Origin: Macrostomum lignano
Taxonomy: Eukaryota
Reading direction: 5' to 3'
Assembly (NCBI GenBank): GCA_002269645.1
Contig: NIVC01003693.1
Span: 18,524-82,523 of the forward strand
DNA: 64,000 nt
Each line of letters begins with the position of its first letter. Position 1 is the first letter of the stretch. Both the position numbers and the translations under genes were made by a program. Below the pieces are notes generated by a model. The model had not been told where the DNA came from and made no database searches. It saw nothing but the letters and a program-made list of their open reading frames with translations. Shown piece by piece: positions 1 through 64,000 of the stretch.

Positions 1-2845
1 GCAAGCCCTCTTTGAAAATGCGCTCGCGAGAAAGGCAGTTGTTGACACGAACGCGGGCTCGGCGGTCGCTGATGAAGCTGTTCGTCCAGCGGAGTGCGCA
101 GGGTGTAATGCATTTCAGGCTGAGCTTGTAGATGTTACCCTTCCTCCAGACCTTGTCATAGGCTCGGGACATGTCATAGACCCCCAGGGCGCTGCGCTGG
201 GGTGGTAGCTCTTCAAGGCCGTCGAAAATGTCTTGCGTGATGCGCGCAATCTGTTCTTCACACGACCGACCGCTGCGGAAACCGGCCTGGACGTTGCTGA
301 GGCGGCCGCGCTTTTCAAGGTGGTGCCTGAGGCGCTTCTGTACCAGTCTTTCGGCGACCTTGGCGATGCAGCTGGTGAGGGCGATGGGCCTGAAGCTGCT
401 CGGGTCGGAGGCCGGTTTGCCGCGCTTGGGTATTGGGATGATAATGGCCCGTTTCCACTGGTGCGGGCAGCAACCGGAGAGCCACGACTTGTTGATGAGG
501 TCGAGGAGGCGGCTTTCAGTGCACGGCGGGAGGTGTTTCAGCATCTCGTTGCTGACACCATCTGCGCCGGGGCTTTTCCCAGATTTGAGCGCGCGCAGAG
601 CACTCTGCAGTTCGCTGCCGCTGAACGGGCTGCAAAGGCCGGATTTCTGATTGCCAGGGCAGCAGATCTGTTTCATCGCCTTGTGGGCGAGCCGGGCAAT
701 GGGGCGGTCCTCCTTGCGTCGGTGATTGCGAGAAACTTCGGCGTAGATGTTGCAGAAGAGATTGGCTTTTTCGCTCGGAGTGGTAGCCGTTCGCTGGCGT
801 GATCCAGGTTTGGCAGAGGTGCTCAGGGCCGCGTTGGCGGGGGGAGGCGGCGGCTCTCCTCGGAGCGAGCGGGCGAGGGCAAAGAGGTCGCTGTTTAGGT
901 TGAGTTCGCCGATCTTTTGTTGCCAGTGCTGTTGTTTGGCGGAGTTGATGGTGTCGGCCGCGGTCTTGCGGGCGCGGTGGAAGGCGTTGATGTCGTGTTC
1001 GGACTTGCTCTGCTCAGCGGTGCGTCGCGCACGGTTGCGTTCGTCGCAGGCGTGTTGGCAGGCGTCCGTCCAGAACGGCTTGCAAGGCCGGTTCCGAGCG
1101 CCACGGGGGATGTTCGCCGAGGCGGCTTCCAGGATGGCCCTGCAGAGGCGGTCGTGGTCGGCGTCGCAGGTGGACCGGTTGCTGAGTTTGAGACGCTTGT
1201 CGGCCACGGTCAGGTGTTCTTGGAACTGGGCCCAGTCGGCCTTCTTGTAGCTCCACTTTGCGGCGCCTCGTCGACGCTCGCTGGGGCCCGGACGGTCAAT
1301 GCTGAACAGGATCGGAAGGTGGTCGCTGCCGATGTCGCCAAGGGTGGTCCAGCTGGCGCTGGCGATGGCCGCGATGTTACCGGTGCACCAGGTGAGGTCC
1401 GGGGTAGAGCGTCCACCGGTGGCCGGGTTGGTGCGCGTGTGGTCTTCGGTGCTGTTGCAAAGGTGGAGGCCTTTTTGTTGTGCCCACTCTTCTATGCTTG
1501 CGCCACGATCGTCTTCCGGTTGGTGGATGTCCCACCCGCCGTGGCCGTTAAAGTCGCCAGCGATGACGGTACTGCTAAGAGTGGGGAGGCTGTACCAGTC
1601 GGGAAACCAAGCTTCATCGGGCCTCTGGCAGCTGTTTGGTGGCGCGTAGACGCTGACGAGGGTGACGGGTCTACGGCCTGGCGGGCAGATGGTGATGGCG
1701 GCTGCATCGAGGGGCTCCGGGCAGTGGCAGGTGACTTGGTGAAACGGCAGGTCGTCGCGGACAAGGATCAGGCAGCCGCCTCGGCCGGTAGGGCGGGAAA
1801 TGTTCTTTTTTTGGTTTTTTTGATAACGCCTTCGCGTCCGGTGGCTGTCTCCTGATCAGTGGTGATGCTGGAAGCCTGTTGCGTCGCGGGGCGCTGTTGT
1901 TGTGGTCTCTGGCAGCACGGGCCTCTGAAATTGGTTCTGTACTCCTTGGTGCTTTTAAGGGCAGCGCATTGAAGATGGAGCCATGAGTGACAGGCACTGC
2001 ATTGGACGCAGGCACGGCTTCTTGGGATATTCCGGTTGCAGATTGGGCAGATCCAGCGTCCGGTGGCTGTCGGAGCGAGATGGTCTCTGGGCGTGGGATC
2101 GGCTCCGCCGGAGTTGTTGGACTCGGCCGGGCTGGTGTCCACCGATGCTGCGTGAGGGCGGGCGTCCAGGGGGGAGTCGCGGTTGCTGCATGCTATGCGT
2201 CCGCTGCGGCAGCCTGGGCACCAGGATGCGCGTTCCAGCGGCCAGCGTAGACGGCAGCGGGGCCGTTGGACGGTGCGCGACGTTCCCCGCGCTTGGATGG
2301 TCGGTGGGCGGGGCTGCGGGTCAGGGGCTGCGGTCAGCTCCGTGGTGTCCGCGGCGATGTCCGTTTTGCAGACCCCGTCTTTTCGTGCCGCGACGCAGGA
2401 TCCAGGGGGCGGGATGAAGTTGGCCCCTGGGAGGAGCTTCGTCTCCTGGAGGAGGGCAGCGCAGGGGCGCAGGCGGTTAAGACGGTTGACCAGCTCCGTG
2501 CGGCGAGCCTGCAACCCATTGCAGTTGAGTTGCAGGACGTGGAGCTCTTGGCCTCGCTTAGCGCTGCGCGTGTGCTGCCTTCTGCTGCGATGGCCGGGGG
2601 CTGACGATCCGCCCCGGAGGCGGCGGATGGAAAAGATGTCCGGTTGATCGGCACTGGGTTTTTCGGCCTGATGGTAATCGGCGTAGCATCCCTGTTGGTT
2701 GCGACACTTCGTCGCCTCCGTGGGGTGGTGGTTGGAGGCGTTCGGGGGCCCCGCGTGAAGGGGGTCGCATGCCATGGGTTGGTGTTGGCCAACCCACTCC
2801 GCGCTGTCTGGCGACTCGTTCAGAGAGTAGCCGTTAGTGCGAACC

Positions 2846-2846
<1 letters not shown>
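1..2846 (-). mobile_element. Non-LTR retrotransposon (Ingi/I-group-like), 5' part: AP endonuclease with inserted PHD finger plus N-terminal RT; 3' part runs off the window
   Basis: Minus-strand translation shows APE motifs LQLNCNGL, LLQETKL, RKD, GRGGCLILV, VSVYAPP, IAGDFNGH, STPDLTW, SDHLPI, and RT motifs KSPGADG, FRPIALTS, QAGFR, YDMSRAYDKVW, SFISDRRARVRV..FKEGL. The frame from about 1790 to position 2 is consistent. One -1 shift falls in the A/T runs near 1805-1822. Confidence 0.95.
2700..2846 (-). ncRNA. Putative HDV-like self-cleaving ribozyme at the LINE 5' end (P1 imperfect)
   Basis: On the minus strand: P2 UGCGAC/GUCGCA, P3 CCC/GGG, L3 UUCACGC, P1.1 UC/GA, P4 CGCCUCC/GGAGGCG, J4/2 CGAA. 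A good 5' P1 strand is not found. Confidence 0.55.

Positions 2847-2847
<1 letters not shown>

Positions 2848-2901
<54 letters not shown>
2848..2901. repeat. (CTG/CAG)18 microsatellite at the junction of the LINE and the P-element remnant
   Basis: Direct reading; gives 18 Q in ORF 1768..3402. Confidence 0.98.
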
Positions 2902-2902
<1 letters not shown>

Positions 2903-3750
2903 ACGGTCAGGAATGCCTTGAGCAGCGAGTCCTTCCGTCTAATCTCTTCAAAGATTTTCCAGCAATGCATTGAAAGTGCGAAAGCTAGTTCTGTTGGCTG
3001 GCACAGACCTCCTCGGTTGATCTGATCAAAGAATGATGATGCTTCAGCCGGAACCCAATCAAGATCCAACGATGGCACCTCTTCCTGTTCAAGTAGTAGC
3101 TGTCTGCAGGAGTCGCACTTTCGGTTCTGCACTAACTTACGAGCAACTGCGGGGTGACATAGAAGATTGCAGTCGGGTCTTCTGGCCCGAGGATGGCTGT
3201 CCATCTCCAGCTGCACAGCCAGAATGCTAACAGATTCCCGAATAGAGCCAGAGTCGGAGGGCACCTCGATGACACCATGTCGATTTTCTTCAAGGAAAAG
3301 TCCGATTACTTCAGCAGGCTTACGACAGCAATTTTTCTGCTGTTTTCCTTCACCTGTCGCGCGGAAATGAAGAAATTTGCCCCGGACATTTGCCGAAGCC
3401 AACCGAATCGGCTCTCAATGCAGTCGGACTGAATCGCTCCAAGAAGCACATAGGAGAAGCCTTCATGGTGCAGCAAATGCCTTGCACAGCAGGCCAGGGC
3501 ACGGAACGTCATGCGGCAGGCAAAGAAGGTCTCCTTGGACATGCCAGGATTGCCTGACTCCTCCCAGCTGTCAAGAAAGTCAGCGAACTCCTCCAGAAAT
3601 TGCAGCTTCCAGTCAAGCGATGAACGAACAGGATCCTGACTGATGCCCCGCTTGCATTTTCTCTTGTACGGCGACTTGACATTGAGGACATGCCAGAGCT
3701 TCAGCACCAAGGCGAAGGCTTCCTTGCGCTGAGAGCTTCAAAGCTGTCAC
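2902..3750 (-). mobile_element. P-element/THAP9-like transposase, C-terminal remnant, frameshifted and interrupted by the LINE
   Basis: QSDCIESRFGWLRQMSGANF matches the P-transposase QDxxExxFGxxRQxxG motif. It is followed by VARKLVQNRKCDSC and QINRGGLCQPTELAF, typical of the P-element C-terminal region. Confidence 0.8.
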
Positions 3751-4419
3751 AGATGGAGAAGGTCGTGACCCGGGTCATCGATGAGATCTAAATCGCAAGT
3801 AGGATTGAATCGGTGCCACCATTCACGGACGAAGCAACAGGAGTCAGGACAGCCTGTGTTTCCTGCTATTCGATCCGTCAATGCAGAATTGCATCCGTCA
3901 ACTTAAAAACATCAAAAACTTTCACAGCCGAGGAGTCTTCCATCTCCCTCCCTCCACGGCTCTTGTACTCGTAACTGTAATGATTCTTAAACTAGTTTGT
4001 TCAGAGCCTGGCCCTAAATCAATTTTTTTTCTCTATTAGTGCCATATATTCTCATCATAAAGCCGAAATAATTATGCTAGTAGCACAAATGTCTCCAAAA
4101 TAATCGCTTTTGTATGCTGTTGGAGTGCAAGACTTTCGTAATAGCTCTCTGAGAGATAAAATGCCCCTTGTTAATCACACAGCAGCTGGGAATGGCTGCC
4201 ACACTAAGGTACGAGTAAATGCGTGTGGGGAGCTTCCAGTCGAGTGATGCTATTTTAAGAGTCCCTGCCTATCCCCAGTGCCGCAACTTCAACTCAAGAG
4301 AACTAGTTTATTTAGCTTAGTAAACACCACTTGCCGCCTTGCCACACTAGCGTAAAATGGGGGGAGAGTGTTTTATTCTAGCTTCCAGTCCAGTAGTGCT
4401 AGCTATAGAAGTCCCTGGC

Positions 4420-6110
4420 TCATGTCATTCCGATCCAATTTTCTATCGATTGATCATCGGCTTTGACTCTATCGATTCTGAGTTAGTCGTCACTCCTAGT
4501 GATTCACTCCTAATGATGTACAAAATTTATGTGAGAAGAAGCGTTGGGTACAGACTTGTGACTGAGTCCCAATATTGGACAGAGCAGAAGGCTGTGTGCG
4601 ACTCAGACTGAGATCTGTCGATGATGGCTGATCTGATTGATGAGGCAAAGAGGCAGCACATTTGAACCTTGGGCAAGTGACTATCCGCAGGTGGGAGGCG
4701 AGCAAGCACCATAGGCAGCAAGGATCCTGCAGGAGGCTGGCACTGGCTGCCGCTGTTGATCCGAGTTTGTGTCAGAGCACAGCCAAATAATAATGGCGGA
4801 GTTCAGTCAAAAATAATTTAACGCAAAAACAACGATGAGTTTTTTCAGATGCAGCCATCTTTCGGACTATATTTGATTTGACTCAAATTTTTCATGAGGT
4901 GGTATTACTTTAATTACAGCAGCTTATTTGTTTAGAATTATTCTGAGAAATACAGCAAGTACTCATCAAGTACTCGTATTAAAATCCGTGTGTGCAATCC
5001 ACGGCATGTGCGACTCCATTATCTCCGCTATCCATGTCTATCCATCTCGTTGGTTTGTCTAGCAGAGTTACGCTACTAATTATCACCGCTCATTAACACT
5101 GGGGGAATAGACGAGGCGCACAGGCAAAGTGGATTACATTTTTATTCACAGGGAAGTTGCCTTGATAAGTAATTTCTATTAAGATTTTTTCACGAAGATT
5201 TCTCTGTTTAATTAAGTTCTTTTTAAGATATTTAAGTGTTCTAGGTAAAATTACTTCACTCTAGTGAGAGTCTCCAGCATGATCATCAGTACACCTTGAC
5301 GTACTTCTTCCAGTTGGGGTCCAGCTCGATCGCGTCACCAACACTGGCGTCAGTGAAGTCCAGCATCCGGCACCTGCCTTGCACAGCATTGTGCAGAGCA
5401 GCCCTGCACTGCCAGCGGCGTGAGCAGAGGGACAGACAGTCAAACTTCTTGTAAACAGCCGCGACCTCAGTGAAGCAGTAGTCAGGACTGATGTCGCCGA
5501 GCTTCAGAAACTCAGTGACCTTAAGGTAGGAGCTGTTCGGCGTTGTGATTGGCTGGCAGACTGTGCCATGAAGTTTCAGCATGCCGTCACCGAGTCCAGT
5601 GTTGATTATCAAGCCGAAGTCGTCATTGGCAGCGGAATTTCTGGGAGAAGGCCCATTCCAATCCGAATCTTCGGACTGAAGAAGCGAGCCATTCGTGAGG
5701 CGCCAGCCAGTGCGGGATGTCTGCCGCTCGCGCGTCAAGTCCGAGAATCCAACCCAGGACCAGGTGGAGATTTGCGATCGCACGGCTCGCATCACCCCAA
5801 GATCCAGCAGCAGTTCGCCACCGATTTGCAAGCAGCGCTCAGCTGCATCGCACCACAGTCTCTTCGGGGAGTATTCGATGAAGAGGCAGTGGCCGTTTGT
5901 GATGGTGAAAGGCAGCTGACAGGCGGATGCTGCAGTCAGCAGCAGAAGCTGCACCTGCAACAGCGATCGCAGCTGCATGATGTTGCTTTCATTGGCAGTG
6001 AAGCAGATGTGACAAATGGGCAATGTTCTGCCATGTGTGAGTTCAGTCTGACGAAATTTAAATGTCATTGCTTTTTCTCCTGGCAACCAATCAGAAGTGA
6101 GGAAATAAAG
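4420..6110. repeat. Copy A of a duplicated block (lectin gene plus its 3' flank); copy B is about 12835-13593 joined to 18007-18815
   Basis: Collinear similarity, e.g. 4526-4990 vs 13012-13450, 5260-5293 vs 13555-13593, and the lectin CDS. Confidence 0.9.
5286..5978 (-). CDS. Secreted C-type lectin-like domain + PAN/apple domain protein (copy 1)
   Basis: Signal peptide MQLRSLLQVQLLLLTAASA; CTLD motifs CxxPF..GHCL, WCDAAERCLQIGGEL, WVGFSD, W; C-terminal PAN-like CLSLCSRRWQCRA..CRML. The upstream in-frame ATG at 6086 is probably not used. Confidence 0.8.
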   Translation of the reverse strand: MQLRSLLQVQLLLLTAASACQLPFTITNGHCLFIEYSPKRLWCDAAERCLQIGGELLLDLGVMRAVRSQISTWSWVGFSDLTRERQTSRTGWRLTNGSLLQSEDSDWNGPSPRNSAANDDFGLIINTGLGDGMLKLHGTVCQPITTPNSSYLKVTEFLKLGDISPDYCFTEVAAVYKKFDCLSLCSRRWQCRAALHNAVQGRCRMLDFTDASVGDAIELDPNWKKYVKVY

Positions 6111-6199
6111 ACTTTCGTGTGAGGCATTTGAGGTGCGTTTGAGGGGTAGCTGAAGCAGCTCGTAGTGAGGAAGCAGCTTCTGGAGTGCGTCGTCCTGCT

Positions 6200-6545
6200 C
6201 CTTCTGCCATCAGAACTTTTTCCTCCGAGCCCACCTTGTGGTGAGTGGTTCCAGGCAGTCCGAAAAGTTTGAGATCAGCCTTCGCTGCATATTATTAGGC
6301 CATTTAGATACTCCAAATCTGTCAGTGTTGCAGGGTTTTCCATCTTCTGTAGTACTCTTGACTTCCTCAGGATCTGCATGGTTGAAACATTACGTCCTCC
6401 AGTACGAATCCAAGTTGGTTGTTGGCAAACCGGTGCTCTTGGGCTGGTTGATCTTCAGGCCATTTTGGTTCAGGCACTCTTCTCTATCATTAAGCTGCTC
6501 TTCAATTTCTCCCAAATCAGGATATCATCAGCATACTAATGTGCA
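6200..6545 (-). mobile_element. Degraded Ty3/Gypsy reverse transcriptase fragment
   Basis: Frameshifted minus-strand remnants: DDILIW, GLKINQPK, LGFVL, DPEEVK, ISNFSD..EPL. Confidence 0.55.
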
Positions 6546-9079
6546 GCTGCGCACTCCTGCCTATAGTCATCTCGGTCTCTCTCAGATTCAGTCGTTCGTT
6601 TAGACTAATGCAAACGATTCAGATACATATTTCAGCGCGATACGCGCAGACGTCACTTTTATTTCAAACAAACAAATATACTCGAGTACTGAAACAAATA
6701 TTTATAATTTCCTCCGGCTTCCTCCGGCGCGAGCCGTGTCGGTCACTGACCGTAGGTTTAACGTTTGCTTTTAGTCCACGCAAAGCCGAAGTGCTTCACC
6801 TGCCATTCTCACTTGGTAAGAATAGTGGGAATAGCACAGGCGTGATGACTGTCTTTTCCAGCGAACTTGTCGATATCTGTTTCATGAAGCTTTTATAAAA
6901 CGATTGAAAATATTCACTTGTCAGGGTAGGGCTTGACAATTTTCACTCGTAACTTGTTGTTGATTTGTCACAACTTTCATAAAACGCATTCGGAATTGTC
7001 GGAACGTTGTCGGAATTTGCATTTGTCACTTGTAATTTGTCTGAAAAGTGGCTTCATGAAATCCGTCCCTAGTATAGTGTGTTGGGCTGCGCCCTTCCAG
7101 TGTGTATGTACTCGTACTTTTGTTTTCAGTTTTCATGCCACCCCGCCCCGTCCCCCGTCTCGCGCCCGGGCCAGGGTTTGTGAGAGGCGTAAGTCTCAAC
7201 CCTGGCCTAGCCCTTTGCACCCAGCCCCCGGCCCAATCTCTGTCCAATCTGGGTGCCCCCCCCCCTCCCTCGTTGCCCGCCTCACCCTGGGGCTGCTCGT
7301 ATTGGCTGGCTGGCTGATAAGCCGGCTGGGCCCCAGGGTTTGGCTCGCCGTCTCCATTCTGCCCCACCCCTCCCCCTTTTTTTGTGTATTATTTAAATGC
7401 TAGCCCTGAGCGGGCTGCGCTCCACGTTTGCTCTCTATTGGTGTCCGCTTCGTTCTTACTGTTTTTGCGTTCATCGGCGTACCTCTGCCTTCGCGTGCCA
7501 ATAACTGCTTCGGGCCAATAAACGCTTCGTTAGTAACTCGATATATCAAGAGGAGGTGAGCTCGAGCTTTCGTTCTTCTGGGTTGCCGCGTGGGGCCGGG
7601 ATCTGCAGGGACCTGGGAACGGTGAACTCTCGCCGATCCCAGGGTGTTCGGTCAGGCGAACTCTCGCCGAACCGAGCGAGACAGGGTAGGAATAGCCGGG
7701 GTGAGGGCTGGGACAGGGGTGTCTCAGGCGGGGAGGGCCCGAACCTTGACCCGTCCAGCGGCCATTAGGCCGAGACACAACAAGTGCAAAAGTGCGATTT
7801 GAGTGAACTACATGAACAGGCAATTGTTACAATTTTCTATGAAATCTCACAGAAGAGGAGAACTGCGAAATGTCTCGAATTGATGACCCTCAGAGTAGCC
7901 TGTCAGCCCCAGACAGCTTGACTGCAAGTGTGAGCAACCAATTTTCTTCCAGAACCGGCGCGCGGTCGGATATTTTTGACAACGCACTGTTCAACTGGCA
8001 CTGTACAGGTATCATTTTGTCACCAGCGATGAACTGGAGCGTAACTGTGATGGCATCAAGTATCAGCTCCGCCTTGGATATCGCCCTAATCGTGAAGACG
8101 TTGTTGTCCAGTTCTCTCGCTTGGTGCGAAGATCTCTCCAAGAATTTTTCGGTGACTTACATATACTGTCTGGTTACCGGCTGTTGATTAAAACGTAGAT
8201 GTTGCAGAAATAATTTGCTTTGCCACATCTTTTGTTTGCACATCTTTCCGGCCGCTGGACATGTTGACTTTCCATGGACCCTCTACACAGTTTGCAGATG
8301 GTGGCTGCTTCGCTCCGATGGCTGCATCTTTTTTGGTGTCTTGGAAGCGACTTGTACATACCAACCTTCATCACGATCGCATTTCCGGTCTTGGAGTGCT
8401 CTTTATTATTTCTGTTGTAGCCAACCTTGAATGAGCCTCCGCCTCTGCAGCCGCCTCTTTGAAACTGAGCGTTTGATATTCCTTCACGAACAGCTTCCCA
8501 AGAATATGGTGATCTGCAAGGCCTCATATGACTAGATCTCTCAGTCTCGCATCAGTGTTACCAAAGTTGGCATTCTCTGACGATCCGACATTCTCTGAAC
8601 AGACGTTCTGCAAACTGCCTGACTGATTCTCTTAGATTTTGGATGCATTGTTGGAAGGAGTATCCTCCGTCGAAACGAACTTAATCAGAATTAGGATCTT
8701 ATTAAGAGCAGCTGTTAGGTCGTCGTACGACTTGTTACTCAACTTTTCTGGAGCTAGGTGATCAACCAATGAGTCGTAAAAGGTTGGTACCACGCGCATT
8801 TTTAGCATTTGTGCTCTCGCCGTTGCTTCCCACCTGAAAAATTTGCCACAACGTCAAATCTATCAATACACTGGTCATTCAGCTTCTCCAGGTCCACTGA
8901 GCCTGAACCTGGACGTTTAGGTTGCAGTATCACACAGCTGCCAAGTTCTATCATTGTGCTAGAGGGGGGGGCGAAGTTGCCAAATTGGTGCAGGGCTACA
9001 ATGTCAAGGTGGGCATTGATGGGGTCGAATTGAGCAGATGCTTGGGATAACCTGTTGGGGATCTGGCGCAAGGCCACAG

Positions 9080-9195
9080 GGGGATCGGGATCACACTACT
9101 GAGGATTGGGATCACACTACTGGGGGATAAGGACCACACTACTGGCACTGGGGGATAAGGATCACACTATACTGGGGGATAAGGATCACACTACT
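9080..9195. repeat. About 21-bp tandem repeat (GGGGATAAGGATCACACTACT), about 5 copies
   Basis: Direct reading. Confidence 0.85.
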
Positions 9196-11531
9196 GTTGT
9201 TGGAGGCGGAGTGTCAGATGCTGTCAGAATGAGTCGGGCTGGGCCCGTCCTGTACTACTCAAAGCCAAAGGGAGTAGCAGCATTGACAACTTGGCTGTTA
9301 AATTTTCTAAAGAGTTTTTTTAATAATTGACGTATTGGCTGTTTTATCGCTGCTAGAACTGCGTGTCGCTAGATTTAACAAAGTCCGAAAAACATTATAG
9401 GTCTTACATAGGTTTTTTTACTAAGTCACTGTGTGATGCTGTGTATAATTTTTTTAATTAAAATTTATTTGGAGAGTCAGTGTTCCAGTTTCTTTATTGA
9501 TCAAAGCAAGCAGCTGTACACATTCACAGCTGACCGAAGCGCATACACCGGTGCGTGCGCAGCTGGCACGCTCTCACGCAGGGTGTACATAGGCCTTGAC
9601 TTTCTCTCGGGTGTTTAGGACTATTCATGTTTTTTTAAACACAATGTTAGTCGTCCAGATTATATATTATTTGGATGCTTATACCACGCATACATTGCGG
9701 CCAGTAAGTTCATTCCAATGTTGCAACTCGCATCTCGATGTGTTCGGCTTCATCTCTCAGTGCAGCTTCTCCGAAGTCCTACGGCGTCGTCGGAATAGCG
9801 GCCCGTGGAATGCCTCCATTTCTCTTAGGCTCTTTTGTGAGCCTGGAGTGAAATGGGTGTTAGCCATCCACCCCTCGCGCTGTACATTGTGCCGCCTTTG
9901 TGCTCCGTCCTCTCTACCCCCCGTGGGGTGGGGGAGGGGTTTGCTCACCCGCTTATTTATTTGCGCGCCGCCCTCTGTGCCCCGTCGCTCGCTTTGGCTT
10001 TGCAGCTCAAAATTTTTTTAAGCACGTTCTTTTTTCTTTTAATCTCGTTTGCTTGCAAAATAAACTTATCGTTACTACGGGGTCGCTTTCCCCACCTCTC
10101 GCGCTGCTTCGGGCCATAAGCCTTTGCCTGCCTGCTGTTCGTCTCTTTCGCTGTTGGGGTGTGATTGGTTAATGGTTGGGGTTGAGAGAGGTGACAGTTC
10201 AAATGGGTCATTTACTACCTGTATTTTAAAGGGCATAGAAATTAACATTTAGAAACAAACACCAAAAACAGCTCGTTTATGTACATTTTCTAGCTGCCCG
10301 CGATCCTGGTTAAAAGAATCCAGGCACTTACTGTGGTACTCTACGAGCATCAAATTTCCATTTGAAACTTATGTACTTTTTTGGTTTTATTGTTCTATTT
10401 CATTAAAAGTGAATTCTTCTTCGTCCGCGGCGTCCTCGACCTACAGTTAGTGCATTCTTTTTCGTCAGTGCGGGGTTTGGGACGCTTGTAACTATGGGGT
10501 TGGCTAGGGGGGTTGGCGGGCGTGGCAGGGTCTGGCCGGCGGCCGGGCTTTGCGCGTGCCCCTCCCCAGCCGTGCCCCCCCCCTGCCCCGGGCTCAGGGC
10601 TGGTTGGCTGCGGCTGGGCCGGCTTTTGCGCGGATGGGGCCCCGCCCACACCAGGCGGGGTTTTGATTGGCTGGCCGGTGCGGCCAGTCTCTATTTTCTC
10701 TTGTTTGCTCTACTTTTGTGGGCTTAGCCGGTGGGGCCGCCTGCCCCCGGCTCCCAGGCCTGTGCTTGGTATTTATTATTTTGCGCACTGGCTTTTCTTG
10801 CTCGCGTGGCTCTGGGTTTTCCCACTCACTTCGTTTTTGCGCTCCGAGAAATTGTAAGCGATACTTTACTCAAGTCAAGTAAATGGTTAACCTCAGTAAC
10901 TCGCAGGTTAGAGCGTCAGAACGCCTGTCAGCAGTAATATCATATTGGCAGAGTGTCAGAACGCCTGCTGGTACAACCGTAAAGTACTTGGGCTGGGCAC
11001 CCGAACCGACCCGGGACAATAGTGCATTCAATTTCATGCTACGATAGTGAAGTATTCTTCGTCGTCCACTTGAAGAGTCACCCAGCAGCAGAAACTAAAA
11101 GGGTTTTGCAGCGGGAGATACTTCAGTTGCAGTTTCGAACAAAAAGGCATGGTGGATGACTGCAGTTGCAGCAACTTGCTTTCCACATTGCGTGCTGTTC
11201 TGAGTGACAGCACAGAAAGTTGCGGAGTTAGTGAGGCAGTGTTTCTGCCCTCTCGAAAACCATCTCTATGATGCGCTCCTCATGCTTTTTGCTACAAATT
11301 GTTTTGATAGCGTTGAAAAGAGTTTTCTAGCTGCTGCCTCATGCATTACTTCAGAAATTTCAGCTGCAGCATCAGTCAATGCATGCAATAACATTGCTGC
11401 TGCCTGTTGTTGTTGTATGCGGTGAGCCGCTCAGAGGGGACACCAATCGATGACGCTATTGTGGTGCGTTATCTTATTGGCGGATACATTTCAAGATGAC
11501 CGTTTAGGTCCAAATTGCTGTTGTTGTTGCT

Positions 11532-12730
11532 TTCTTTTCTTCACTCCGACCTCCGACCGCCCGCAGGCGGCCGGGGCGGGGCCGGGTGGCCGCCAGGGTC
11601 GTCAATGGGCGGCTCGGTCCGACCCACCCTCTTGAGGTAGTCACAGATGAGGGCGCCGCCACCCTCGAGAACGTCGTTCCAGGAAATGACCACCCCGCCC
11701 CAGGTGCGGATGCGGGCCTGGTGGTGGCAGGGGCAGTAGAGCATAAGATGATCGACCGAGTCCGGTTCTCCGCAGTCGGCGCATCGGTCGTTCTGAGCGA
11801 GGCCGAACCGAAACAGGGTGTCGCGAGTCAGGGGGGATTTCTTAGTGCGGATTTGGCTGACCGTCACCTGGCCCCACCTGGGAAGGTCATCGTGGCCTGG
11901 CGTCGGAGTCAGGTGCGGATGCGTGCGGTCCCGCGCAGTTCTCCAATTGGACAGTACGTGGCGGACGGCATTTTTGGCGGAGGCCTGGGAAAGTTGCGCG
12001 GTGTTCGGTTCCAATTCTGCAGCTTCGCGGGCGAGGGCGTCCGCCGCCTCGTTACCAGCAATGTCCGCGTGGCCAGGAACCCATTGGAAGTGGAGCCTGG
12101 TCTGAGCTGGGAGGTCGGTGATGAGTCGCCAGATCGTGAGGACGAGCGAATTAGTAGAACGGTACGGGCCTTGGTTGATGGCCTGAAGGCCTGATCGTGA
12201 GTCGGTACAGATGTGAACCGAGAGCCGCGGGTTGCCGATGGTGTCGAGGGTTTGACGTAGGGCTCTTATCGCTGCCTCGATGGCGACCAATTCAGCGTGG
12301 GTGCTACTGCACCACTTTCCGGCTTGCTGGCGGATGGACATGCGGAGTGCCTCGATGGATTCGGCAGTGAGGAGAGCACCTCCGCCGGCAGCAGTGCCGT
12401 CCGGGCTAACGGAGCCGTCCGTCCAGATGGTGCAGTCGGCGCTCGGTAACAGGGCCAAGGTGGCTTCTGCCGCAGCACGGCGGGCCTCCAGTGGGTCGGA
12501 TCTTTTGGTCGGCCGGGCGAGATCGGTAGCGATGGTGATCGCCTGGTCGGCTAAGTGCCACGGCGGGAGAGCCGGGTAGTGCTGGCGGTCTATGTCTCCG
12601 ATGTGGATACCGGCAAGGCTCAGGAGCCACAGGCCTACTCGTCTGAAGCATGGCCGGTGACTCAAGACGATGTCTTCATCGTGGAGGTCCGTGTCGACGG
12701 GCCGGTCCGCTGGGCCTTCACGCTCCCAAG
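11532..12730 (-). mobile_element. 5'-truncated Ingi/I-group LINE (RNase H + C-terminal zinc knuckle) with a 13-bp TSD
   Basis: ORF 11541..12665 has WTDGS, HAELVAI, TDSRSGL, WVPGHADIAGNEAAD and CADC..HLMLYC. The 3' tail is 9 nt (AGAAAAGAA). TGTTGTTGTTGCT is identical at 11519-11531 and 12731-12743. Confidence 0.95.
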
Positions 12731-13593
12731 TGTTGTTGTTGCTGCTGCTGCTGCTTCAAATTTCCCTCCACTCCCGACAGTGAATGCCACAGCAGCGCTT
12801 GCAGCAGCTTCCATTATCTTTTTAGTCATTGGCTCTGCTCAAGGTCATTCCTATCCAATTTTCTATCGATTGGATAATGGCTTTGACTGCATCGACTCCT
12901 AGTGATGTCACTTCTATGATTGACTGTGCAGCAGTGTGCTCAGTCACTTTGTGTGCAACCATGCAATGCAGTAAATGTGAGGGAATGCGCCTGCACCAAC
13001 ACTGTACAAAATCTATGTGAAGAAGCGATAGGTACAGAGTTGTGAGTGAGTCGAAAACTTAGACAGATCAGAAGGCTGTGTGCGACCCAGACTGAGGCCT
13101 GTCGATGATGGCTGCAGTGACTGATGAGGCAGAGGCAGCACATTCGAATCTTGGACAAGTGACTATCTGCAGGTAGGAGGCGAGCAAGCACCAGGCAGCA
13201 AGGATTCTGCAGGAGGCTGGGACTGGCTGACGTTGTGGATTCGTGTTTTGTGTCATAAAAGACAGCCAAATAGTTATGGCGGTGGTGAGTCAACAATAAT
13301 TTAACAGAAAAACAACAACAGTGAGTTTTTGATGCAGCCATCTTTCGTGCTCTATTTGAATTGACTCGAATTCATTTCTCGAGAAGGTAAAACGCTTAAT
13401 CACAGCAGCTTATTCGTTTAGGATACTCATCAAATACTATTTTAATATAAAGAAATTGCCTTGATAAAATTACTTTTTATTAAACTTCTCACGGATATTT
13501 CTGTTTAATTAGGTTCCTTGTCAGATTTGTTAGTTTTCTTTGTTAAAGTAATTCACTCAAGTGGGAGTCTCCAGCAAGATCATCAGTACACCT

Positions 13594-13809
13594 TGTTGTA
13601 TACCGATCCGAATCCAATGTACTTTTATTTTCAGTCGTTGCCCCAGCGTTAATTTATTTGTCTGTGTCCCAAACAGCTACCGACTGACTCTGACTCTATA
13701 AAGGCTTGCCGTTACTTATATCGTTAAATAAAATATACATTCAACTTAAGCTACGCTCTCGTTATAACAGCTTTCGGCTCAGCACAGAGTCAAAGCACAA
13801 AACACAACA
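13594..13809 (+). repeat. 5' LTR
   Basis: Direct repeat of 17791-18006. Confidence 0.97.
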
Positions 13810-16800
13810 ATGGCGTCGCAGTCACTTGGCGAACTGCCGCTGGAGAAGCCCGATCGAGCTCAAACCTGGATGACTGCCTTCCAAGCGCTGGCCCGAGCAA
13901 AGGGCTGGACTGATAGTGATGGAAAGAAGACCATCGCAGACAACTTTTTGGCGCACTGCGGGCTCACAGCCTTGGAGAAGATACAAAGCATAATCGCCCC
14001 CAAATCCGTGACCGACCTGACTTTTGATGAAATCAACACTGCCGTGCAAGCGTACCTAAAGCAAAAGGAAAAGCTGGTCATCGCTGAACGCGTTCGTTTC
14101 TTCGCCATGCGGCAAGCACCAAATGAATCAATTTCTGACTTCGTTAGTCGACTTCGTCGTGCCGCTAAGGACTGTAAGTTTGATGATTTGAAGACATCCA
14201 CCAGTCCTCTCGAGGAACTGCTCCAAATGGCGCTAATTTCTGGGCTCAGCAATGTAAACCAACAACAACGCGTTCTGGAAGCCACTCAAATCAAATCATT
14301 CAAGTCGGTTCCCGAAATTGTCGACTTTATTCGCGACCTAGAGCAGGTGACAGCTTTTGTGTCCATAAAATCAAGCGACTTTCAAGCGACTTTGACTCAG
14401 CCAGCTCCTTCAATCCAAACACACGAAGCCTCTGTGCATTACTCGCAGCGACATAATGGACATCGGAGTGTCAAGGACTGTCGTTGCTGCGGCAAAGCAC
14501 ATTCGGAAGGAAAATGCCCGGCTTTTGGCAAGCTCTGTTCAAAATGTGGTAAGAAAAATCACTTCGCCAGTGTATGTCGCTCATCATCTGCACGGCCTGT
14601 GCACCAAGTCACTGACCCATCAGCTCATGAAATAGACAATGAGCCACATGAGAAGACTTCTCTGATGCATCTCAGCGACGTGGGCACCGTCCACGCTGTC
14701 AACGTGGCCACCGAGCCACTTATTATCGATGGCAAGACCGTCGACATGCAGATCGATACAGGCGCCTCCGTCTCCGTGCTCTCCAGTTCGCAATGGGAAC
14801 GACTGGGTCGACCCTCGCTGCAGAAGTGTTTTCGGCGGCTAGAAGCCTTTGATGGTCACGTGATGAAATCACTCGGAAAGCTGGCAACCACGGTTGAACT
14901 ACGAGGTCATCTGCACCCTGCAGAGCTCATTGTGGTCAACTCGAGCAAACCATATGGCTTACTTGGTCGCGATCTGTTGGACGCGGAGGACCTCTTTCAC
15001 ACCACAAGTGTGCCCCAGAACAACACCCGCGTAGTTGAGCCACTGCCTACCATAAAAGGCGTGAAAGCTCGCATGGAGGTTGTTGACGGTGCCAGACCCA
15101 GATTCTGCCGTGCTCGATCCGTGCCTATTGCAATTGAGGGGCAGATTAACGCCGAACTCGACCGCTTGCAACAGCTAGGAATAATTGAACCCATCGAGGG
15201 ACCCGTGAGCAATGCGTCGCCCGTGGTGTGGGTGAAAAAGAAAGATGGCACCTTGCGCATGTGTGCCGATTACAGTGTACACGTGAATGAGAAAATAAAG
15301 TCCGACTCTCATCCGATCCCCAATGTAGAAATTCTTTTCTCACGCTTGAAAAACGCAAAAGTCTTCGCCACCGTCGACCTCCGCTCGGCCTACTGGCAAA
15401 TTGAACTGGATGAAGCGGCCAGAGATCTTTCTATCATCAACACGTCGCGTGGACTGTACCGAGTAAACAGATTGCAAATGGGGATGAAAAACGCCTCGTT
15501 CATCTTCCAGAGAACTATGGAATCGATTTTGTCAGACATCAAAGGACTGCTGATTTATCAAGACGACATCCTGGTGCACGCACCAGATGCGGCTACTCTA
15601 GAAAAGCGCCTTGCCGCGGTGCGCACCCGACTACAAGAAAAGCGCGTCACCATCAACGAGTCAAAGTGCATCAGCTACACCGATTCCATCTCTTTTCTTG
15701 GATTCAAGATCTCTGCCGCCGGAATCCAGCCAGACGATCGGCTTGTTGAAAAAGTCAGACAAGTTTCTGCACCGACTAACAAATCTGAGCTCGCGAGCTT
15801 TCTGGGACTAGTCAACTTCTTTGGGAGACTGATTCCGAACTTCGCTCGAAAGACCGCTCCTCTTAACCATCTGCGAAAATCCAACGTCAACTTTGGTTGG
15901 ACCGACGAGTGCTCTCGAGCTTTTAATAACCTCAAAGCCGAAATCGCCTCTGCGCCAATAGTGCAGCCCTATAGCCTATCAAAGGAGCTGACTCTAACAA
16001 CGGATGCCTCAAAGAGCTCAATAGCTGCTGTAGTGACTCAGGAAGGGCATCCCGTAATATTTGTATCAAGGACGCTGTCATCCGCCGAATCAAATTATTC
16101 AAATATTGAGCGCGAGGCCCTCGCCATCTTCTGGGCCGTCGCTCGACTGAAGCACTTCCTTCATGGCCGTCACTTCACAATCAAGACAGATCATCAGCCA
16201 CTGACTCGCCTTTTCCGCGGTGGCATCCCTCTGAACACATCGGCGAGAATCGGGCGCTGGGCTATGCATCTCATGCAGTTTGACTTCAACATCGAGTACG
16301 TGCGAGGCCGCGACATTCCACACGCTGACGCTTTATCTCGGCTCCGCTTTGATCACCCTTCAGCAGACGACAAGGAAACGTTTGATGCTATCAACGTCGT
16401 GGTATTTGAATCGCCGGTGATCGAGGCCGGAAGAATTTTGGCAGAAATGGACGCAGACCCGTTCACCCAGAAGATTTTAATGAGAGTACGCAATGGAAAT
16501 TGGCAAGGTTGCTCGCAGGCAGAGTCAAGCTTCAAAGCCGTTTCCGAAAAGCTAACGCTGGAAAACGGACTTCTTTACATGCAGAGGAGGGTTTACATCC
16601 CCCACGGTTGCGCCGGGCTGCCTTTGACGCGATCCATGACACCCACTCTGGAATTCAGGCCTCATACAACCTGCTTTCAGCGTCTTGCTGGTGGCCTGGG
16701 ATGCAACAGGATGTGTCACGATTTGTCCAACGCTGCCCGGTCTGCAGCCGCCTACGACCGCGTGTCGGCCACGACAGGGATCGATGGCCCGCCCCGGACT

Positions 16801-17627
16801 ATCCATTCCAACGCATTCACATGGACTGGGCGCATGTAAGAGGAGCTGGCGACATACTGATTATCGTTGACGCTCATTCTGGCTGGATAGAAGCGTTTCC
16901 CTGCCAAAACAGAGTGGCCAGCACTGTCCAGCGGTGCCTCTGCGCCATCTTTGCACGCTTTGGTATGCCGGAGCTGGTTGTGTCAGACAACGCACCCGAA
17001 TTTGTGGCCGATAGCCTCAACGCATGGCTGCGCGCACATGGAGTGAAGAAAATGGAGTCACCCGCCTACTATCCTCAGGCAAACGGCCTCGCAGAAAGGG
17101 CAGTGCAGACCGTTAAATCAGCGCTGCGTGCATGGTCGGAAAGAATAACTCACATGGATTTCCCATTCTACCTGCAAAAAGTGCTCATGCACCATCGCAA
17201 CTCCTCAAGAAGCCGCGGCCAGTGCCCAGCCGAGTTGGTGCTTGGTAGACGCCTTCGTGTACCGGTCGTCTCACAGTTCGAGCAAGGAGACAACGTCATC
17301 TACCAGCCGCAGAAATCAACTCAGGGAAGCCAGGCTACATTTCTAATGACTGCTGGACACAATACGGCATGGATTTTAGAAGATGAGAGCCTGAAGCTGG
17401 CCAGCACCAATCAGTTGGCCCCACGAATGCCACAGCAGGACGCCCTTACAGCGGACGAAGAGGAAGCGAATGACAATCTGCCTGTGCAACAGCCCCCGAT
17501 GCAAATGGCGGCCGGAGAAGAGCAGGCACCAACGACCCATGAGCAGGATGCCCCAGAGCAACCGAATGACAACCCGATGCGCCGAAGCTCGCGAAATCGT
17601 CGGGCCCCTGATCGATTCGTGCCGTAA
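13810..17627 (+). CDS. Gag-Pol polyprotein (Gag zinc knuckles, protease, RT, RNase H, integrase); one frameshift near 16600
   Basis: CxxC..H..C knuckles, IDTGAS, YQDD, TDAS, then integrase HDTH..WWPGM..CPVC, MDW, SDNAPEF, NGLAERAVQTVK in the shifted frame. The shift falls in a C5 run (16599-16603). Confidence 0.95.
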
Positions 17628-17790
17628 TTGCTGAACAGTATAGACGCTGATTAAATTCCAAACTTTCAACGAATTCGCCGTTACTTTGTTAAGCACCAAG
17701 CTCCCTAAGCTCACCCGTTCATACTCAAACCCACTAATCAATAACCACCAACGCTTTTCCGTTGCAGTTCTCATTCCCTCGAAGGGGACA

Positions 17791-18006
17791 TGTTGTATAC
17801 CGATCCGAATCCAATGTACTTTTATTTTCAGTCGTTGCCCCAGCGTTAATTTATTTGTCTGTGTCCCAAACAGCTACCGACTGACTCTGACTCTATAAAG
17901 GCTTGCCGTTACTTATATCGTTAAATAAAATATACATTCAACTTAAGCTACGCTCTCGTTATAACAGCTTTCGGCTCAGCACAGAGTCAAAGCACAAAAC
18001 ACAACA
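17791..18006 (+). repeat. 3' LTR
   Basis: Direct repeat of 13594-13809, preceded by the PPT. Confidence 0.97.
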
Positions 18007-18693
18007 CACATTGACGTACTTCTTCCAGTTGGGGTCCAGCTCGATCGCGTCACCAACACTGGCGTCAGTGAAGTCCAGCATCCGGAACCTGCCTTGCACA
18101 GCATTGTGGAGAGCAGCTCTGCACTGCCAGCGACGTGAACAGAGGGACAGACAGTCAAACTTCTTGTAAACAGCCGCGACCTCAGTGAAGCAGTAGTCAG
18201 GACTGATGTCACCGAGCTTCAGAAACTCAGTGACCTTAAGGTAGGAGCTGTTCGGTGTTGTGATTGGCTGGCAGACTGTGCCATGAAGTTTCAGCATACC
18301 GTCACCGAGTCCAGTGTTGATTATCAAGCCGAAGTCGTCATTGGCAGCGGAATTTCTGGGAGAAGGCTCATTCCAATCCGAATCTTCGGACTGAAGAAGC
18401 GAGCCATTCGTGAGGCGCCAGCCAGTGCGGGATGTCTGCCTCTCGCGCGTCAAGTCCGAGAATCCAACCCAGGACCAGGCGGAGATTTGCGATCGCACGG
18501 CTCGCATCACCCCAAGATCCAGCAGCAGTTCGCCACCGATTTGCAAGCAGCGCTCAGCTGCATCGCACCACAGTCTCTTCGGGGAGTATTCGATGAAGAG
18601 GCAGTGGCCGTTTGTGATGGTGAAAGGCAGCTGACAGGCGGATGCTGCAGTGAGCATCAGAAACTGCAGCTGCAACAGCGATTGAAGCTGCAT
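17959..18693 (-). CDS. C-type lectin + PAN/apple protein (copy 2), with an LTR-derived C-terminus
   Basis: Near-identical to 5286..5978. Copy 1 ends KKYVKVY; copy 2 reads KKYVNV then CCVLCFDSVLSRKLL from the antisense LTR. Confidence 0.8.
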   Translation of the reverse strand: MQLQSLLQLQFLMLTAASACQLPFTITNGHCLFIEYSPKRLWCDAAERCLQIGGELLLDLGVMRAVRSQISAWSWVGFSDLTRERQTSRTGWRLTNGSLLQSEDSDWNEPSPRNSAANDDFGLIINTGLGDGMLKLHGTVCQPITTPNSSYLKVTEFLKLGDISPDYCFTEVAAVYKKFDCLSLCSRRWQCRAALHNAVQGRFRMLDFTDASVGDAIELDPNWKKYVNVCCVLCFDSVLSRKLL

Positions 18694-18911
18694 GATGTTG
18701 CTTTCATTGGCAGTGATGCAGATGTGACAGATGGCAATTTCTTGCCATGTGTGAGTTCAGTCTGACGAAATTTAAATGGCATTGCTTTTTCTCCTGGCAA
18801 CCAATCAGAAGTACTCATGCGCAATACGTTTCCTTGGGATTCATTTATACGAACGAGTATCCTCTCACTCTAATGGGGTGCTGGGGTTAAACTTTGGTTT
18901 TCACGTTGTTT

Positions 18912-18936
18912 CACTCTCTCTCTCTCTCTCTCTCTC
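18912..18936. repeat. (CT)n microsatellite
   Basis: Direct reading. Confidence 0.9.
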
Positions 18937-19523
18937 CTCCGACCCATCCCACTGGTCCTTCCTTTTCACCCATCTACGGTCTGGCTTGCCAACGAGATTG
19001 CTAAAAACTTTGATAAGCTACAAAATAAACCAGGCTCCCGCAAACTGCCCGCATTTACACGGCAACGAAATTTACAGAGCCTCCTGGCTCCCAATAAGTT
19101 TAAGAAGTCTCAGCCGGGAAACCATTGAATCGTTTTAACCAATGCGCTCACTTTACCCTATTGAAGTACAATATTTATTCACTTTGTCATTTATTTTACT
19201 CAAACTGCTTGATTGTACGCACAAATATCGATATTTATGCTCCTACCTCCAATACCGGCATTTCATCTAATCGTATAGTACTTCGAGAAGTTTTAGTATA
19301 TTGAGATATTTAATTTTTATATAATAAATATACTGTCGATTGAAATGAAATGAACGGTGGAAAGCCTCTGGGACAAGTTAGAGCTAGACAAAACAGGGTT
19401 TTAAATGTACATCCCTCATATATTACAACTACTCATCAATTTTATCAGACTAAGAAAAATAATACTTAAAAGACCAATTTGCATTGCATTACACACTGAT
19501 TTTTGGCCTGACAAAGAGCCCAG

Positions 19524-21062
19524 GGGCCCGTGCTATAGAATCAGGAGTTAGGAGTTAGGAGCTAGGACTCAAGAGTACTCTTGACAAGGAGTGATTGAAT
19601 TTTGTGTGCTATAGAATCAGGAGTTAGGAGTTAGGAGCTAGGACTCAAGAGTACTCTTGACAAGGAGTGATTGAATTTTGTGTGCTATAGATTTCAGGAG
19701 TTAGGAGTTAGGAGCTAGGACTCAAGAGTACTTTTGACAAGGAGTGATTGAATTTTGTGTGCTATAGATTTCAGGAGTTAGGAGTTAGGAGCTAGGACTC
19801 AAGAGTACTCTTGACAAGGAGTGATTGAATTTTGTGTGCTATAGAATCAGGAGTTAGGAGTTAGGAGCTAGGACTCAAGAGTACTCTTGACAAGGAGTGA
19901 TTGAATTTTGTGTGCTATAGATTTCAGGAGTTAGGAGTTAGGAGCTAGGACTCAAGAGTACTTTTGACAAGGAGTGATTGAATTTTGTGTGCTATAGATT
20001 TCAGGAGTTAGGAGTTAGGAGCTAGGACTCAAGAGTACTCTTGACAAGGAGTGATTGAATTTTGTGTGCTATAGATTTCAGGAGTTAAGAGTTAGGAGCT
20101 ATAGGAGTTCTTGCAAGGAGTGCAGCCCCCTTGCAAGGAGTGTTGCGCAATCGTTTAAGGATGATAGAGAATTGTGTGCTATATCACAATTCTAACTTTA
20201 CGGTCCTTAAGGATTGAATCTCAGGAGTGAAAATGCAAATTGCTCAAAAAATATCATTTGTGAGAGCCGTCGCTGCACGCAAAGAGGTGTAAATTATACC
20301 AGCGTATTTACTCGTTTTAATATATGCGTTGACCAAGCAATGCAGAAGAGTATCAAAAGTAAAAGTAAAAAGTCTAAATGTACATGTGTACTTGTAAATA
20401 TCAATAAAAGAAAATAATACACCAGTCTAATTATCAAAGAATTGTGTCAAGTGCAATTTAGAGCTCGAGTGTGTTCAAAACGTATTAACTAGTTGATCAC
20501 GGCGGCCATTGTTGTTGACAACGATTTCGCCTTCGTTGTTGGGCTCTAAGATGTCCGGGATCACCTCTGGGTAGAGTTCTGGCTGCTTGTTTTCAAGTTT
20601 TCAATAGCACTCTCGGCTGGATCTTCTTCAAAAAAATTAATTCTTGCCTTATATTGTCGACGGCGTCTATCATTGACTCCTTCCTCATCAGAATCCGATT
20701 CGCTGTCCGAAAACATTATAATCCTAGCTTGTCTAAGAGTGAAAATTGGCCCTTGAACTCTTGCTTAGGAGTCAAGAGTTAGGAGCGAAATTTTCTCATT
20801 CTATAGGACACGCGCTCCTAGAATCACTCCTAAAAGCCAACTCCCAGCTCCTAGACTTCCTCTCCTAATTCTATAGCATGCCACGGACCTTAATGAGTTC
20901 TCCTAAATTCACCCAGGAGTCTCCTAACGTCCTTAAGGAGCCTCCTAGCTCTTAAAATTTACTCTGATTCTTGATTCTATAGCACAGAAAAGCCAGCTAG
21001 GAGCTAGGAGTTAGGACACTCTTAAGGATTTAGGAGTTAAGAGTATTCTATAGCACGGGCCC
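19524..21062. mobile_element. Non-autonomous, internally deleted PIF/Harbinger DNA transposon
   Basis: 18-bp perfect TIR GGGCCCGTGCTATAGAAT (19524-19541 / 21045-21062); 3-bp TSD CAG/CAG. Minus-strand remnant 20475-20716 joins a transposase-like N-terminus (MFSDSESDSDEE..RRRRQYKARINF) to a C-terminus (NGRRDQLVNTF*). Confidence 0.85.
19530..20110. repeat. 76-77 bp tandem array (about 7.5 copies) inside the Harbinger left end
   Basis: Unit starts at 19530, 19606, 19682, 19759, 19836, 19912, 19989 and 20066. Each begins with the TIR core GTGCTATAGA. Confidence 0.95.
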
Positions 21063-21119
21063 CAGAGGCTCGAAACCGGTAGCCTATTTTCTAAAATAAT
21101 ACTTTAACACGCCGTGACC

Positions 21120-21120
21120 T

Positions 21121-21159
<39 letters not shown>
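21120..21159. repeat. (CT)n microsatellite
   Basis: Direct reading. Confidence 0.9.
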
Positions 21160-21162
<3 letters not shown>

Positions 21163-21681
21163 TTTACCCCTACCCGTTTGCACATGGGCGCTTCCTAGTA
21201 TGCATGGTTTTAACACTCCGCCAATCAGATTGTGTTGGTCTGTTATTGTACATGGTGTCGTGCTATGCAGTCAAATAAATACTTTCGTCACCTCGGTATA
21301 CTTCTGTTCGTATGTTTTTTCTCCTTCGCTTGCAAGCATGACTTGACTCAGTCTGCCTAGACTAACACAGAAATTCCATATTTCAGTTTTAAAGCATCTA
21401 ACAAGGTAGCCTGACCCAAGTAAAGTGGCTAGGACCTGCAGTGACACCACTGCTCATGTGTTTGATTCAGGTGGGCAATTACAGAGAAACTCTGTGTGAG
21501 CAAATACATAAGAAATATAGAAATTTTCATGCCGAAATCAAGTGAAAAGATCGTTTAAATGGTACTTATCGAATTCACAGTTTCTTATTGTAAAATTAGC
21601 TCAGTGTTTTTCTAGAAAAATTGTCTCATGTTACAACAAAACTGGTTGATTCTTCAACAATCAGCAAACTTTCAACGAACT

Positions 21682-22689
21682 TCAGCGCAGTAGACCGAAG
21701 AAGCTGCGAATCTCAGCCTCCGTCATCGTGTCGTTCATGATGGCCACCGCCTGCACCGTGCCCTTCAGCATTCGCGGGTCGGCAGGTCGAAATCCCAAGC
21801 GGATGCAGCGGCATGTCGGCACGGCAGAGTTACGCTGAGGACCAGCGTTCACGGCAGACCGCGGCACGAACTCGGAGTTGGAGAAGAAGTCGCGGCTTGA
21901 CGGAGACGCCGAAGTGACGCCGACCTCAACGAATCGATTCGGGTCAAACGAGTTCGTGGCAGAAGGCGTGGAGTACTCAGAAAAGGATGAAGCCTCCCTA
22001 AAGAAGTACAGGCCCAAACCTCCAGTCCAGCCGTCCCAAAAACCCACACAAAGGGCCTTGGAGTCGCAGTTGTAGGATTCGAGCAGCGTTGCCTCCACTC
22101 GGGCATCCCGCTTGAGCCTGATCAGCCACGTGAGTCCCTGCTGCACGCTCGCGAGCTCCACGTTCTCCAGCCACATCTTGGACGACACTCCGTCGAGCTT
22201 GGCTCCCTCGCTGCTCCACTCCACATTCTCCGACATCCACTGCTGCGTCTGGCCGCACACCAAGTTGCTCCTGCTGGCGTCCGCATCGTCGCTCATCACC
22301 CAGGCGGCCCTCAGCTTCGAGCCCACACCCAGCATGAGCTTCCTGCTCAAGGTGAGGAACTTGGCGGCTCTGGCATTGGCGAATGCGGCACAGCGGCGGG
22401 ACTGCGAGCTCTCTGCAGCAGCGAGTCCATCGATGAGGTGGCACACTGCGGTGTACTGGAAGAGCGAGCACTGGCGAATGTCCGAGTCGAACTGGGCCAC
22501 CTGCAGGCCGCTCGAGGCACCGGCGACAGCAGCCTCAAGAAGACACTCGACGGTGTCAGCAGGGGTCTCGGCCAGCCGCTCTGCCAGAAGTTCGGGCAGG
22601 CACTGTGGCACCACCAGCCTCCGCCACACAACATCAGAGCTTCCGCAGTCGATCAGCTGGCAGTAGCAGGTCAGGACGAGGATGCTGCC
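21682..22689 (-). CDS. Probable secreted protein of unknown function (PAN-like N-terminus, ConA/LamG-like C-terminus); last exon
   Basis: The open frame extends upstream to an acceptor TTTCAG near 22689 (GSILVLTCYCQLIDCG, signal-like). CSLFQY..CHL is PAN-like; VQAVAIMNDTMTEAEI resembles the LamG C-terminal motif. Codon usage is GC-rich. Confidence 0.55.
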   Translation of the reverse strand, partial: GSILVLTCYCQLIDCGSSDVVWRRLVVPQCLPELLAERLAETPADTVECLLEAAVAGASSGLQVAQFDSDIRQCSLFQYTAVCHLIDGLAAAESSQSRRCAAFANARAAKFLTLSRKLMLGVGSKLRAAWVMSDDADASRSNLVCGQTQQWMSENVEWSSEGAKLDGVSSKMWLENVELASVQQGLTWLIRLKRDARVEATLLESYNCDSKALCVGFWDGWTGGLGLYFFREASSFSEYSTPSATNSFDPNRFVEVGVTSASPSSRDFFSNSEFVPRSAVNAGPQRNSAVPTCRCIRLGFRPADPRMLKGTVQAVAIMNDTMTEAEIRSFFGLLR

Positions 22690-23555
22690 TGAAATGGATC
22701 AATCTGTTAAGTTATTTTTGCAAAATTTTGCCGATACAAAAGTTTTACACCTTACCCATGGTCTTTGTCCAAAGTCTTGAAGTCAGAGACATCGAAATTC
22801 TTTTAATTTTTGCAACCTTTTAGGCAATGTTCTTTAGTTCTTAATCTCGAACTTGTGCGCATTTGATGCGGCAAGTTGTCCTAAAGCCAGGAAACCTGAA
22901 AAGCTTGCGGGTCGGTTTTAATATTGGAGCAGTTCGAAAATTTATTCAGAAATTTGTTTTAACCGTGTTTGCGCTCAGAGTTGCTTCACTACCCTTGCAG
23001 CTTAGCTGCGATTTGTCCGGCCGGAAGCTTTCAGCTTGCAACTTGCCAGGTTGATTTCCCAGCAAACAGTTACCACTGAAACTGGGCATGAGGCGGCCAA
23101 TTCCGTTGTCTTAACGTCAATAGACATTGCAGACTATTTATTCACTGGATACGAGCTATAGACACTGTCAGTCGCTTACTTCAACAGTGAAAAGGCGAGG
23201 GAATCTCAATTTTTTTCTAACGTAATTTGTGGATTAACTATTAGCAATGGAACTTCTTCTCATTTTAAGCCCCGCTAGCGGGTACTGAGGCACATTTCTG
23301 ATGCAACTGACACAGAGAGCTAAGCGAAATTACGTTGAGCCATGCGGCAGCTTCAGATGAGAATCGGAAATTTCTCGTGAGACACCCCACAGCACACGAG
23401 TTTGGTAAATCCCCGGGCATTTTATGACTGGTTTGCCTAGCCGGCTTGCACGGCGTGGGCTAGCCGGCGTCTGCGATTGGCTGGGAGGGGGTTGATTGAC
23501 TCCACCCCTGGGGGTGGGTGTGTGGCGTTGGGGTGGGTGGCGCTGTGCCTTTTTA

Positions 23556-24212
23556 GGGGGCGCCAGCACCAGGGGGCGCCAGCACCAGGGGGCGCCAGCA
23601 CCAGGGGGCGCCAGCACCAGGGGGCGCCAGCACCAGGGGGCGCCAGCACCAGGGGGCGCCAGCACCAGGGGGCGCCAGCACCAGGGGGCGCCAGCACCAG
23701 GGGGCGCCAGAACCAGGACCGCCAGCACCAGGGGGCGCCAGCACCAGGGGCCGCCAGCACCAGGGGCCGCCAGCACCAGGGGCCGCCAGCACCAGGGGGC
23801 GCCAGCACCAGGACCGCCAGCACCAGGGGGCGCCAGCATATCAGGGGGCGCCAGCACCAGGGGGCGCCAGCACCAGGGGGCGCCAGCACCAGGGGGCGCC
23901 AGCACCAGGGGGCGCCAGCACCAGGGGCCGCCAGCACCAGGGGGCGCCAGCACCAGGGGGCGCCAGAACCAGGACCGCCAGCACCAGGGGGCGCCAGCAC
24001 CAGGGGCCGCCAGCACCAGGGGCCGCCAGCACCAGGGGCCGCCAGCACCAGGGGCCGCCAGCACCAGGGGGCGCCAGCACCAGGACCGCCAGCACCAGGG
24101 GGCGCCAGCATATCAGGGGGCGCCAGCACCAGGGGGCGCCAGCACCAGGGGGCGCCAGCACCAGGGGGCGCCAGCACCAGGGGGCGCCAGCACCAGGGGG
24201 CGCCAGCATATC
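23556..24212. repeat. 16-bp GC-rich minisatellite (CGCCAGCACCAGGGGG)n, about 40 copies
   Basis: Direct reading; accounts for the repetitive ORFs in several frames. Confidence 0.97.
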
Positions 24213-24399
24213 AGGGCTAGTCCCCGAGAATGAAATGAACAGAATAAAGACTACACGCACTAACTATACTCGTAGATTCAAATGTCTACACCAACTCAGA
24301 AGAATTCTGAGAACAATCTTCAATTGTCAGCTTCAATCATTAATTTATTATCCGTCAGAGAAGGGTCAGCTGGCAGTGCAGCTCAGCTCAAGAAACTCG

Positions 24400-24940
24400 T
24401 CAGTGCCTGTCGGCTCCGCGCCGCTCGCAGTAGCCCCGGAACTCCTCCTCTGTCATGAGCAGCGCAGGGCAGGAGCGCCGGGTGCACGAGGCCTCTCCCA
24501 GGGCTCTGCACACGCACCTGTTGCAGCCGTCGTTGAACACCTGCCTGCGCCTGACCGCGTCAGCAACACAGACCGTCTCCGGCTGCAGGCAGCGCCTGCG
24601 GAGGCTGGCCCGCTGCATCTTGGCCCGCATCTGCCGCTCGGCAGACTCGCAGTAGGCCGCGGCAGCTGCGGCTCTGTCGCCAGCCTCATCAGGCCGAGGG
24701 CAGGCCTTGAAGGTGGTCTGGCCGGTGCCGTCAGCGTGGCAGGTGACCGTGTTGCAGCCGTCCGAGTAGGTGAACCCGTTGGTGGCCGGGTCGCAGATCC
24801 GCTCGGCTGCCAGCCGCGGACAAGCGAACTCCTGGCTGAAGTTGCGGCGCCGCCGGCGCATGGACCTGCAAGTCGGTTTTACGATGGGTGCGGTGCAGCT
24901 TGGCTGTTCTGGCTTGGTGAATTTTTGCGTCAGACAATGC
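24400..24940 (-). CDS. Pacifastin-like protease inhibitor precursor (paralog 2; 5' exon not identified)
   Basis: Canonical domain C..FNDGCNRCVCRALGEASCTRRSCP plus degenerate domain C..YSDGCNTVTCHADGTGQTTFKACP. The frame is open upstream to LALSDAKFTKPEQPSC; candidate acceptor near 24940. Confidence 0.75.
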
Positions 24941-25539
24941 TAACACGATTCACAGTGTTGAAAAAGACAATTTGTTTCAATGGAAAATCTAAAAAGTTGT
25001 GTCTCTTGAAGCTACTATTTCTGGCACCCTTTTTGACTTCTAATAATATAACTATATGCGAGTAGATATTTAGTATAGTTGGATAGTTGGACTAGTTGAC
25101 TAGCCCCCTTGGGGCGCAGCTATTGCATTATTGGTAGATACCCTATCTTATAAGCCTTTAATATACTGTATGCAAACTAAAAGGTTACGGTGTGCTAATT
25201 AAATATTTTTAAGACAGGCAGGCAGGCAGGAAACAATTAAAAGTCAATTTAAAAGTTAAATCAATTTTATGCTAAGAAAAGTTAAAATCAACTGTCTTGC
25301 TATTCTTTAGAGAATCGCGAGACTTCAATTTAGTTACCTCGGCGACTTTTTAGGTTTCGATTCATTTACCGGTTTTTCTGGTTTTGAAAGCCGATAGAGT
25401 TTTATTTCAAAATGTCAAACAGGCTTGCCAAAGTGCAGACGCCGAAACCAATAATTGCGAACAAAACACAACATTTTTGCTTAAATAAAGGTTCAGTGCG
25501 GGCAGAAGAGATAAACATGTTCTGCTGCTTCACGCCTTC

Positions 25540-26055
25540 CTACCCCCTCTTGCCGCTGGTGGGCGGCCCCTGCTCAGCGCTCTCCTCATTGAGGCGCTCG
25601 ATGAATCGGCAGAAAGCGGAGTCCGACTCGCCAGCCGGGCAGGAGCGCCTGGTGACGCCAACCACAGAGCCATCTTCAGAGCAGGCGATCATGTTGCAGC
25701 CGTCGGTGAAGCGGAAGCCGCCGCCGCCGCGCCCTGGGCGGCAGACGGACTCGGGCGAGGCGTTGGGGCAGGAGCGCGGCGGAACGCGGTCGAAGATGGC
25801 GAAGCCAACGCTAACGCACTGGCTGCGGTCCTTGGCGGACAGCGGGTCCTCGGTCGGGCAGCGACGTCGGGAGGAGGCGGCGAGACCGCCAGCAAGACAG
25901 CGTACGCGGTTGCAGCCGTCGCTAAAGGAGAAGCCCTCGCCAGCTGTGGCGCAGATGCTGTCCAGCGGGTGCAGGCTGGTGCAGGTGACGCCGCCGGCCT
26001 CGGCAGCTCCGGCAGCCAGCAGGACGAGCAGCGGCAGAACAGTGAGCGTCAGCAT
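25540..26055 (-). CDS. Pacifastin-like secreted protein (paralog 1) with two degenerate domains
   Basis: Signal peptide MLTLTVLPLLVLLAAGAAEA; repeats C..FSDGCNRVRC..SSRRRCP and C..FTDGCNMIAC..VTRRSCP; the FCRFIERL tail resembles FRGYCERR of paralog 2. Confidence 0.75.
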   Translation of the reverse strand: MLTLTVLPLLVLLAAGAAEAGGVTCTSLHPLDSICATAGEGFSFSDGCNRVRCLAGGLAASSRRRCPTEDPLSAKDRSQCVSVGFAIFDRVPPRSCPNASPESVCRPGRGGGGFRFTDGCNMIACSEDGSVVGVTRRSCPAGESDSAFCRFIERLNEESAEQGPPTSGKRG

Positions 26056-27189
26056 TATGCAGCGATATCGATATCGGGAATGCAATTTCGAGTTTAGGGA
26101 ATGATAGGGGACCTTAATAGCCACTAGTTGGGTCAGTTTTATTCGAAATTAGGCTCATAAATCAAAATGTAGGAAATTGCAGCTGCTAGGCTCCACTTAA
26201 TTGCAGTTTGCGAACTACGCCATCGTTTTGTCTATGGCCGGAAGCAATTAGCAGAGTGTGCGAGGAGTGAAACAAGCAACCCCATTCAGGGCTTTTGAAT
26301 AATAATAGCCTCTGGATTAGACTTGTTGACTGAAGAGCACTGCTGCAAACGCTGGAGTTAGCTCGACTCGGTCAATAGGTGAGGAGCGAATGCGGTACGT
26401 TATTGCCAGAGGGAGACACGGACATGAACGGGCAATACTTAATATCTGTACGCTGTAAAAATACAGAGCGAAAACGGACTTAGCCGCAACAGGGTTCCAT
26501 AGTCATCTGTTCAAGGTTCAGAAGCTCCGCCTGGGCGAGGGCCAGAGGCCACGAAAGTCAGAGATGATGCACACACATGTTGACATGATGAGCAAATTTG
26601 AGGCACTAGCGTTTATGAAAAAAACACTGCCTTCTGGCTGGCGCTATCGTTCAATATCTTGACGGTCTGGAGGGTTGCTTGGTATTCCTCCTACTGACAA
26701 ACAGTCCATGTTTTTTTTCTCCAGCCAGCCAGCCTCATCCAATCCAGATGCCTGTCTATAGATGTCCATGGCTGACCAATTTACATGTAGGCCGGTAGTT
26801 GATGCCACATTAGAGTTGCTGCGTATTTTTAACAACTACGAGACAAATGCATGACTGTATGGGCAGCCACACATTTCTGCTGTAAAATTGTCAGTTGTAA
26901 CTTTGCTTGGCGGTCACTTCCGGGCCGGAACCCGCTCCCATTGCTGCTAAACCCCTGGTACGATAAGCCAAATATATTACGAATATTGTAATGGAGGCTG
27001 GATCGTCATCAACCACTCTCAGCGATTCACTTTTCATCAAGGACTTCGAAAAGACAGCCGACCCGACCCGAAGCTAGCAAGGAGTTTTGCCAAGGACATC
27101 TTCAAACCGCAACTTGGACTGCTAACTTTTCTAAAACTCTCATTTTTAAGGCTGACCCAAGAACGGCTTGTAAAGGAAGTCGACACCTC

Positions 27190-28255
27190 AAAGTACGGCT
27201 CAAGGGGATTCGTGTCTGGATGGAGAACCGTGGCGACTTTCTCTCAGCACACCGTTTTCCAGAACGAAGTTCTCGCCATCAGCTCTTGCGCCATGGAGCT
27301 GTACAATCAGCGCGTCTGGGGGAAGATTATCCTCCACTCGGACAGTCAAGCGGCGATCCACGCCCTTGAGGGCACCACCACCTGCTCGCGCAGTCCTCGA
27401 CTACATCGGGCAGCTCGATCAACCGCTTAGGCGCCTCCAACAAGGTGTCCCTAAGGTGGATCCTCGGGCACTCGGGCCACCCCAGAAACGAGTTGGTCGA
27501 TGGCCTGGCTTGACCGCATCATTCACTGGGGCCCGTGGCCCCCACCCCCACCACCGTTTTCACCACTCGGATCAACCAGTGGGTGGCTTCAAAGCACAGG
27601 GAGAGGTGGGCTAACGCCCCCGACTGCCGGCAATCCCGCGCGGCTGTCCCCTGTCCTTCCTCCGCCCTGCGCAGGGCCCTGCTTGGACTCAACCGCAGGG
27701 ACGTCAGGGCGGTGACCATGGCCCTCTCGGGTCATGGCTGCTTTGCCAGGCATCGCCACCTCCAGGGAAAAATCCGTAGTGAGAAATGCCCATTGTGCCT
27801 CTCTGCACTTACATCATCTGTGACTGCCCCGCTTTAACTCAAGCCGACCCAAACCCGGACCTCTCAGACGTTCTCAGGCCTGAGAATCTCTGCCAGATCG
27901 TCCGCTACCTAGCACGCGAAGGCGTATTCAGCATGCCAGTGAAGTATGAGACAGACCAGGCCTTTGGGCTAAGGTCTGCGATGCTTCACGCCTGCCCCTA
28001 TCTTCAGCAGGTCAAGGCTGGTGGGAGGTCTGCACCCTCTATTTGCCTCCGGCAGCCGCAGACCCCCCCCCCGCGCTGTCTCGCAAGTCGACCCAGGGTA
28101 CTCGTCCCCGCGTGTGTTCAAGGCAGTCCCTAGGGCTGCTGGACAGACTGGGCTCCGGCGCTGGCGACCCTATCCAGTGGCTTCGGCCGAATTTGGGTAT
28201 GCGGGTCTGGCTCGCCAACCTGCAGGCCGTGGTACTGCTCAACGTACTCTCTAAT
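27190..28255 (+). mobile_element. Degenerate 3' fragment of a LOA/R1-like LINE (RNase H, zinc knuckle, 3' UTR)
   Basis: [65 protein letters not shown], all homologous to 32700-33300 but frameshifted. Confidence 0.85.
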
Positions 28256-28428
28256 GCCTAAGGTGTTGACCGTGCCGATGGGCTGGAAGGCCGGGGAGTA
28301 GTCCGGTCGCAAGCGGTCCCCCTCCTGGTGTCGGGCCAGCCTTGAGGGTGCTATTGGCCTACTGCCCGGTCAGGTGGAGCGGCCGGGTGGGTACCGCGCC
28401 CCTTTGAGGGTAGCCCACCAACTTTATC

Positions 28429-29949
28429 ATGGCCTTCGAGCCGATTATGGAAAAAAACCCTATTTCTAGGGACGGGGACCCTTCTAAACCCCAAACTCAG
28501 TCCGAAGGACCGGCCGGCCCTGCTGGCAGATCCCAACCGACTGATTCAACTGTGGCAAAGGAAGGACCGGCTGGCTCTGCTGGCAGATCCGACCAGAGCT
28601 ACCAAACTCAAAATACCCAAAGACCTGCCAGCTCCGCTGGTGGATCTAAGGGAACCGCGAGCTCTGAGCCTAAAGGACCGGCCAAATCTGGCAGATCCGA
28701 TGAAGCTCAGCGGGCTCGGCTTGAGCGCAAACGCGCTAAACAACGCGCCAAAAGGCAGGCCAAGAAGGGAGCAGCGGGGGCCAAAGCGGCGGCGTCCACC
28801 ATGGATGCTGAAGCGATTGGCGTCCCAAGGCAACCAGACGGGCCGGCCGGTGGAAGCTCTGGTAGTTCAGCGGCGGCGCTCCCTAGAGATGCTGCTGCGG
28901 CTGCTGAGGCCGAAACCACGGCGCAACAAATGGCCACTGCCAACAAGGAGGTTCCTTCGGGAGCTACCTTTGCGGCGAAGGCCAAGGCCAAAATCCCGGG
29001 AGTGATCATCCAAGGTCGCGACCAGGACTGGACCACTGATCAGCTTCAAAAAGTGTGGAGTGCTGTTGACTCCTTTCTGATTGAGCTGACTGTCAAGGAG
29101 GGAATCTCCATCGGCATTGAGCGGATGGTGCTGCGAAGCACATTCGTTCTTATTGCTCCTAGCAGCGAGGAGGACGCTCGGCAGCTGCTCCAGCGGCTGC
29201 CGACGGTCTCCTTGGATGCTGACCTTGGCGGAGCTCTTTTTCTTCGCGAGGGCCAGCGTCCAAAGACGATACCCTATGTGGTTTTCGTCCCTGCTAAGAG
29301 CACCGCAGCTGGACCAGATGTTATCCGCCGGGTCCTACTGCGTCTGAACCCCGACCTCCCTGCTAGTGGACTGGTGTATCACCGCCGAGTCCGCAGGGGG
29401 GAGACGGGCAAATCAATTGTCCTCGGCCTTTCCAGCACTTGGGCGAGTCGGTACCCTAATGGATCCTCTTTCCAGCTGGGTGCCCTCAAGCTCAAGATGC
29501 GCCGAGGAAAGTCTGCCAAAGGGAAGGCTACTGCCAACCCCGGCATCTCCGGCAAGAGCGGGGTGCAGTCTAAGGCCCAAGGAAAGGCGCAAGCCGATCC
29601 CAAAGCCAAAGCTGCATCTCGCCCCTCTGCTAGCAGCAGTTCGGCGACCGCGGTAACGGCTCCGGCCAAGCCCCGGGAACCAAATCTGCCAGTCGGAGAA
29701 GGAGTTGAGGACGAGGCCGGGTCTTCGGAATCCGAGCTCTCCTCGGCCACCCTGGTGGGGTCTGAAGGCAAAGATGCAGATGAGGAAGCTTCCTCCATCC
29801 TGTCGTCGGAGCCTGAGGACTCTGCTGGGGGGCCGGTGGGGGTAAGGAGGCCATGGACGTCGACCAACTCCCATCTCCCAGTCAAGCCCCAGCGGCCTGG
29901 GACGAGGACGATCTGTTGTCCAAGTCTCCTTGATGGCCCTGGGCTCTAG
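28429..29949 (+). CDS. LINE ORF1 (gag-like; DUF4780-like central domain)
   Basis: 506-aa ORF directly before ORF2, with low-complexity termini and a central globular region (IPYVVFVPAKS..VLLRLNPDL..IVLGL). The DUF4780 resemblance is from recall and unverified. Confidence 0.75.
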   Translation: MAFEPIMEKNPISRDGDPSKPQTQSEGPAGPAGRSQPTDSTVAKEGPAGSAGRSDQSYQTQNTQRPASSAGGSKGTASSEPKGPAKSGRSDEAQRARLERKRAKQRAKRQAKKGAAGAKAAASTMDAEAIGVPRQPDGPAGGSSGSSAAALPRDAAAAAEAETTAQQMATANKEVPSGATFAAKAKAKIPGVIIQGRDQDWTTDQLQKVWSAVDSFLIELTVKEGISIGIERMVLRSTFVLIAPSSEEDARQLLQRLPTVSLDADLGGALFLREGQRPKTIPYVVFVPAKSTAAGPDVIRRVLLRLNPDLPASGLVYHRRVRRGETGKSIVLGLSSTWASRYPNGSSFQLGALKLKMRRGKSAKGKATANPGISGKSGVQSKAQGKAQADPKAKAASRPSASSSSATAVTAPAKPREPNLPVGEGVEDEAGSSESELSSATLVGSEGKDADEEASSILSSEPEDSAGGPVGVRRPWTSTNSHLPVKPQRPGTRTICCPSLLDGPGL

Positions 29950-29972
29950 CCAGACATTGCATTTAATACAGT

Positions 29973-32900
29973 ATGACTAAGCTCCACGCTGCCAAAGGAG
30001 CGACATTCTGTCTACAAATAAATTTACAGCATTGCGTATCTGCGTCAGTAAATCTGATGAAGATTGCTGAGCTGTACAGGCCAGGCCTCATCCTGATCCA
30101 GGAACCCTGGATGCGCAACGGTAAGTTGCCCAACATTCCCTCTGGCTACTCTGATTTTTATGTGTGTGGCCCGGGGAACAGCCGCCCTAGAGCGGCTATC
30201 CTCGCTGCTAGCCATCTCCAGGCTTGGCTGAGGACTGATCTCTCTGATGGAGACCTTTGCGTCATCCAATCTAATCATTTCTCTCCGCGTACGTGTCTTG
30301 TTGCCTCGGTTTATATCCCAGGCGACAGAGATCCTGCTCCCGAGAGTTACTGCGCCTTGCGCAGTACTGCGAGTCCCAGAACGCTGAGCTGTGCTTAGGG
30401 GGCGACCTCAACGCGCATCACAAGCACTGGGGCAGCAAAGATACCAACACTAGAGGAGAGGAGCTTCTGGCCCTCATCTCTAACACAAACCTCATGCTCT
30501 GCAACCGCGGCAGCACTCCTACCTTTAATAATGGCAGATGGACCGAGGTCCTCGACGCCACAAGCGTTACCCCAAGACTCTTTGACAGAGTTGAGGAGTG
30601 GAGAGTCTGGTCTGAGGAGCCCTCCCTGTCTGACCACTGCTTTATCGCCTTTAACATCGCGGACACTAAAACCCGGTCTCCGATCACTTGGAGGCGCAAT
30701 ATCCGCAACACTGATTGGGCGGCCTACAAGGCTGCCCTTGATCTGCACCTGCAGGAACTCACGGACTTACGTCCGATTGAGACCTGCGAGGATGTGGATC
30801 ATATGGCTGAGACGCTGACAGGTTGCATTATTGCAGCCTACGAAGCGGCTTGTCCTGCTCGCGCCTACAAAGGCAAGACCTCGGCGCCGTGGTGGAACCC
30901 GGAGCTGGGGAAACTCAGGCGGAAGGCCAAAAGCCTTCATCGCCGTGCCATGAAGACCGGAAACCCGGAGGACATGGAGCTTTTCCGGCAAGCCTCCCGC
31001 AATTGCTAGAGCTACTGCTAGACCGGAGCCCAACCATTCGATGGATGGAGCTACCCTAGCGGCGGGCACTGTTACTGAAGACCTAATCGCTCGTGCGGTC
31101 AGAACCTTCAAACCCTTCAAATCTCCTGGACCTGATGGTATCTACCCTGTTCTCCTTCGTGAAGCAGCCAAGATACCCTCGTTCCTGAGACTCACCCGCA
31201 ATCTTATGCGGGCCTCTATCCAGCTGGGATACGTTCCCAAATGCTGGACTGAAGCTCGGGTAGTCTTTATTCCCAAACCTGGGAAGGGTGACTACCAAAG
31301 CGTCAAGGCCTTCCGGCCAATTAGCTTAACGTCAGCAATGCTTAAGCTCACTGAGAGGCTTATTCTCTGGCGGCTGCTCTCCTGCGAGCTGACAGCGATG
31401 CCCCTCAGCAATAATCAGCACGCCTTCCGTACCGGGAGGTCGACTGACAGCGCCCTGCATGCGATTGTCGAGAAGATTGAACGGGCGGTACTGGGTGACG
31501 GTTACGCCCTGGCTCTCTTTCTTGACATTGTTGGCGCCTTCGACAACGTTATCTTTGAAGCGTTTCAGAGGGCCCTTCAAAATCGCAAAGCTCATGCTAC
31601 CCTCATACGGTGGATCATGTACATGATCTCCAACCGTACGGTCACTGCCCAACTTCTTGGGCAAACTGCCTCCACCAGAGTCTGTAAGGGTGGACCCCAA
31701 GGCGGAGTCCTCACCCGACGCTCTGGAACCTGGTCATGGACGCTCTTCTGAGTGACTCCCGACCCGACCCCGTCTTCAAAGTCGGGTATGCTGATGACGT
31801 CACGGCCATTGTGGCAGGACCGTCTCCCAGCACGCTCAGGGATCTGATGCAGAGCTTTATCCGCAAAGCAGAATCCTGGGCCAATGACAATGGTCTGGAA
31901 CTCTCTGAGCCCAAAACCGTTGCCATTATGTTTACCAGCAGACTACGCTGGAACATACGTCCTCTGCAGCTCTACGGCAGAGATATTGCCTTCGCGCACC
32001 AGACCAGATGTCTCGGGGTCACACTTGACAACCGGCTCAACTGGTCCTTCCACGTGAAAGCAAAAGCCAAGCGTGCCTCAGCCATCCTGGTCCAGCTCCG
32101 ACGAGCACTTGGCATTTCTTGGGGTCTATCCCCAAAGCGGCTTTGGTGGATCTATACTTCCGTAGTTAGACCTGCCATTACGTACGCCTCTGTTGTCTGG
32201 GTTAGCGCTACCCAGGTCAAAAGCCATGCAGACCTGCTCAACACGATCCAAGGCAGAGCGTGTAGGCTCATCTGCAACGCCACCAGGTCCACGCCCTTTG
32301 CTGGCATGGGGGCCTTCCTTAATCTTCCGCCTCTTGACCTCTTCATCAGGGGTGAGGCGGCTAGAACGACGCGGCGTCTAATTGATGCCGGCGTCAAATT
32401 CATTTACATGAGAGCACCTGCTAAGCGGAACCTTGTCCCGCATAGCGATCTGTGCCTCAACTTTCTCAACGAGTGTCAGGCCAATCGCGTCTTCACCGAT
32501 GGCATTGCCTCAACGCTCAACCTGAGACAGCGCTACTCCGTAGCTATCGACTCGCGCGATAACATCAATGACCAATGGAACCTTGGTGAGCTTCATTGCT
32601 ACACCGATGGTTCTAAGCAGTCAGCCAACACCGGCTTTGGTGTTGGAATCTTCCTGAACGGGAGGGTCATCGCTACCCACGCTCAATACACTGGGGTCAA
32701 CTCCAGTGTTTTCCAAAATGAAGTTCTGGCCATCAGCTCCTGCACTGCAGAGCTTCTCGCCACTGGCGTTACTGGTAAGAACATCATTTTCCATTCGGAC
32801 AGCCAAGCTGCCTTGCACGCCATCAGTGGCTGCAGCACCAACTCTGCTACAGTCCTCGACTGTATCAAACTTCTCAACGTGTTGGGTTCCGCCAACAAAA

Positions 32901-33337
32901 TTACCCTTAAGTGGGTTCCGGGGCATGTGGGGATCCGAGGAAATGAGCTGGCTGACACCCTTGCAAAAGTTGGTGCCTCCGGCTCCTCTCTCGGCCCCGA
33001 ACCTCTTGTCCCGATTCCTGGCTGTGTCATCGACTCGCGCATCAAAGCGTGGATCAGGACTCAGCACCGCTCGACTTGGGCGAACCGCACGAACTGCAGG
33101 CAATCCAGAGGCGCTGTCCCTCAGCCCTCTCACCAGCTCCGGAAGCTCCTCTTGCGCCTCTCGCGCAGAGACATCCGGGCTGCCATCATGACCCTCTCTG
33201 GTCACGGCTGCTTCTCCAGGCACCAGTACCTGCAGGGCAACGCCACCAACGCCACCTGTAGTTTCTGCAACTCAGGTGACGAAACCGCTGAGCATTTCGT
33301 CAGCATCTGTCCCGCCTTAGCCAGACACTGCATTTAA
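29973..33337 (+). pseudogene. LINE ORF2 (APE-RT-RNase H-zinc knuckle), disrupted
   Basis: APE: QINLQH, LIQEPW, GDLNAH, SDH. RT: KSPGPDG, FRPISL, QHAFR, LDIVGAFDN, PQGGVL, YADD. RNase H: YTDGSK, HSDSQAAL, WVPGHVGIRGNE. Frameshifts near 30340 and 31715; stop and an apparent linker deletion near 31009. Confidence 0.9.
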
Positions 33338-34534
33338 TACAGTATGACTAAGCTCCACGCTGCCAAAGGAGCGACATTCTGTCTACAAATAAATTTACAG
33401 CATTTACAGCCTTCACGCGGGCCAGACTCACTTACCTCGGGCCACACACATCTATTACTGAAGCGTGCAAACCCGAAAACTTCAATCAGCTCATGCGCTG
33501 CCTTCGGGCCACCCGCAGGGCTGAACTCTCCTTTCCAGAGAGCACTATAGCTGCTGGCGACACTGGGGGACCTCCCTGGGCGGCGCCAACCCTCCGTCCA
33601 TAGCGACGCGTCGGCCGTTCAGGGACTAGCGGAATGGGCGCCCGCGTCTTCCCGCTGTGTCCCCTCCGGGACAGCCCTGCAGCTAAGTCAAAGTAAGTCA
33701 AGTCCGCTACCTAAGGGCTACCGGGCGAGCGACTATCCACCACCTCCGGAAGGGACCTGCGCTGCGGACGCCGGCACCAACGCACAACCAGCTGCCCGTG
33801 GTCGCCAGGGGTTAGCGGAATGGGCGTCGTCTAAGTGCGGCTCAAGGGCCAGTTGTCAAATTGCCAAGGCTCAAAGAGGAGAGGCGGATAAAATCGTAGG
33901 CTTTTTAGTTTTTTTAGTTTAAGATCTTTTTAATATCTGGCATTATGGATAAATAAATTAAAACAGCGGTTTAATCTCATTAAAAAAAGAACATCACAGA
34001 ATCAGGACAATTACAAGCGATGGTTGGACATCTTCTCTGTCTTGAATAAATATACAGCACATGTTAATGCAGCACTATTACATTATTATGATAGCAGTGG
34101 AAGACACGCGGGTTGTTAGCAAAAGTTAAAAAATTCCGAATTTAACATATTCAGTTTTGGTGCAACTCTGACGGTGCATAAAATTTAAGAAGTCACGCCT
34201 GGAATATTTTCACATGATCAAAAGCTGAGTCTCAAAAATCGGTCAATTCTACTGAAGAAATCTTTGTCGATAAAACAATAGCGGAATAACGTGGCTTGAA
34301 GTTTTCATCTATCAGATACAAAATTAGCAGCTACAGAATTAAAACAAAACAAATCAACAAAAGCAGTTCGTTAAAATTTGAAATTTAAACAAACGCAAAC
34401 TGGAGTAAACAAGTGGTCGGGCAAATAAACAAAGCAAACCGTTGCCATGTCACCCTACACGGGATAATGGCACTCGACACCTCGACACAGGATGGTCGAC
34501 ACAGGACTCTACACGCAGAATTTCACTCTACACT

Positions 34535-35545
34535 GTAGATCAATGTCACTCTACATCGGGGATCAATGTCACTCTACATCGGGGATCAATGTCACTCTAC
34601 ATCGGGGATCAATGTCACTCTACATGGGGGATCAATATCACTCTACACTGTAGATCAATGTCACTCTACACTGTAGATCAATGTCACTCTACATGGGGGA
34701 TCAATGTCACTCTACATGGGGGATCAATGTCACTCTACATGGGGGATCAATGTCACTCTACACTGTAGATCAATGTCACTCTACATGGGAGATCAATTTC
34801 ACTCTACATGGGGAATCAATGTCACTCTACACTGTAGATCAATGTCACTCTACATGGGGGATCAATGTCACTCTACACTGTAGATCAATGTCACTCTACA
34901 CTGTAGATCAATGTCACTCTACACCGGAGATCAATGTCACTCTACACTGTACATCAATGTCACTCTACATGGGAGATCAATGTCACTCTACACGGGAGAC
35001 CAATGTCACTCTACATGGGAGATCAATGTCACTCTACACGGGAGATCAATGTCACTCTACATGGGAGATCAATGCCACTCTACACGGGAGATCAATGTCA
35101 CTCTACACGGGAGATCAATGTCACTCTACGAGCTACATGGGAGATCAATGTCACTCTACACGGGAGATCAATGTCACTCTACACGGGAGATCAATGTCAC
35201 TCTACGAGCTACACGGGAGATCAATGTCACTCTACATGGGAGATCAATGTCACTCTACACTGTACATCAATGTCACTCTACATGGGAGATCAATGTCACT
35301 CTACACGGGAGATCAATGTCACTCTACATGGGAGATCAATGTCACTCTACACGGGAGATCAATGTCACTCTACATGGGAGATCAATGCCACTCTACACGG
35401 GAGATCAATGTCACTCTACACGGGAGATCAATGTCACTCTACGAGCTACATGGGAGATCAATGTCACTCTACACGGGAGATCAATGTCACTCTACACGGG
35501 AGATCAATGTCACTCTACGAGCTACACGGGAGATCAATGTCCCTC
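34535..35545. repeat. 23-bp minisatellite (GATCAATGTCACTCTACAYGGGR)n
   Basis: Direct reading; period 23. Confidence 0.97.
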
Positions 35546-35713
35546 TAAGCAGCAGAATCCACGCTACCCAATGGCAAATTTTATTCTTTCATGCAACTCA
35601 ACAAGGCAAGGTGTCACTCTAAACGGCATATCATTTGAATGTCACACTTGATGTAAAATGTCACTCTGTACATGGCAATATGTCACTCTAAACAAAGAGC
35701 CTCTCTCCCAGCC

Positions 35714-36138
35714 TCAATCATCTTCATCGGCGGCCGCGGCCTCCCTGTCAGCGGGGCCGGCGGGCTGCCGCATGCGCCGGATATTCAAGGAGTTCTCCTC
35801 GTTGCAGGCGTAGCAGATGAAGATGCCGTACTGGCGGCAGCGGCTGCAGATGAAATTGTCGTGCAGGCATTTCTCGCAATCCACCACAATGTCCTTGACC
35901 CGGCCGCAGCCCTTGCAGTTGGGGTCGTGGCCGAACCACTCGGACTCGCCGAGGACCTCGTTGGCGGTGTCACCCGGTGGTACACGCACAGAGCGCTGAG
36001 GATTCGCTCCCTGATCGGCCGGCTGAGCTCGCGAAACGCTTTCTGAGTCTCCAGAGTGCGGAGGCATTTCTCGAATAACAGGCTCATCTCGGCCAGCATG
36101 GAGTACTCCAGCTCATCCAGCTTGTAGTCCAGCACCTC
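35714..36138 (-). CDS. BTB-domain protein, exon 2 (Cys-rich 4xCxxC tail)
   Basis: Acceptor CCGCAG|GAG, phase 0 with exon 1. One -1 shift in a G run near 35974 gives CKGC..CEKC..CSRC..CYAC. Confidence 0.75.
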
Positions 36139-36199
36139 CTGCGGCGGTTTGGGGCAGGTGGGAGCTCAGCTTATTTACTTTGTTCAACTGTGAGTGGCT

Positions 36200-36625
36200 T
36201 ACTGAGGAACGGGGGAGGGGGCGGAAAGTGGCCGGTTGAAGAACTGGGAGTGGGGCGGAAAGTGGCCGGTTGAAGAACTGGGAGTGGGGCGGAAAGTGGC
36301 CGGTTGAAGAACTGGGAGTGGGGCGGAAAGTGGCCGGTTGAAGAACCGGGGATAGGGGCGGAAAGTGGCCGGCTGAAGAACCGGGGATAGGGGCGGAAAG
36401 TGGCCGGCTGAAGAACTGGGGGAGGGGGCGGAAAGTGGCCGGTTGATGAACCGGGAATGGGGCGGAGTGGCCGGTTGAAGAACCGGGAATGGGGCGGAGT
36501 GGCCGGTTGAAGAACCGGGAGTGGGGCGGAAAGTGGCCGGTTGATGAACCGGGGATAGGAGCGGAAAGTGGCCGGTTGAAGAACCGGAAGTCGGGCAGAG
36601 TGTCTGGCTGAAGAACCGGGGGAGA
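36200..36625. repeat. 31-34 bp intronic minisatellite (GGGGCGGAAAGTGGCCGGTTGAAGAAC...)
   Basis: Direct reading; lies in the BTB-gene intron. Confidence 0.95.
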
Positions 36626-36653
36626 CGGAGTGGCAAAATAAAGTAGAGCTCAC

Positions 36654-37095
36654 CTGAAAGTACACCACAACATTAGCTTTGGTAATATTGTTGCGAAGGA
36701 GCTGCACCGCGGGCTCCCACAGCACCTGCACCTGGTACTCCTTGATCAGCGCGAGGACAGGCACAGCCAGCTCAGGGCTGATGTAGTTGCTAATAGGCCG
36801 GCAAAAGTGCAAATTGTGCAGGCAGTTCAGCAGAGCCCGCATCGGCGCCTGATCCTTGCCCGGCAGTTTCACCACGGCCTGGTCGCTTTCAATGAACCGG
36901 TTGGAGAACATGGCCTCCAGCACGGGCGAGTGCAGCGACAGCACCCAGGTGTTGCTGTACAGGGTGGAGTCGTCATCGAGTGCGAAGGCCACATTTCTGC
37001 AAGGGATTGCGTGCGTGGCAGGGTCTGTTGAGTCCGGAGGGGTGGAGGGGGCGTCGGGCTGCCCGTTGGATTCTGCGGTTGCTTTGGCCAGCTGC

Positions 37096-37127
<32 letters not shown>

Positions 37128-37343
37128 CTGCTTGGCTTTCTTCGAGTCTTTGCTCAGCTTGATGGGCAGCGAGGGTGTCTTCAGCCAGGCTGACGGAGAG
37201 AACAGCATCGGGTCCGGCCGGGGCTGCAGTTGGCGGGAGAGACAGCTCGGGCGATTTGCGATGGAATCTCGAAGCCGATTATTTACATTCATGGTGCGGC
37301 TTTGAGAGCGAACATTCTGAACGCTACTATAAGTAGCAGTCAT
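36654..37343 (-). CDS. BTB/POZ-domain protein, exon 1
   Basis: NVAFALDDDSTLYSNTWVLSLHSPVLEAMFSNRFIES..VKLPGKD..LLNCLH is a BTB fold; polyQ in the N-terminus; donor CAG|GTGAG at 36654. Confidence 0.85.
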
Positions 37344-37407
37344 TCGCTATTAGGGTTATCAGGCATTTCGGGTTGGTGCTATGGTTAGGGTTTGGGTTAG
37401 TGTTAGA

Positions 37408-37575
37408 GTCAGTGGTTGTAGCCCTGTGGTCAGAGCGTCGGACTCACGACTTGAAGGTCGGGGGTTCGATTCCCGATCTCACTGAAACAATTTGTGTAGC
37501 AATAGCTGCGGCTGAGCTGTCGGTTGCACATCTGGTCCAATTTTGGATAGGTGTAATCAATTATTATTATAATTA
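37408..37575 (+). mobile_element. tRNA-derived SINE, internally deleted copy
   Basis: A-box-like TAGCCCTGTGG, B-box GGTTCGATTCCC, tail shared with 51240-51560, ending in (TTA)n. Confidence 0.8.
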
Positions 37576-38346
37576 CTAGAGTCTAACACGGTTATAAAAG
37601 AAGATGAGGGACTGAGTGTTAATCCTATGCCTGACAAAATTCCAGTTCTGAAGGCGACTCTCTATTATTCAAAACTGGACCTGGTCGCATGCAAAAGAAG
37701 GAAATGAAGACTGAATTCACTGGCCAAGAGCAGGCACTTGATACACCCGCTGCTAACTTTACTGCACTCGTATGCTATATTTCACAAATCACACTGTATC
37801 CGCGTGCACAAGACAGCACAATAAACTGAACGTGAATGAGCTTAGGGTTACAAGCTTGGATAAACAAATTTAGCTGCCATTTCGAATAAAAGCCTCAATC
37901 AGTTTCGCAATATTATTAAAGTGCACAACACCGATTTGAAAACTGTGCTATTAAATAAATCAACTACATGATAATTCACAATGACCACTATTTTAAACCG
38001 TAAGGCTATACAGTTACAAGTCATTCTTAAAATTATCGCCGCGTCAGGAGAAGTCCTTGAGATTATTCGGGGAATTTGAACACACACGCCAGCAGAAAAA
38101 GTACCTGGAGCACTTCTAATGAGTAGGTAAATAGAACAGGGGAATGTTGAACATGACAGGCAGTTTCAATACTCTCGATATGGAGGCGACATTCGGATTG
38201 GAAAACACTAAGGCAGGCACGTTAGCGGACACAAATTTGATTACTTTTAACGCTATCAAATTTCTTTACTAACTTGCTTTATGCACTACTGGTAGATGAA
38301 AACATAAGTAGTATAATTAGGACATGCAAGAAATAAAATAAGTCGC

Positions 38347-38551
38347 TTATTTCAAAGCAGTTGCGGCAGCTTCAACGGTGGCTGGCGTGGGCTGCAGCAT
38401 GAAGTCCACCACGAACTCGCGGACAAAGGTCTGCACAGCCGTGTCCAGCGCGAGGCGGCCGCCCGTGTGCCGCATGAGCTGCTCAATGTGGCCCGGGGAC
38501 ATGAGCTGCTGCACCAGCTGGGGGGCCAGTAGCGCCTGGTCCCGCCGAGGT
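38347..38551 (-). CDS. SETD2: SETD2/Set2, exon 3 (end of a divergent SRI domain)
   Basis: Acceptor GCCCAG|A, phase 2 matches exon 2; ends TAVQTFVREFVVDFM..ALK*. Confidence 0.8.
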
Positions 38552-38689
38552 CTGGGCAGGGTAGAGAGGAGGATTAGTGAGAATGAATCAGTTTAAATCT
38601 GACTATCATTTGAGGGAAACTTGTTTTTTCTAAGAATTTAGAATCAGTTCCAAGGATGGGAGACTCTAAATTTGAGGGTTCATAGGGGG

Positions 38690-39170
38690 GGGGGAATTGC
38701 TGAGATGCCAAGGCTCATGGGGGCGAATTGCTGAGATGCCAAGGCTCATGGGGGGAATTGCTGAGATGCCAAGGCTCATGGGAGGAATTGCTAAGATGCC
38801 AAGGCTCATGGGGGGGGAGTTGCTGAGATGCCAAGGCTCATGGGGGGGAGTTGCTGAGATGCCAAGGCTCATGGGGGGGGAATTGCTAAGATGCTGTGGC
38901 TCATGGGGGAGTTGCTGAGATGCCAAGGCTCATGGGGGGAATTGCTGAGACGTCAAGGCTCATGGTGTGGGGAATTGCTGAGATGCTGTGGCTCATGGGG
39001 GGAATTGCTGAGATGCTGTGGCTCATGGGGGGATTGCTGAGATGCTGTGGCTCATGGGGGGATTGCTGAGATGCTGTGGCTCATGGGGGGGGTGGTTGTT
39101 AAGTTGCTGTGGCTCATGGGGGGATTGCTGAGATGCTGTGGCTCATGGGGGGAATTGCTGAGACGTCAAG
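38690..39170. repeat. 30-31 bp intronic minisatellite (GCTGAGATGCCAAGGCTCATGGGGGGAATT)n
   Basis: Direct reading; SETD2 intron 2. Confidence 0.95.
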
Positions 39171-39193
39171 GGGGATCGTGACTATCTGACTAC

Positions 39194-40218
39194 CTGACCA
39201 TCTCGTCCACGCAGCCGGAGGCGTACACTCCGTCCACGCATTCAACAATCAGCTGGTGCAGCTGTTCAACAAATTTCACTCGCTCCTCCTCGCTCGGCGA
39301 CTGCAGCGGCGGCGGCTGCGCGGGAGGCTGCACAGCGGCCGGAACGAGCTCCATCTTGTCGGTGATGATGCTGACATCATCCAGATTCTTGATGTACTCC
39401 AGCAGACCCAGCAGCCGGCGATCCTCCGCTACGGAGAGCAGCTCGGCGTCGGTCAGGGCGCACTGCGGGTCGCCGTGGCTCAGCAGGTAGTTGAGGAACT
39501 TGGACAGCAGGCCGATCACCTTCTCCATCGCCTGATCGTCCTTCAACAGGTCGGCAGGCGACGGCTTCGCAAAGGCCGAGGCGGCGGCGGCTGCGGCAGC
39601 TTCGGCTTCGGCGGCCGCCTTCCGCTGCTCGTCGTCGAAGGCCACGTAAGCTTCGAACAGGCGGCGGAATTCCGCCTTGGGCAGCCGCCGAGTTGAAGGC
39701 CGGGCCGGCGGCGGCGGCGGCAGCTCCGGCATCAGCGACTGCACCTTCGGTGGCGCCGACGAAGAAGCCGGCGATGTCGGTAGCGGCGGCGTCTCCGGCT
39801 GGTCGTCAGGGTCCGGGGGCGTCTGGCGCAGCTCCGGGCGCTTCTTGGGAATCCGCAGGCCGCCGAACGGCTGGCCGGGCAGCTGGCGCCACCGGTCCAG
39901 CAGACTGCGGGCGGCGGCGCAGTCGGCCAGGCGTTCCAGCAGCGGCATGGCCTGAGCCACATGCTGGGTGTAGGCCACGGGCAGCTGGGCCAACGCCAGC
40001 ACCAGCGTCTGCGCGCTACCAGTCGCTTGGACATTTGACGAGCCATCGTCAGCCGGGACGGAGGCGCCGGAGGCGGCGTCGTCAGCGACCAGCTCGCGCA
40101 GGTATGAGGACAGCACGTCGACGGCGTGACAGCGGCGAAGCGCCTGCAGGCTGGCCGAGCAGTCCGTGTTGCCAACAAGGCGGACCAGCCGCATTCGGGT
40201 GTCCCAGTCCAGGCTCTC
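39194..40218 (-). CDS. SETD2: SETD2/Set2, exon 2
   Basis: Acceptor TACAG|GAG and donor AG|GTAGT; length 1025 (phase 2). LVQ|ESLDWDTRMRLVRLVGNT parallels the SETD2 post-SET helical region; FVEQLHQLIVEC resembles the SRI start. Confidence 0.85.
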
Positions 40219-40489
40219 CTGTATAGCGGCAACATTGTGTACTTTTATTGGCTATATTTGCTACATCACGCCCATTCCGCTGACCCCTGAGCACTCACTC
40301 AAAGTGCACAGTGACACTGACTTCCCCATTTTCTAGGGTGAGAACCAGGCTTCAGGCCAATTTTCGTGCACTCGAGCCCCAAATAAGTGTGGCGGCGGCA
40401 TACAGACTTTGGCGTGAGAGTCGGGCGTTTTAAACGCAGAGCTGCACTAAGCGCACAATAAGCTGCACTAAACGCTTCAAAGGCTACAG

Positions 40490-42062
40490 TAACGGCCTCA
40501 TAAGCTACACTAAGCGCCTCACAATAAGCTACACTAAGCGCCTCATAATAAGGTACACTAAGCGCCTCACAATAAGGTACACTAAGCGCCTCATAAGCTA
40601 CACTAAGCGCCTCATAAGCTACACTAAGCGCCTCATAAGCTACACTAAGCGCCTCATAAGCTACACTAAGCGCCTCATAAGCTACACTAAGCGCCTCACA
40701 ATAAGCTACACTAAGCTCCTCACAATAAGCTACATTAAGCGCCTCACAATAAGCTACACTAAGCGCCTCATAAGCTACACTAAGCGCTCATAAGCTACAC
40801 TAAGCGCCTCACAATAAGCTACACTAATCGCCTCGCAGTAAGCTACACTAATCGCCTCACAATAAGCTATACTAAGCGTCTCACAATAAGCTACACTAAG
40901 CTCCTCACAATAAGCTACATTAAGCGCCTCACAATAAGCTACACTAAGCGCCTCATAAGCTACACTAAGCGCTCATAAGCTACACTAAGCGCCTCACAAT
41001 AAGCTACACTAATCGCCTCGCAGTAAGCTACACTAATCGCCTCACAATAAGCTATACTAAGCGTCTCACAATAAGCTACACTAAGCGCCTCATAAGCTAC
41101 ACTAAGCGCCTCATAAGCTACACTAAGCGCCTCACAATAAGCTACACTAATCGCCTCGCAGTAAGCTACATTAAGCGCCTCACAATTAGCTACACTAATC
41201 GCCTCACAATAAGCTATACTAAGCGTCTCACAATAAGCTACACTAAGCTCCTCACAATAAGCTATACTAAGCGCCTCACAATAAGCTACATTAAGCGCCT
41301 CACAATAAGCTACACTAAGCGCCTCATAAGCTACACTAAGCGCCTCATAAGCTACACTAAGCGCCTCATAAGCTACAGTAAGCGCTCAAAAGCTACACTA
41401 AGAGCCTCATAAGCTACACTAAGAGCCTCATAAGCTACACTAAGAGCCTCATAAGCTACACTAAGCGCTCATAAGCTACACTAAGAGCCTCATAAGCTAC
41501 ACTAAGAGCCTCATAAGCTACACTAAGAGCTTCATAAGCTACACTAAGCGCTCATAAGCTACACTAAGAGCCTCATAAGCTACACTAAGAGCCTCATAAG
41601 CTACACTAAGCGCCTCATAAGCTACACTAAGAGCCTCATAAGCTACACTAAGCGCTCATAAGCTACACTAAGAGCCTCATAAGCTACACTAAGAGCCTCA
41701 TAAGCTACACTAAGAGCTTCATAAGCTATACTAAGCGCTCATAAGCTACACTAAGAGCCTCATAAGCTACACTAAGAGCCTCATAAGCTACACTAAGAGC
41801 CTCATAAGCTACACTAAGAGCCTCATAAGCTACACTAAGCGCCTCATAAGCTACACTAAGAGCCTCATAAGCTACACTAAGCGCTCATAAGCTACACTAA
41901 GAGCTTCATAAGCTATACTAAGCGCTCATAAGCTACACTAAGAGCCTCATAAGCTACACTAAGAGCCTCATAAGCTACACTAAGAGCCTCATAAGCTACA
42001 CTAAGCGCCTCATAAGCTACACTAAGCGCTCATAAGCTACACTAAGAGCCTCATAAGCTACA
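40490..42062. repeat. 20-24 bp intronic minisatellite (TAAGCTACACTAAGCGCCTCA)n, about 1.6 kb
   Basis: Direct reading; fills most of SETD2 intron 1. Confidence 0.97.
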
Positions 42063-42076
42063 CTCGTTCCTCTCAC

Positions 42077-44878
42077 CTGAACAAGCAGCCGCACCAGACA
42101 CCGAGCGTCATCAGGCGAACCCAGCCGGTCCAGCCGGAGCAGCCGGGCCACCTGGCGGTCGCGGGCGGAGGAGTCCCTCGCCTGCACGCGGTCCTGCAGC
42201 TGCTGACTGCGGCTGCCCATCACGCCTGTGCAGTTCGGACTGTTGCAGTAGCACTTCTGCAGCTCTCGGCCGTACTGCACGAAGCCGTAGTCAACGGTGA
42301 CCTCCTCGCCTGCGGGAATGTCGCGCAGTGCGAAGAAGCCAACCCGCTGCTGCCGGCCAACTGTCCACTTCTGGATGTCGGAGTTCGGCAAGCAGCTGTG
42401 ATTGGCGAATCGGGCCCAGTTGCCCTTGGCGCCGGCGTCAACGATAACGTCTGACTCCAGCGACATGAAGTAGTGATGCGGGCAGCCGCTCTTCTCGTAG
42501 GCTATGATGCGCCGCTTGAACTGGGCGAAGTCGATCACCTCGCCGACGTATTCGATGAGAAAGGCGCCGGCCGGGACGTCGGCGGTGGTTTTGAGGCCCC
42601 AGCCTTTGGCCGGGCCGGCGTAGAACGGAGTGAGCGGAGCGTAGCGCCTGTTGGCGAACTGATTGTTGGTGCAGTAGGCGCCGCAGTTGCACCGGTCCGT
42701 GCATTCGATCTGCAGCAGCCGGTTCATGCACTCGTCTGTGCAGGCTTTGTAGTCTTTGTTCAGCTGCCCTTCCTCGCTGGGCAGCGTGCAGTCGCACAGC
42801 CAGGCACGGAAGGCCAGTTTGGGCTGGCTGCGCAGGTACACGTTGGAGTCAATGTGCTCGTACTTTGGCGGCGGCGGCCCGCCCGGCTCGCAGCCGGGGA
42901 AGCTGGGAGCAACATCGTTCGAGACATCCGCTTTGGCAGTGGACGGCTGCGGCTCCTCCGGCTTCGGCGGACTGGATTTGCCGCTATTTCTAACCGTCTC
43001 CGGCTTCTTGGACTCCTGACTGTCGACTGCAGGAGGCCCTGGAGTAGCGTCGGATGTCTGATCAGCCTCGGTGGACACTGGTTGAAACTTCTCTAGAAAG
43101 TAGGCGAAAGTCGAGTGCGGCTTCAGGGCGCGGCCTAACGACGGCGCGACCTTCCCGTTGGTGGTGGCTTCCTGCTGAAGGTCGCCGCCGGGGCCAGCGC
43201 CGCATCCAGCTGACGAATTGCCGAACTGTTTGGCGAAGAATTCGCGATATCGCGACAACTGGCCGTTAATCTGCGGCGGCGCCTCGTCGGCGGTGGCGGC
43301 CGCTGCAGGCTTCGGCTTCTCGGCGTCTTCAGGCGGCGGAGGCGGCGGTGGCGGTGGAGGAGGGGGCGGCGGTACTGAAGTCTCATCGACTTGTCCATTA
43401 GCTGTAAATGCAGGGTCCAGCGGAGATGCGTACTGAGTAGGATCTTCTTGCACAGCCTGCGGTTGCGCGTACATGTAAGCTGCGGCGCTATAGCCGGGGA
43501 AGTAATTGGGATCCACTGCCGTCTGGTAGCCGTTCTGATAAACTGCAGGGTTTGCGGAATAAGCCGCCTGCTGCTGATAAGCCTGCATAGGGTCGTAGGC
43601 GTACTGCTGACCATGGTAGTAGCCAAGGGGTGGCTGCTGCATATAATAGCTGTTGGCGGCCGGGTACAAGCCGACGTGCGAGGGAAATGCAACCGTCAAG
43701 CCATCGCTGACAGGCGGAGGCGGCGGACGCGAAGTCACTATTGGCTTCACATCTGCTGACGATGAAGAGGAACCGCCGTCAGAAGACGAGGAACCTGTTG
43801 AGGACAAAGACGATGAGCGGTCTCGCGACTTTCTGGCAGCTGATCTGGGCGGCGATCTGGCATGACGATTGCGCCAATTGTTGCCGGACGATTCAGATTT
43901 CTGTCTCAGTCGAGAATACCTTGGCCTGGATCGCGACCTTGACCTTGAAGGCGATTGGGGTCGAGAGCGCCGTCTTGACCTTGACCTTCTTCTGGACATC
44001 GACCGCCGCCTTGCTTGATGCCGTCGTCGGGATGTTGACTTGGATCGGCGCCTCTGCACCGGCGGCCGGAATCTGGGCCCCGAACGCGACCTTGACCTCA
44101 ATCGCTGGTGTGATTTCGACAATGACCTTGACCTTCTTAATCGACGCGAAGATTCAGACTTTGACCTTGACCTATACTGGCGCTTAGATTTGGACCTTGA
44201 CCTCTCTCTTTGTCTATGCTTTGACTTAGATTCTGGCCGCGCTTGTTGTCTTGACTTCGACCCGTACCCCGACTTTAACCGACTTGGAGAATCTGCCGGT
44301 TTGGCCATCGGCTTTGAAAAAGATCTTCGCTTGGAGGGCGACCTTGACCTAGATTTTGACTCAAGGGGTCGCGATTGCCGCTCGATTTTTGATGCCTTCG
44401 ACGGATGCCTGTGCAGACTTTTTTGCGACTTCTCGATGCTTTTTTTATCCTCCTTATCTACCGTCTCTCGAGTTGCTGATGATTTTTTGTGACGATTTTT
44501 CTTTTTTGTCCTTTTATCTTTGTTAGAATCGACGCGGGGCTTAGAGCTGCCCCGCTCCGACGCTGTTGGCCTGTTGGCCTCATTGTCTGCTATTGCCTCT
44601 TTAGTGGCCCGGTGCCGCTTGCTGTGCGAGTCGATCTGGTGACGCAGGTCGCCTTTGTCCAGCTTTGATACGCTTTTGCGCTTCCGTTCGAGTTCAGACT
44701 TTGACAAACAGCTTTGCTTTGACTTTGAATCTGTCAGCTCGTCCACAACTTTGGGGGGACTTTGCGACAAAGACTGTTTTATGTCGAGGCTTTCGCAGCT
44801 CTTAGTTTTTGCTTTAGCAGGAAACTCCTGTGTCTCTGCTTCTGCTAAATTGTTGTTATCAGTTGCTGTGGTACTCAT
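42077..44878 (-). CDS. SETD2: SETD2/Set2 histone H3K36 methyltransferase, exon 1 (RS-rich, AWS, SET, post-SET)
   Basis: AWS CDC..CTDECMNRLLQIEC; SET GWGL, EYVGEV, HHYFMSL, GNWARFANHSC, QKWTV..RVGFF, EEVTVDY; post-SET CYCNSPNC; donor CAG|GTGAG at 42077. Confidence 0.95.
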
Positions 44879-45689
44879 TGTGCAGCGATGGAGTCATTGC
44901 AGAACAAAGGTTGGCAGGAAAACTGAACCCTTTGCTATCGCCTGGGTTAGAAAACCACCTTTGCTTTAGCGCGCCACTACACTGCTGCTTGGCCAAAGTG
45001 CTGCTCTCTGAAAAGTTTAATTACCTACTTACTTGTTATCAAGAATACTAGTTAATAGAAAAAAATAGTGCATTATATATAATGTGGAACAGAATATCAA
45101 TCAAGGCGATAATAGAGTACTATTTCTTTATTTTGCTAACTCAATGTCAATTGGCCTAATGCAAATAGGCTAAGCCTAAATTGACTACCATTTCTATTCT
45201 TGTCCAATCCATTTACTAAATTCCAAACTAAAGTTAAAAACTTTTTCTCAAGAACCAATTCCTTCTTCAGTTTAAAAAATCGCTTTATTAAAGTAAAATT
45301 GTCACAGACAAATATGTTTGCTATGAATCTTTTTTCAAAAAGATTTTGAAAAAAATAAAAAAAAATACAAAAACACTGCGCATTACTAGTAGTAGAAATG
45401 AGAGAATTGTGTGAAGAAATCTGAAGTCAGTAAAAATCCTAGCAACGCTTAGCAACGGTGCGCTGCTCTGAGCCAATGAGAGCCCGCGAAGCGAACGCTA
45501 GAGAGCCGCTATGGTTGACGGACACGTGACCCTATTAAACCCTTCGAAAGCGAAAGCGCGAACACAACGATGCGGTCCAGTTTTTCGGCTGGCCGCAAAT
45601 AAATACGAAACACCATAGAGCTCTCAGAACCCCATACTTCACAGTAATTAGCTCTCTATTAGAACGTAAGGAATTTCATTGTAAGAATT

Positions 45690-46750
45690 ATGAGCAATTA
45701 CGTAGATAATATCTTAGAAGAATTGCTGGGCGGAGCCCTGTCGGATAGCGACTTATCAGGAGACGAAGCTCCAAGACAGCCAGCCCCAGCTCCAAGACCG
45801 CCGACTCCGCCGCCAGCTCCAAGACCGCCGACTCCGCCGCCAGCTCCAAGACCGCCGACTCCGCCAGCCCCGAGCGCGTCAAGTCCGCGAGAAAGACCGT
45901 CAGCATCAGCGGAGATTGAGGCACCATTGCGTTGTTCTACACGACCGAAACTGCCAGGAGACTCCAGCAAGCGGCCGAGGCCACCGTCGCCAACGTCGAG
46001 CCAGCGACTGCAGGTGAATGGCCCGACACCGCCGAAGCGGGCTACCATCCTACTCTGCCCCTGTGCGAGTCTACGCGGCACCCTCGAGTCAAGGATCGGC
46101 AGCCGGCAGCGCTGCACCCGAGCGTCGGACGGTTCAGCTTCAGCCTCCAGCAAATGCTCCACCGTCAGGGCGACGCCAGCAGGCTGCCGCCGCTGCTGCG
46201 CCTCGCCAGTCGCCAGCAGGCTGCCGCCGCTGCTGCGCCTCGCCAGCAGGCTGCCGCCGCTGCTGCGCCTCGCCAGCAGGCTGCCGCCGCTGCTGCGCCT
46301 CGCCAGCAGGCTGCCGACGCTGCTGCGCTTTGCCAGCAGGCTGCCGCTGCTGCCCCTCGTCAGCAGGCCGCCGTTGCACCACGACCGCCACGACCAGAGC
46401 TCGCCGGAAGCTACCAGGAGGTGGCTCAGTGACTCCTCGAGACAGGCGAACCGGTCGAGAGGGTTCGCTTCGGCCTGATGCAATACTTGCAGCGCATCGG
46501 CCACCTGCGTCTGGATCAAGCTCTGCCGCAACGTTCGCAGGCTTGGGCCGCCATCAGAGCACTGCGCGAACTTTGCTCATCGACTGAGGCAGTGGCGCTT
46601 CTCCAGCACATCGCCGAAGAGCTCCAGCGCGTTATGAGGGCTGACTCGCAGGTAACTCAGCGACGCCTACTAAACATTGAGTTTCGTTGGATTTTTGGCC
46701 TCCTAGGATGGCCCTATTTTCGCGATCTCCCGAACCCTTGCAAGTTCTAA
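45690..46750 (+). other. Degenerate GC-rich ORF-like region with 24-bp and 30-bp internal repeats; function unknown
   Basis: Overlapping ORFs on both strands. The frame of 45932-46432 continues through a single TGA into 46478-46750. No recognisable domain. Confidence 0.3.
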
Positions 46751-47976
46751 GCAGGCCTTTTTCATTATGTTACTGACATGCTTTTAGTCATCTCTGTTGT
46801 ATTTTTCTATGTTGTTCTCTAATAGTTTACTAGTTTTCTTTCTGCTTTATTCACTTAGTGTCTATACATGATTTAGCGTTTTATTCTTTGCCTACTTCTT
46901 TTTGTGCTGTACATAGTGCTTTATTTTTCTTTTACATAGTTTTGTGCCTAGTATTCATGTATCGTGATAACTCCATAGTTCAATTCTTTATTCACTGTTT
47001 AGTTGTTTTATTGCACCTTCTCTTGCATCAGATCAAAAATTTTGCACTCGCTTACTAATAGTAGTAACCTTGTTTAAAATTTTTTATTTAGGGGAGGCAG
47101 GTTGTAAAGGCCCTTCCCGATTTGCTTTAAAATAGTTACCAAATAGTTAAACTCAAATTTATGCCAAAACTAAGATGCAATTTCTTTTTGTTTTAATACT
47201 TGTATTTTTCATATTATTTTCATGAATTAATTTTTGTTTTAATCTACAAGTAAAAATGGTATAAATAGAAGCGAATTTGGCAGAGGAAGAACCAACCTCG
47301 CGCATCGCGGTTCAATAATAAAACAGTTGATAGCTAATAATAAGAGTTCCGAGAAAATCTAATTGAAGAGGTGTTTTCTGTGTTGATTCTTTTTAAGAAG
47401 TAAGAGTGAAGTAGACTGAAGCGTATACAGTATATATTACTGATAAGCAGCAGCATTGAGTAGTAAGAAAATACGAAGTAGATCTGAAGTGATTTGTGTA
47501 AGAATAACCAGAGGCTGTGACCCTCTGATCTCAGTAATGCCCAAAGACTTGCAAAGTACATGAAATACATATACCAGTAAGCCAAAATACCGCTCAGGCC
47601 AAATTATTAAATAGAATGCTAATAGAATAACAGAACGCTACCAGAATAATGGAGGAATAAAATCTTTAAGGGCTAATAGTTTTCTAAGAATAATACTCAG
47701 ACTAAATATTCAGACTAATTAGTTAGACTAAATACTCAGACTAAATACTAAGATATATACTCAGATCAATTCTAAGAAACATTTCTCGGATTATTCTAAG
47801 ATCGATAAACTCATAATTTATTAATAGGATAATTCTGGTGGCAGCTACCAACTTAAAGATTAGTGTAGGAAGTTTAGCCCTTTGACAATTTCAGTAAAAG
47901 GAGACACCCCTGTGACAACTTGGTGGCAGCTAATAAGGCTAAACAAAAGAATAAATAGGAGCCCTGGGACAGCTTT

Positions 47977-47994
47977 TGGTGGCAGCGGTGGGAT
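47977..47994 (+). other. Primer-binding-site-like 18-mer complementary to the 3' end of tRNA-Leu(AAG/UAG)
   Basis: TGGTGGCAGCGGTGGGAT is the reverse complement of ATCCCACCGCTGCCA-CCA, the metazoan tRNA-Leu 3' end as I recall it. 10-nt copies occur at 47836 and 47921. Confidence 0.65.
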
Positions 47995-50900
47995 ATTATT
48001 AAGAAGGAAGCATCCCTGCGACACTAAGAACAAAGTTTAAAATGGCTTTGATAGTTAGTCTTTTAGATAAAGATCATTTAATAAGTATATTTTATCAAAT
48101 ATTATATTTAGGTTATAATTAAACTTAGCAATTTTAATAGAAAGCAAAGCCAAAAGTGCTTAGATTTTAAGTAGTGCCTAGTGCTTAGGCCTAGCTTTAA
48201 AAATTAAAGGAGTGCTTGAATTGGTTATAGGGCTATCCCAGAAAAAAAAGGAGTTAGGAGTATTTATATTACTTTTATATTTACCTACTTGTTAGTTTAC
48301 TAGTTTACTATTAAACTAGGCTATTAACTTGTAAAATATTTGTCATCTTCAAAGACAAATATTAGCTATTTATAGCATTTGCTTTTGGTATAAATAATTA
48401 TCATCTTTATAAAAGACCAGGTCTATAATAGGCCTAGGTCTATGGAATCAATAGGTAGGCCCTAGTAAAATACTTAAAACAAGGACTAAGTCTAAAACAC
48501 ATAGTAAGAAAGACAAGCATATCATTATAATGGTTGATAATATATATTATTACATAGCCAAAAAGATTGTATTTGTTAGAAAGCTAGATATCAATGAAAA
48601 GTCAAACTCAAATAAATAAGTTAGACTAAAAGAAATATTCTTAGCATTTTATTTTTAGATTTATAATTAATTGCTTTAATTAAATAGAGTTAATTTTTTA
48701 TAAATTATTATATTGATCATAAATTAAGACCTCATCAATTATAATATGAGCTACCAATATTGAAGTCAAAGATATCATTATCATTTTTTCTAAATTGGAC
48801 ATTGATCAATGATTATATTCAATTAATTTCTTGAGCCTCTAGGCTTAATATAGGGCCTAATATACTGTTTTCAAGTTTATTTATTTTTTTAGATATTTAA
48901 TTTAATCTATTTAATCTATTAGATAATAATTTCAATTCTAAAATGTACAAAAGTTGTATATGTTATTCTATATGCCTATGGAAAAATAAATCTAGGCCTA
49001 TTAATGACTGAAATGAATGGGAATGCAATGCAAAGATGAAAGAATTCTATCCAATAAAATCAGCCTCCAGCTGGCACTGGAGGGGGGGAAGGAAAACTGG
49101 CATCATGTCCACCTTAGCGAAGCGAGCTTAGGAGTTCCTGATTGTGTAGTCTGGTCTGTACACCCATTCCAGCCTGTACGCTGTACTTTACTACTATCAT
49201 TAGAAAAATGTGGACCAAATCCTAATTTAAAAATGCGAGATCTAACTGTAGGCCTAATTATAGCCTATATTATTACAGCCTAATAATTACATAAATTGGG
49301 TAAAAAAAAATCGAGCTCAGTCAAGACTAGAGTCTATGATTATTTACTAAGGCCTTATAGCTTATGCTTTCCAAAAAGATATCTGCGGTAACGAAAAGGT
49401 CTAATTTCAAATTCAAGTTATGTTGTCCATATTAAAAGTCAAAGGCCCTGTTTGGTGTTTATTACATAAAAACGACTAGAAGGCTTAGTTAGTAGTAGCA
49501 AAGCACTGACCAAATTCGGGTAACATAAGCAAACTTAGCCCACCCCTAGCCCAGTCCCTAGCTAACTAAAAATCATCATTATCTGTCAATCCAATTGCAT
49601 CATCCAGGATAGAAAAGTAAAATATCAATATGTTTAAAAATTCGATCGACCCGATTCGTAAATTGTAAAATCCGTAAAAATTCGTTATTTCCAATTCTGC
49701 AAAGATGGAATTTTATTTCCCAAAGCCTGAATCTCAGAATTTATGAATAGAATCAAGATATCCATATACTAAAAATGGTCTTCCCATCTGATTTTTTGGT
49801 TGAAAAATTCAGCCAAAGAATTCTGCCCAAAAGCTGTGGCCATATGCTTATCTAACCTAACCTGAAGCAGAAGTAATTTATGTAGCTATAGAAGAAGAAG
49901 AATATGTAGCTGTATCTTTACAAAAATTCTGTGGTTGCTCAGGGCTCAGAAGGAAGTAGTATTGAAAGTAATTTGTCAAAAAATTCGCTTGGACAATTTA
50001 CAATGGTAGTGTTTCTGTTTCATAATCTTTTATGCCATCGAATGCAAAAAATTCCCACATTTCGATCATATATATGTTGCCAAAAACCACTTATTTGTAG
50101 CTTTCTGAATGACAGACTCTATAAACGAGCGAGAATTCCGTGTACAACTCAGGCAACACTTCTGTGCACACTTCCGTGCAGTTTACACATTTCTGCTGCT
50201 GCTCGCTCATAACTATCGCAAATTCCACGATGCGGAATTTCAAGCATATGATGAATTTTCGCTCTATAAGAGTCAGTTTAGTGCAAAAGTAACGAGCAAT
50301 GAGACATCGCGTAATTTTTCGAGTGTACTCTACGTGTTTATATGTAATGCAGACAATATTATAAAATTTGGACGACGTAAAATTTAGTGCGTATACATGT
50401 AAATTTCGATTCTGAACTATAAAAAAGTGAAAAGCAGTGCATGCACTGTACATGTACGTTTACACCTTTGACGATATGAAGTTTTTGAGCTTATGATCCG
50501 ATCGATGCGAGCTTGTGAAAACGACAGACAATTTTAGTTTTTAGGTCTTCGACGATATGAAGAACGGTGCAATCAACAATTGCGTTGCTGATTTACATGT
50601 ACAGCTTTGATCCGCAGCTAGGGCAAGTTTATAATAAATGATGCGGCTGAATTTGCAAAAACGCTGGGTCTCGATCGTATTTACTGTGTAAATATAAATT
50701 TAGATATCGCGTGCATTCGGCCCATTCTCTCCAGGGCTCGGACATTATAATTGCAGCGCTCGAAAAACGAATTATTTTGAGTCGTTAGTTGAAATCGATG
50801 AAGTTTGATCAAGCGAAATTGAACTCCAGCTTAATTGGAAGATGTAAGCTTGTAAATGTAAATTTACGAGGCCATTAAGCAAGCGGACAATCAGTATAGG

Positions 50901-51234
50901 ATTTCTACTTTCTGACTTGGCAACAACTGGAGGGATATCCATTCCGCGGCCATGAGGAAACGCGCGGTTGCCATGTAGTACTGTACATGTACTGTTTAGT
51001 AGTGCCCCTCCGCAAACTTCATGTCATGCAAACTTCAAACTTCCGCAAAAAAACTACATAGTAGAGTCGTCGCGTGGATCCGTTTCTTTATATAAGGTGA
51101 TGTATCCAGTATCGCAATTTTCATTCACCAAACGAGAATAAAGAGGTCAATTTTTTGCGTATAACTATTAAAATACTTGTTTGTTACAACCTACAGCTGT
51201 ACTTAACTTGCTGTACCTCTTATATTTTCTCAAT

Positions 51235-51560
51235 AGTAGTAATAAAATGATGATTGATAAGCTACACTACCCCAATTGGGCCAGATATGCAACCGACAGC
51301 TCAGCCGCAGCTATTGCGCGGCGCATCTGAAGGCTGCGTACGGCTGTTCAGTCCAAGGACTGTGGGTCACCACAAACACCCTCAATTACCCCAGCTAATG
51401 CTGGTGTCCATTTTACAGCTGGGTGAACTGAAGCAATGCAGGGGTTAATTGTCTAATTGCTCAAGGACACAAATTGTTTCAGTGAGATCGGGAATCGAAC
51501 CTCCAACCTTCCTTCAAGTCGCGAGTCCGACGCAATAACCCCTGGGCTGCTACAAGATCA
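51235..51560 (-). mobile_element. Full-length tRNA-derived SINE with a central conserved-domain-like segment
   Basis: Head ..GCGTCGGACTCGCGACTTGAAGG..GGTTCGATTCCCG; body TGTGTCCTTGAGCAA..CAGTTCACCCAGCTGTAAAATGG; tail shared with 37500-37560. Confidence 0.85.
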
Positions 51561-52112
51561 TACAGTAAAGTAGAGTTTATATGAAAATTGTATCGGTAAA
51601 TGTCTCGTACATAGCGAGCTTCGTACACGAAAAATGTAATACATGTACGCCCGTACATGTATCTGATTCTTAGAAATCTGCCTCCAACAGGAGCGTCAGC
51701 GACAGTAATTAAAAATATTTACTGGTGACATTGTTAAGAAAAAATTCAACTAGTGTTTTGAAAGCAGAAGCAAGGTAATTGGCGAAATAAAGTTTATAAA
51801 AAAATTATGCATACAATGCATCCTACAGGCAACTTAACGGTATTACAACAAAACCCGATAGGCCGGGACAAATTCATAAAGTTCTCGAATATGATTAATA
51901 AGCTCTCAACATTTAGCAGCAATTCGCGAGAAACGATAAACCGTAATGCGTGGCCCGATATTTTTTCACGAGAAGGAAGCGGAACGCATGCAATAAGCTG
52001 GTATCCAGGTACAACAGTGCTGCGAACTCAGATCACGATTAGCACAGCAACTTGAAATTTAAGCAAATGGCGCAGCAGCTACAAGGCGCAGGTCTTCAGC
52101 CCGTAGCCGCTG

Positions 52113-55016
52113 CTACTCTGGTGCACGTGCACCGGGCCCGCAAATTCTCGCCGCCCTGTCGCCGCTTCGTCGTCGTCCCGCTCTTTTCCGTTGCTCCGAC
52201 GCTGGCAGGCGGCGGTGACGGTGGCAGCGGCAACTGCCGACCTTCGTACTGGCGACGGCGGGTTCGAGTCCGCCGCCTTCGGACGAAGTGTCCAGCAGAC
52301 GAGCGCGGGCCGCCGCGGTCACCACCGAGTCGTCCAGGCGGGCCTTTGCCGCCTCCCGTCTGTTGGTGAAGTAGAACTCGACCAAAGCGATGGCCAGCGC
52401 GATGCCCAAGCCCGCCACCAGGATGTAAAACACGCCGGCCACGTTCACCACCGTCAGGGCGGACAGGCCGCCGCCTCCGGAGTCGTCGCTGATGCACTGG
52501 CCTTTCTCGATCCACCACTTCTTGTAGAGCTGGGCGAGCACCTGGGCCTCTCGCAGCTGCAGCACGGCATCGTTAAGTTTCTCGTGGAAAGGCGATTTTT
52601 TTGGCGTCGCGATGGCGTAGCCCTTGTCGCCGAACGGCTGTCCAACCATCATGGTGTCGCAGGGATCGCGGTTGTTATGAAACTCGTTGGTCTTTGACTC
52701 CAGCAGGAAGGCATAGCGGCCTTTGGACTCGCGCACCTTGCGGATGCCGTCCTCGCTAGTGTTCACGTAGACGCCGAGGCCCTTCTTCTCATTCTTCTGC
52801 ATGTTGATTCCGATGAGGTCAAACGGAGGCAGCTTTGTAGTGAGAAAGAATGCCTTAGTTGATCCGGAGTTCAGCGTGCCGTACAGGATCTCCTTGGACT
52901 CGGCAAGGTCCTCCCAGCTGTCAATGGGGGTTCTGAGCAGCTCAACGGTGAGGAAGGCAGCTAGGGTGGCTGTGTAGTACGCAATCATGATGAGCGTGAA
53001 GAACCACCAGGCGCTGGCCACCACGCGAGTCCCCGAACTACGCGGCGACAGGTCGATGCCTTGATTGACAACCGCGGCGAAGGAGAACCAGAAAGAGTTG
53101 CTCACGGTGAAGTCGCGCGTCACTTTGTGCACCGGTGGCAACTCGTTTTCGAATTCGACCTGCCACTCGAGCGGGCTGATGCGGGAGCAGAGGTACAGGC
53201 CGAGGCTCACGCCCAGGCAGCCTGTCAAGATGTAGCTCCACACCTCCGGTGACAAGGGCCGCAGGAAGCTGAACGTACCCGGCTTCTCCTTCTTTGGCTT
53301 CTTAATCATGATGGAGATACCGAAAGTAAGAAACGGCTCGGTGAAGTCCACGAACTCAGCTCGCTCTGTTGTGATGGTGAGAGGCGCCAGAGCGATGTCC
53401 GCCTCGTTCCTCAGCAGCTCGCCAATCATTCCATTCCACTCGCCCTTCTTGTCAATCCTGCCGTACTGGTTGTCGCGAACAAAGTGAATCCTGTACTGGA
53501 TGCCAAGTCTCTCGGCCATCTTCTTAAACATTTCGATGCAGAAGCCTTCAAACCGGTCGTTGCCCACCGGCTCGGGCTCGTTGGGCTTGGTTTCCCTGGG
53601 CTGGATGAACGGCTCGGATTTGATCGTGACGACGCGAATAACTTTAGTGAAGTTCGCAGCCGCGGTAGAAGCATTTCCAGAGCTGATGAGCTGCCGCTGA
53701 AGTCCCAAGTTGGTGTGCCAGCCGCCCGCCGGCTGGAACGACTTTGTCCCCTCCAGCTCCATCAGCTGAATGGAGAAGTTGGAACGGAAGCCGTTCTCGT
53801 CGAAGGTCACCTGGCCGCTGTAGCCGGGGAAGCTGATCGCCGACATTTCGCGCATTAGCAGCTCCCCGATTTTGGACGTGCGGATTGGCACGGAGGGACC
53901 GAGGTACTGGTAGGCGTACACCCGCGGGTTCAGCAGCTTGGACCGCGACTGGTACACTTTCTGGAGACAGTCTACTCTACTCGAGGCGGGCTGCTTCAGT
54001 GCGGCTTCGATTTGTCTGCGAGTATCGGGCCGCGACAGCAGACTGTCGATGGCCCTGGCGAAGGTCTCGACGCCATCCATGAGAAGTGCGACCTCGTATA
54101 GTGGCAGGCTGTTCCCGCCCCTGCTGCAGTCCCAGCGCTTCTGCTGACACAGCTGTAGCCATTTCTGCTTTAAGGATTTCACATTGACCTGGCTCTCATT
54201 CACCAGCTGGAAGCCAGTGACATTGACTCCGCTATAGTGCATGCCTTCGGTCTCGACGTCCAGAGCCGAGATGCCGCTAATCAAGTAGTGATACTCCCTG
54301 CGGTTCATGCCCATCTCGTGGATCTGGTACAGGAAATTCGACACAGCCTCAGGCGGGTCAAGATCGATGACGACGTGCTTGCGATCTTCGGCCTTGAGCA
54401 GGCTGTCCAGCCTGGCCAGGTCCGGGTAGACGAAGCGCGTATCCGACAGGTAAATGATTTGTACATTCACGTCTCTGTAGACGTGGCGCCGCTGGTACTC
54501 GCGAAGGATCTCCTGGAAGCGGTGCAAACCTTCGTGTCTGTTGACCAGGTAAGCAAAATTGGACCACTTGTAGAGATCCAGAGTGTCGATGATTGCCATG
54601 ACGTGGCGCGGCCGCAGGTTGAGCATATAGTCCTGGCCCTTGGGATTCTCGGCCTTCACAATGCCCGACGTGACGAAGGGCACGTGGAACACCGAGACCA
54701 GGTTTTGGATGCCGTCCACCGTCAGGGCGTTGGTGGAGCCGAACACGGCGAAGGCCCCCGATGGGAACAGATACTGGCACAGCCTGCGCTGCATGTTGTA
54801 CGAGCTGTTGCTATTGGTGACGGTGTAGTTGACGAGCAGTTCGAAGCGATCGGATTTGAAGCTTTCCACGGCCAGGAACAGCGCGTTCTTCAGCTGCTCC
54901 TGGCTGGCATCGAATATGGCGCCGACTGGGATCCGCAGCGGCGCGGCGGCCGAGGATCCGCAGCTGATGAGCAGCAACTGGATGAGGAGGCTGCTGAGCT
55001 GGATGAGGCCGATCAT
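52113..55016 (-). CDS. Ionotropic glutamate receptor, AMPA-like, intronless
   Basis: Signal peptide, ATD, S1 (GEWNGMIGEL, APLTITTER, VDFTEPF), M1-M2 (FWFSFAAVVNQG), M3, S2 (GSTKAFF, FLLES, PCDTMMVG, GYAIA, KKWWIEKGQC), M4 (NVAGVFYIL). The C-tail frame is uncertain. Confidence 0.95.
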   Translation of the reverse strand: MIGLIQLSSLLIQLLLISCGSSAAAPLRIPVGAIFDASQEQLKNALFLAVESFKSDRFELLVNYTVTNSNSSYNMQRRLCQYLFPSGAFAVFGSTNALTVDGIQNLVSVFHVPFVTSGIVKAENPKGQDYMLNLRPRHVMAIIDTLDLYKWSNFAYLVNRHEGLHRFQEILREYQRRHVYRDVNVQIIYLSDTRFVYPDLARLDSLLKAEDRKHVVIDLDPPEAVSNFLYQIHEMGMNRREYHYLISGISALDVETEGMHYSGVNVTGFQLVNESQVNVKSLKQKWLQLCQQKRWDCSRGGNSLPLYEVALLMDGVETFARAIDSLLSRPDTRRQIEAALKQPASSRVDCLQKVYQSRSKLLNPRVYAYQYLGPSVPIRTSKIGELLMREMSAISFPGYSGQVTFDENGFRSNFSIQLMELEGTKSFQPAGGWHTNLGLQRQLISSGNASTAAANFTKVIRVVTIKSEPFIQPRETKPNEPEPVGNDRFEGFCIEMFKKMAERLGIQYRIHFVRDNQYGRIDKKGEWNGMIGELLRNEADIALAPLTITTERAEFVDFTEPFLTFGISIMIKKPKKEKPGTFSFLRPLSPEVWSYILTGCLGVSLGLYLCSRISPLEWQVEFENELPPVHKVTRDFTVSNSFWFSFAAVVNQGIDLSPRSSGTRVVASAWWFFTLIMIAYYTATLAAFLTVELLRTPIDSWEDLAESKEILYGTLNSGSTKAFFLTTKLPPFDLIGINMQKNEKKGLGVYVNTSEDGIRKVRESKGRYAFLLESKTNEFHNNRDPCDTMMVGQPFGDKGYAIATPKKSPFHEKLNDAVLQLREAQVLAQLYKKWWIEKGQCISDDSGGGGLSALTVVNVAGVFYILVAGLGIALAIALVEFYFTNRREAAKARLDDSVVTAAARARLLDTSSEGGGLEPAVASTKVGSCRCHRHRRLPASEQRKRAGRRRSGDRAARICGPGARAPE

Positions 55017-55309
55017 GGGGACTCCGCGGTGCTGCGATATCGTGGCCTCAAATTGGCAATGGGATCAGCATGCAGCTTCTCTGCTTGGGATGCAGGAGTG
55101 AATCAGCTGCCGATGCGGCACTTTGTGTGGTCGGACGGCTGAGTCGGTGGCGATTGGCCCGGAGGGGGATTAGAAAAAAGCTCCACTTTTCTGCTCATTG
55201 GATGCCGATGAATGAAATGAATGAGCATATGTATAGAGAGACAACCAATAAGTAACGGAGGCAAGGCTCTCGAGGAAGTTTTTGAATGCCTAGACTCAAG
55301 GGGAACTTC

Positions 55310-56640
55310 GTAGATGCCAAGACTCAATGGGAATTTCTCAGATGCCAAGACTCAATGGGAATTTCTCAGATGCCAAGGCTCAAGGGGAATTTCTTAGATG
55401 CCAAGGCTCAAGGGGAATTTCTTAGATGCCAAGGCTCAAGGGTAATTTCCTAGATGCCAAGGCTCAATGGGAATTTCTTAGATGCCAAGGCACAATGGGA
55501 ATTTCTTAGATGCCAAGACTCAATGGGAATTTCTCAGATGCCAAGGCTCAATGGGAATTTCTTAGATGCCAAGGCTCAATGGGAATTTCTCAGATGCCAA
55601 GACTCAATGGGAATTTCTTAGATGCCAAGACTCAATGGGAATTTCTCAGATGCCAAGACTCAATGGGAATTTCTCAGATGCCAAGACTCAATGGGAATTT
55701 CTCAGATGCCAAGACTCAAGGGGAATTTCTCAGATGCCAAGACTCAATGGGAATTTCTCAGATGCCAAGGCTCAAGGGGAATTTCTTAGATGCCAAGGCT
55801 CAATGGGAATTTCTTAGATGCCAAGACTCAAGGGGAATTTCTCAGATGCCAAGACTCAAGGGGAATTTCTTAGATGCCAAGGCTCAAGGGAAATTTCTTA
55901 GATGCCAAGGCTCAATGGGAATTTCTCAGATGCCAAGGCACAATGGGAATTTCTCAGATGCCAAGGCTCAAGGGGAATTTCTTAGATGCCAAGACTCAAT
56001 GGGAATTTCTCAGATGCCAAGGCACAATGGGAATTTCTCAGATGCCAAGGCTCAAGGGGAATTTCTTAGATGCCAAGGCTCAAGGGGAATTTCTTAGATG
56101 CCAAGGCTCAATGGGAATTTCTTAGATGCCAAGGCTCAATGGGAATTTCTTAGATTCCAAAGCTCAATGGGAATTTCTTAGATGCCAAGGCAGAAGTGGA
56201 ATTTCTTAGATGCCAAGGCTCAAGGGTAATTTCCTAGATGCCAAGGCTCAAGGGAAATTTCTTAGATGCCAAGGCACAATGGGAATTTCTTAGATGCCAA
56301 GGCTCAATGGGAATTTCTTAGATTCCAAAGCTCAATGGGAATTTCTTAGATGCCAAGGCAGAAGTGGAATTTCTTAGATGCCAAGGCTCAAGGGTAATTT
56401 CTTAGATGCCAAGCGCAAGGCTCAATGGGAACTTCTCAGATGCCAAGGCTCAATGGGAATTTCTTAGATTCCAAGGCTCAAGGGGAATTTCTTAGATGCC
56501 AAGACTCAATGGGAACTTCTCAGATGCCAAGGCTCAATGGAAATTTCTTAGATGCCAGGCGCAAGGCTCAAGGGAACTTCTAATATCCCAAGACTCAAGG
56601 GGAATTTCTCAGATGCTAAGGCTTAAGAGGAATTTCTCAA
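55310..56640. repeat. 28-bp minisatellite (GATGCCAAGGCTCAATGGGAATTTCTYA)n, about 47 copies
   Basis: Direct reading; period 28. Confidence 0.97.
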
Positions 56641-57278
56641 ATGCCAGACTCATGGAAAATTTTTGAGACGCCATGGTGCGGGGAAATTCCATCAGGTAAA
56701 TCAGCTACTCAGTTTTATTTCATTTTACAGCTTCTTTATCACCTAATTCGCTGCGTCCTGAGTCTACTTTAAGTGTAAAATTAAATCATCGATTGAATTT
56801 TTATCTTCTCTTATCTCTCCGATTCTGCAATAGTTATCAAAATCAAGCATATTTGTTATACGCAACCCTTGCCCATTTCTCACTCTCAATTAGCGTGCTC
56901 AAAAAGGTAAGCCCTTCCTGCACTCCCAGTCAAGCGACAAAGCCTGATATCGGAACTGAGTGCCAAGGCCCACCATGGATGACGCGGAGCTGTTCAACTT
57001 TATCGAATGGCGGACCCACCCTGATGATCTGGACTATTTTCCGCTGGACAATCCACTTAGACGCCGTGGGTTCAAGTCCCTGTGCCAAAGAAGACTCACG
57101 TGCAGATGATGCGGCACGGTGAATTCTTATAGAGTCCGTTCTAACGGAGCATACGGAGGACTGCGTCACAATGGACTCTTGAAAATTCAACGAATGCACC
57201 TTTAACTTTTAATGCCTGCCCATTGCTGACAACTGACCGCATGTCAACTTCCCCTGTTGATTTTCGTTTCGTTTGTTG

Positions 57279-58265
57279 CAAGTTACCGATTCCTAATGTC
57301 TATGGCCCCTACCCCAGCAGAAACACATCGACTGCTGCTGCAAGTTACCGATTCCTAATGTCTATGGCCCCTACCCCAGCAGAAACACATCGACTGCTGT
57401 TGCAAGTTACCGATTCCTAATGTCTATGGCCCCTACCCCAGCAGAAACACATCGACTGCTGTTGCAAGTTACCGATTCCTAATGTCTATGGCCCGTACCC
57501 CAGAAGAAACACATCGACTGCTGTTGCAAGTTACCGATTCCTAATGTCTATGGCCCCTACCCCAGAAGAAACACATCGACTGCTGTTGCAAGCTACCGAT
57601 TCCTAATGTCTATGGCCCCTACCCCAGAAGAAACACATCGACTGCTGTTGCAAGTTACCGATTCCTAATGTCTATGGCCCCTACCCCAGCAGAAACACAT
57701 CGACTGCTGTTGCAAGTTACCGATTCCTAATGTCTATGGCCCCTACCCCAGCAGAAACACATCGACTGCTGTTGCAAGCTACCGATTCCTAATGTCTATG
57801 GCCCCTACCCCAGAAGAAACACATCGACTGCTGTTGCAAGTTACCGATTCCTAATGTCTATGGCCCCTACCCCAGCAGAAACACATCGACTGCTGTTGCA
57901 AGTTACCGATTCCTAATGTCTATGGCCCCTACCCCAGCAGAAACACATCGACTGCTGTTGCAAGTTACCGATTCCTAATGTCTATGGCCCCTACCCCAGC
58001 AGAAACACATCGACTGCTGTTGCAAGCTACCGATTCCTAATGTCTATGGCCCCTACCCCAGAAGAAACACATCGACTGCTGTTGCAAGTTACCGATTCCT
58101 AATGTCTATGGCCCCTACCCCAGAAGAAACACATCGACTGCTGTTGCAAGTTACCGATTCCTAATGTCTATGGCCCCTACCCCAGAAGAAACACATCGAC
58201 TGCTGTTGCAAGTTACCGATTCCTAATGTCTATGGCCCGTACCCCAGAATAAACACATCGACTGC
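57279..58265. repeat. 62-bp tandem repeat, about 16 highly homogeneous copies
   Basis: Unit GCAAGTTACCGATTCCTAATGTCTATGGCCCCTACCCCAGCAGAAACACATCGACTGCTGTT. Confidence 0.97.
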
Positions 58266-59039
58266 TGGTGCCACCCTGAAATAAATGACCAAGTTTGGAG
58301 TGCACTATATCATCGCAGTGCCGTATATTACAATGTCCTTGCGCCATGGTCAGGCTACGGTCTGTAATGTGGGTTTTAGGGAGCTACTAAAACGCTAAGC
58401 TATTTGGTGACTGCCGGACATTGAGGAGCAGCAAATTGCATCACAAATAATGACTGCAAGGCCTCTCAACTCTGCGACGCGGATAGATCTACTGCTCAGA
58501 CCCCATGATATCGAATTCTCATCAGCATCGAGCATTTCCCAGCCGCATCGGCCGGCCCTCTTGCTTAGCAATGAAGTTTATTCCCCGACAAGGCGAACAA
58601 GACACGCGGCCAGGCATGCCGGGCCCTTTACTAACTTTGATTGCTGAGCTTAACTAGGGATGATGATAGCTCAGAGAAATGTACTTTTGCTGTCCACCAG
58701 TAAATAGCGAATTATTGCAGCTTTGAAAGTTGATTTGGATAAATTGCAAGTAATGAAACAATGAAATGTATTTGAGTGTTATTAAAAAATAGCAAATATT
58801 TAATGCGAAATGCTGTAAAAAAATTAATTACGCTCGTAATTGCAACGAAGAAGTTTAAAAAATTTGGCTACTGAAATTTAAACACAATTTTACGCTCGTA
58901 GCTTGATGCTAAACTTCAATCAGACTTATTACAGGTCATTTTAATTCACAAGCCTAATCAAAGTCAACAAATTGCAATCAGAGACAGTCTATGGTCGCTC
59001 AAGGTCACTCTATTTCCATAAGAACCTTCATTCTGCTCT

Positions 59040-59555
59040 GAAGGTCATTCAGGGTCATTCAAGGTCATTTGGGGTTGTTCAAGGTCGTTGAAGTTCATTC
59101 AGGTTCATTCGAGTTACAGAGTTAGTCAAGGTCATTTAGGCTTAGTCAAGGACATTCAGGTTACTCAAAGTCGTTCAGGCTTACTCAAGGTCATTCAGGT
59201 TACTCAAGGTCATTCAGGCTTAGTCAAGGTCATTCAGGTTACTCGAGGTCATTCAGGCTTAGTCAAGGTCATTCAGGCTTAGTCAAGGTCATTCAGGCTT
59301 AGTCAAGGTCATTCAGGCTTAGTCAAGTTCATTCAGGCTTTGTCAAGGTCATTCAGGCTTATTCAAGGTCATTCAGGTTACTCAAGGTCATTCAGGCTTA
59401 GTCAAGGTCATTCAGGCTTAGTCAAGGTCATTCAGGTTACTCAAGGTCATTCAGGTTACTCAAGGTCACTCAGACTTATTCAAGGTCCTTCTGGATACTC
59501 AAGGCCATTGAAGGTCATTTCAGATTGTTCAGGTTAATAAAAGGTCATTCAAGGT
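59040..59555. repeat. 19-20 bp minisatellite (CAAGGTCATTCAGGCTTAGT)n
   Basis: Direct reading; abuts the DHFR stop codon. Confidence 0.93.
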
Positions 59556-60172
59556 CACCGCGTCGGTCCCACACGGTGAACTGGAACTCGAGCCCGGCCT
59601 CGATCTGCCTATCGAAGCTGAACTCCGCCCGGAGATGCTCCGGCAGCCGATCCGGCGGCAGCTGGACGAACTCGGACCAGTCCAGGCTGTCCGGGAATCG
59701 GCAGTCGCCGATGCAGTTGTCGTCAAACACGCGGGTGAAGTAGATCCGGCCGAGGCGCGGATGCCGGGCCGCCTCGGCGTACACGGCGGCCCCGCCGATC
59801 ACGTGGATTTCGGCGACTGAGGCAGCCAGCGGGCCGTCCGGATCGGCGAGAGCCAGGGCGGCGTCCAGGCTGGCTGCGGCTCGGACACCGTCCGGCAGGC
59901 GGGGCTGAAGCTCATCCGGAGAGCGGGTGAGCACCACGGACAGGCGGTTGGGCAGCGGCTTGCGCGGCAGGGAGTCCAGGTGCGACGGCCCATGATGATC
60001 AGATTGCGCCGCGAGTCCGCAGCCGACGGCTTGGCGGGCCACTGGTTACCAGGCGGAAGAATTTCAAGTCGGTCTTCAGCCCGTAGCCCCAGGGCAGGCC
60101 GCCGTCCCGCCCGATCACGCCGTTGGTGGCCGCGGCCACAACCAGGCTGAAAGTCTTCTGTTGAGTCGATGG
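59545..60172 (-). CDS. DHFR: Dihydrofolate reductase (two apparent single-base losses; start codon not located)
   Basis: FSLVVAAATNGVIGRDGGLPW..DLKFFRLVT, NLIIMGRRTW/DSLP..PLPNRLSVVLTR, IHVIGGAAVY, RIYFTRV, DCRFP, EAGLEFQFTVW. Shifts near 60037 (G/C run) and 59976; candidate acceptor CCGCAG at 60172. Confidence 0.92.
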
Positions 60173-60311
60173 CTGCGGGTTGAGTGCAGGTGGGCGGTTC
60201 GATTTCGTACGTAGCCAACATGTGCGGGAGCCTCTGTGCTGGGGAGTGGCCACACCATTGTGCGGGAGCCTCTGTACTGGGGAGTGGCCTAGCATGTGTC
60301 AACTGATGGTG

Positions 60312-60910
60312 CGGGAGGCTGTGCTGGGGAGTGGACTGCAGGCGTACATGCACACTGGTGGTGGGGGAGGCTGTGCTGGGGAGTGGACTGCAGGCGTACA
60401 TGCACACTGGTGGTGGGGGAGGCTGTGCTGGGGAGTGGACTGCAGGCGTACATGCACACTGGTGGTGGGGGAGGCTGTGCTGGGGAGTGGACTGCAGGCG
60501 TACATGCACACTGGTGGTGGGGGAGGCTGTGCTGGGGAGTGGACTGCAGGCGTACATGCACACTGGTGGTGGGGGAGGCTGTGCTGGGGAGTGGACTGCA
60601 GGCGTACATGCACACTGGTGGTGGGGGAGGCTGTGCTGGGGAGTGGACTGCAGGCGTACATGCACACTGGTGGTGGGGAGGCTGTGCTGGGGGAGTGGAC
60701 TGCAGGCGTACATGCACACTGGTGGTGGGGGAGGCTGTGCTGGGGAGTGGACTGCAGGCGTACATGCACACTGGTGGTGGGGGAGGCTGTGCTGGGGAGT
60801 GGACTGCAGGCGTAAATGCACACTGGTGGTGGGGGAGGCTGTGCTGGGGAGTGGACTGCAGGCGCACATGCACACTGATGGTGGGGGAGGCTGTGCTGGG
60901 AAGTGGACTG
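60312..60910. repeat. 52-bp tandem repeat, about 11.5 copies
   Basis: Unit GGAGGCTGTGCTGGGGAGTGGACTGCAGGCGTACATGCACACTGGTGGTGGG. Confidence 0.97.
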
Positions 60911-62589
60911 TGTTCTGTGCAGGCTTGTGGCATTAAGAAGCATGTAATTCCATGCGCTGGAGTCAGTAGGGCTGATTGGAGCAGTATGACTAATATTTTA
61001 ATGAATAATTCATGTGAATTAAAGCCGGAACCAAATAAAATAGGAAATATGTGACGAATACTGCAAGAAATGCAATACTCCAGAGCTGAGAGCAAACTTG
61101 GACAAGGCTGACCATGCAGTAATAAATAAAACCCAATTTCGCTACGTATTTAACGAGCCGAGCTAAGAGCTTTTGGAAATAAAATCCGGCGGCCGAAAAA
61201 AGACGCCAGCCCGCAAAGTGTCGAATTTATCGGCAGTTCGGCAGATTAGGCATTGGAATTAATGACTGGCTGGCACGCGCCACAGACTCCTCACTCCCCG
61301 CGGGCCCCATCGGGATGAGCTGTCCAAAATTCCCTGATGCCGCACTCCCCGCCGGAGCAGTGAGTGCGCGAAATGTGTGGCTGCGGACCGCGGAGTTGAC
61401 TGAGAGCCGGCAAATTTCTATGCAAAGCTCCGCAATGCCCACTTCCTGCCGCAGCCGCCGCTGCCCCCGGAGGTCTCAACGCCCCATCAAGCGGTCCCCA
61501 GATGCCCCCATTCGTGCAGATGGGGTGAGCCGCATGGGCACCAGAGGTAATTACAATCCGATGCGCTGGGGAATACGCCCTGTTTTCATTCTGAAAAGTT
61601 TGTCCTGCATGCCGATGCCCAGGGCAGCCTATTCGGCTCATCCTCAGCGGGGGAGACAGCGGGGCCGGCGGAGTGCAGCAGCCGCCAGCAACCCAGCTGG
61701 CAGATAGTTGTGCATTCCAGAGAACAGCAACATTACAACTGCGAATGTGCTCAAAACGCGGTTCAGAACCCCAGCCGTATCCTCGGGAGATTAGCCAGCC
61801 ATCACTAAGCGTACAAGTTTACAAATCCTATACAACAGCGTCTTTGAAATTACCAAAAAAACTAAAAAACTTGATAAGAGTTTGGTGCCGAAAAATCAGA
61901 GATTTAATTGCCGCAACCGCCTAAACCCCACCCAAGCTAATATAAGTGCATGTATCATTTCCAAGATTCTATAGAATTAGAGGTCCATGAGCCAGTATCT
62001 GTACAGTGCCAGCAGTGGCCCAGCTCAACTGCACTCAAATTACGCATTCCAGACACGCCTTGGCAGTAAGAGAATCCTTTAAAAAAAGATCTCTTCGAAG
62101 AGAAATTAGTTTGGAGCCTGTGATACGGGGAGACAAGCCATATATAGAACAGGAGATAGAAGGAAACTGTAGTCTGCGCTGCTTCTGGATCAATCACGCC
62201 CGGGTCACGGCATGCTGAGTTGGAAAGCTCTCGGCTGGCACTGCATGCAGCTGCTTAGACATGCACGGCTGGGCTAAGAAGACAAGGGAGCCTACAAGAC
62301 TAAAATGATATACAAATAAATAATAAAGCGCCAACAATGCTGCATCGGGTATCGATTAGACCAATCTAAGCCGCATGAACGGCTTGAATTCTGACAGGTT
62401 TATTGATACGCAAATTTTAGGCACTAAACAGTCACCAAATTTTGGGATAAGCTTTTCAAATATTTTTGTTTATATTTGCCCAGCAAATTAAATTGAGACA
62501 ATACAGAAACTGTGCAGAAATGCGCACAGCGCGGCTATGGATAATGAGACGTTTATTAGTGATGAAGCTTGGCTGAGGAGTTTGGGATG

Positions 62590-63370
62590 GGGATTTTGGG
62601 ATATAGATGGGAATTTTTGGTTACAGGATAGGGATTTTGGGTTACAGGATGAGGATTTTGGGTTACCGAATAGGGAATTTTGGGCTACAGAATGGGGATT
62701 TTGGGTTACAGAATGGGGATTTTGGGTTACAGGATGGGATTTTGGGCTACAGAATGGGGATTTTGGGTTACAGGATGGGATTTTGGGTTACAGGATGGGA
62801 TTTTGGGCTACAGAATAGGGATTTTGGGTTACAGGATGGGATTTTGGGCTACAGAATGGGGATTTTGGGTTACAGGATGGGTTTTGGGCTACAGAATGGG
62901 GATTTTGGGTTACAGGATGGGATTTTGGGCTACAGAATGGGGATTTTGACCTACAGAATTGGGATTTGAGTCTACAGGATGGGGATTTCGAGCTACAGGA
63001 TGGGATTTCGAGCTACAGGATGGGGATTTCGAGCTACAGGATAGGGATTTGGAGCTACAGGATGGGGATTTCGAGCAACAGGATTGGGATTTGGAGCTAC
63101 AGGATTGGGATTTGAGTCTACAGGATGGGGATTTCGAGCAACAGGATTGGGATTTGAGCTACAGGATGGGGATTTCGAGCAACAGGATAGGGATTTGGAG
63201 CTACAGGATGGGGATTTCGAGCAACAGGATTGGGATTTGAGTCTACAGGATGGGGATTTCGAGCTACAGGATGGGATTTCGAGCTACAGGATGGGGATTT
63301 TGACCTACAGGATTGGGATTTGAGGCTACAGGATGGGGAATGATGAGCTACAGGATAGGGATTTTGGGTT
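62590..63370. repeat. 21-bp minisatellite with two subarrays (GGGATTTTGGGTTACAGGATG, then GGGATTTCGAGCTACAGGATG)
   Basis: Direct reading; the variant switches near 62960. Confidence 0.95.
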
Positions 63371-63591
63371 GCAAACTAACAGGATAGATATACTTGGGCT
63401 TTAAAATTTAGATTTTAAGCAATAAAATTGGGGTTGTAAGTTGGGATTTAGATTTTGACTCGGGATTTGAGTTTTAAGCAACGGAATGGAATTTAATTCA
63501 GATATTAAATATTTAACACTAATAATTACATATATTAAAAAAGCAAGAAAGCATAAATCTGAGTTCAGACAGGTAAAAATTAATTACAAAA

Positions 63592-64000
63592 TCATAATGC
63601 AGCCATATCTAACAAAGGATTCTGTCCTGCCTCCAGTTCAGCCGTACGGCACAAAGCCGCAGTAAAATCCGTGCACCCGCCGGAAGCCCGGCGCCAGCTG
63701 GCCGGTGCTCTGGGCCAGCAGCAGCAGCGCCCGCATCGCCAGCTGCTCCGGCAGGCAGACGCTGCCGACAGACACGTCGCGCGACCACTGGCCGTGCGCG
63801 CCGGCGAAAGCGGAGTCGGAGCTCGCAGGTACAGCAGGCGGCAGGCTTTGCGGCCGCGGCAGACCGCCTTGCCGATGGCGTCCCGCTGGCCTTCGGCGTC
63901 GTCATCACCGTCGGACGGAGTTGGCCAACGTCGGAGCTGTACACCCGGCAGCGGCCGTCCAGCCGCCACAGCAGGGCGACCTCGCGAGACCCGGTGTCGC
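63592..64000 (-). CDS. Probable terminal exon of a gene beyond the window; frameshifted, unidentified
   Basis: GC-rich coding-like segments in alternating frames (REVALLWRLDGRCRVY; CLPEQLAMRALLLLAQ..HGFYCGFVPYG*), followed by AT-rich sequence. Confidence 0.35.
   Translation of the reverse strand, partial: RHRVSRGRPAVAAGRPLPGVQLRRWPTPSDGDDDAEGQRDAIGKAVCRGRKACRLLYLRAPTPLSPARTASGRATCLSAASACRSSWRCGRCCCWPRAPASWRRASGGCTDFTAALCRTAELEAGQNPLLDMAAL

What the first reader, a model, noticed from the sequence alone, without database searches (positions are those of the whole stretch)
1..12743. Ingi-like LINE family that appears to target (CAG/CAA)n microsatellites
Seen: two independent minus-strand LINE pieces both abut CAG/CAA repeats in the same orientation. 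Copy 1 (1-2846) begins directly after (CAG)18. Copy 2 (11532-12730) is flanked by a perfect 13-bp TSD, TGTTGTTGTTGCT, and the reconstructed empty site is a CAG/CAA microsatellite. Known: microsatellite-specific LINEs exist in other clades (e.g. R1-clade Waldo/Mino, Tx1-clade Koshi, R4-clade Dong). Inferred: both pieces belong to one APE-PHD-RT-RNaseH-Zn family with trinucleotide-repeat specificity, which I do not recognise in the Ingi group. Such a family could land in polyQ coding tracts; the BTB gene polyQ near 37090-37130 is an empty candidate site.
Basis: partly seen in the sequence, partly recalled or inferred. Interest (0 to 1): 0.8.

Follow-up and report, generated by a model that had tools for sequence, protein, structure and literature searches.

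The report
LINE that lands in CAG/CAA repeats
Two young pieces of one retrotransposon (LINE) family sit in CAG/CAA (polyglutamine-type) repeats, and a related element in the flatworm Macrostomum lignano has landed next to such a tract inside a gene. This points to a LINE lineage that prefers such tracts, but three insertions cannot show how strict the preference is.

Summary
Copy 1 (1-2846, minus strand) starts directly after (CAG)18.7. Copy 2 (11532-12730, minus strand) has a perfect 13-bp target-site duplication (TSD), and its empty site is (CAG)4(CAA)3CAGCAA.

CAG/CAA tracts of four or more units cover only 0.24% of the window. No further copies from the source genome could be reached.

An unselected search with the N-terminus of copy 1 found its closest relative in Macrostomum lignano (58% amino-acid identity). 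That full-length element is inserted, in frame and in the same orientation, in the last Q-rich stretch of a zinc-finger gene. A paralogue preserves the empty site.

The barnacle relatives complicate the picture:
- The closer family has (GAA)n tails and ordinary, non-repeat targets.
- A more distant family carries (CAA)n as its own tail.

So the tail alternative had to be tested. It fails for copy 2.

Best reading (confidence about 0.6): a flatworm sub-lineage of RNase H-bearing, Ingi-like LINEs makes its first nick inside CTG/TTG runs. How strict this is remains unknown.

The lineage also has an endonuclease split by a Cys-rich and PHD insertion, and an RLRGG motif where relatives carry a 2A peptide.

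I rate it a new variant of a known kind, with moderately high interest.

The parts
1..2846 (-). LINE copy 1: near-full-length 5' part (leader, split APE, first half of RT), cut by the window edge. One frameshift in an A7CCA7 run at about 1805-1825.
   Evidence: 58% amino-acid identity to the M. lignano element L013. GC 63.3% against 49% in the flank.
2847..2902 (-). (CAG)18.7 tract directly upstream of the 5' end of copy 1. It is in frame with an upstream open reading frame that runs to 3402.
2608..2628 (-). IRRLRGG motif in the leader, at the position where relatives carry a 2A (NPGP) peptide
2401..2544 (-). APE N-terminal segment (LNCNG...LQETK...PPPG)
1781..2400 (-). About 208-residue insertion inside the APE fold. 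It holds the Cys motif CRLRWP..WCPGCRSGRIAC (2188-2256) and a PHD-like finger (1912-2055).
   Evidence: Conserved in M. lignano P0303.
1289..1780 (-). APE C-terminal segment (GGCLILVRDD...GSDHLPI)
   Evidence: Pfam Exo_endo_phos_2 E=6e-16. Foldseek best match is the TRAS1 endonuclease.
2..631 (-). Reverse transcriptase, N-terminal part
   Evidence: Pfam RVT_1 E=1e-12
11532..12730 (-). LINE copy 2: 5'-truncated 3' part with an open frame. RNase H at about 12018-12437, CCHC-type zf-RVT at about 11721-11843, stop codon at 11541-11543, purine tail AGAAAAGAA at 11532-11540.
   Evidence: 42-46% identity to barnacle family 1.
11519..11531 (-). 3' target-site duplication (AGCAACAACAACA on the minus strand). 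Its first AG is shared with the tail as microhomology.
12731..12743 (-). 5' target-site duplication
12744..12755 (-). Rest of the target tract, (CAG)4, upstream of the TSD
37091..37132 (-). Unoccupied polyQ-coding CAG/CAA tract in a BTB gene (candidate empty site only)

Best explanation
Both pieces belong to a young, single-ORF, APE-type LINE that carries RNase H (I/Ingi-like group), from a Macrostomum-like flatworm genome.

The element integrates by target-primed reverse transcription. Its endonuclease makes the first (bottom-strand) nick inside a CTG/TTG run; at copy 2 the nick is 5'-TTGCT^GCTGC-3'. The freed 3' end pairs by 2 nt (AG) with the short purine (GAA-type) tail of the RNA and primes cDNA synthesis. 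A second nick 13 bp downstream produces the 13-bp TSD.

Because every unit of a CAG/CAA tract offers a nick site, insertions concentrate in or at the edge of such tracts, in one orientation (LINE sense = CAG sense). The 5' junction falls about 13-14 bp downstream of the first nick. It can therefore lie inside the repeat (copies 1 and 2) or just beyond it (M. lignano).

Shown: the junctions, the TSD, the tail, the orientation, the empty site in M. lignano and the domain architecture.

Inferred: that the preference comes from the endonuclease, possibly helped by the Cys-rich/PHD module inserted in it, and that the preference is strong enough to be called a specificity.
For: - Junctions and TSD.
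- Rarity of CAG/CAA tracts (0.24% of the window).
- Independent test. The single best N-terminal relative among 1.84 billion representative proteins is M. lignano PAA56246.1. Its locus L013 shows a full-length element (58% amino-acid identity) whose 5' end follows ...CATCAGCAGCAGCAACAACAGCAGTCGCTAATG. It lies in frame inside a Q-rich C2H2 gene, in the same orientation.
- The paralogue PAA93933.1 is 94% identical up to ...QQQQQQSLM and then continues QQRSPHECPQCGRGY. This is the empty site.
- With a 13-14 bp TSD, the first nick of that insertion would again fall in CAGC^AGCAG.
- The tail is not CAG/CAA. Copy 2 ends TGA-AGAAAAGAA. The nearest barnacle relatives end in (GAA)4-6, with TSDs AGAACAAAGACACC, GAACACACCTTTGA and AGGAACGGA. 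These start like the AGCAAC of copy 2.
- Same-family indicators.
- Both copies have open frames, so they are recent.
Against: - Only three insertions, and no genome-wide sample.
- Copy 1 lacks its 3' junction, and the M. lignano element lacks its 3' half (break at L013 4852). The first-nick position is therefore seen directly only once.
- Barnacle family 1, at 42-46% identity, inserts at non-repeat sites. Any specificity is a recent sub-lineage trait.
- The M. lignano junction is 9 bp outside the perfect repeat.
- The M. lignano case entered the protein database because it is fused to a gene model, which enriches for coding (Q-rich) contexts.
- The window was flagged post hoc.
Confidence: 0.6

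Rival explanations
1. Coincidence. This is an ordinary, non-specific LINE. Three insertions happen to lie in or next to CAG/CAA tracts in genomes rich in polyQ-coding repeats, and they were noticed because the pattern is eye-catching.
For: The closest barnacle relatives insert at ordinary sites. The flagging was post hoc. The M. lignano case was found through a gene model. That host gene has five separate Q-runs, so any insertion in it is close to one.
Against: Tract density is only 0.24%. Two of two in-window junctions are exact, with 0 bp distance. All three share one orientation. The M. lignano hit was not selected for polyQ.
Confidence: 0.13
2. The CAG/CAA repeat belongs to the element. 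It is either its own microsatellite tail, which then seeds or attracts further copies, or a 5'-transduced piece carried from a master copy. In this reading the repeat is not a recognised target.
For: A related barnacle family (31-34% identity) clearly carries (AAC/CAA)5-7 as its own 3' tail, followed by non-repeat TSDs. A further fragment ends ...GGAGAGGGAG(CAA)5CAG. The tract at copy 1 is seen only on the 5' side.
Against: Copy 2 is 5'-truncated, yet it has (CAG)4(CAA)3 on its 5' side, outside and inside the TSD. It has its own purine tail, like its nearest relatives. In M. lignano the Q-tract and the following SLM codons are present in the empty paralogue, so they are host DNA. No LINE remnant lies upstream of either tract.
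Confidence: 0.08
3. Chromatin-directed or transcription-directed insertion. The PHD finger steers the element to active, H3K4-methylated genes. Q-rich exons are hit as by-products, and short AG/GAA microhomology decides the exact site.
For: The PHD finger is most similar to H3K4me3-reading fingers (PHF23, PHF13, TAF3, BPTF) and is conserved in the M. lignano relative. Two full-length copies lie in frame in open reading frames. The TSD starts share A-G-(N)-A-A-C with non-specific relatives.
Against: This does not explain base-exact adjacency to the repeats or the constant orientation. The PHD matches are marginal (E about 1e-3). The tract at copy 2 is not demonstrably coding.
Confidence: 0.1
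4. Endonuclease-independent capture. Unstable CAG/CTG repeats form hairpins and breaks, and LINE cDNA is used to patch them.
For: CAG/CTG tracts are known fragile, structure-forming DNA (general knowledge). (CAG)18 is long.
Against: Copy 2 has a clean 13-bp TSD and a tail-to-target junction, typical of endonuclease-dependent target-primed reverse transcription. The endonuclease keeps all invariant catalytic residues. The tracts at copy 2 and in M. lignano are short and imperfect.
Confidence: 0.04

Closest known systems
Microsatellite-specific LINEs: Waldo (ACAY)n and Mino (AC)n, Kibi (TC)n and Koshi (TTC)n, Dong (TAA)n, Togen (TG)n. Repeat targets are as listed in PMC3812793 and PMC4640811.
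   Same: Insertion into a simple repeat in a fixed orientation. APE-type target-primed reverse transcription (for Waldo, Mino, Kibi and Koshi). The repeat is present on both sides of the element (copy 2).
   Different: The repeat is CAG/CAA, which is on neither list. The element carries RNase H (I/Ingi-like). The targets include polyQ-coding exons rather than 'safe' non-coding repeats. Only three insertions have been seen, one of them 9 bp outside the repeat, so strict specificity is unproven.
Ingi / L1Tc clade (trypanosomes; also reported in a mollusc), PMC3708506
   Same: A single long ORF without a visible ORF1. APE-RT-RNase H-C-terminal zinc finger. A peptide-separating signal immediately upstream of the APE in relatives (2A GDIERNPGP in L004; NPGP in about 48 of 150 relatives).
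   Different: The window's sub-lineage has RLRGG instead of NPGP. The APE is split by a Cys/PHD insertion. The tail is a short GAA-type purine run, not poly(A). RT phylogeny was not done.
Barnacle (Amphibalanus amphitrite) LINE families 1 and 2, uncharacterised, auto-named 'transposon BS' / 'R1' / 'Ribonuclease H'
   Same: Family 1: 42-46% identity, a Cys-motif insertion in the APE, a (GAA)n tail, and 9-14 bp TSDs that start (A)G(N)AAC. Family 2: same domain order.
   Different: Family 1 targets are ordinary sequence. Family 2 carries (CAA)n as its own tail. Neither shows a CAG/CAA target.
Human L1 (TT^AAAA nick preference)
   Same: This is a comparison of how it works. A short nick-site preference plus tail-target pairing enriches insertions in matching simple repeats without strict specificity.
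   Different: Different clade, motif and tail.

Membership tests
APE-type non-LTR retrotransposon (LINE) | APE endonuclease and reverse transcriptase in one ORF | tested here: met
   Pfam Exo_endo_phos_2 6e-16 and RVT_1 1e-12. The AF2 core folds as APE and Foldseek finds the TRAS1 and L1 endonucleases.
APE-type non-LTR retrotransposon (LINE) | Marks of target-primed reverse transcription: TSD, 5' truncation, 3' tail | tested here: met
   13-bp TSD, a 5'-truncated copy 2 and a purine tail.
Ingi clade | RT groups with Ingi/L1Tc in an RT phylogeny (RTclass1) | not testable with these tools
   No labelled reference RT set was available. The supplement of PMC3708506 is not held.
Ingi clade | RNase H domain and C-terminal zinc finger after the RT | tested here: met
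   RNase_H 4.9e-16. zf-RVT 4.9e-4, which is below Pfam's cut-off, but the CCHC pattern is present.
Ingi clade | Single ORF with an N-terminal 2A peptide and no ORF1 | tested here: inconclusive
   Only about 300 bp precede the APE and no ORF1 is seen. There is no NPGP in the window; IRRLRGG stands in its place. 2A is present in relatives.
Ingi clade | Poly(A) tail | tested here: not met
   The tail is AGAAAAGAA. Relatives have (GAA)n.
Sequence-specific (microsatellite-targeting) LINE | The great majority of copies lie in the same repeat, in the same orientation | tested here: inconclusive
   3 of 3 known insertions of the sub-lineage. No genome-wide sample could be obtained.
Sequence-specific (microsatellite-targeting) LINE | Target repeat on both flanks, and an empty site that is the repeat | tested here: met
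   Met for copy 2. The empty paralogue in M. lignano has Q6-SLM-QQ at the site. The 3' flank of copy 1 lies outside the window.
Sequence-specific (microsatellite-targeting) LINE | Constant nick position within the repeat unit | tested here: inconclusive
   Seen once (GCT^GCT at copy 2). It is consistent with the M. lignano insertion only if that TSD is 14 bp.

The most novel reading that the evidence does not exclude
This would be a LINE lineage specialised on polyglutamine-coding CAG/CAA tracts. It enters them in the sense orientation and in frame, is co-transcribed and co-translated with the host gene, and frees its own protein at the conserved RLRGG site. That site replaces the 2A peptide of its relatives, and the ORF is open from the first nucleotide of the element. 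A zinc/PHD module built into the endonuclease would provide target or chromatin recognition.
Probability: 0.15. Interest if true: 0.85.

Novelty: new variant of a known kind. Interest (0 to 1): 0.62.

Why it matters
Known microsatellite-specific LINEs use non-coding di-, tri- or tetranucleotide repeats (AC, TC, TG, TTC, TAA, ACAY) as safe havens. A LINE that prefers CAG/CAA would be the first to aim at the repeat class that encodes polyglutamine, so its insertions would hit coding exons directly. The M. lignano case shows a zinc-finger gene truncated and fused to the element.

It would also offer:
- a natural endonuclease with trinucleotide-repeat preference;
- an example of a split endonuclease carrying a PHD/zinc module;
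- a possible switch from 2A to an RLRGG-type separation signal.

All three can be tested with standard genome-wide junction counts and in vitro nicking assays.

Tried and rejected
(1) Finding more copies from the same genome. All routes failed:
- the protein search with copy 2 and with copy 1;
- exact look-ups of window ORFs;
- the metagenome scan;
- the viral-contig scan;
- self-BLAST of the window.

The best relatives are 42-58% identical, from other species.

(2) One event copied by a segmental duplication. Rejected: homology between the flanks starts at 4424/12844, and the pieces are in the wrong order.

(3) The CAA/CAG repeat as the element's own tail. I took this seriously after finding (CAA)n-tailed barnacle LINEs. 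It is rejected for copy 2 and for the M. lignano insertion. It cannot be excluded for copy 1.

(4) An older LINE 3' remnant upstream of either tract, which would mean insertion into an old tail. No protein similarity was found.

(5) My guess that the ORF upstream of (CAG)18 is a P-element/THAP9-like transposase. Pfam and PDB give no support, so I dropped it.

(6) A ubiquitin-like domain ending in RLRGG. Pfam finds no ubiquitin domain. Only the motif is conserved.

(7) TSDs for L003, L004 and L005. None could be defined.

(8) The 3' junction of the M. lignano element. The element is broken at L013 4852 and the downstream host exon is not in the locus.

(9) RT-based clade assignment. No reference set was available.
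Full report
**1. What is in the sequence**

Copy 1 occupies window 1-2846 on the minus strand. Reading 5' to 3', it encodes the following:
- a leader of about 300 bp that is open from its first base; it holds an in-frame ATG at 2775 and the motif IRRLRGG (2608-2628);
- the N-terminal segment of an AP-type endonuclease, APE (2401-2544);
- a stretch of about 208 residues with a Cys motif (2188-2256) and a PHD-like finger (1912-2055);
- the rest of the APE (1289-1780);
- the first half of a reverse transcriptase, RT, cut by the window edge.

The only defect is one frameshift in an A7CCA7 run at about 1805-1825. This could be an assembly error.

The 5' end of copy 1 abuts a perfect (CAG)18.7 tract at 2847-2902. 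An upstream ORF of lower GC content runs in frame through the repeat into the element.

Copy 2 occupies 11532-12730 on the minus strand. It is an open 395-codon C-terminus with RNase H (E=5e-16) and a zf-RVT zinc finger. It ends with the stop codon TGA followed by the tail AGAAAAGAA. It is flanked by the perfect 13-bp repeat AGCAACAACAACA. The empty site is GAAG(CAG)4(CAA)3CAGCAATTTGG. The bottom-strand nick is therefore 5'-TTGCT^GCTGC-3'.

**2. Is it more than chance?**

Tracts of at least 4 CAG/CAA units cover 0.24% of the window. Two random junctions in such tracts have a probability of about 6e-6. This estimate is post hoc.

The window's other mobile elements have no such flank. These are a Ty3/Gypsy element at 13810-17627 and an unrelated LINE at 28429-33337.

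The two pieces are not duplicates of one event.

**3. One family?**

The pieces do not overlap, so identity cannot be shown directly. Three indirect lines agree:
- GC is 63.3% and 64.1%, and GC3 is 0.76 and 0.73. The other LINE has 55.7% and 0.64.
- Both pieces are most similar to the same barnacle element, L001 4230-7920 (42% and 46% identity).
- Both are less similar to three other reference elements (34/31%, 38/29% and 36/31%).

**4. Relatives, and the tail question**

No copy from the source genome could be reached.

Barnacle 'family 1' (Amphibalanus amphitrite) is 42-46% identical. It ends in (GAA)4-6 and has ordinary TSDs: AGAACAAAGACACC, GAACACACCTTTGA and AGGAACGGA.

Barnacle 'family 2' is 31-34% identical. 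It ends in (AAC)5-7, followed by non-repeat TSDs: ACCCCGCCGGCGA, ATGACCGGGAAG and ACTACACGTAC.

So CAA repeats can be LINE tails in this group. It fails for copy 2, for three reasons:
- The repeat also lies 5' of a truncated copy.
- It is part of the TSD.
- The element has its own GAA-type tail.

**5. An independent test**

I ran a full HMMER scan of 1.84 billion representative proteins with the N-terminus and APE of copy 1. It gave one strong match to the leader, P0158. This is Macrostomum lignano PAA56246.1.

Its locus is L013 (GCA_002269645.1 NIVC01002647.1). It holds a full-length 5' end of an element 58% identical in APE and RT and homologous in the leader.

The element starts right after ...CATCAGCAGCAGCAACAACAGCAGTCGCTAATG. 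It lies in frame inside a Q-rich C2H2 zinc-finger exon, with CAG on the sense strand of the LINE.

The paralogue PAA93933.1 is 94% identical up to ...QQQQQQSLM. It then continues QQRSPHECPQCGRGY, the next zinc finger. This is an empty site.

The 5' junction is 9 bp past the repeat. That is what target-primed reverse transcription predicts if the first nick is in the CAG run and the TSD is 13-14 bp. The 3' half of this element is missing, so this remains a prediction.

**6. Mechanism**

See the Best explanation section. The first nick in CTG/TTG runs and the AG microhomology to the purine tail are read from copy 2.

The role of the endonuclease insertion is inferred. Alignment A3 places the insertion between the invariant residues G49 and G258 of the APE. 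AlphaFold2 folds the two APE halves confidently, with pLDDT about 90 for the N part. The insertion stays flexible, with two small structured islands. Foldseek's best match is the endonuclease of the telomere-repeat-specific LINE TRAS1.

From recalled knowledge of APE1-DNA structures, the equivalent hairpin contacts the minor groove. I did not test this here.

The PHD finger resembles H3K4me3 readers only marginally. However, it is conserved in the M. lignano relative, and it is homologous to the PHD that other relatives carry between the 2A peptide and the APE.

**7. Comparison with what is known**

The lists of microsatellite-specific LINEs in PMC3812793 and PMC4640811 contain ACAY, AC, TC, TTC, TAA and TG targets. 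Neither contains CAG/CAA.

The features that fit an Ingi-like element (PMC3708506) are a single ORF, RNase H, a C-terminal zinc finger, and a 2A peptide just before the APE in relatives. The purine tail and the missing NPGP do not fit. No RT phylogeny could be done.

**8. Verdict**

I rate it a new variant of a known kind, with interest 0.62.

Noticed in passing
window 2608-2628; P0158, P0303, P0048; L004 about 2010-2040: The window-type sub-lineage conserves [IVM]xRLRGG (identical to the ubiquitin/ISG15 C-terminal tail) exactly where a barnacle relative has LVRLRAGDIERNPGP. About 48 of 150 relatives have NPGP (2A) there. This may be a replacement of ribosome skipping by a diglycine cleavage signal. 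Pfam detects no ubiquitin fold.
   Followed up: partly
window 1781-2400; L004 2290-3000; P0156, P0159, P0161, P0168: The APE endonuclease is split by an insertion carrying the motif C-x(6-9)-W-C-x-G-C-x(3-4)-C. There is one copy in the window, P0048 and P0303, and two in barnacle L004. In the flatworm elements a PHD finger also sits inside the APE, whereas other relatives have 2A-PHD-APE.
   Followed up: partly
L001 10440-10500; L006/L007 6795-6820; L008/L009 6466-6485; L010 7085-7105; L004 1470-1492: A barnacle LINE family has a regular (AAC/CAA)5-7 3' tail followed by 11-13 bp TSDs. It is therefore a source of CAA microsatellites in that genome.
   Followed up: yes
window 4424-6098 versus 12844-13595 + 18006-18812; 13810-17627: A segmental duplication (80-97% identity) contains a PAN-domain ORF. 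In the second copy it is interrupted by a Ty3/Gypsy-type LTR retrotransposon (protease, RT, RNase H, integrase).
   Followed up: partly
window 28429-33337 (+): A second, unrelated LINE has ORF1 plus APE, RT and RNase H (about 30% identity to copy 1). It has no CAG/CAA flank and serves as an internal control.
   Followed up: partly
window 23555-24208, 34519-35518, 38689-39171, 40440-42064, 55286-56646, 57274-58271, 59043-59557, 60302-60910, 62586-63370: The density of minisatellites (16-62 bp units, up to 74 copies) is unusually high. The GGTCATTC-type unit at 59043-59557 resembles the GTCATAGGGTCATTGGGTAT array upstream of the M. lignano locus (L013 600-1000). This hints at a macrostomid flatworm source.
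   Followed up: no
window 52113-55016 (-), 42017-44878 (-), 36171-37343 (-): Host genes appear as long uninterrupted ORFs: an ionotropic glutamate receptor (967 aa), a SET/AWS methyltransferase (953 aa) and a BTB protein with polyQ.
   Followed up: partly
window 2903-3710 (-): ORFs of lower GC content lie upstream of (CAG)18, in frame with the repeat and with copy 1. They have no Pfam or PDB match. Their identity is unknown, so it is not known whether the repeat is coding.
   Followed up: partly
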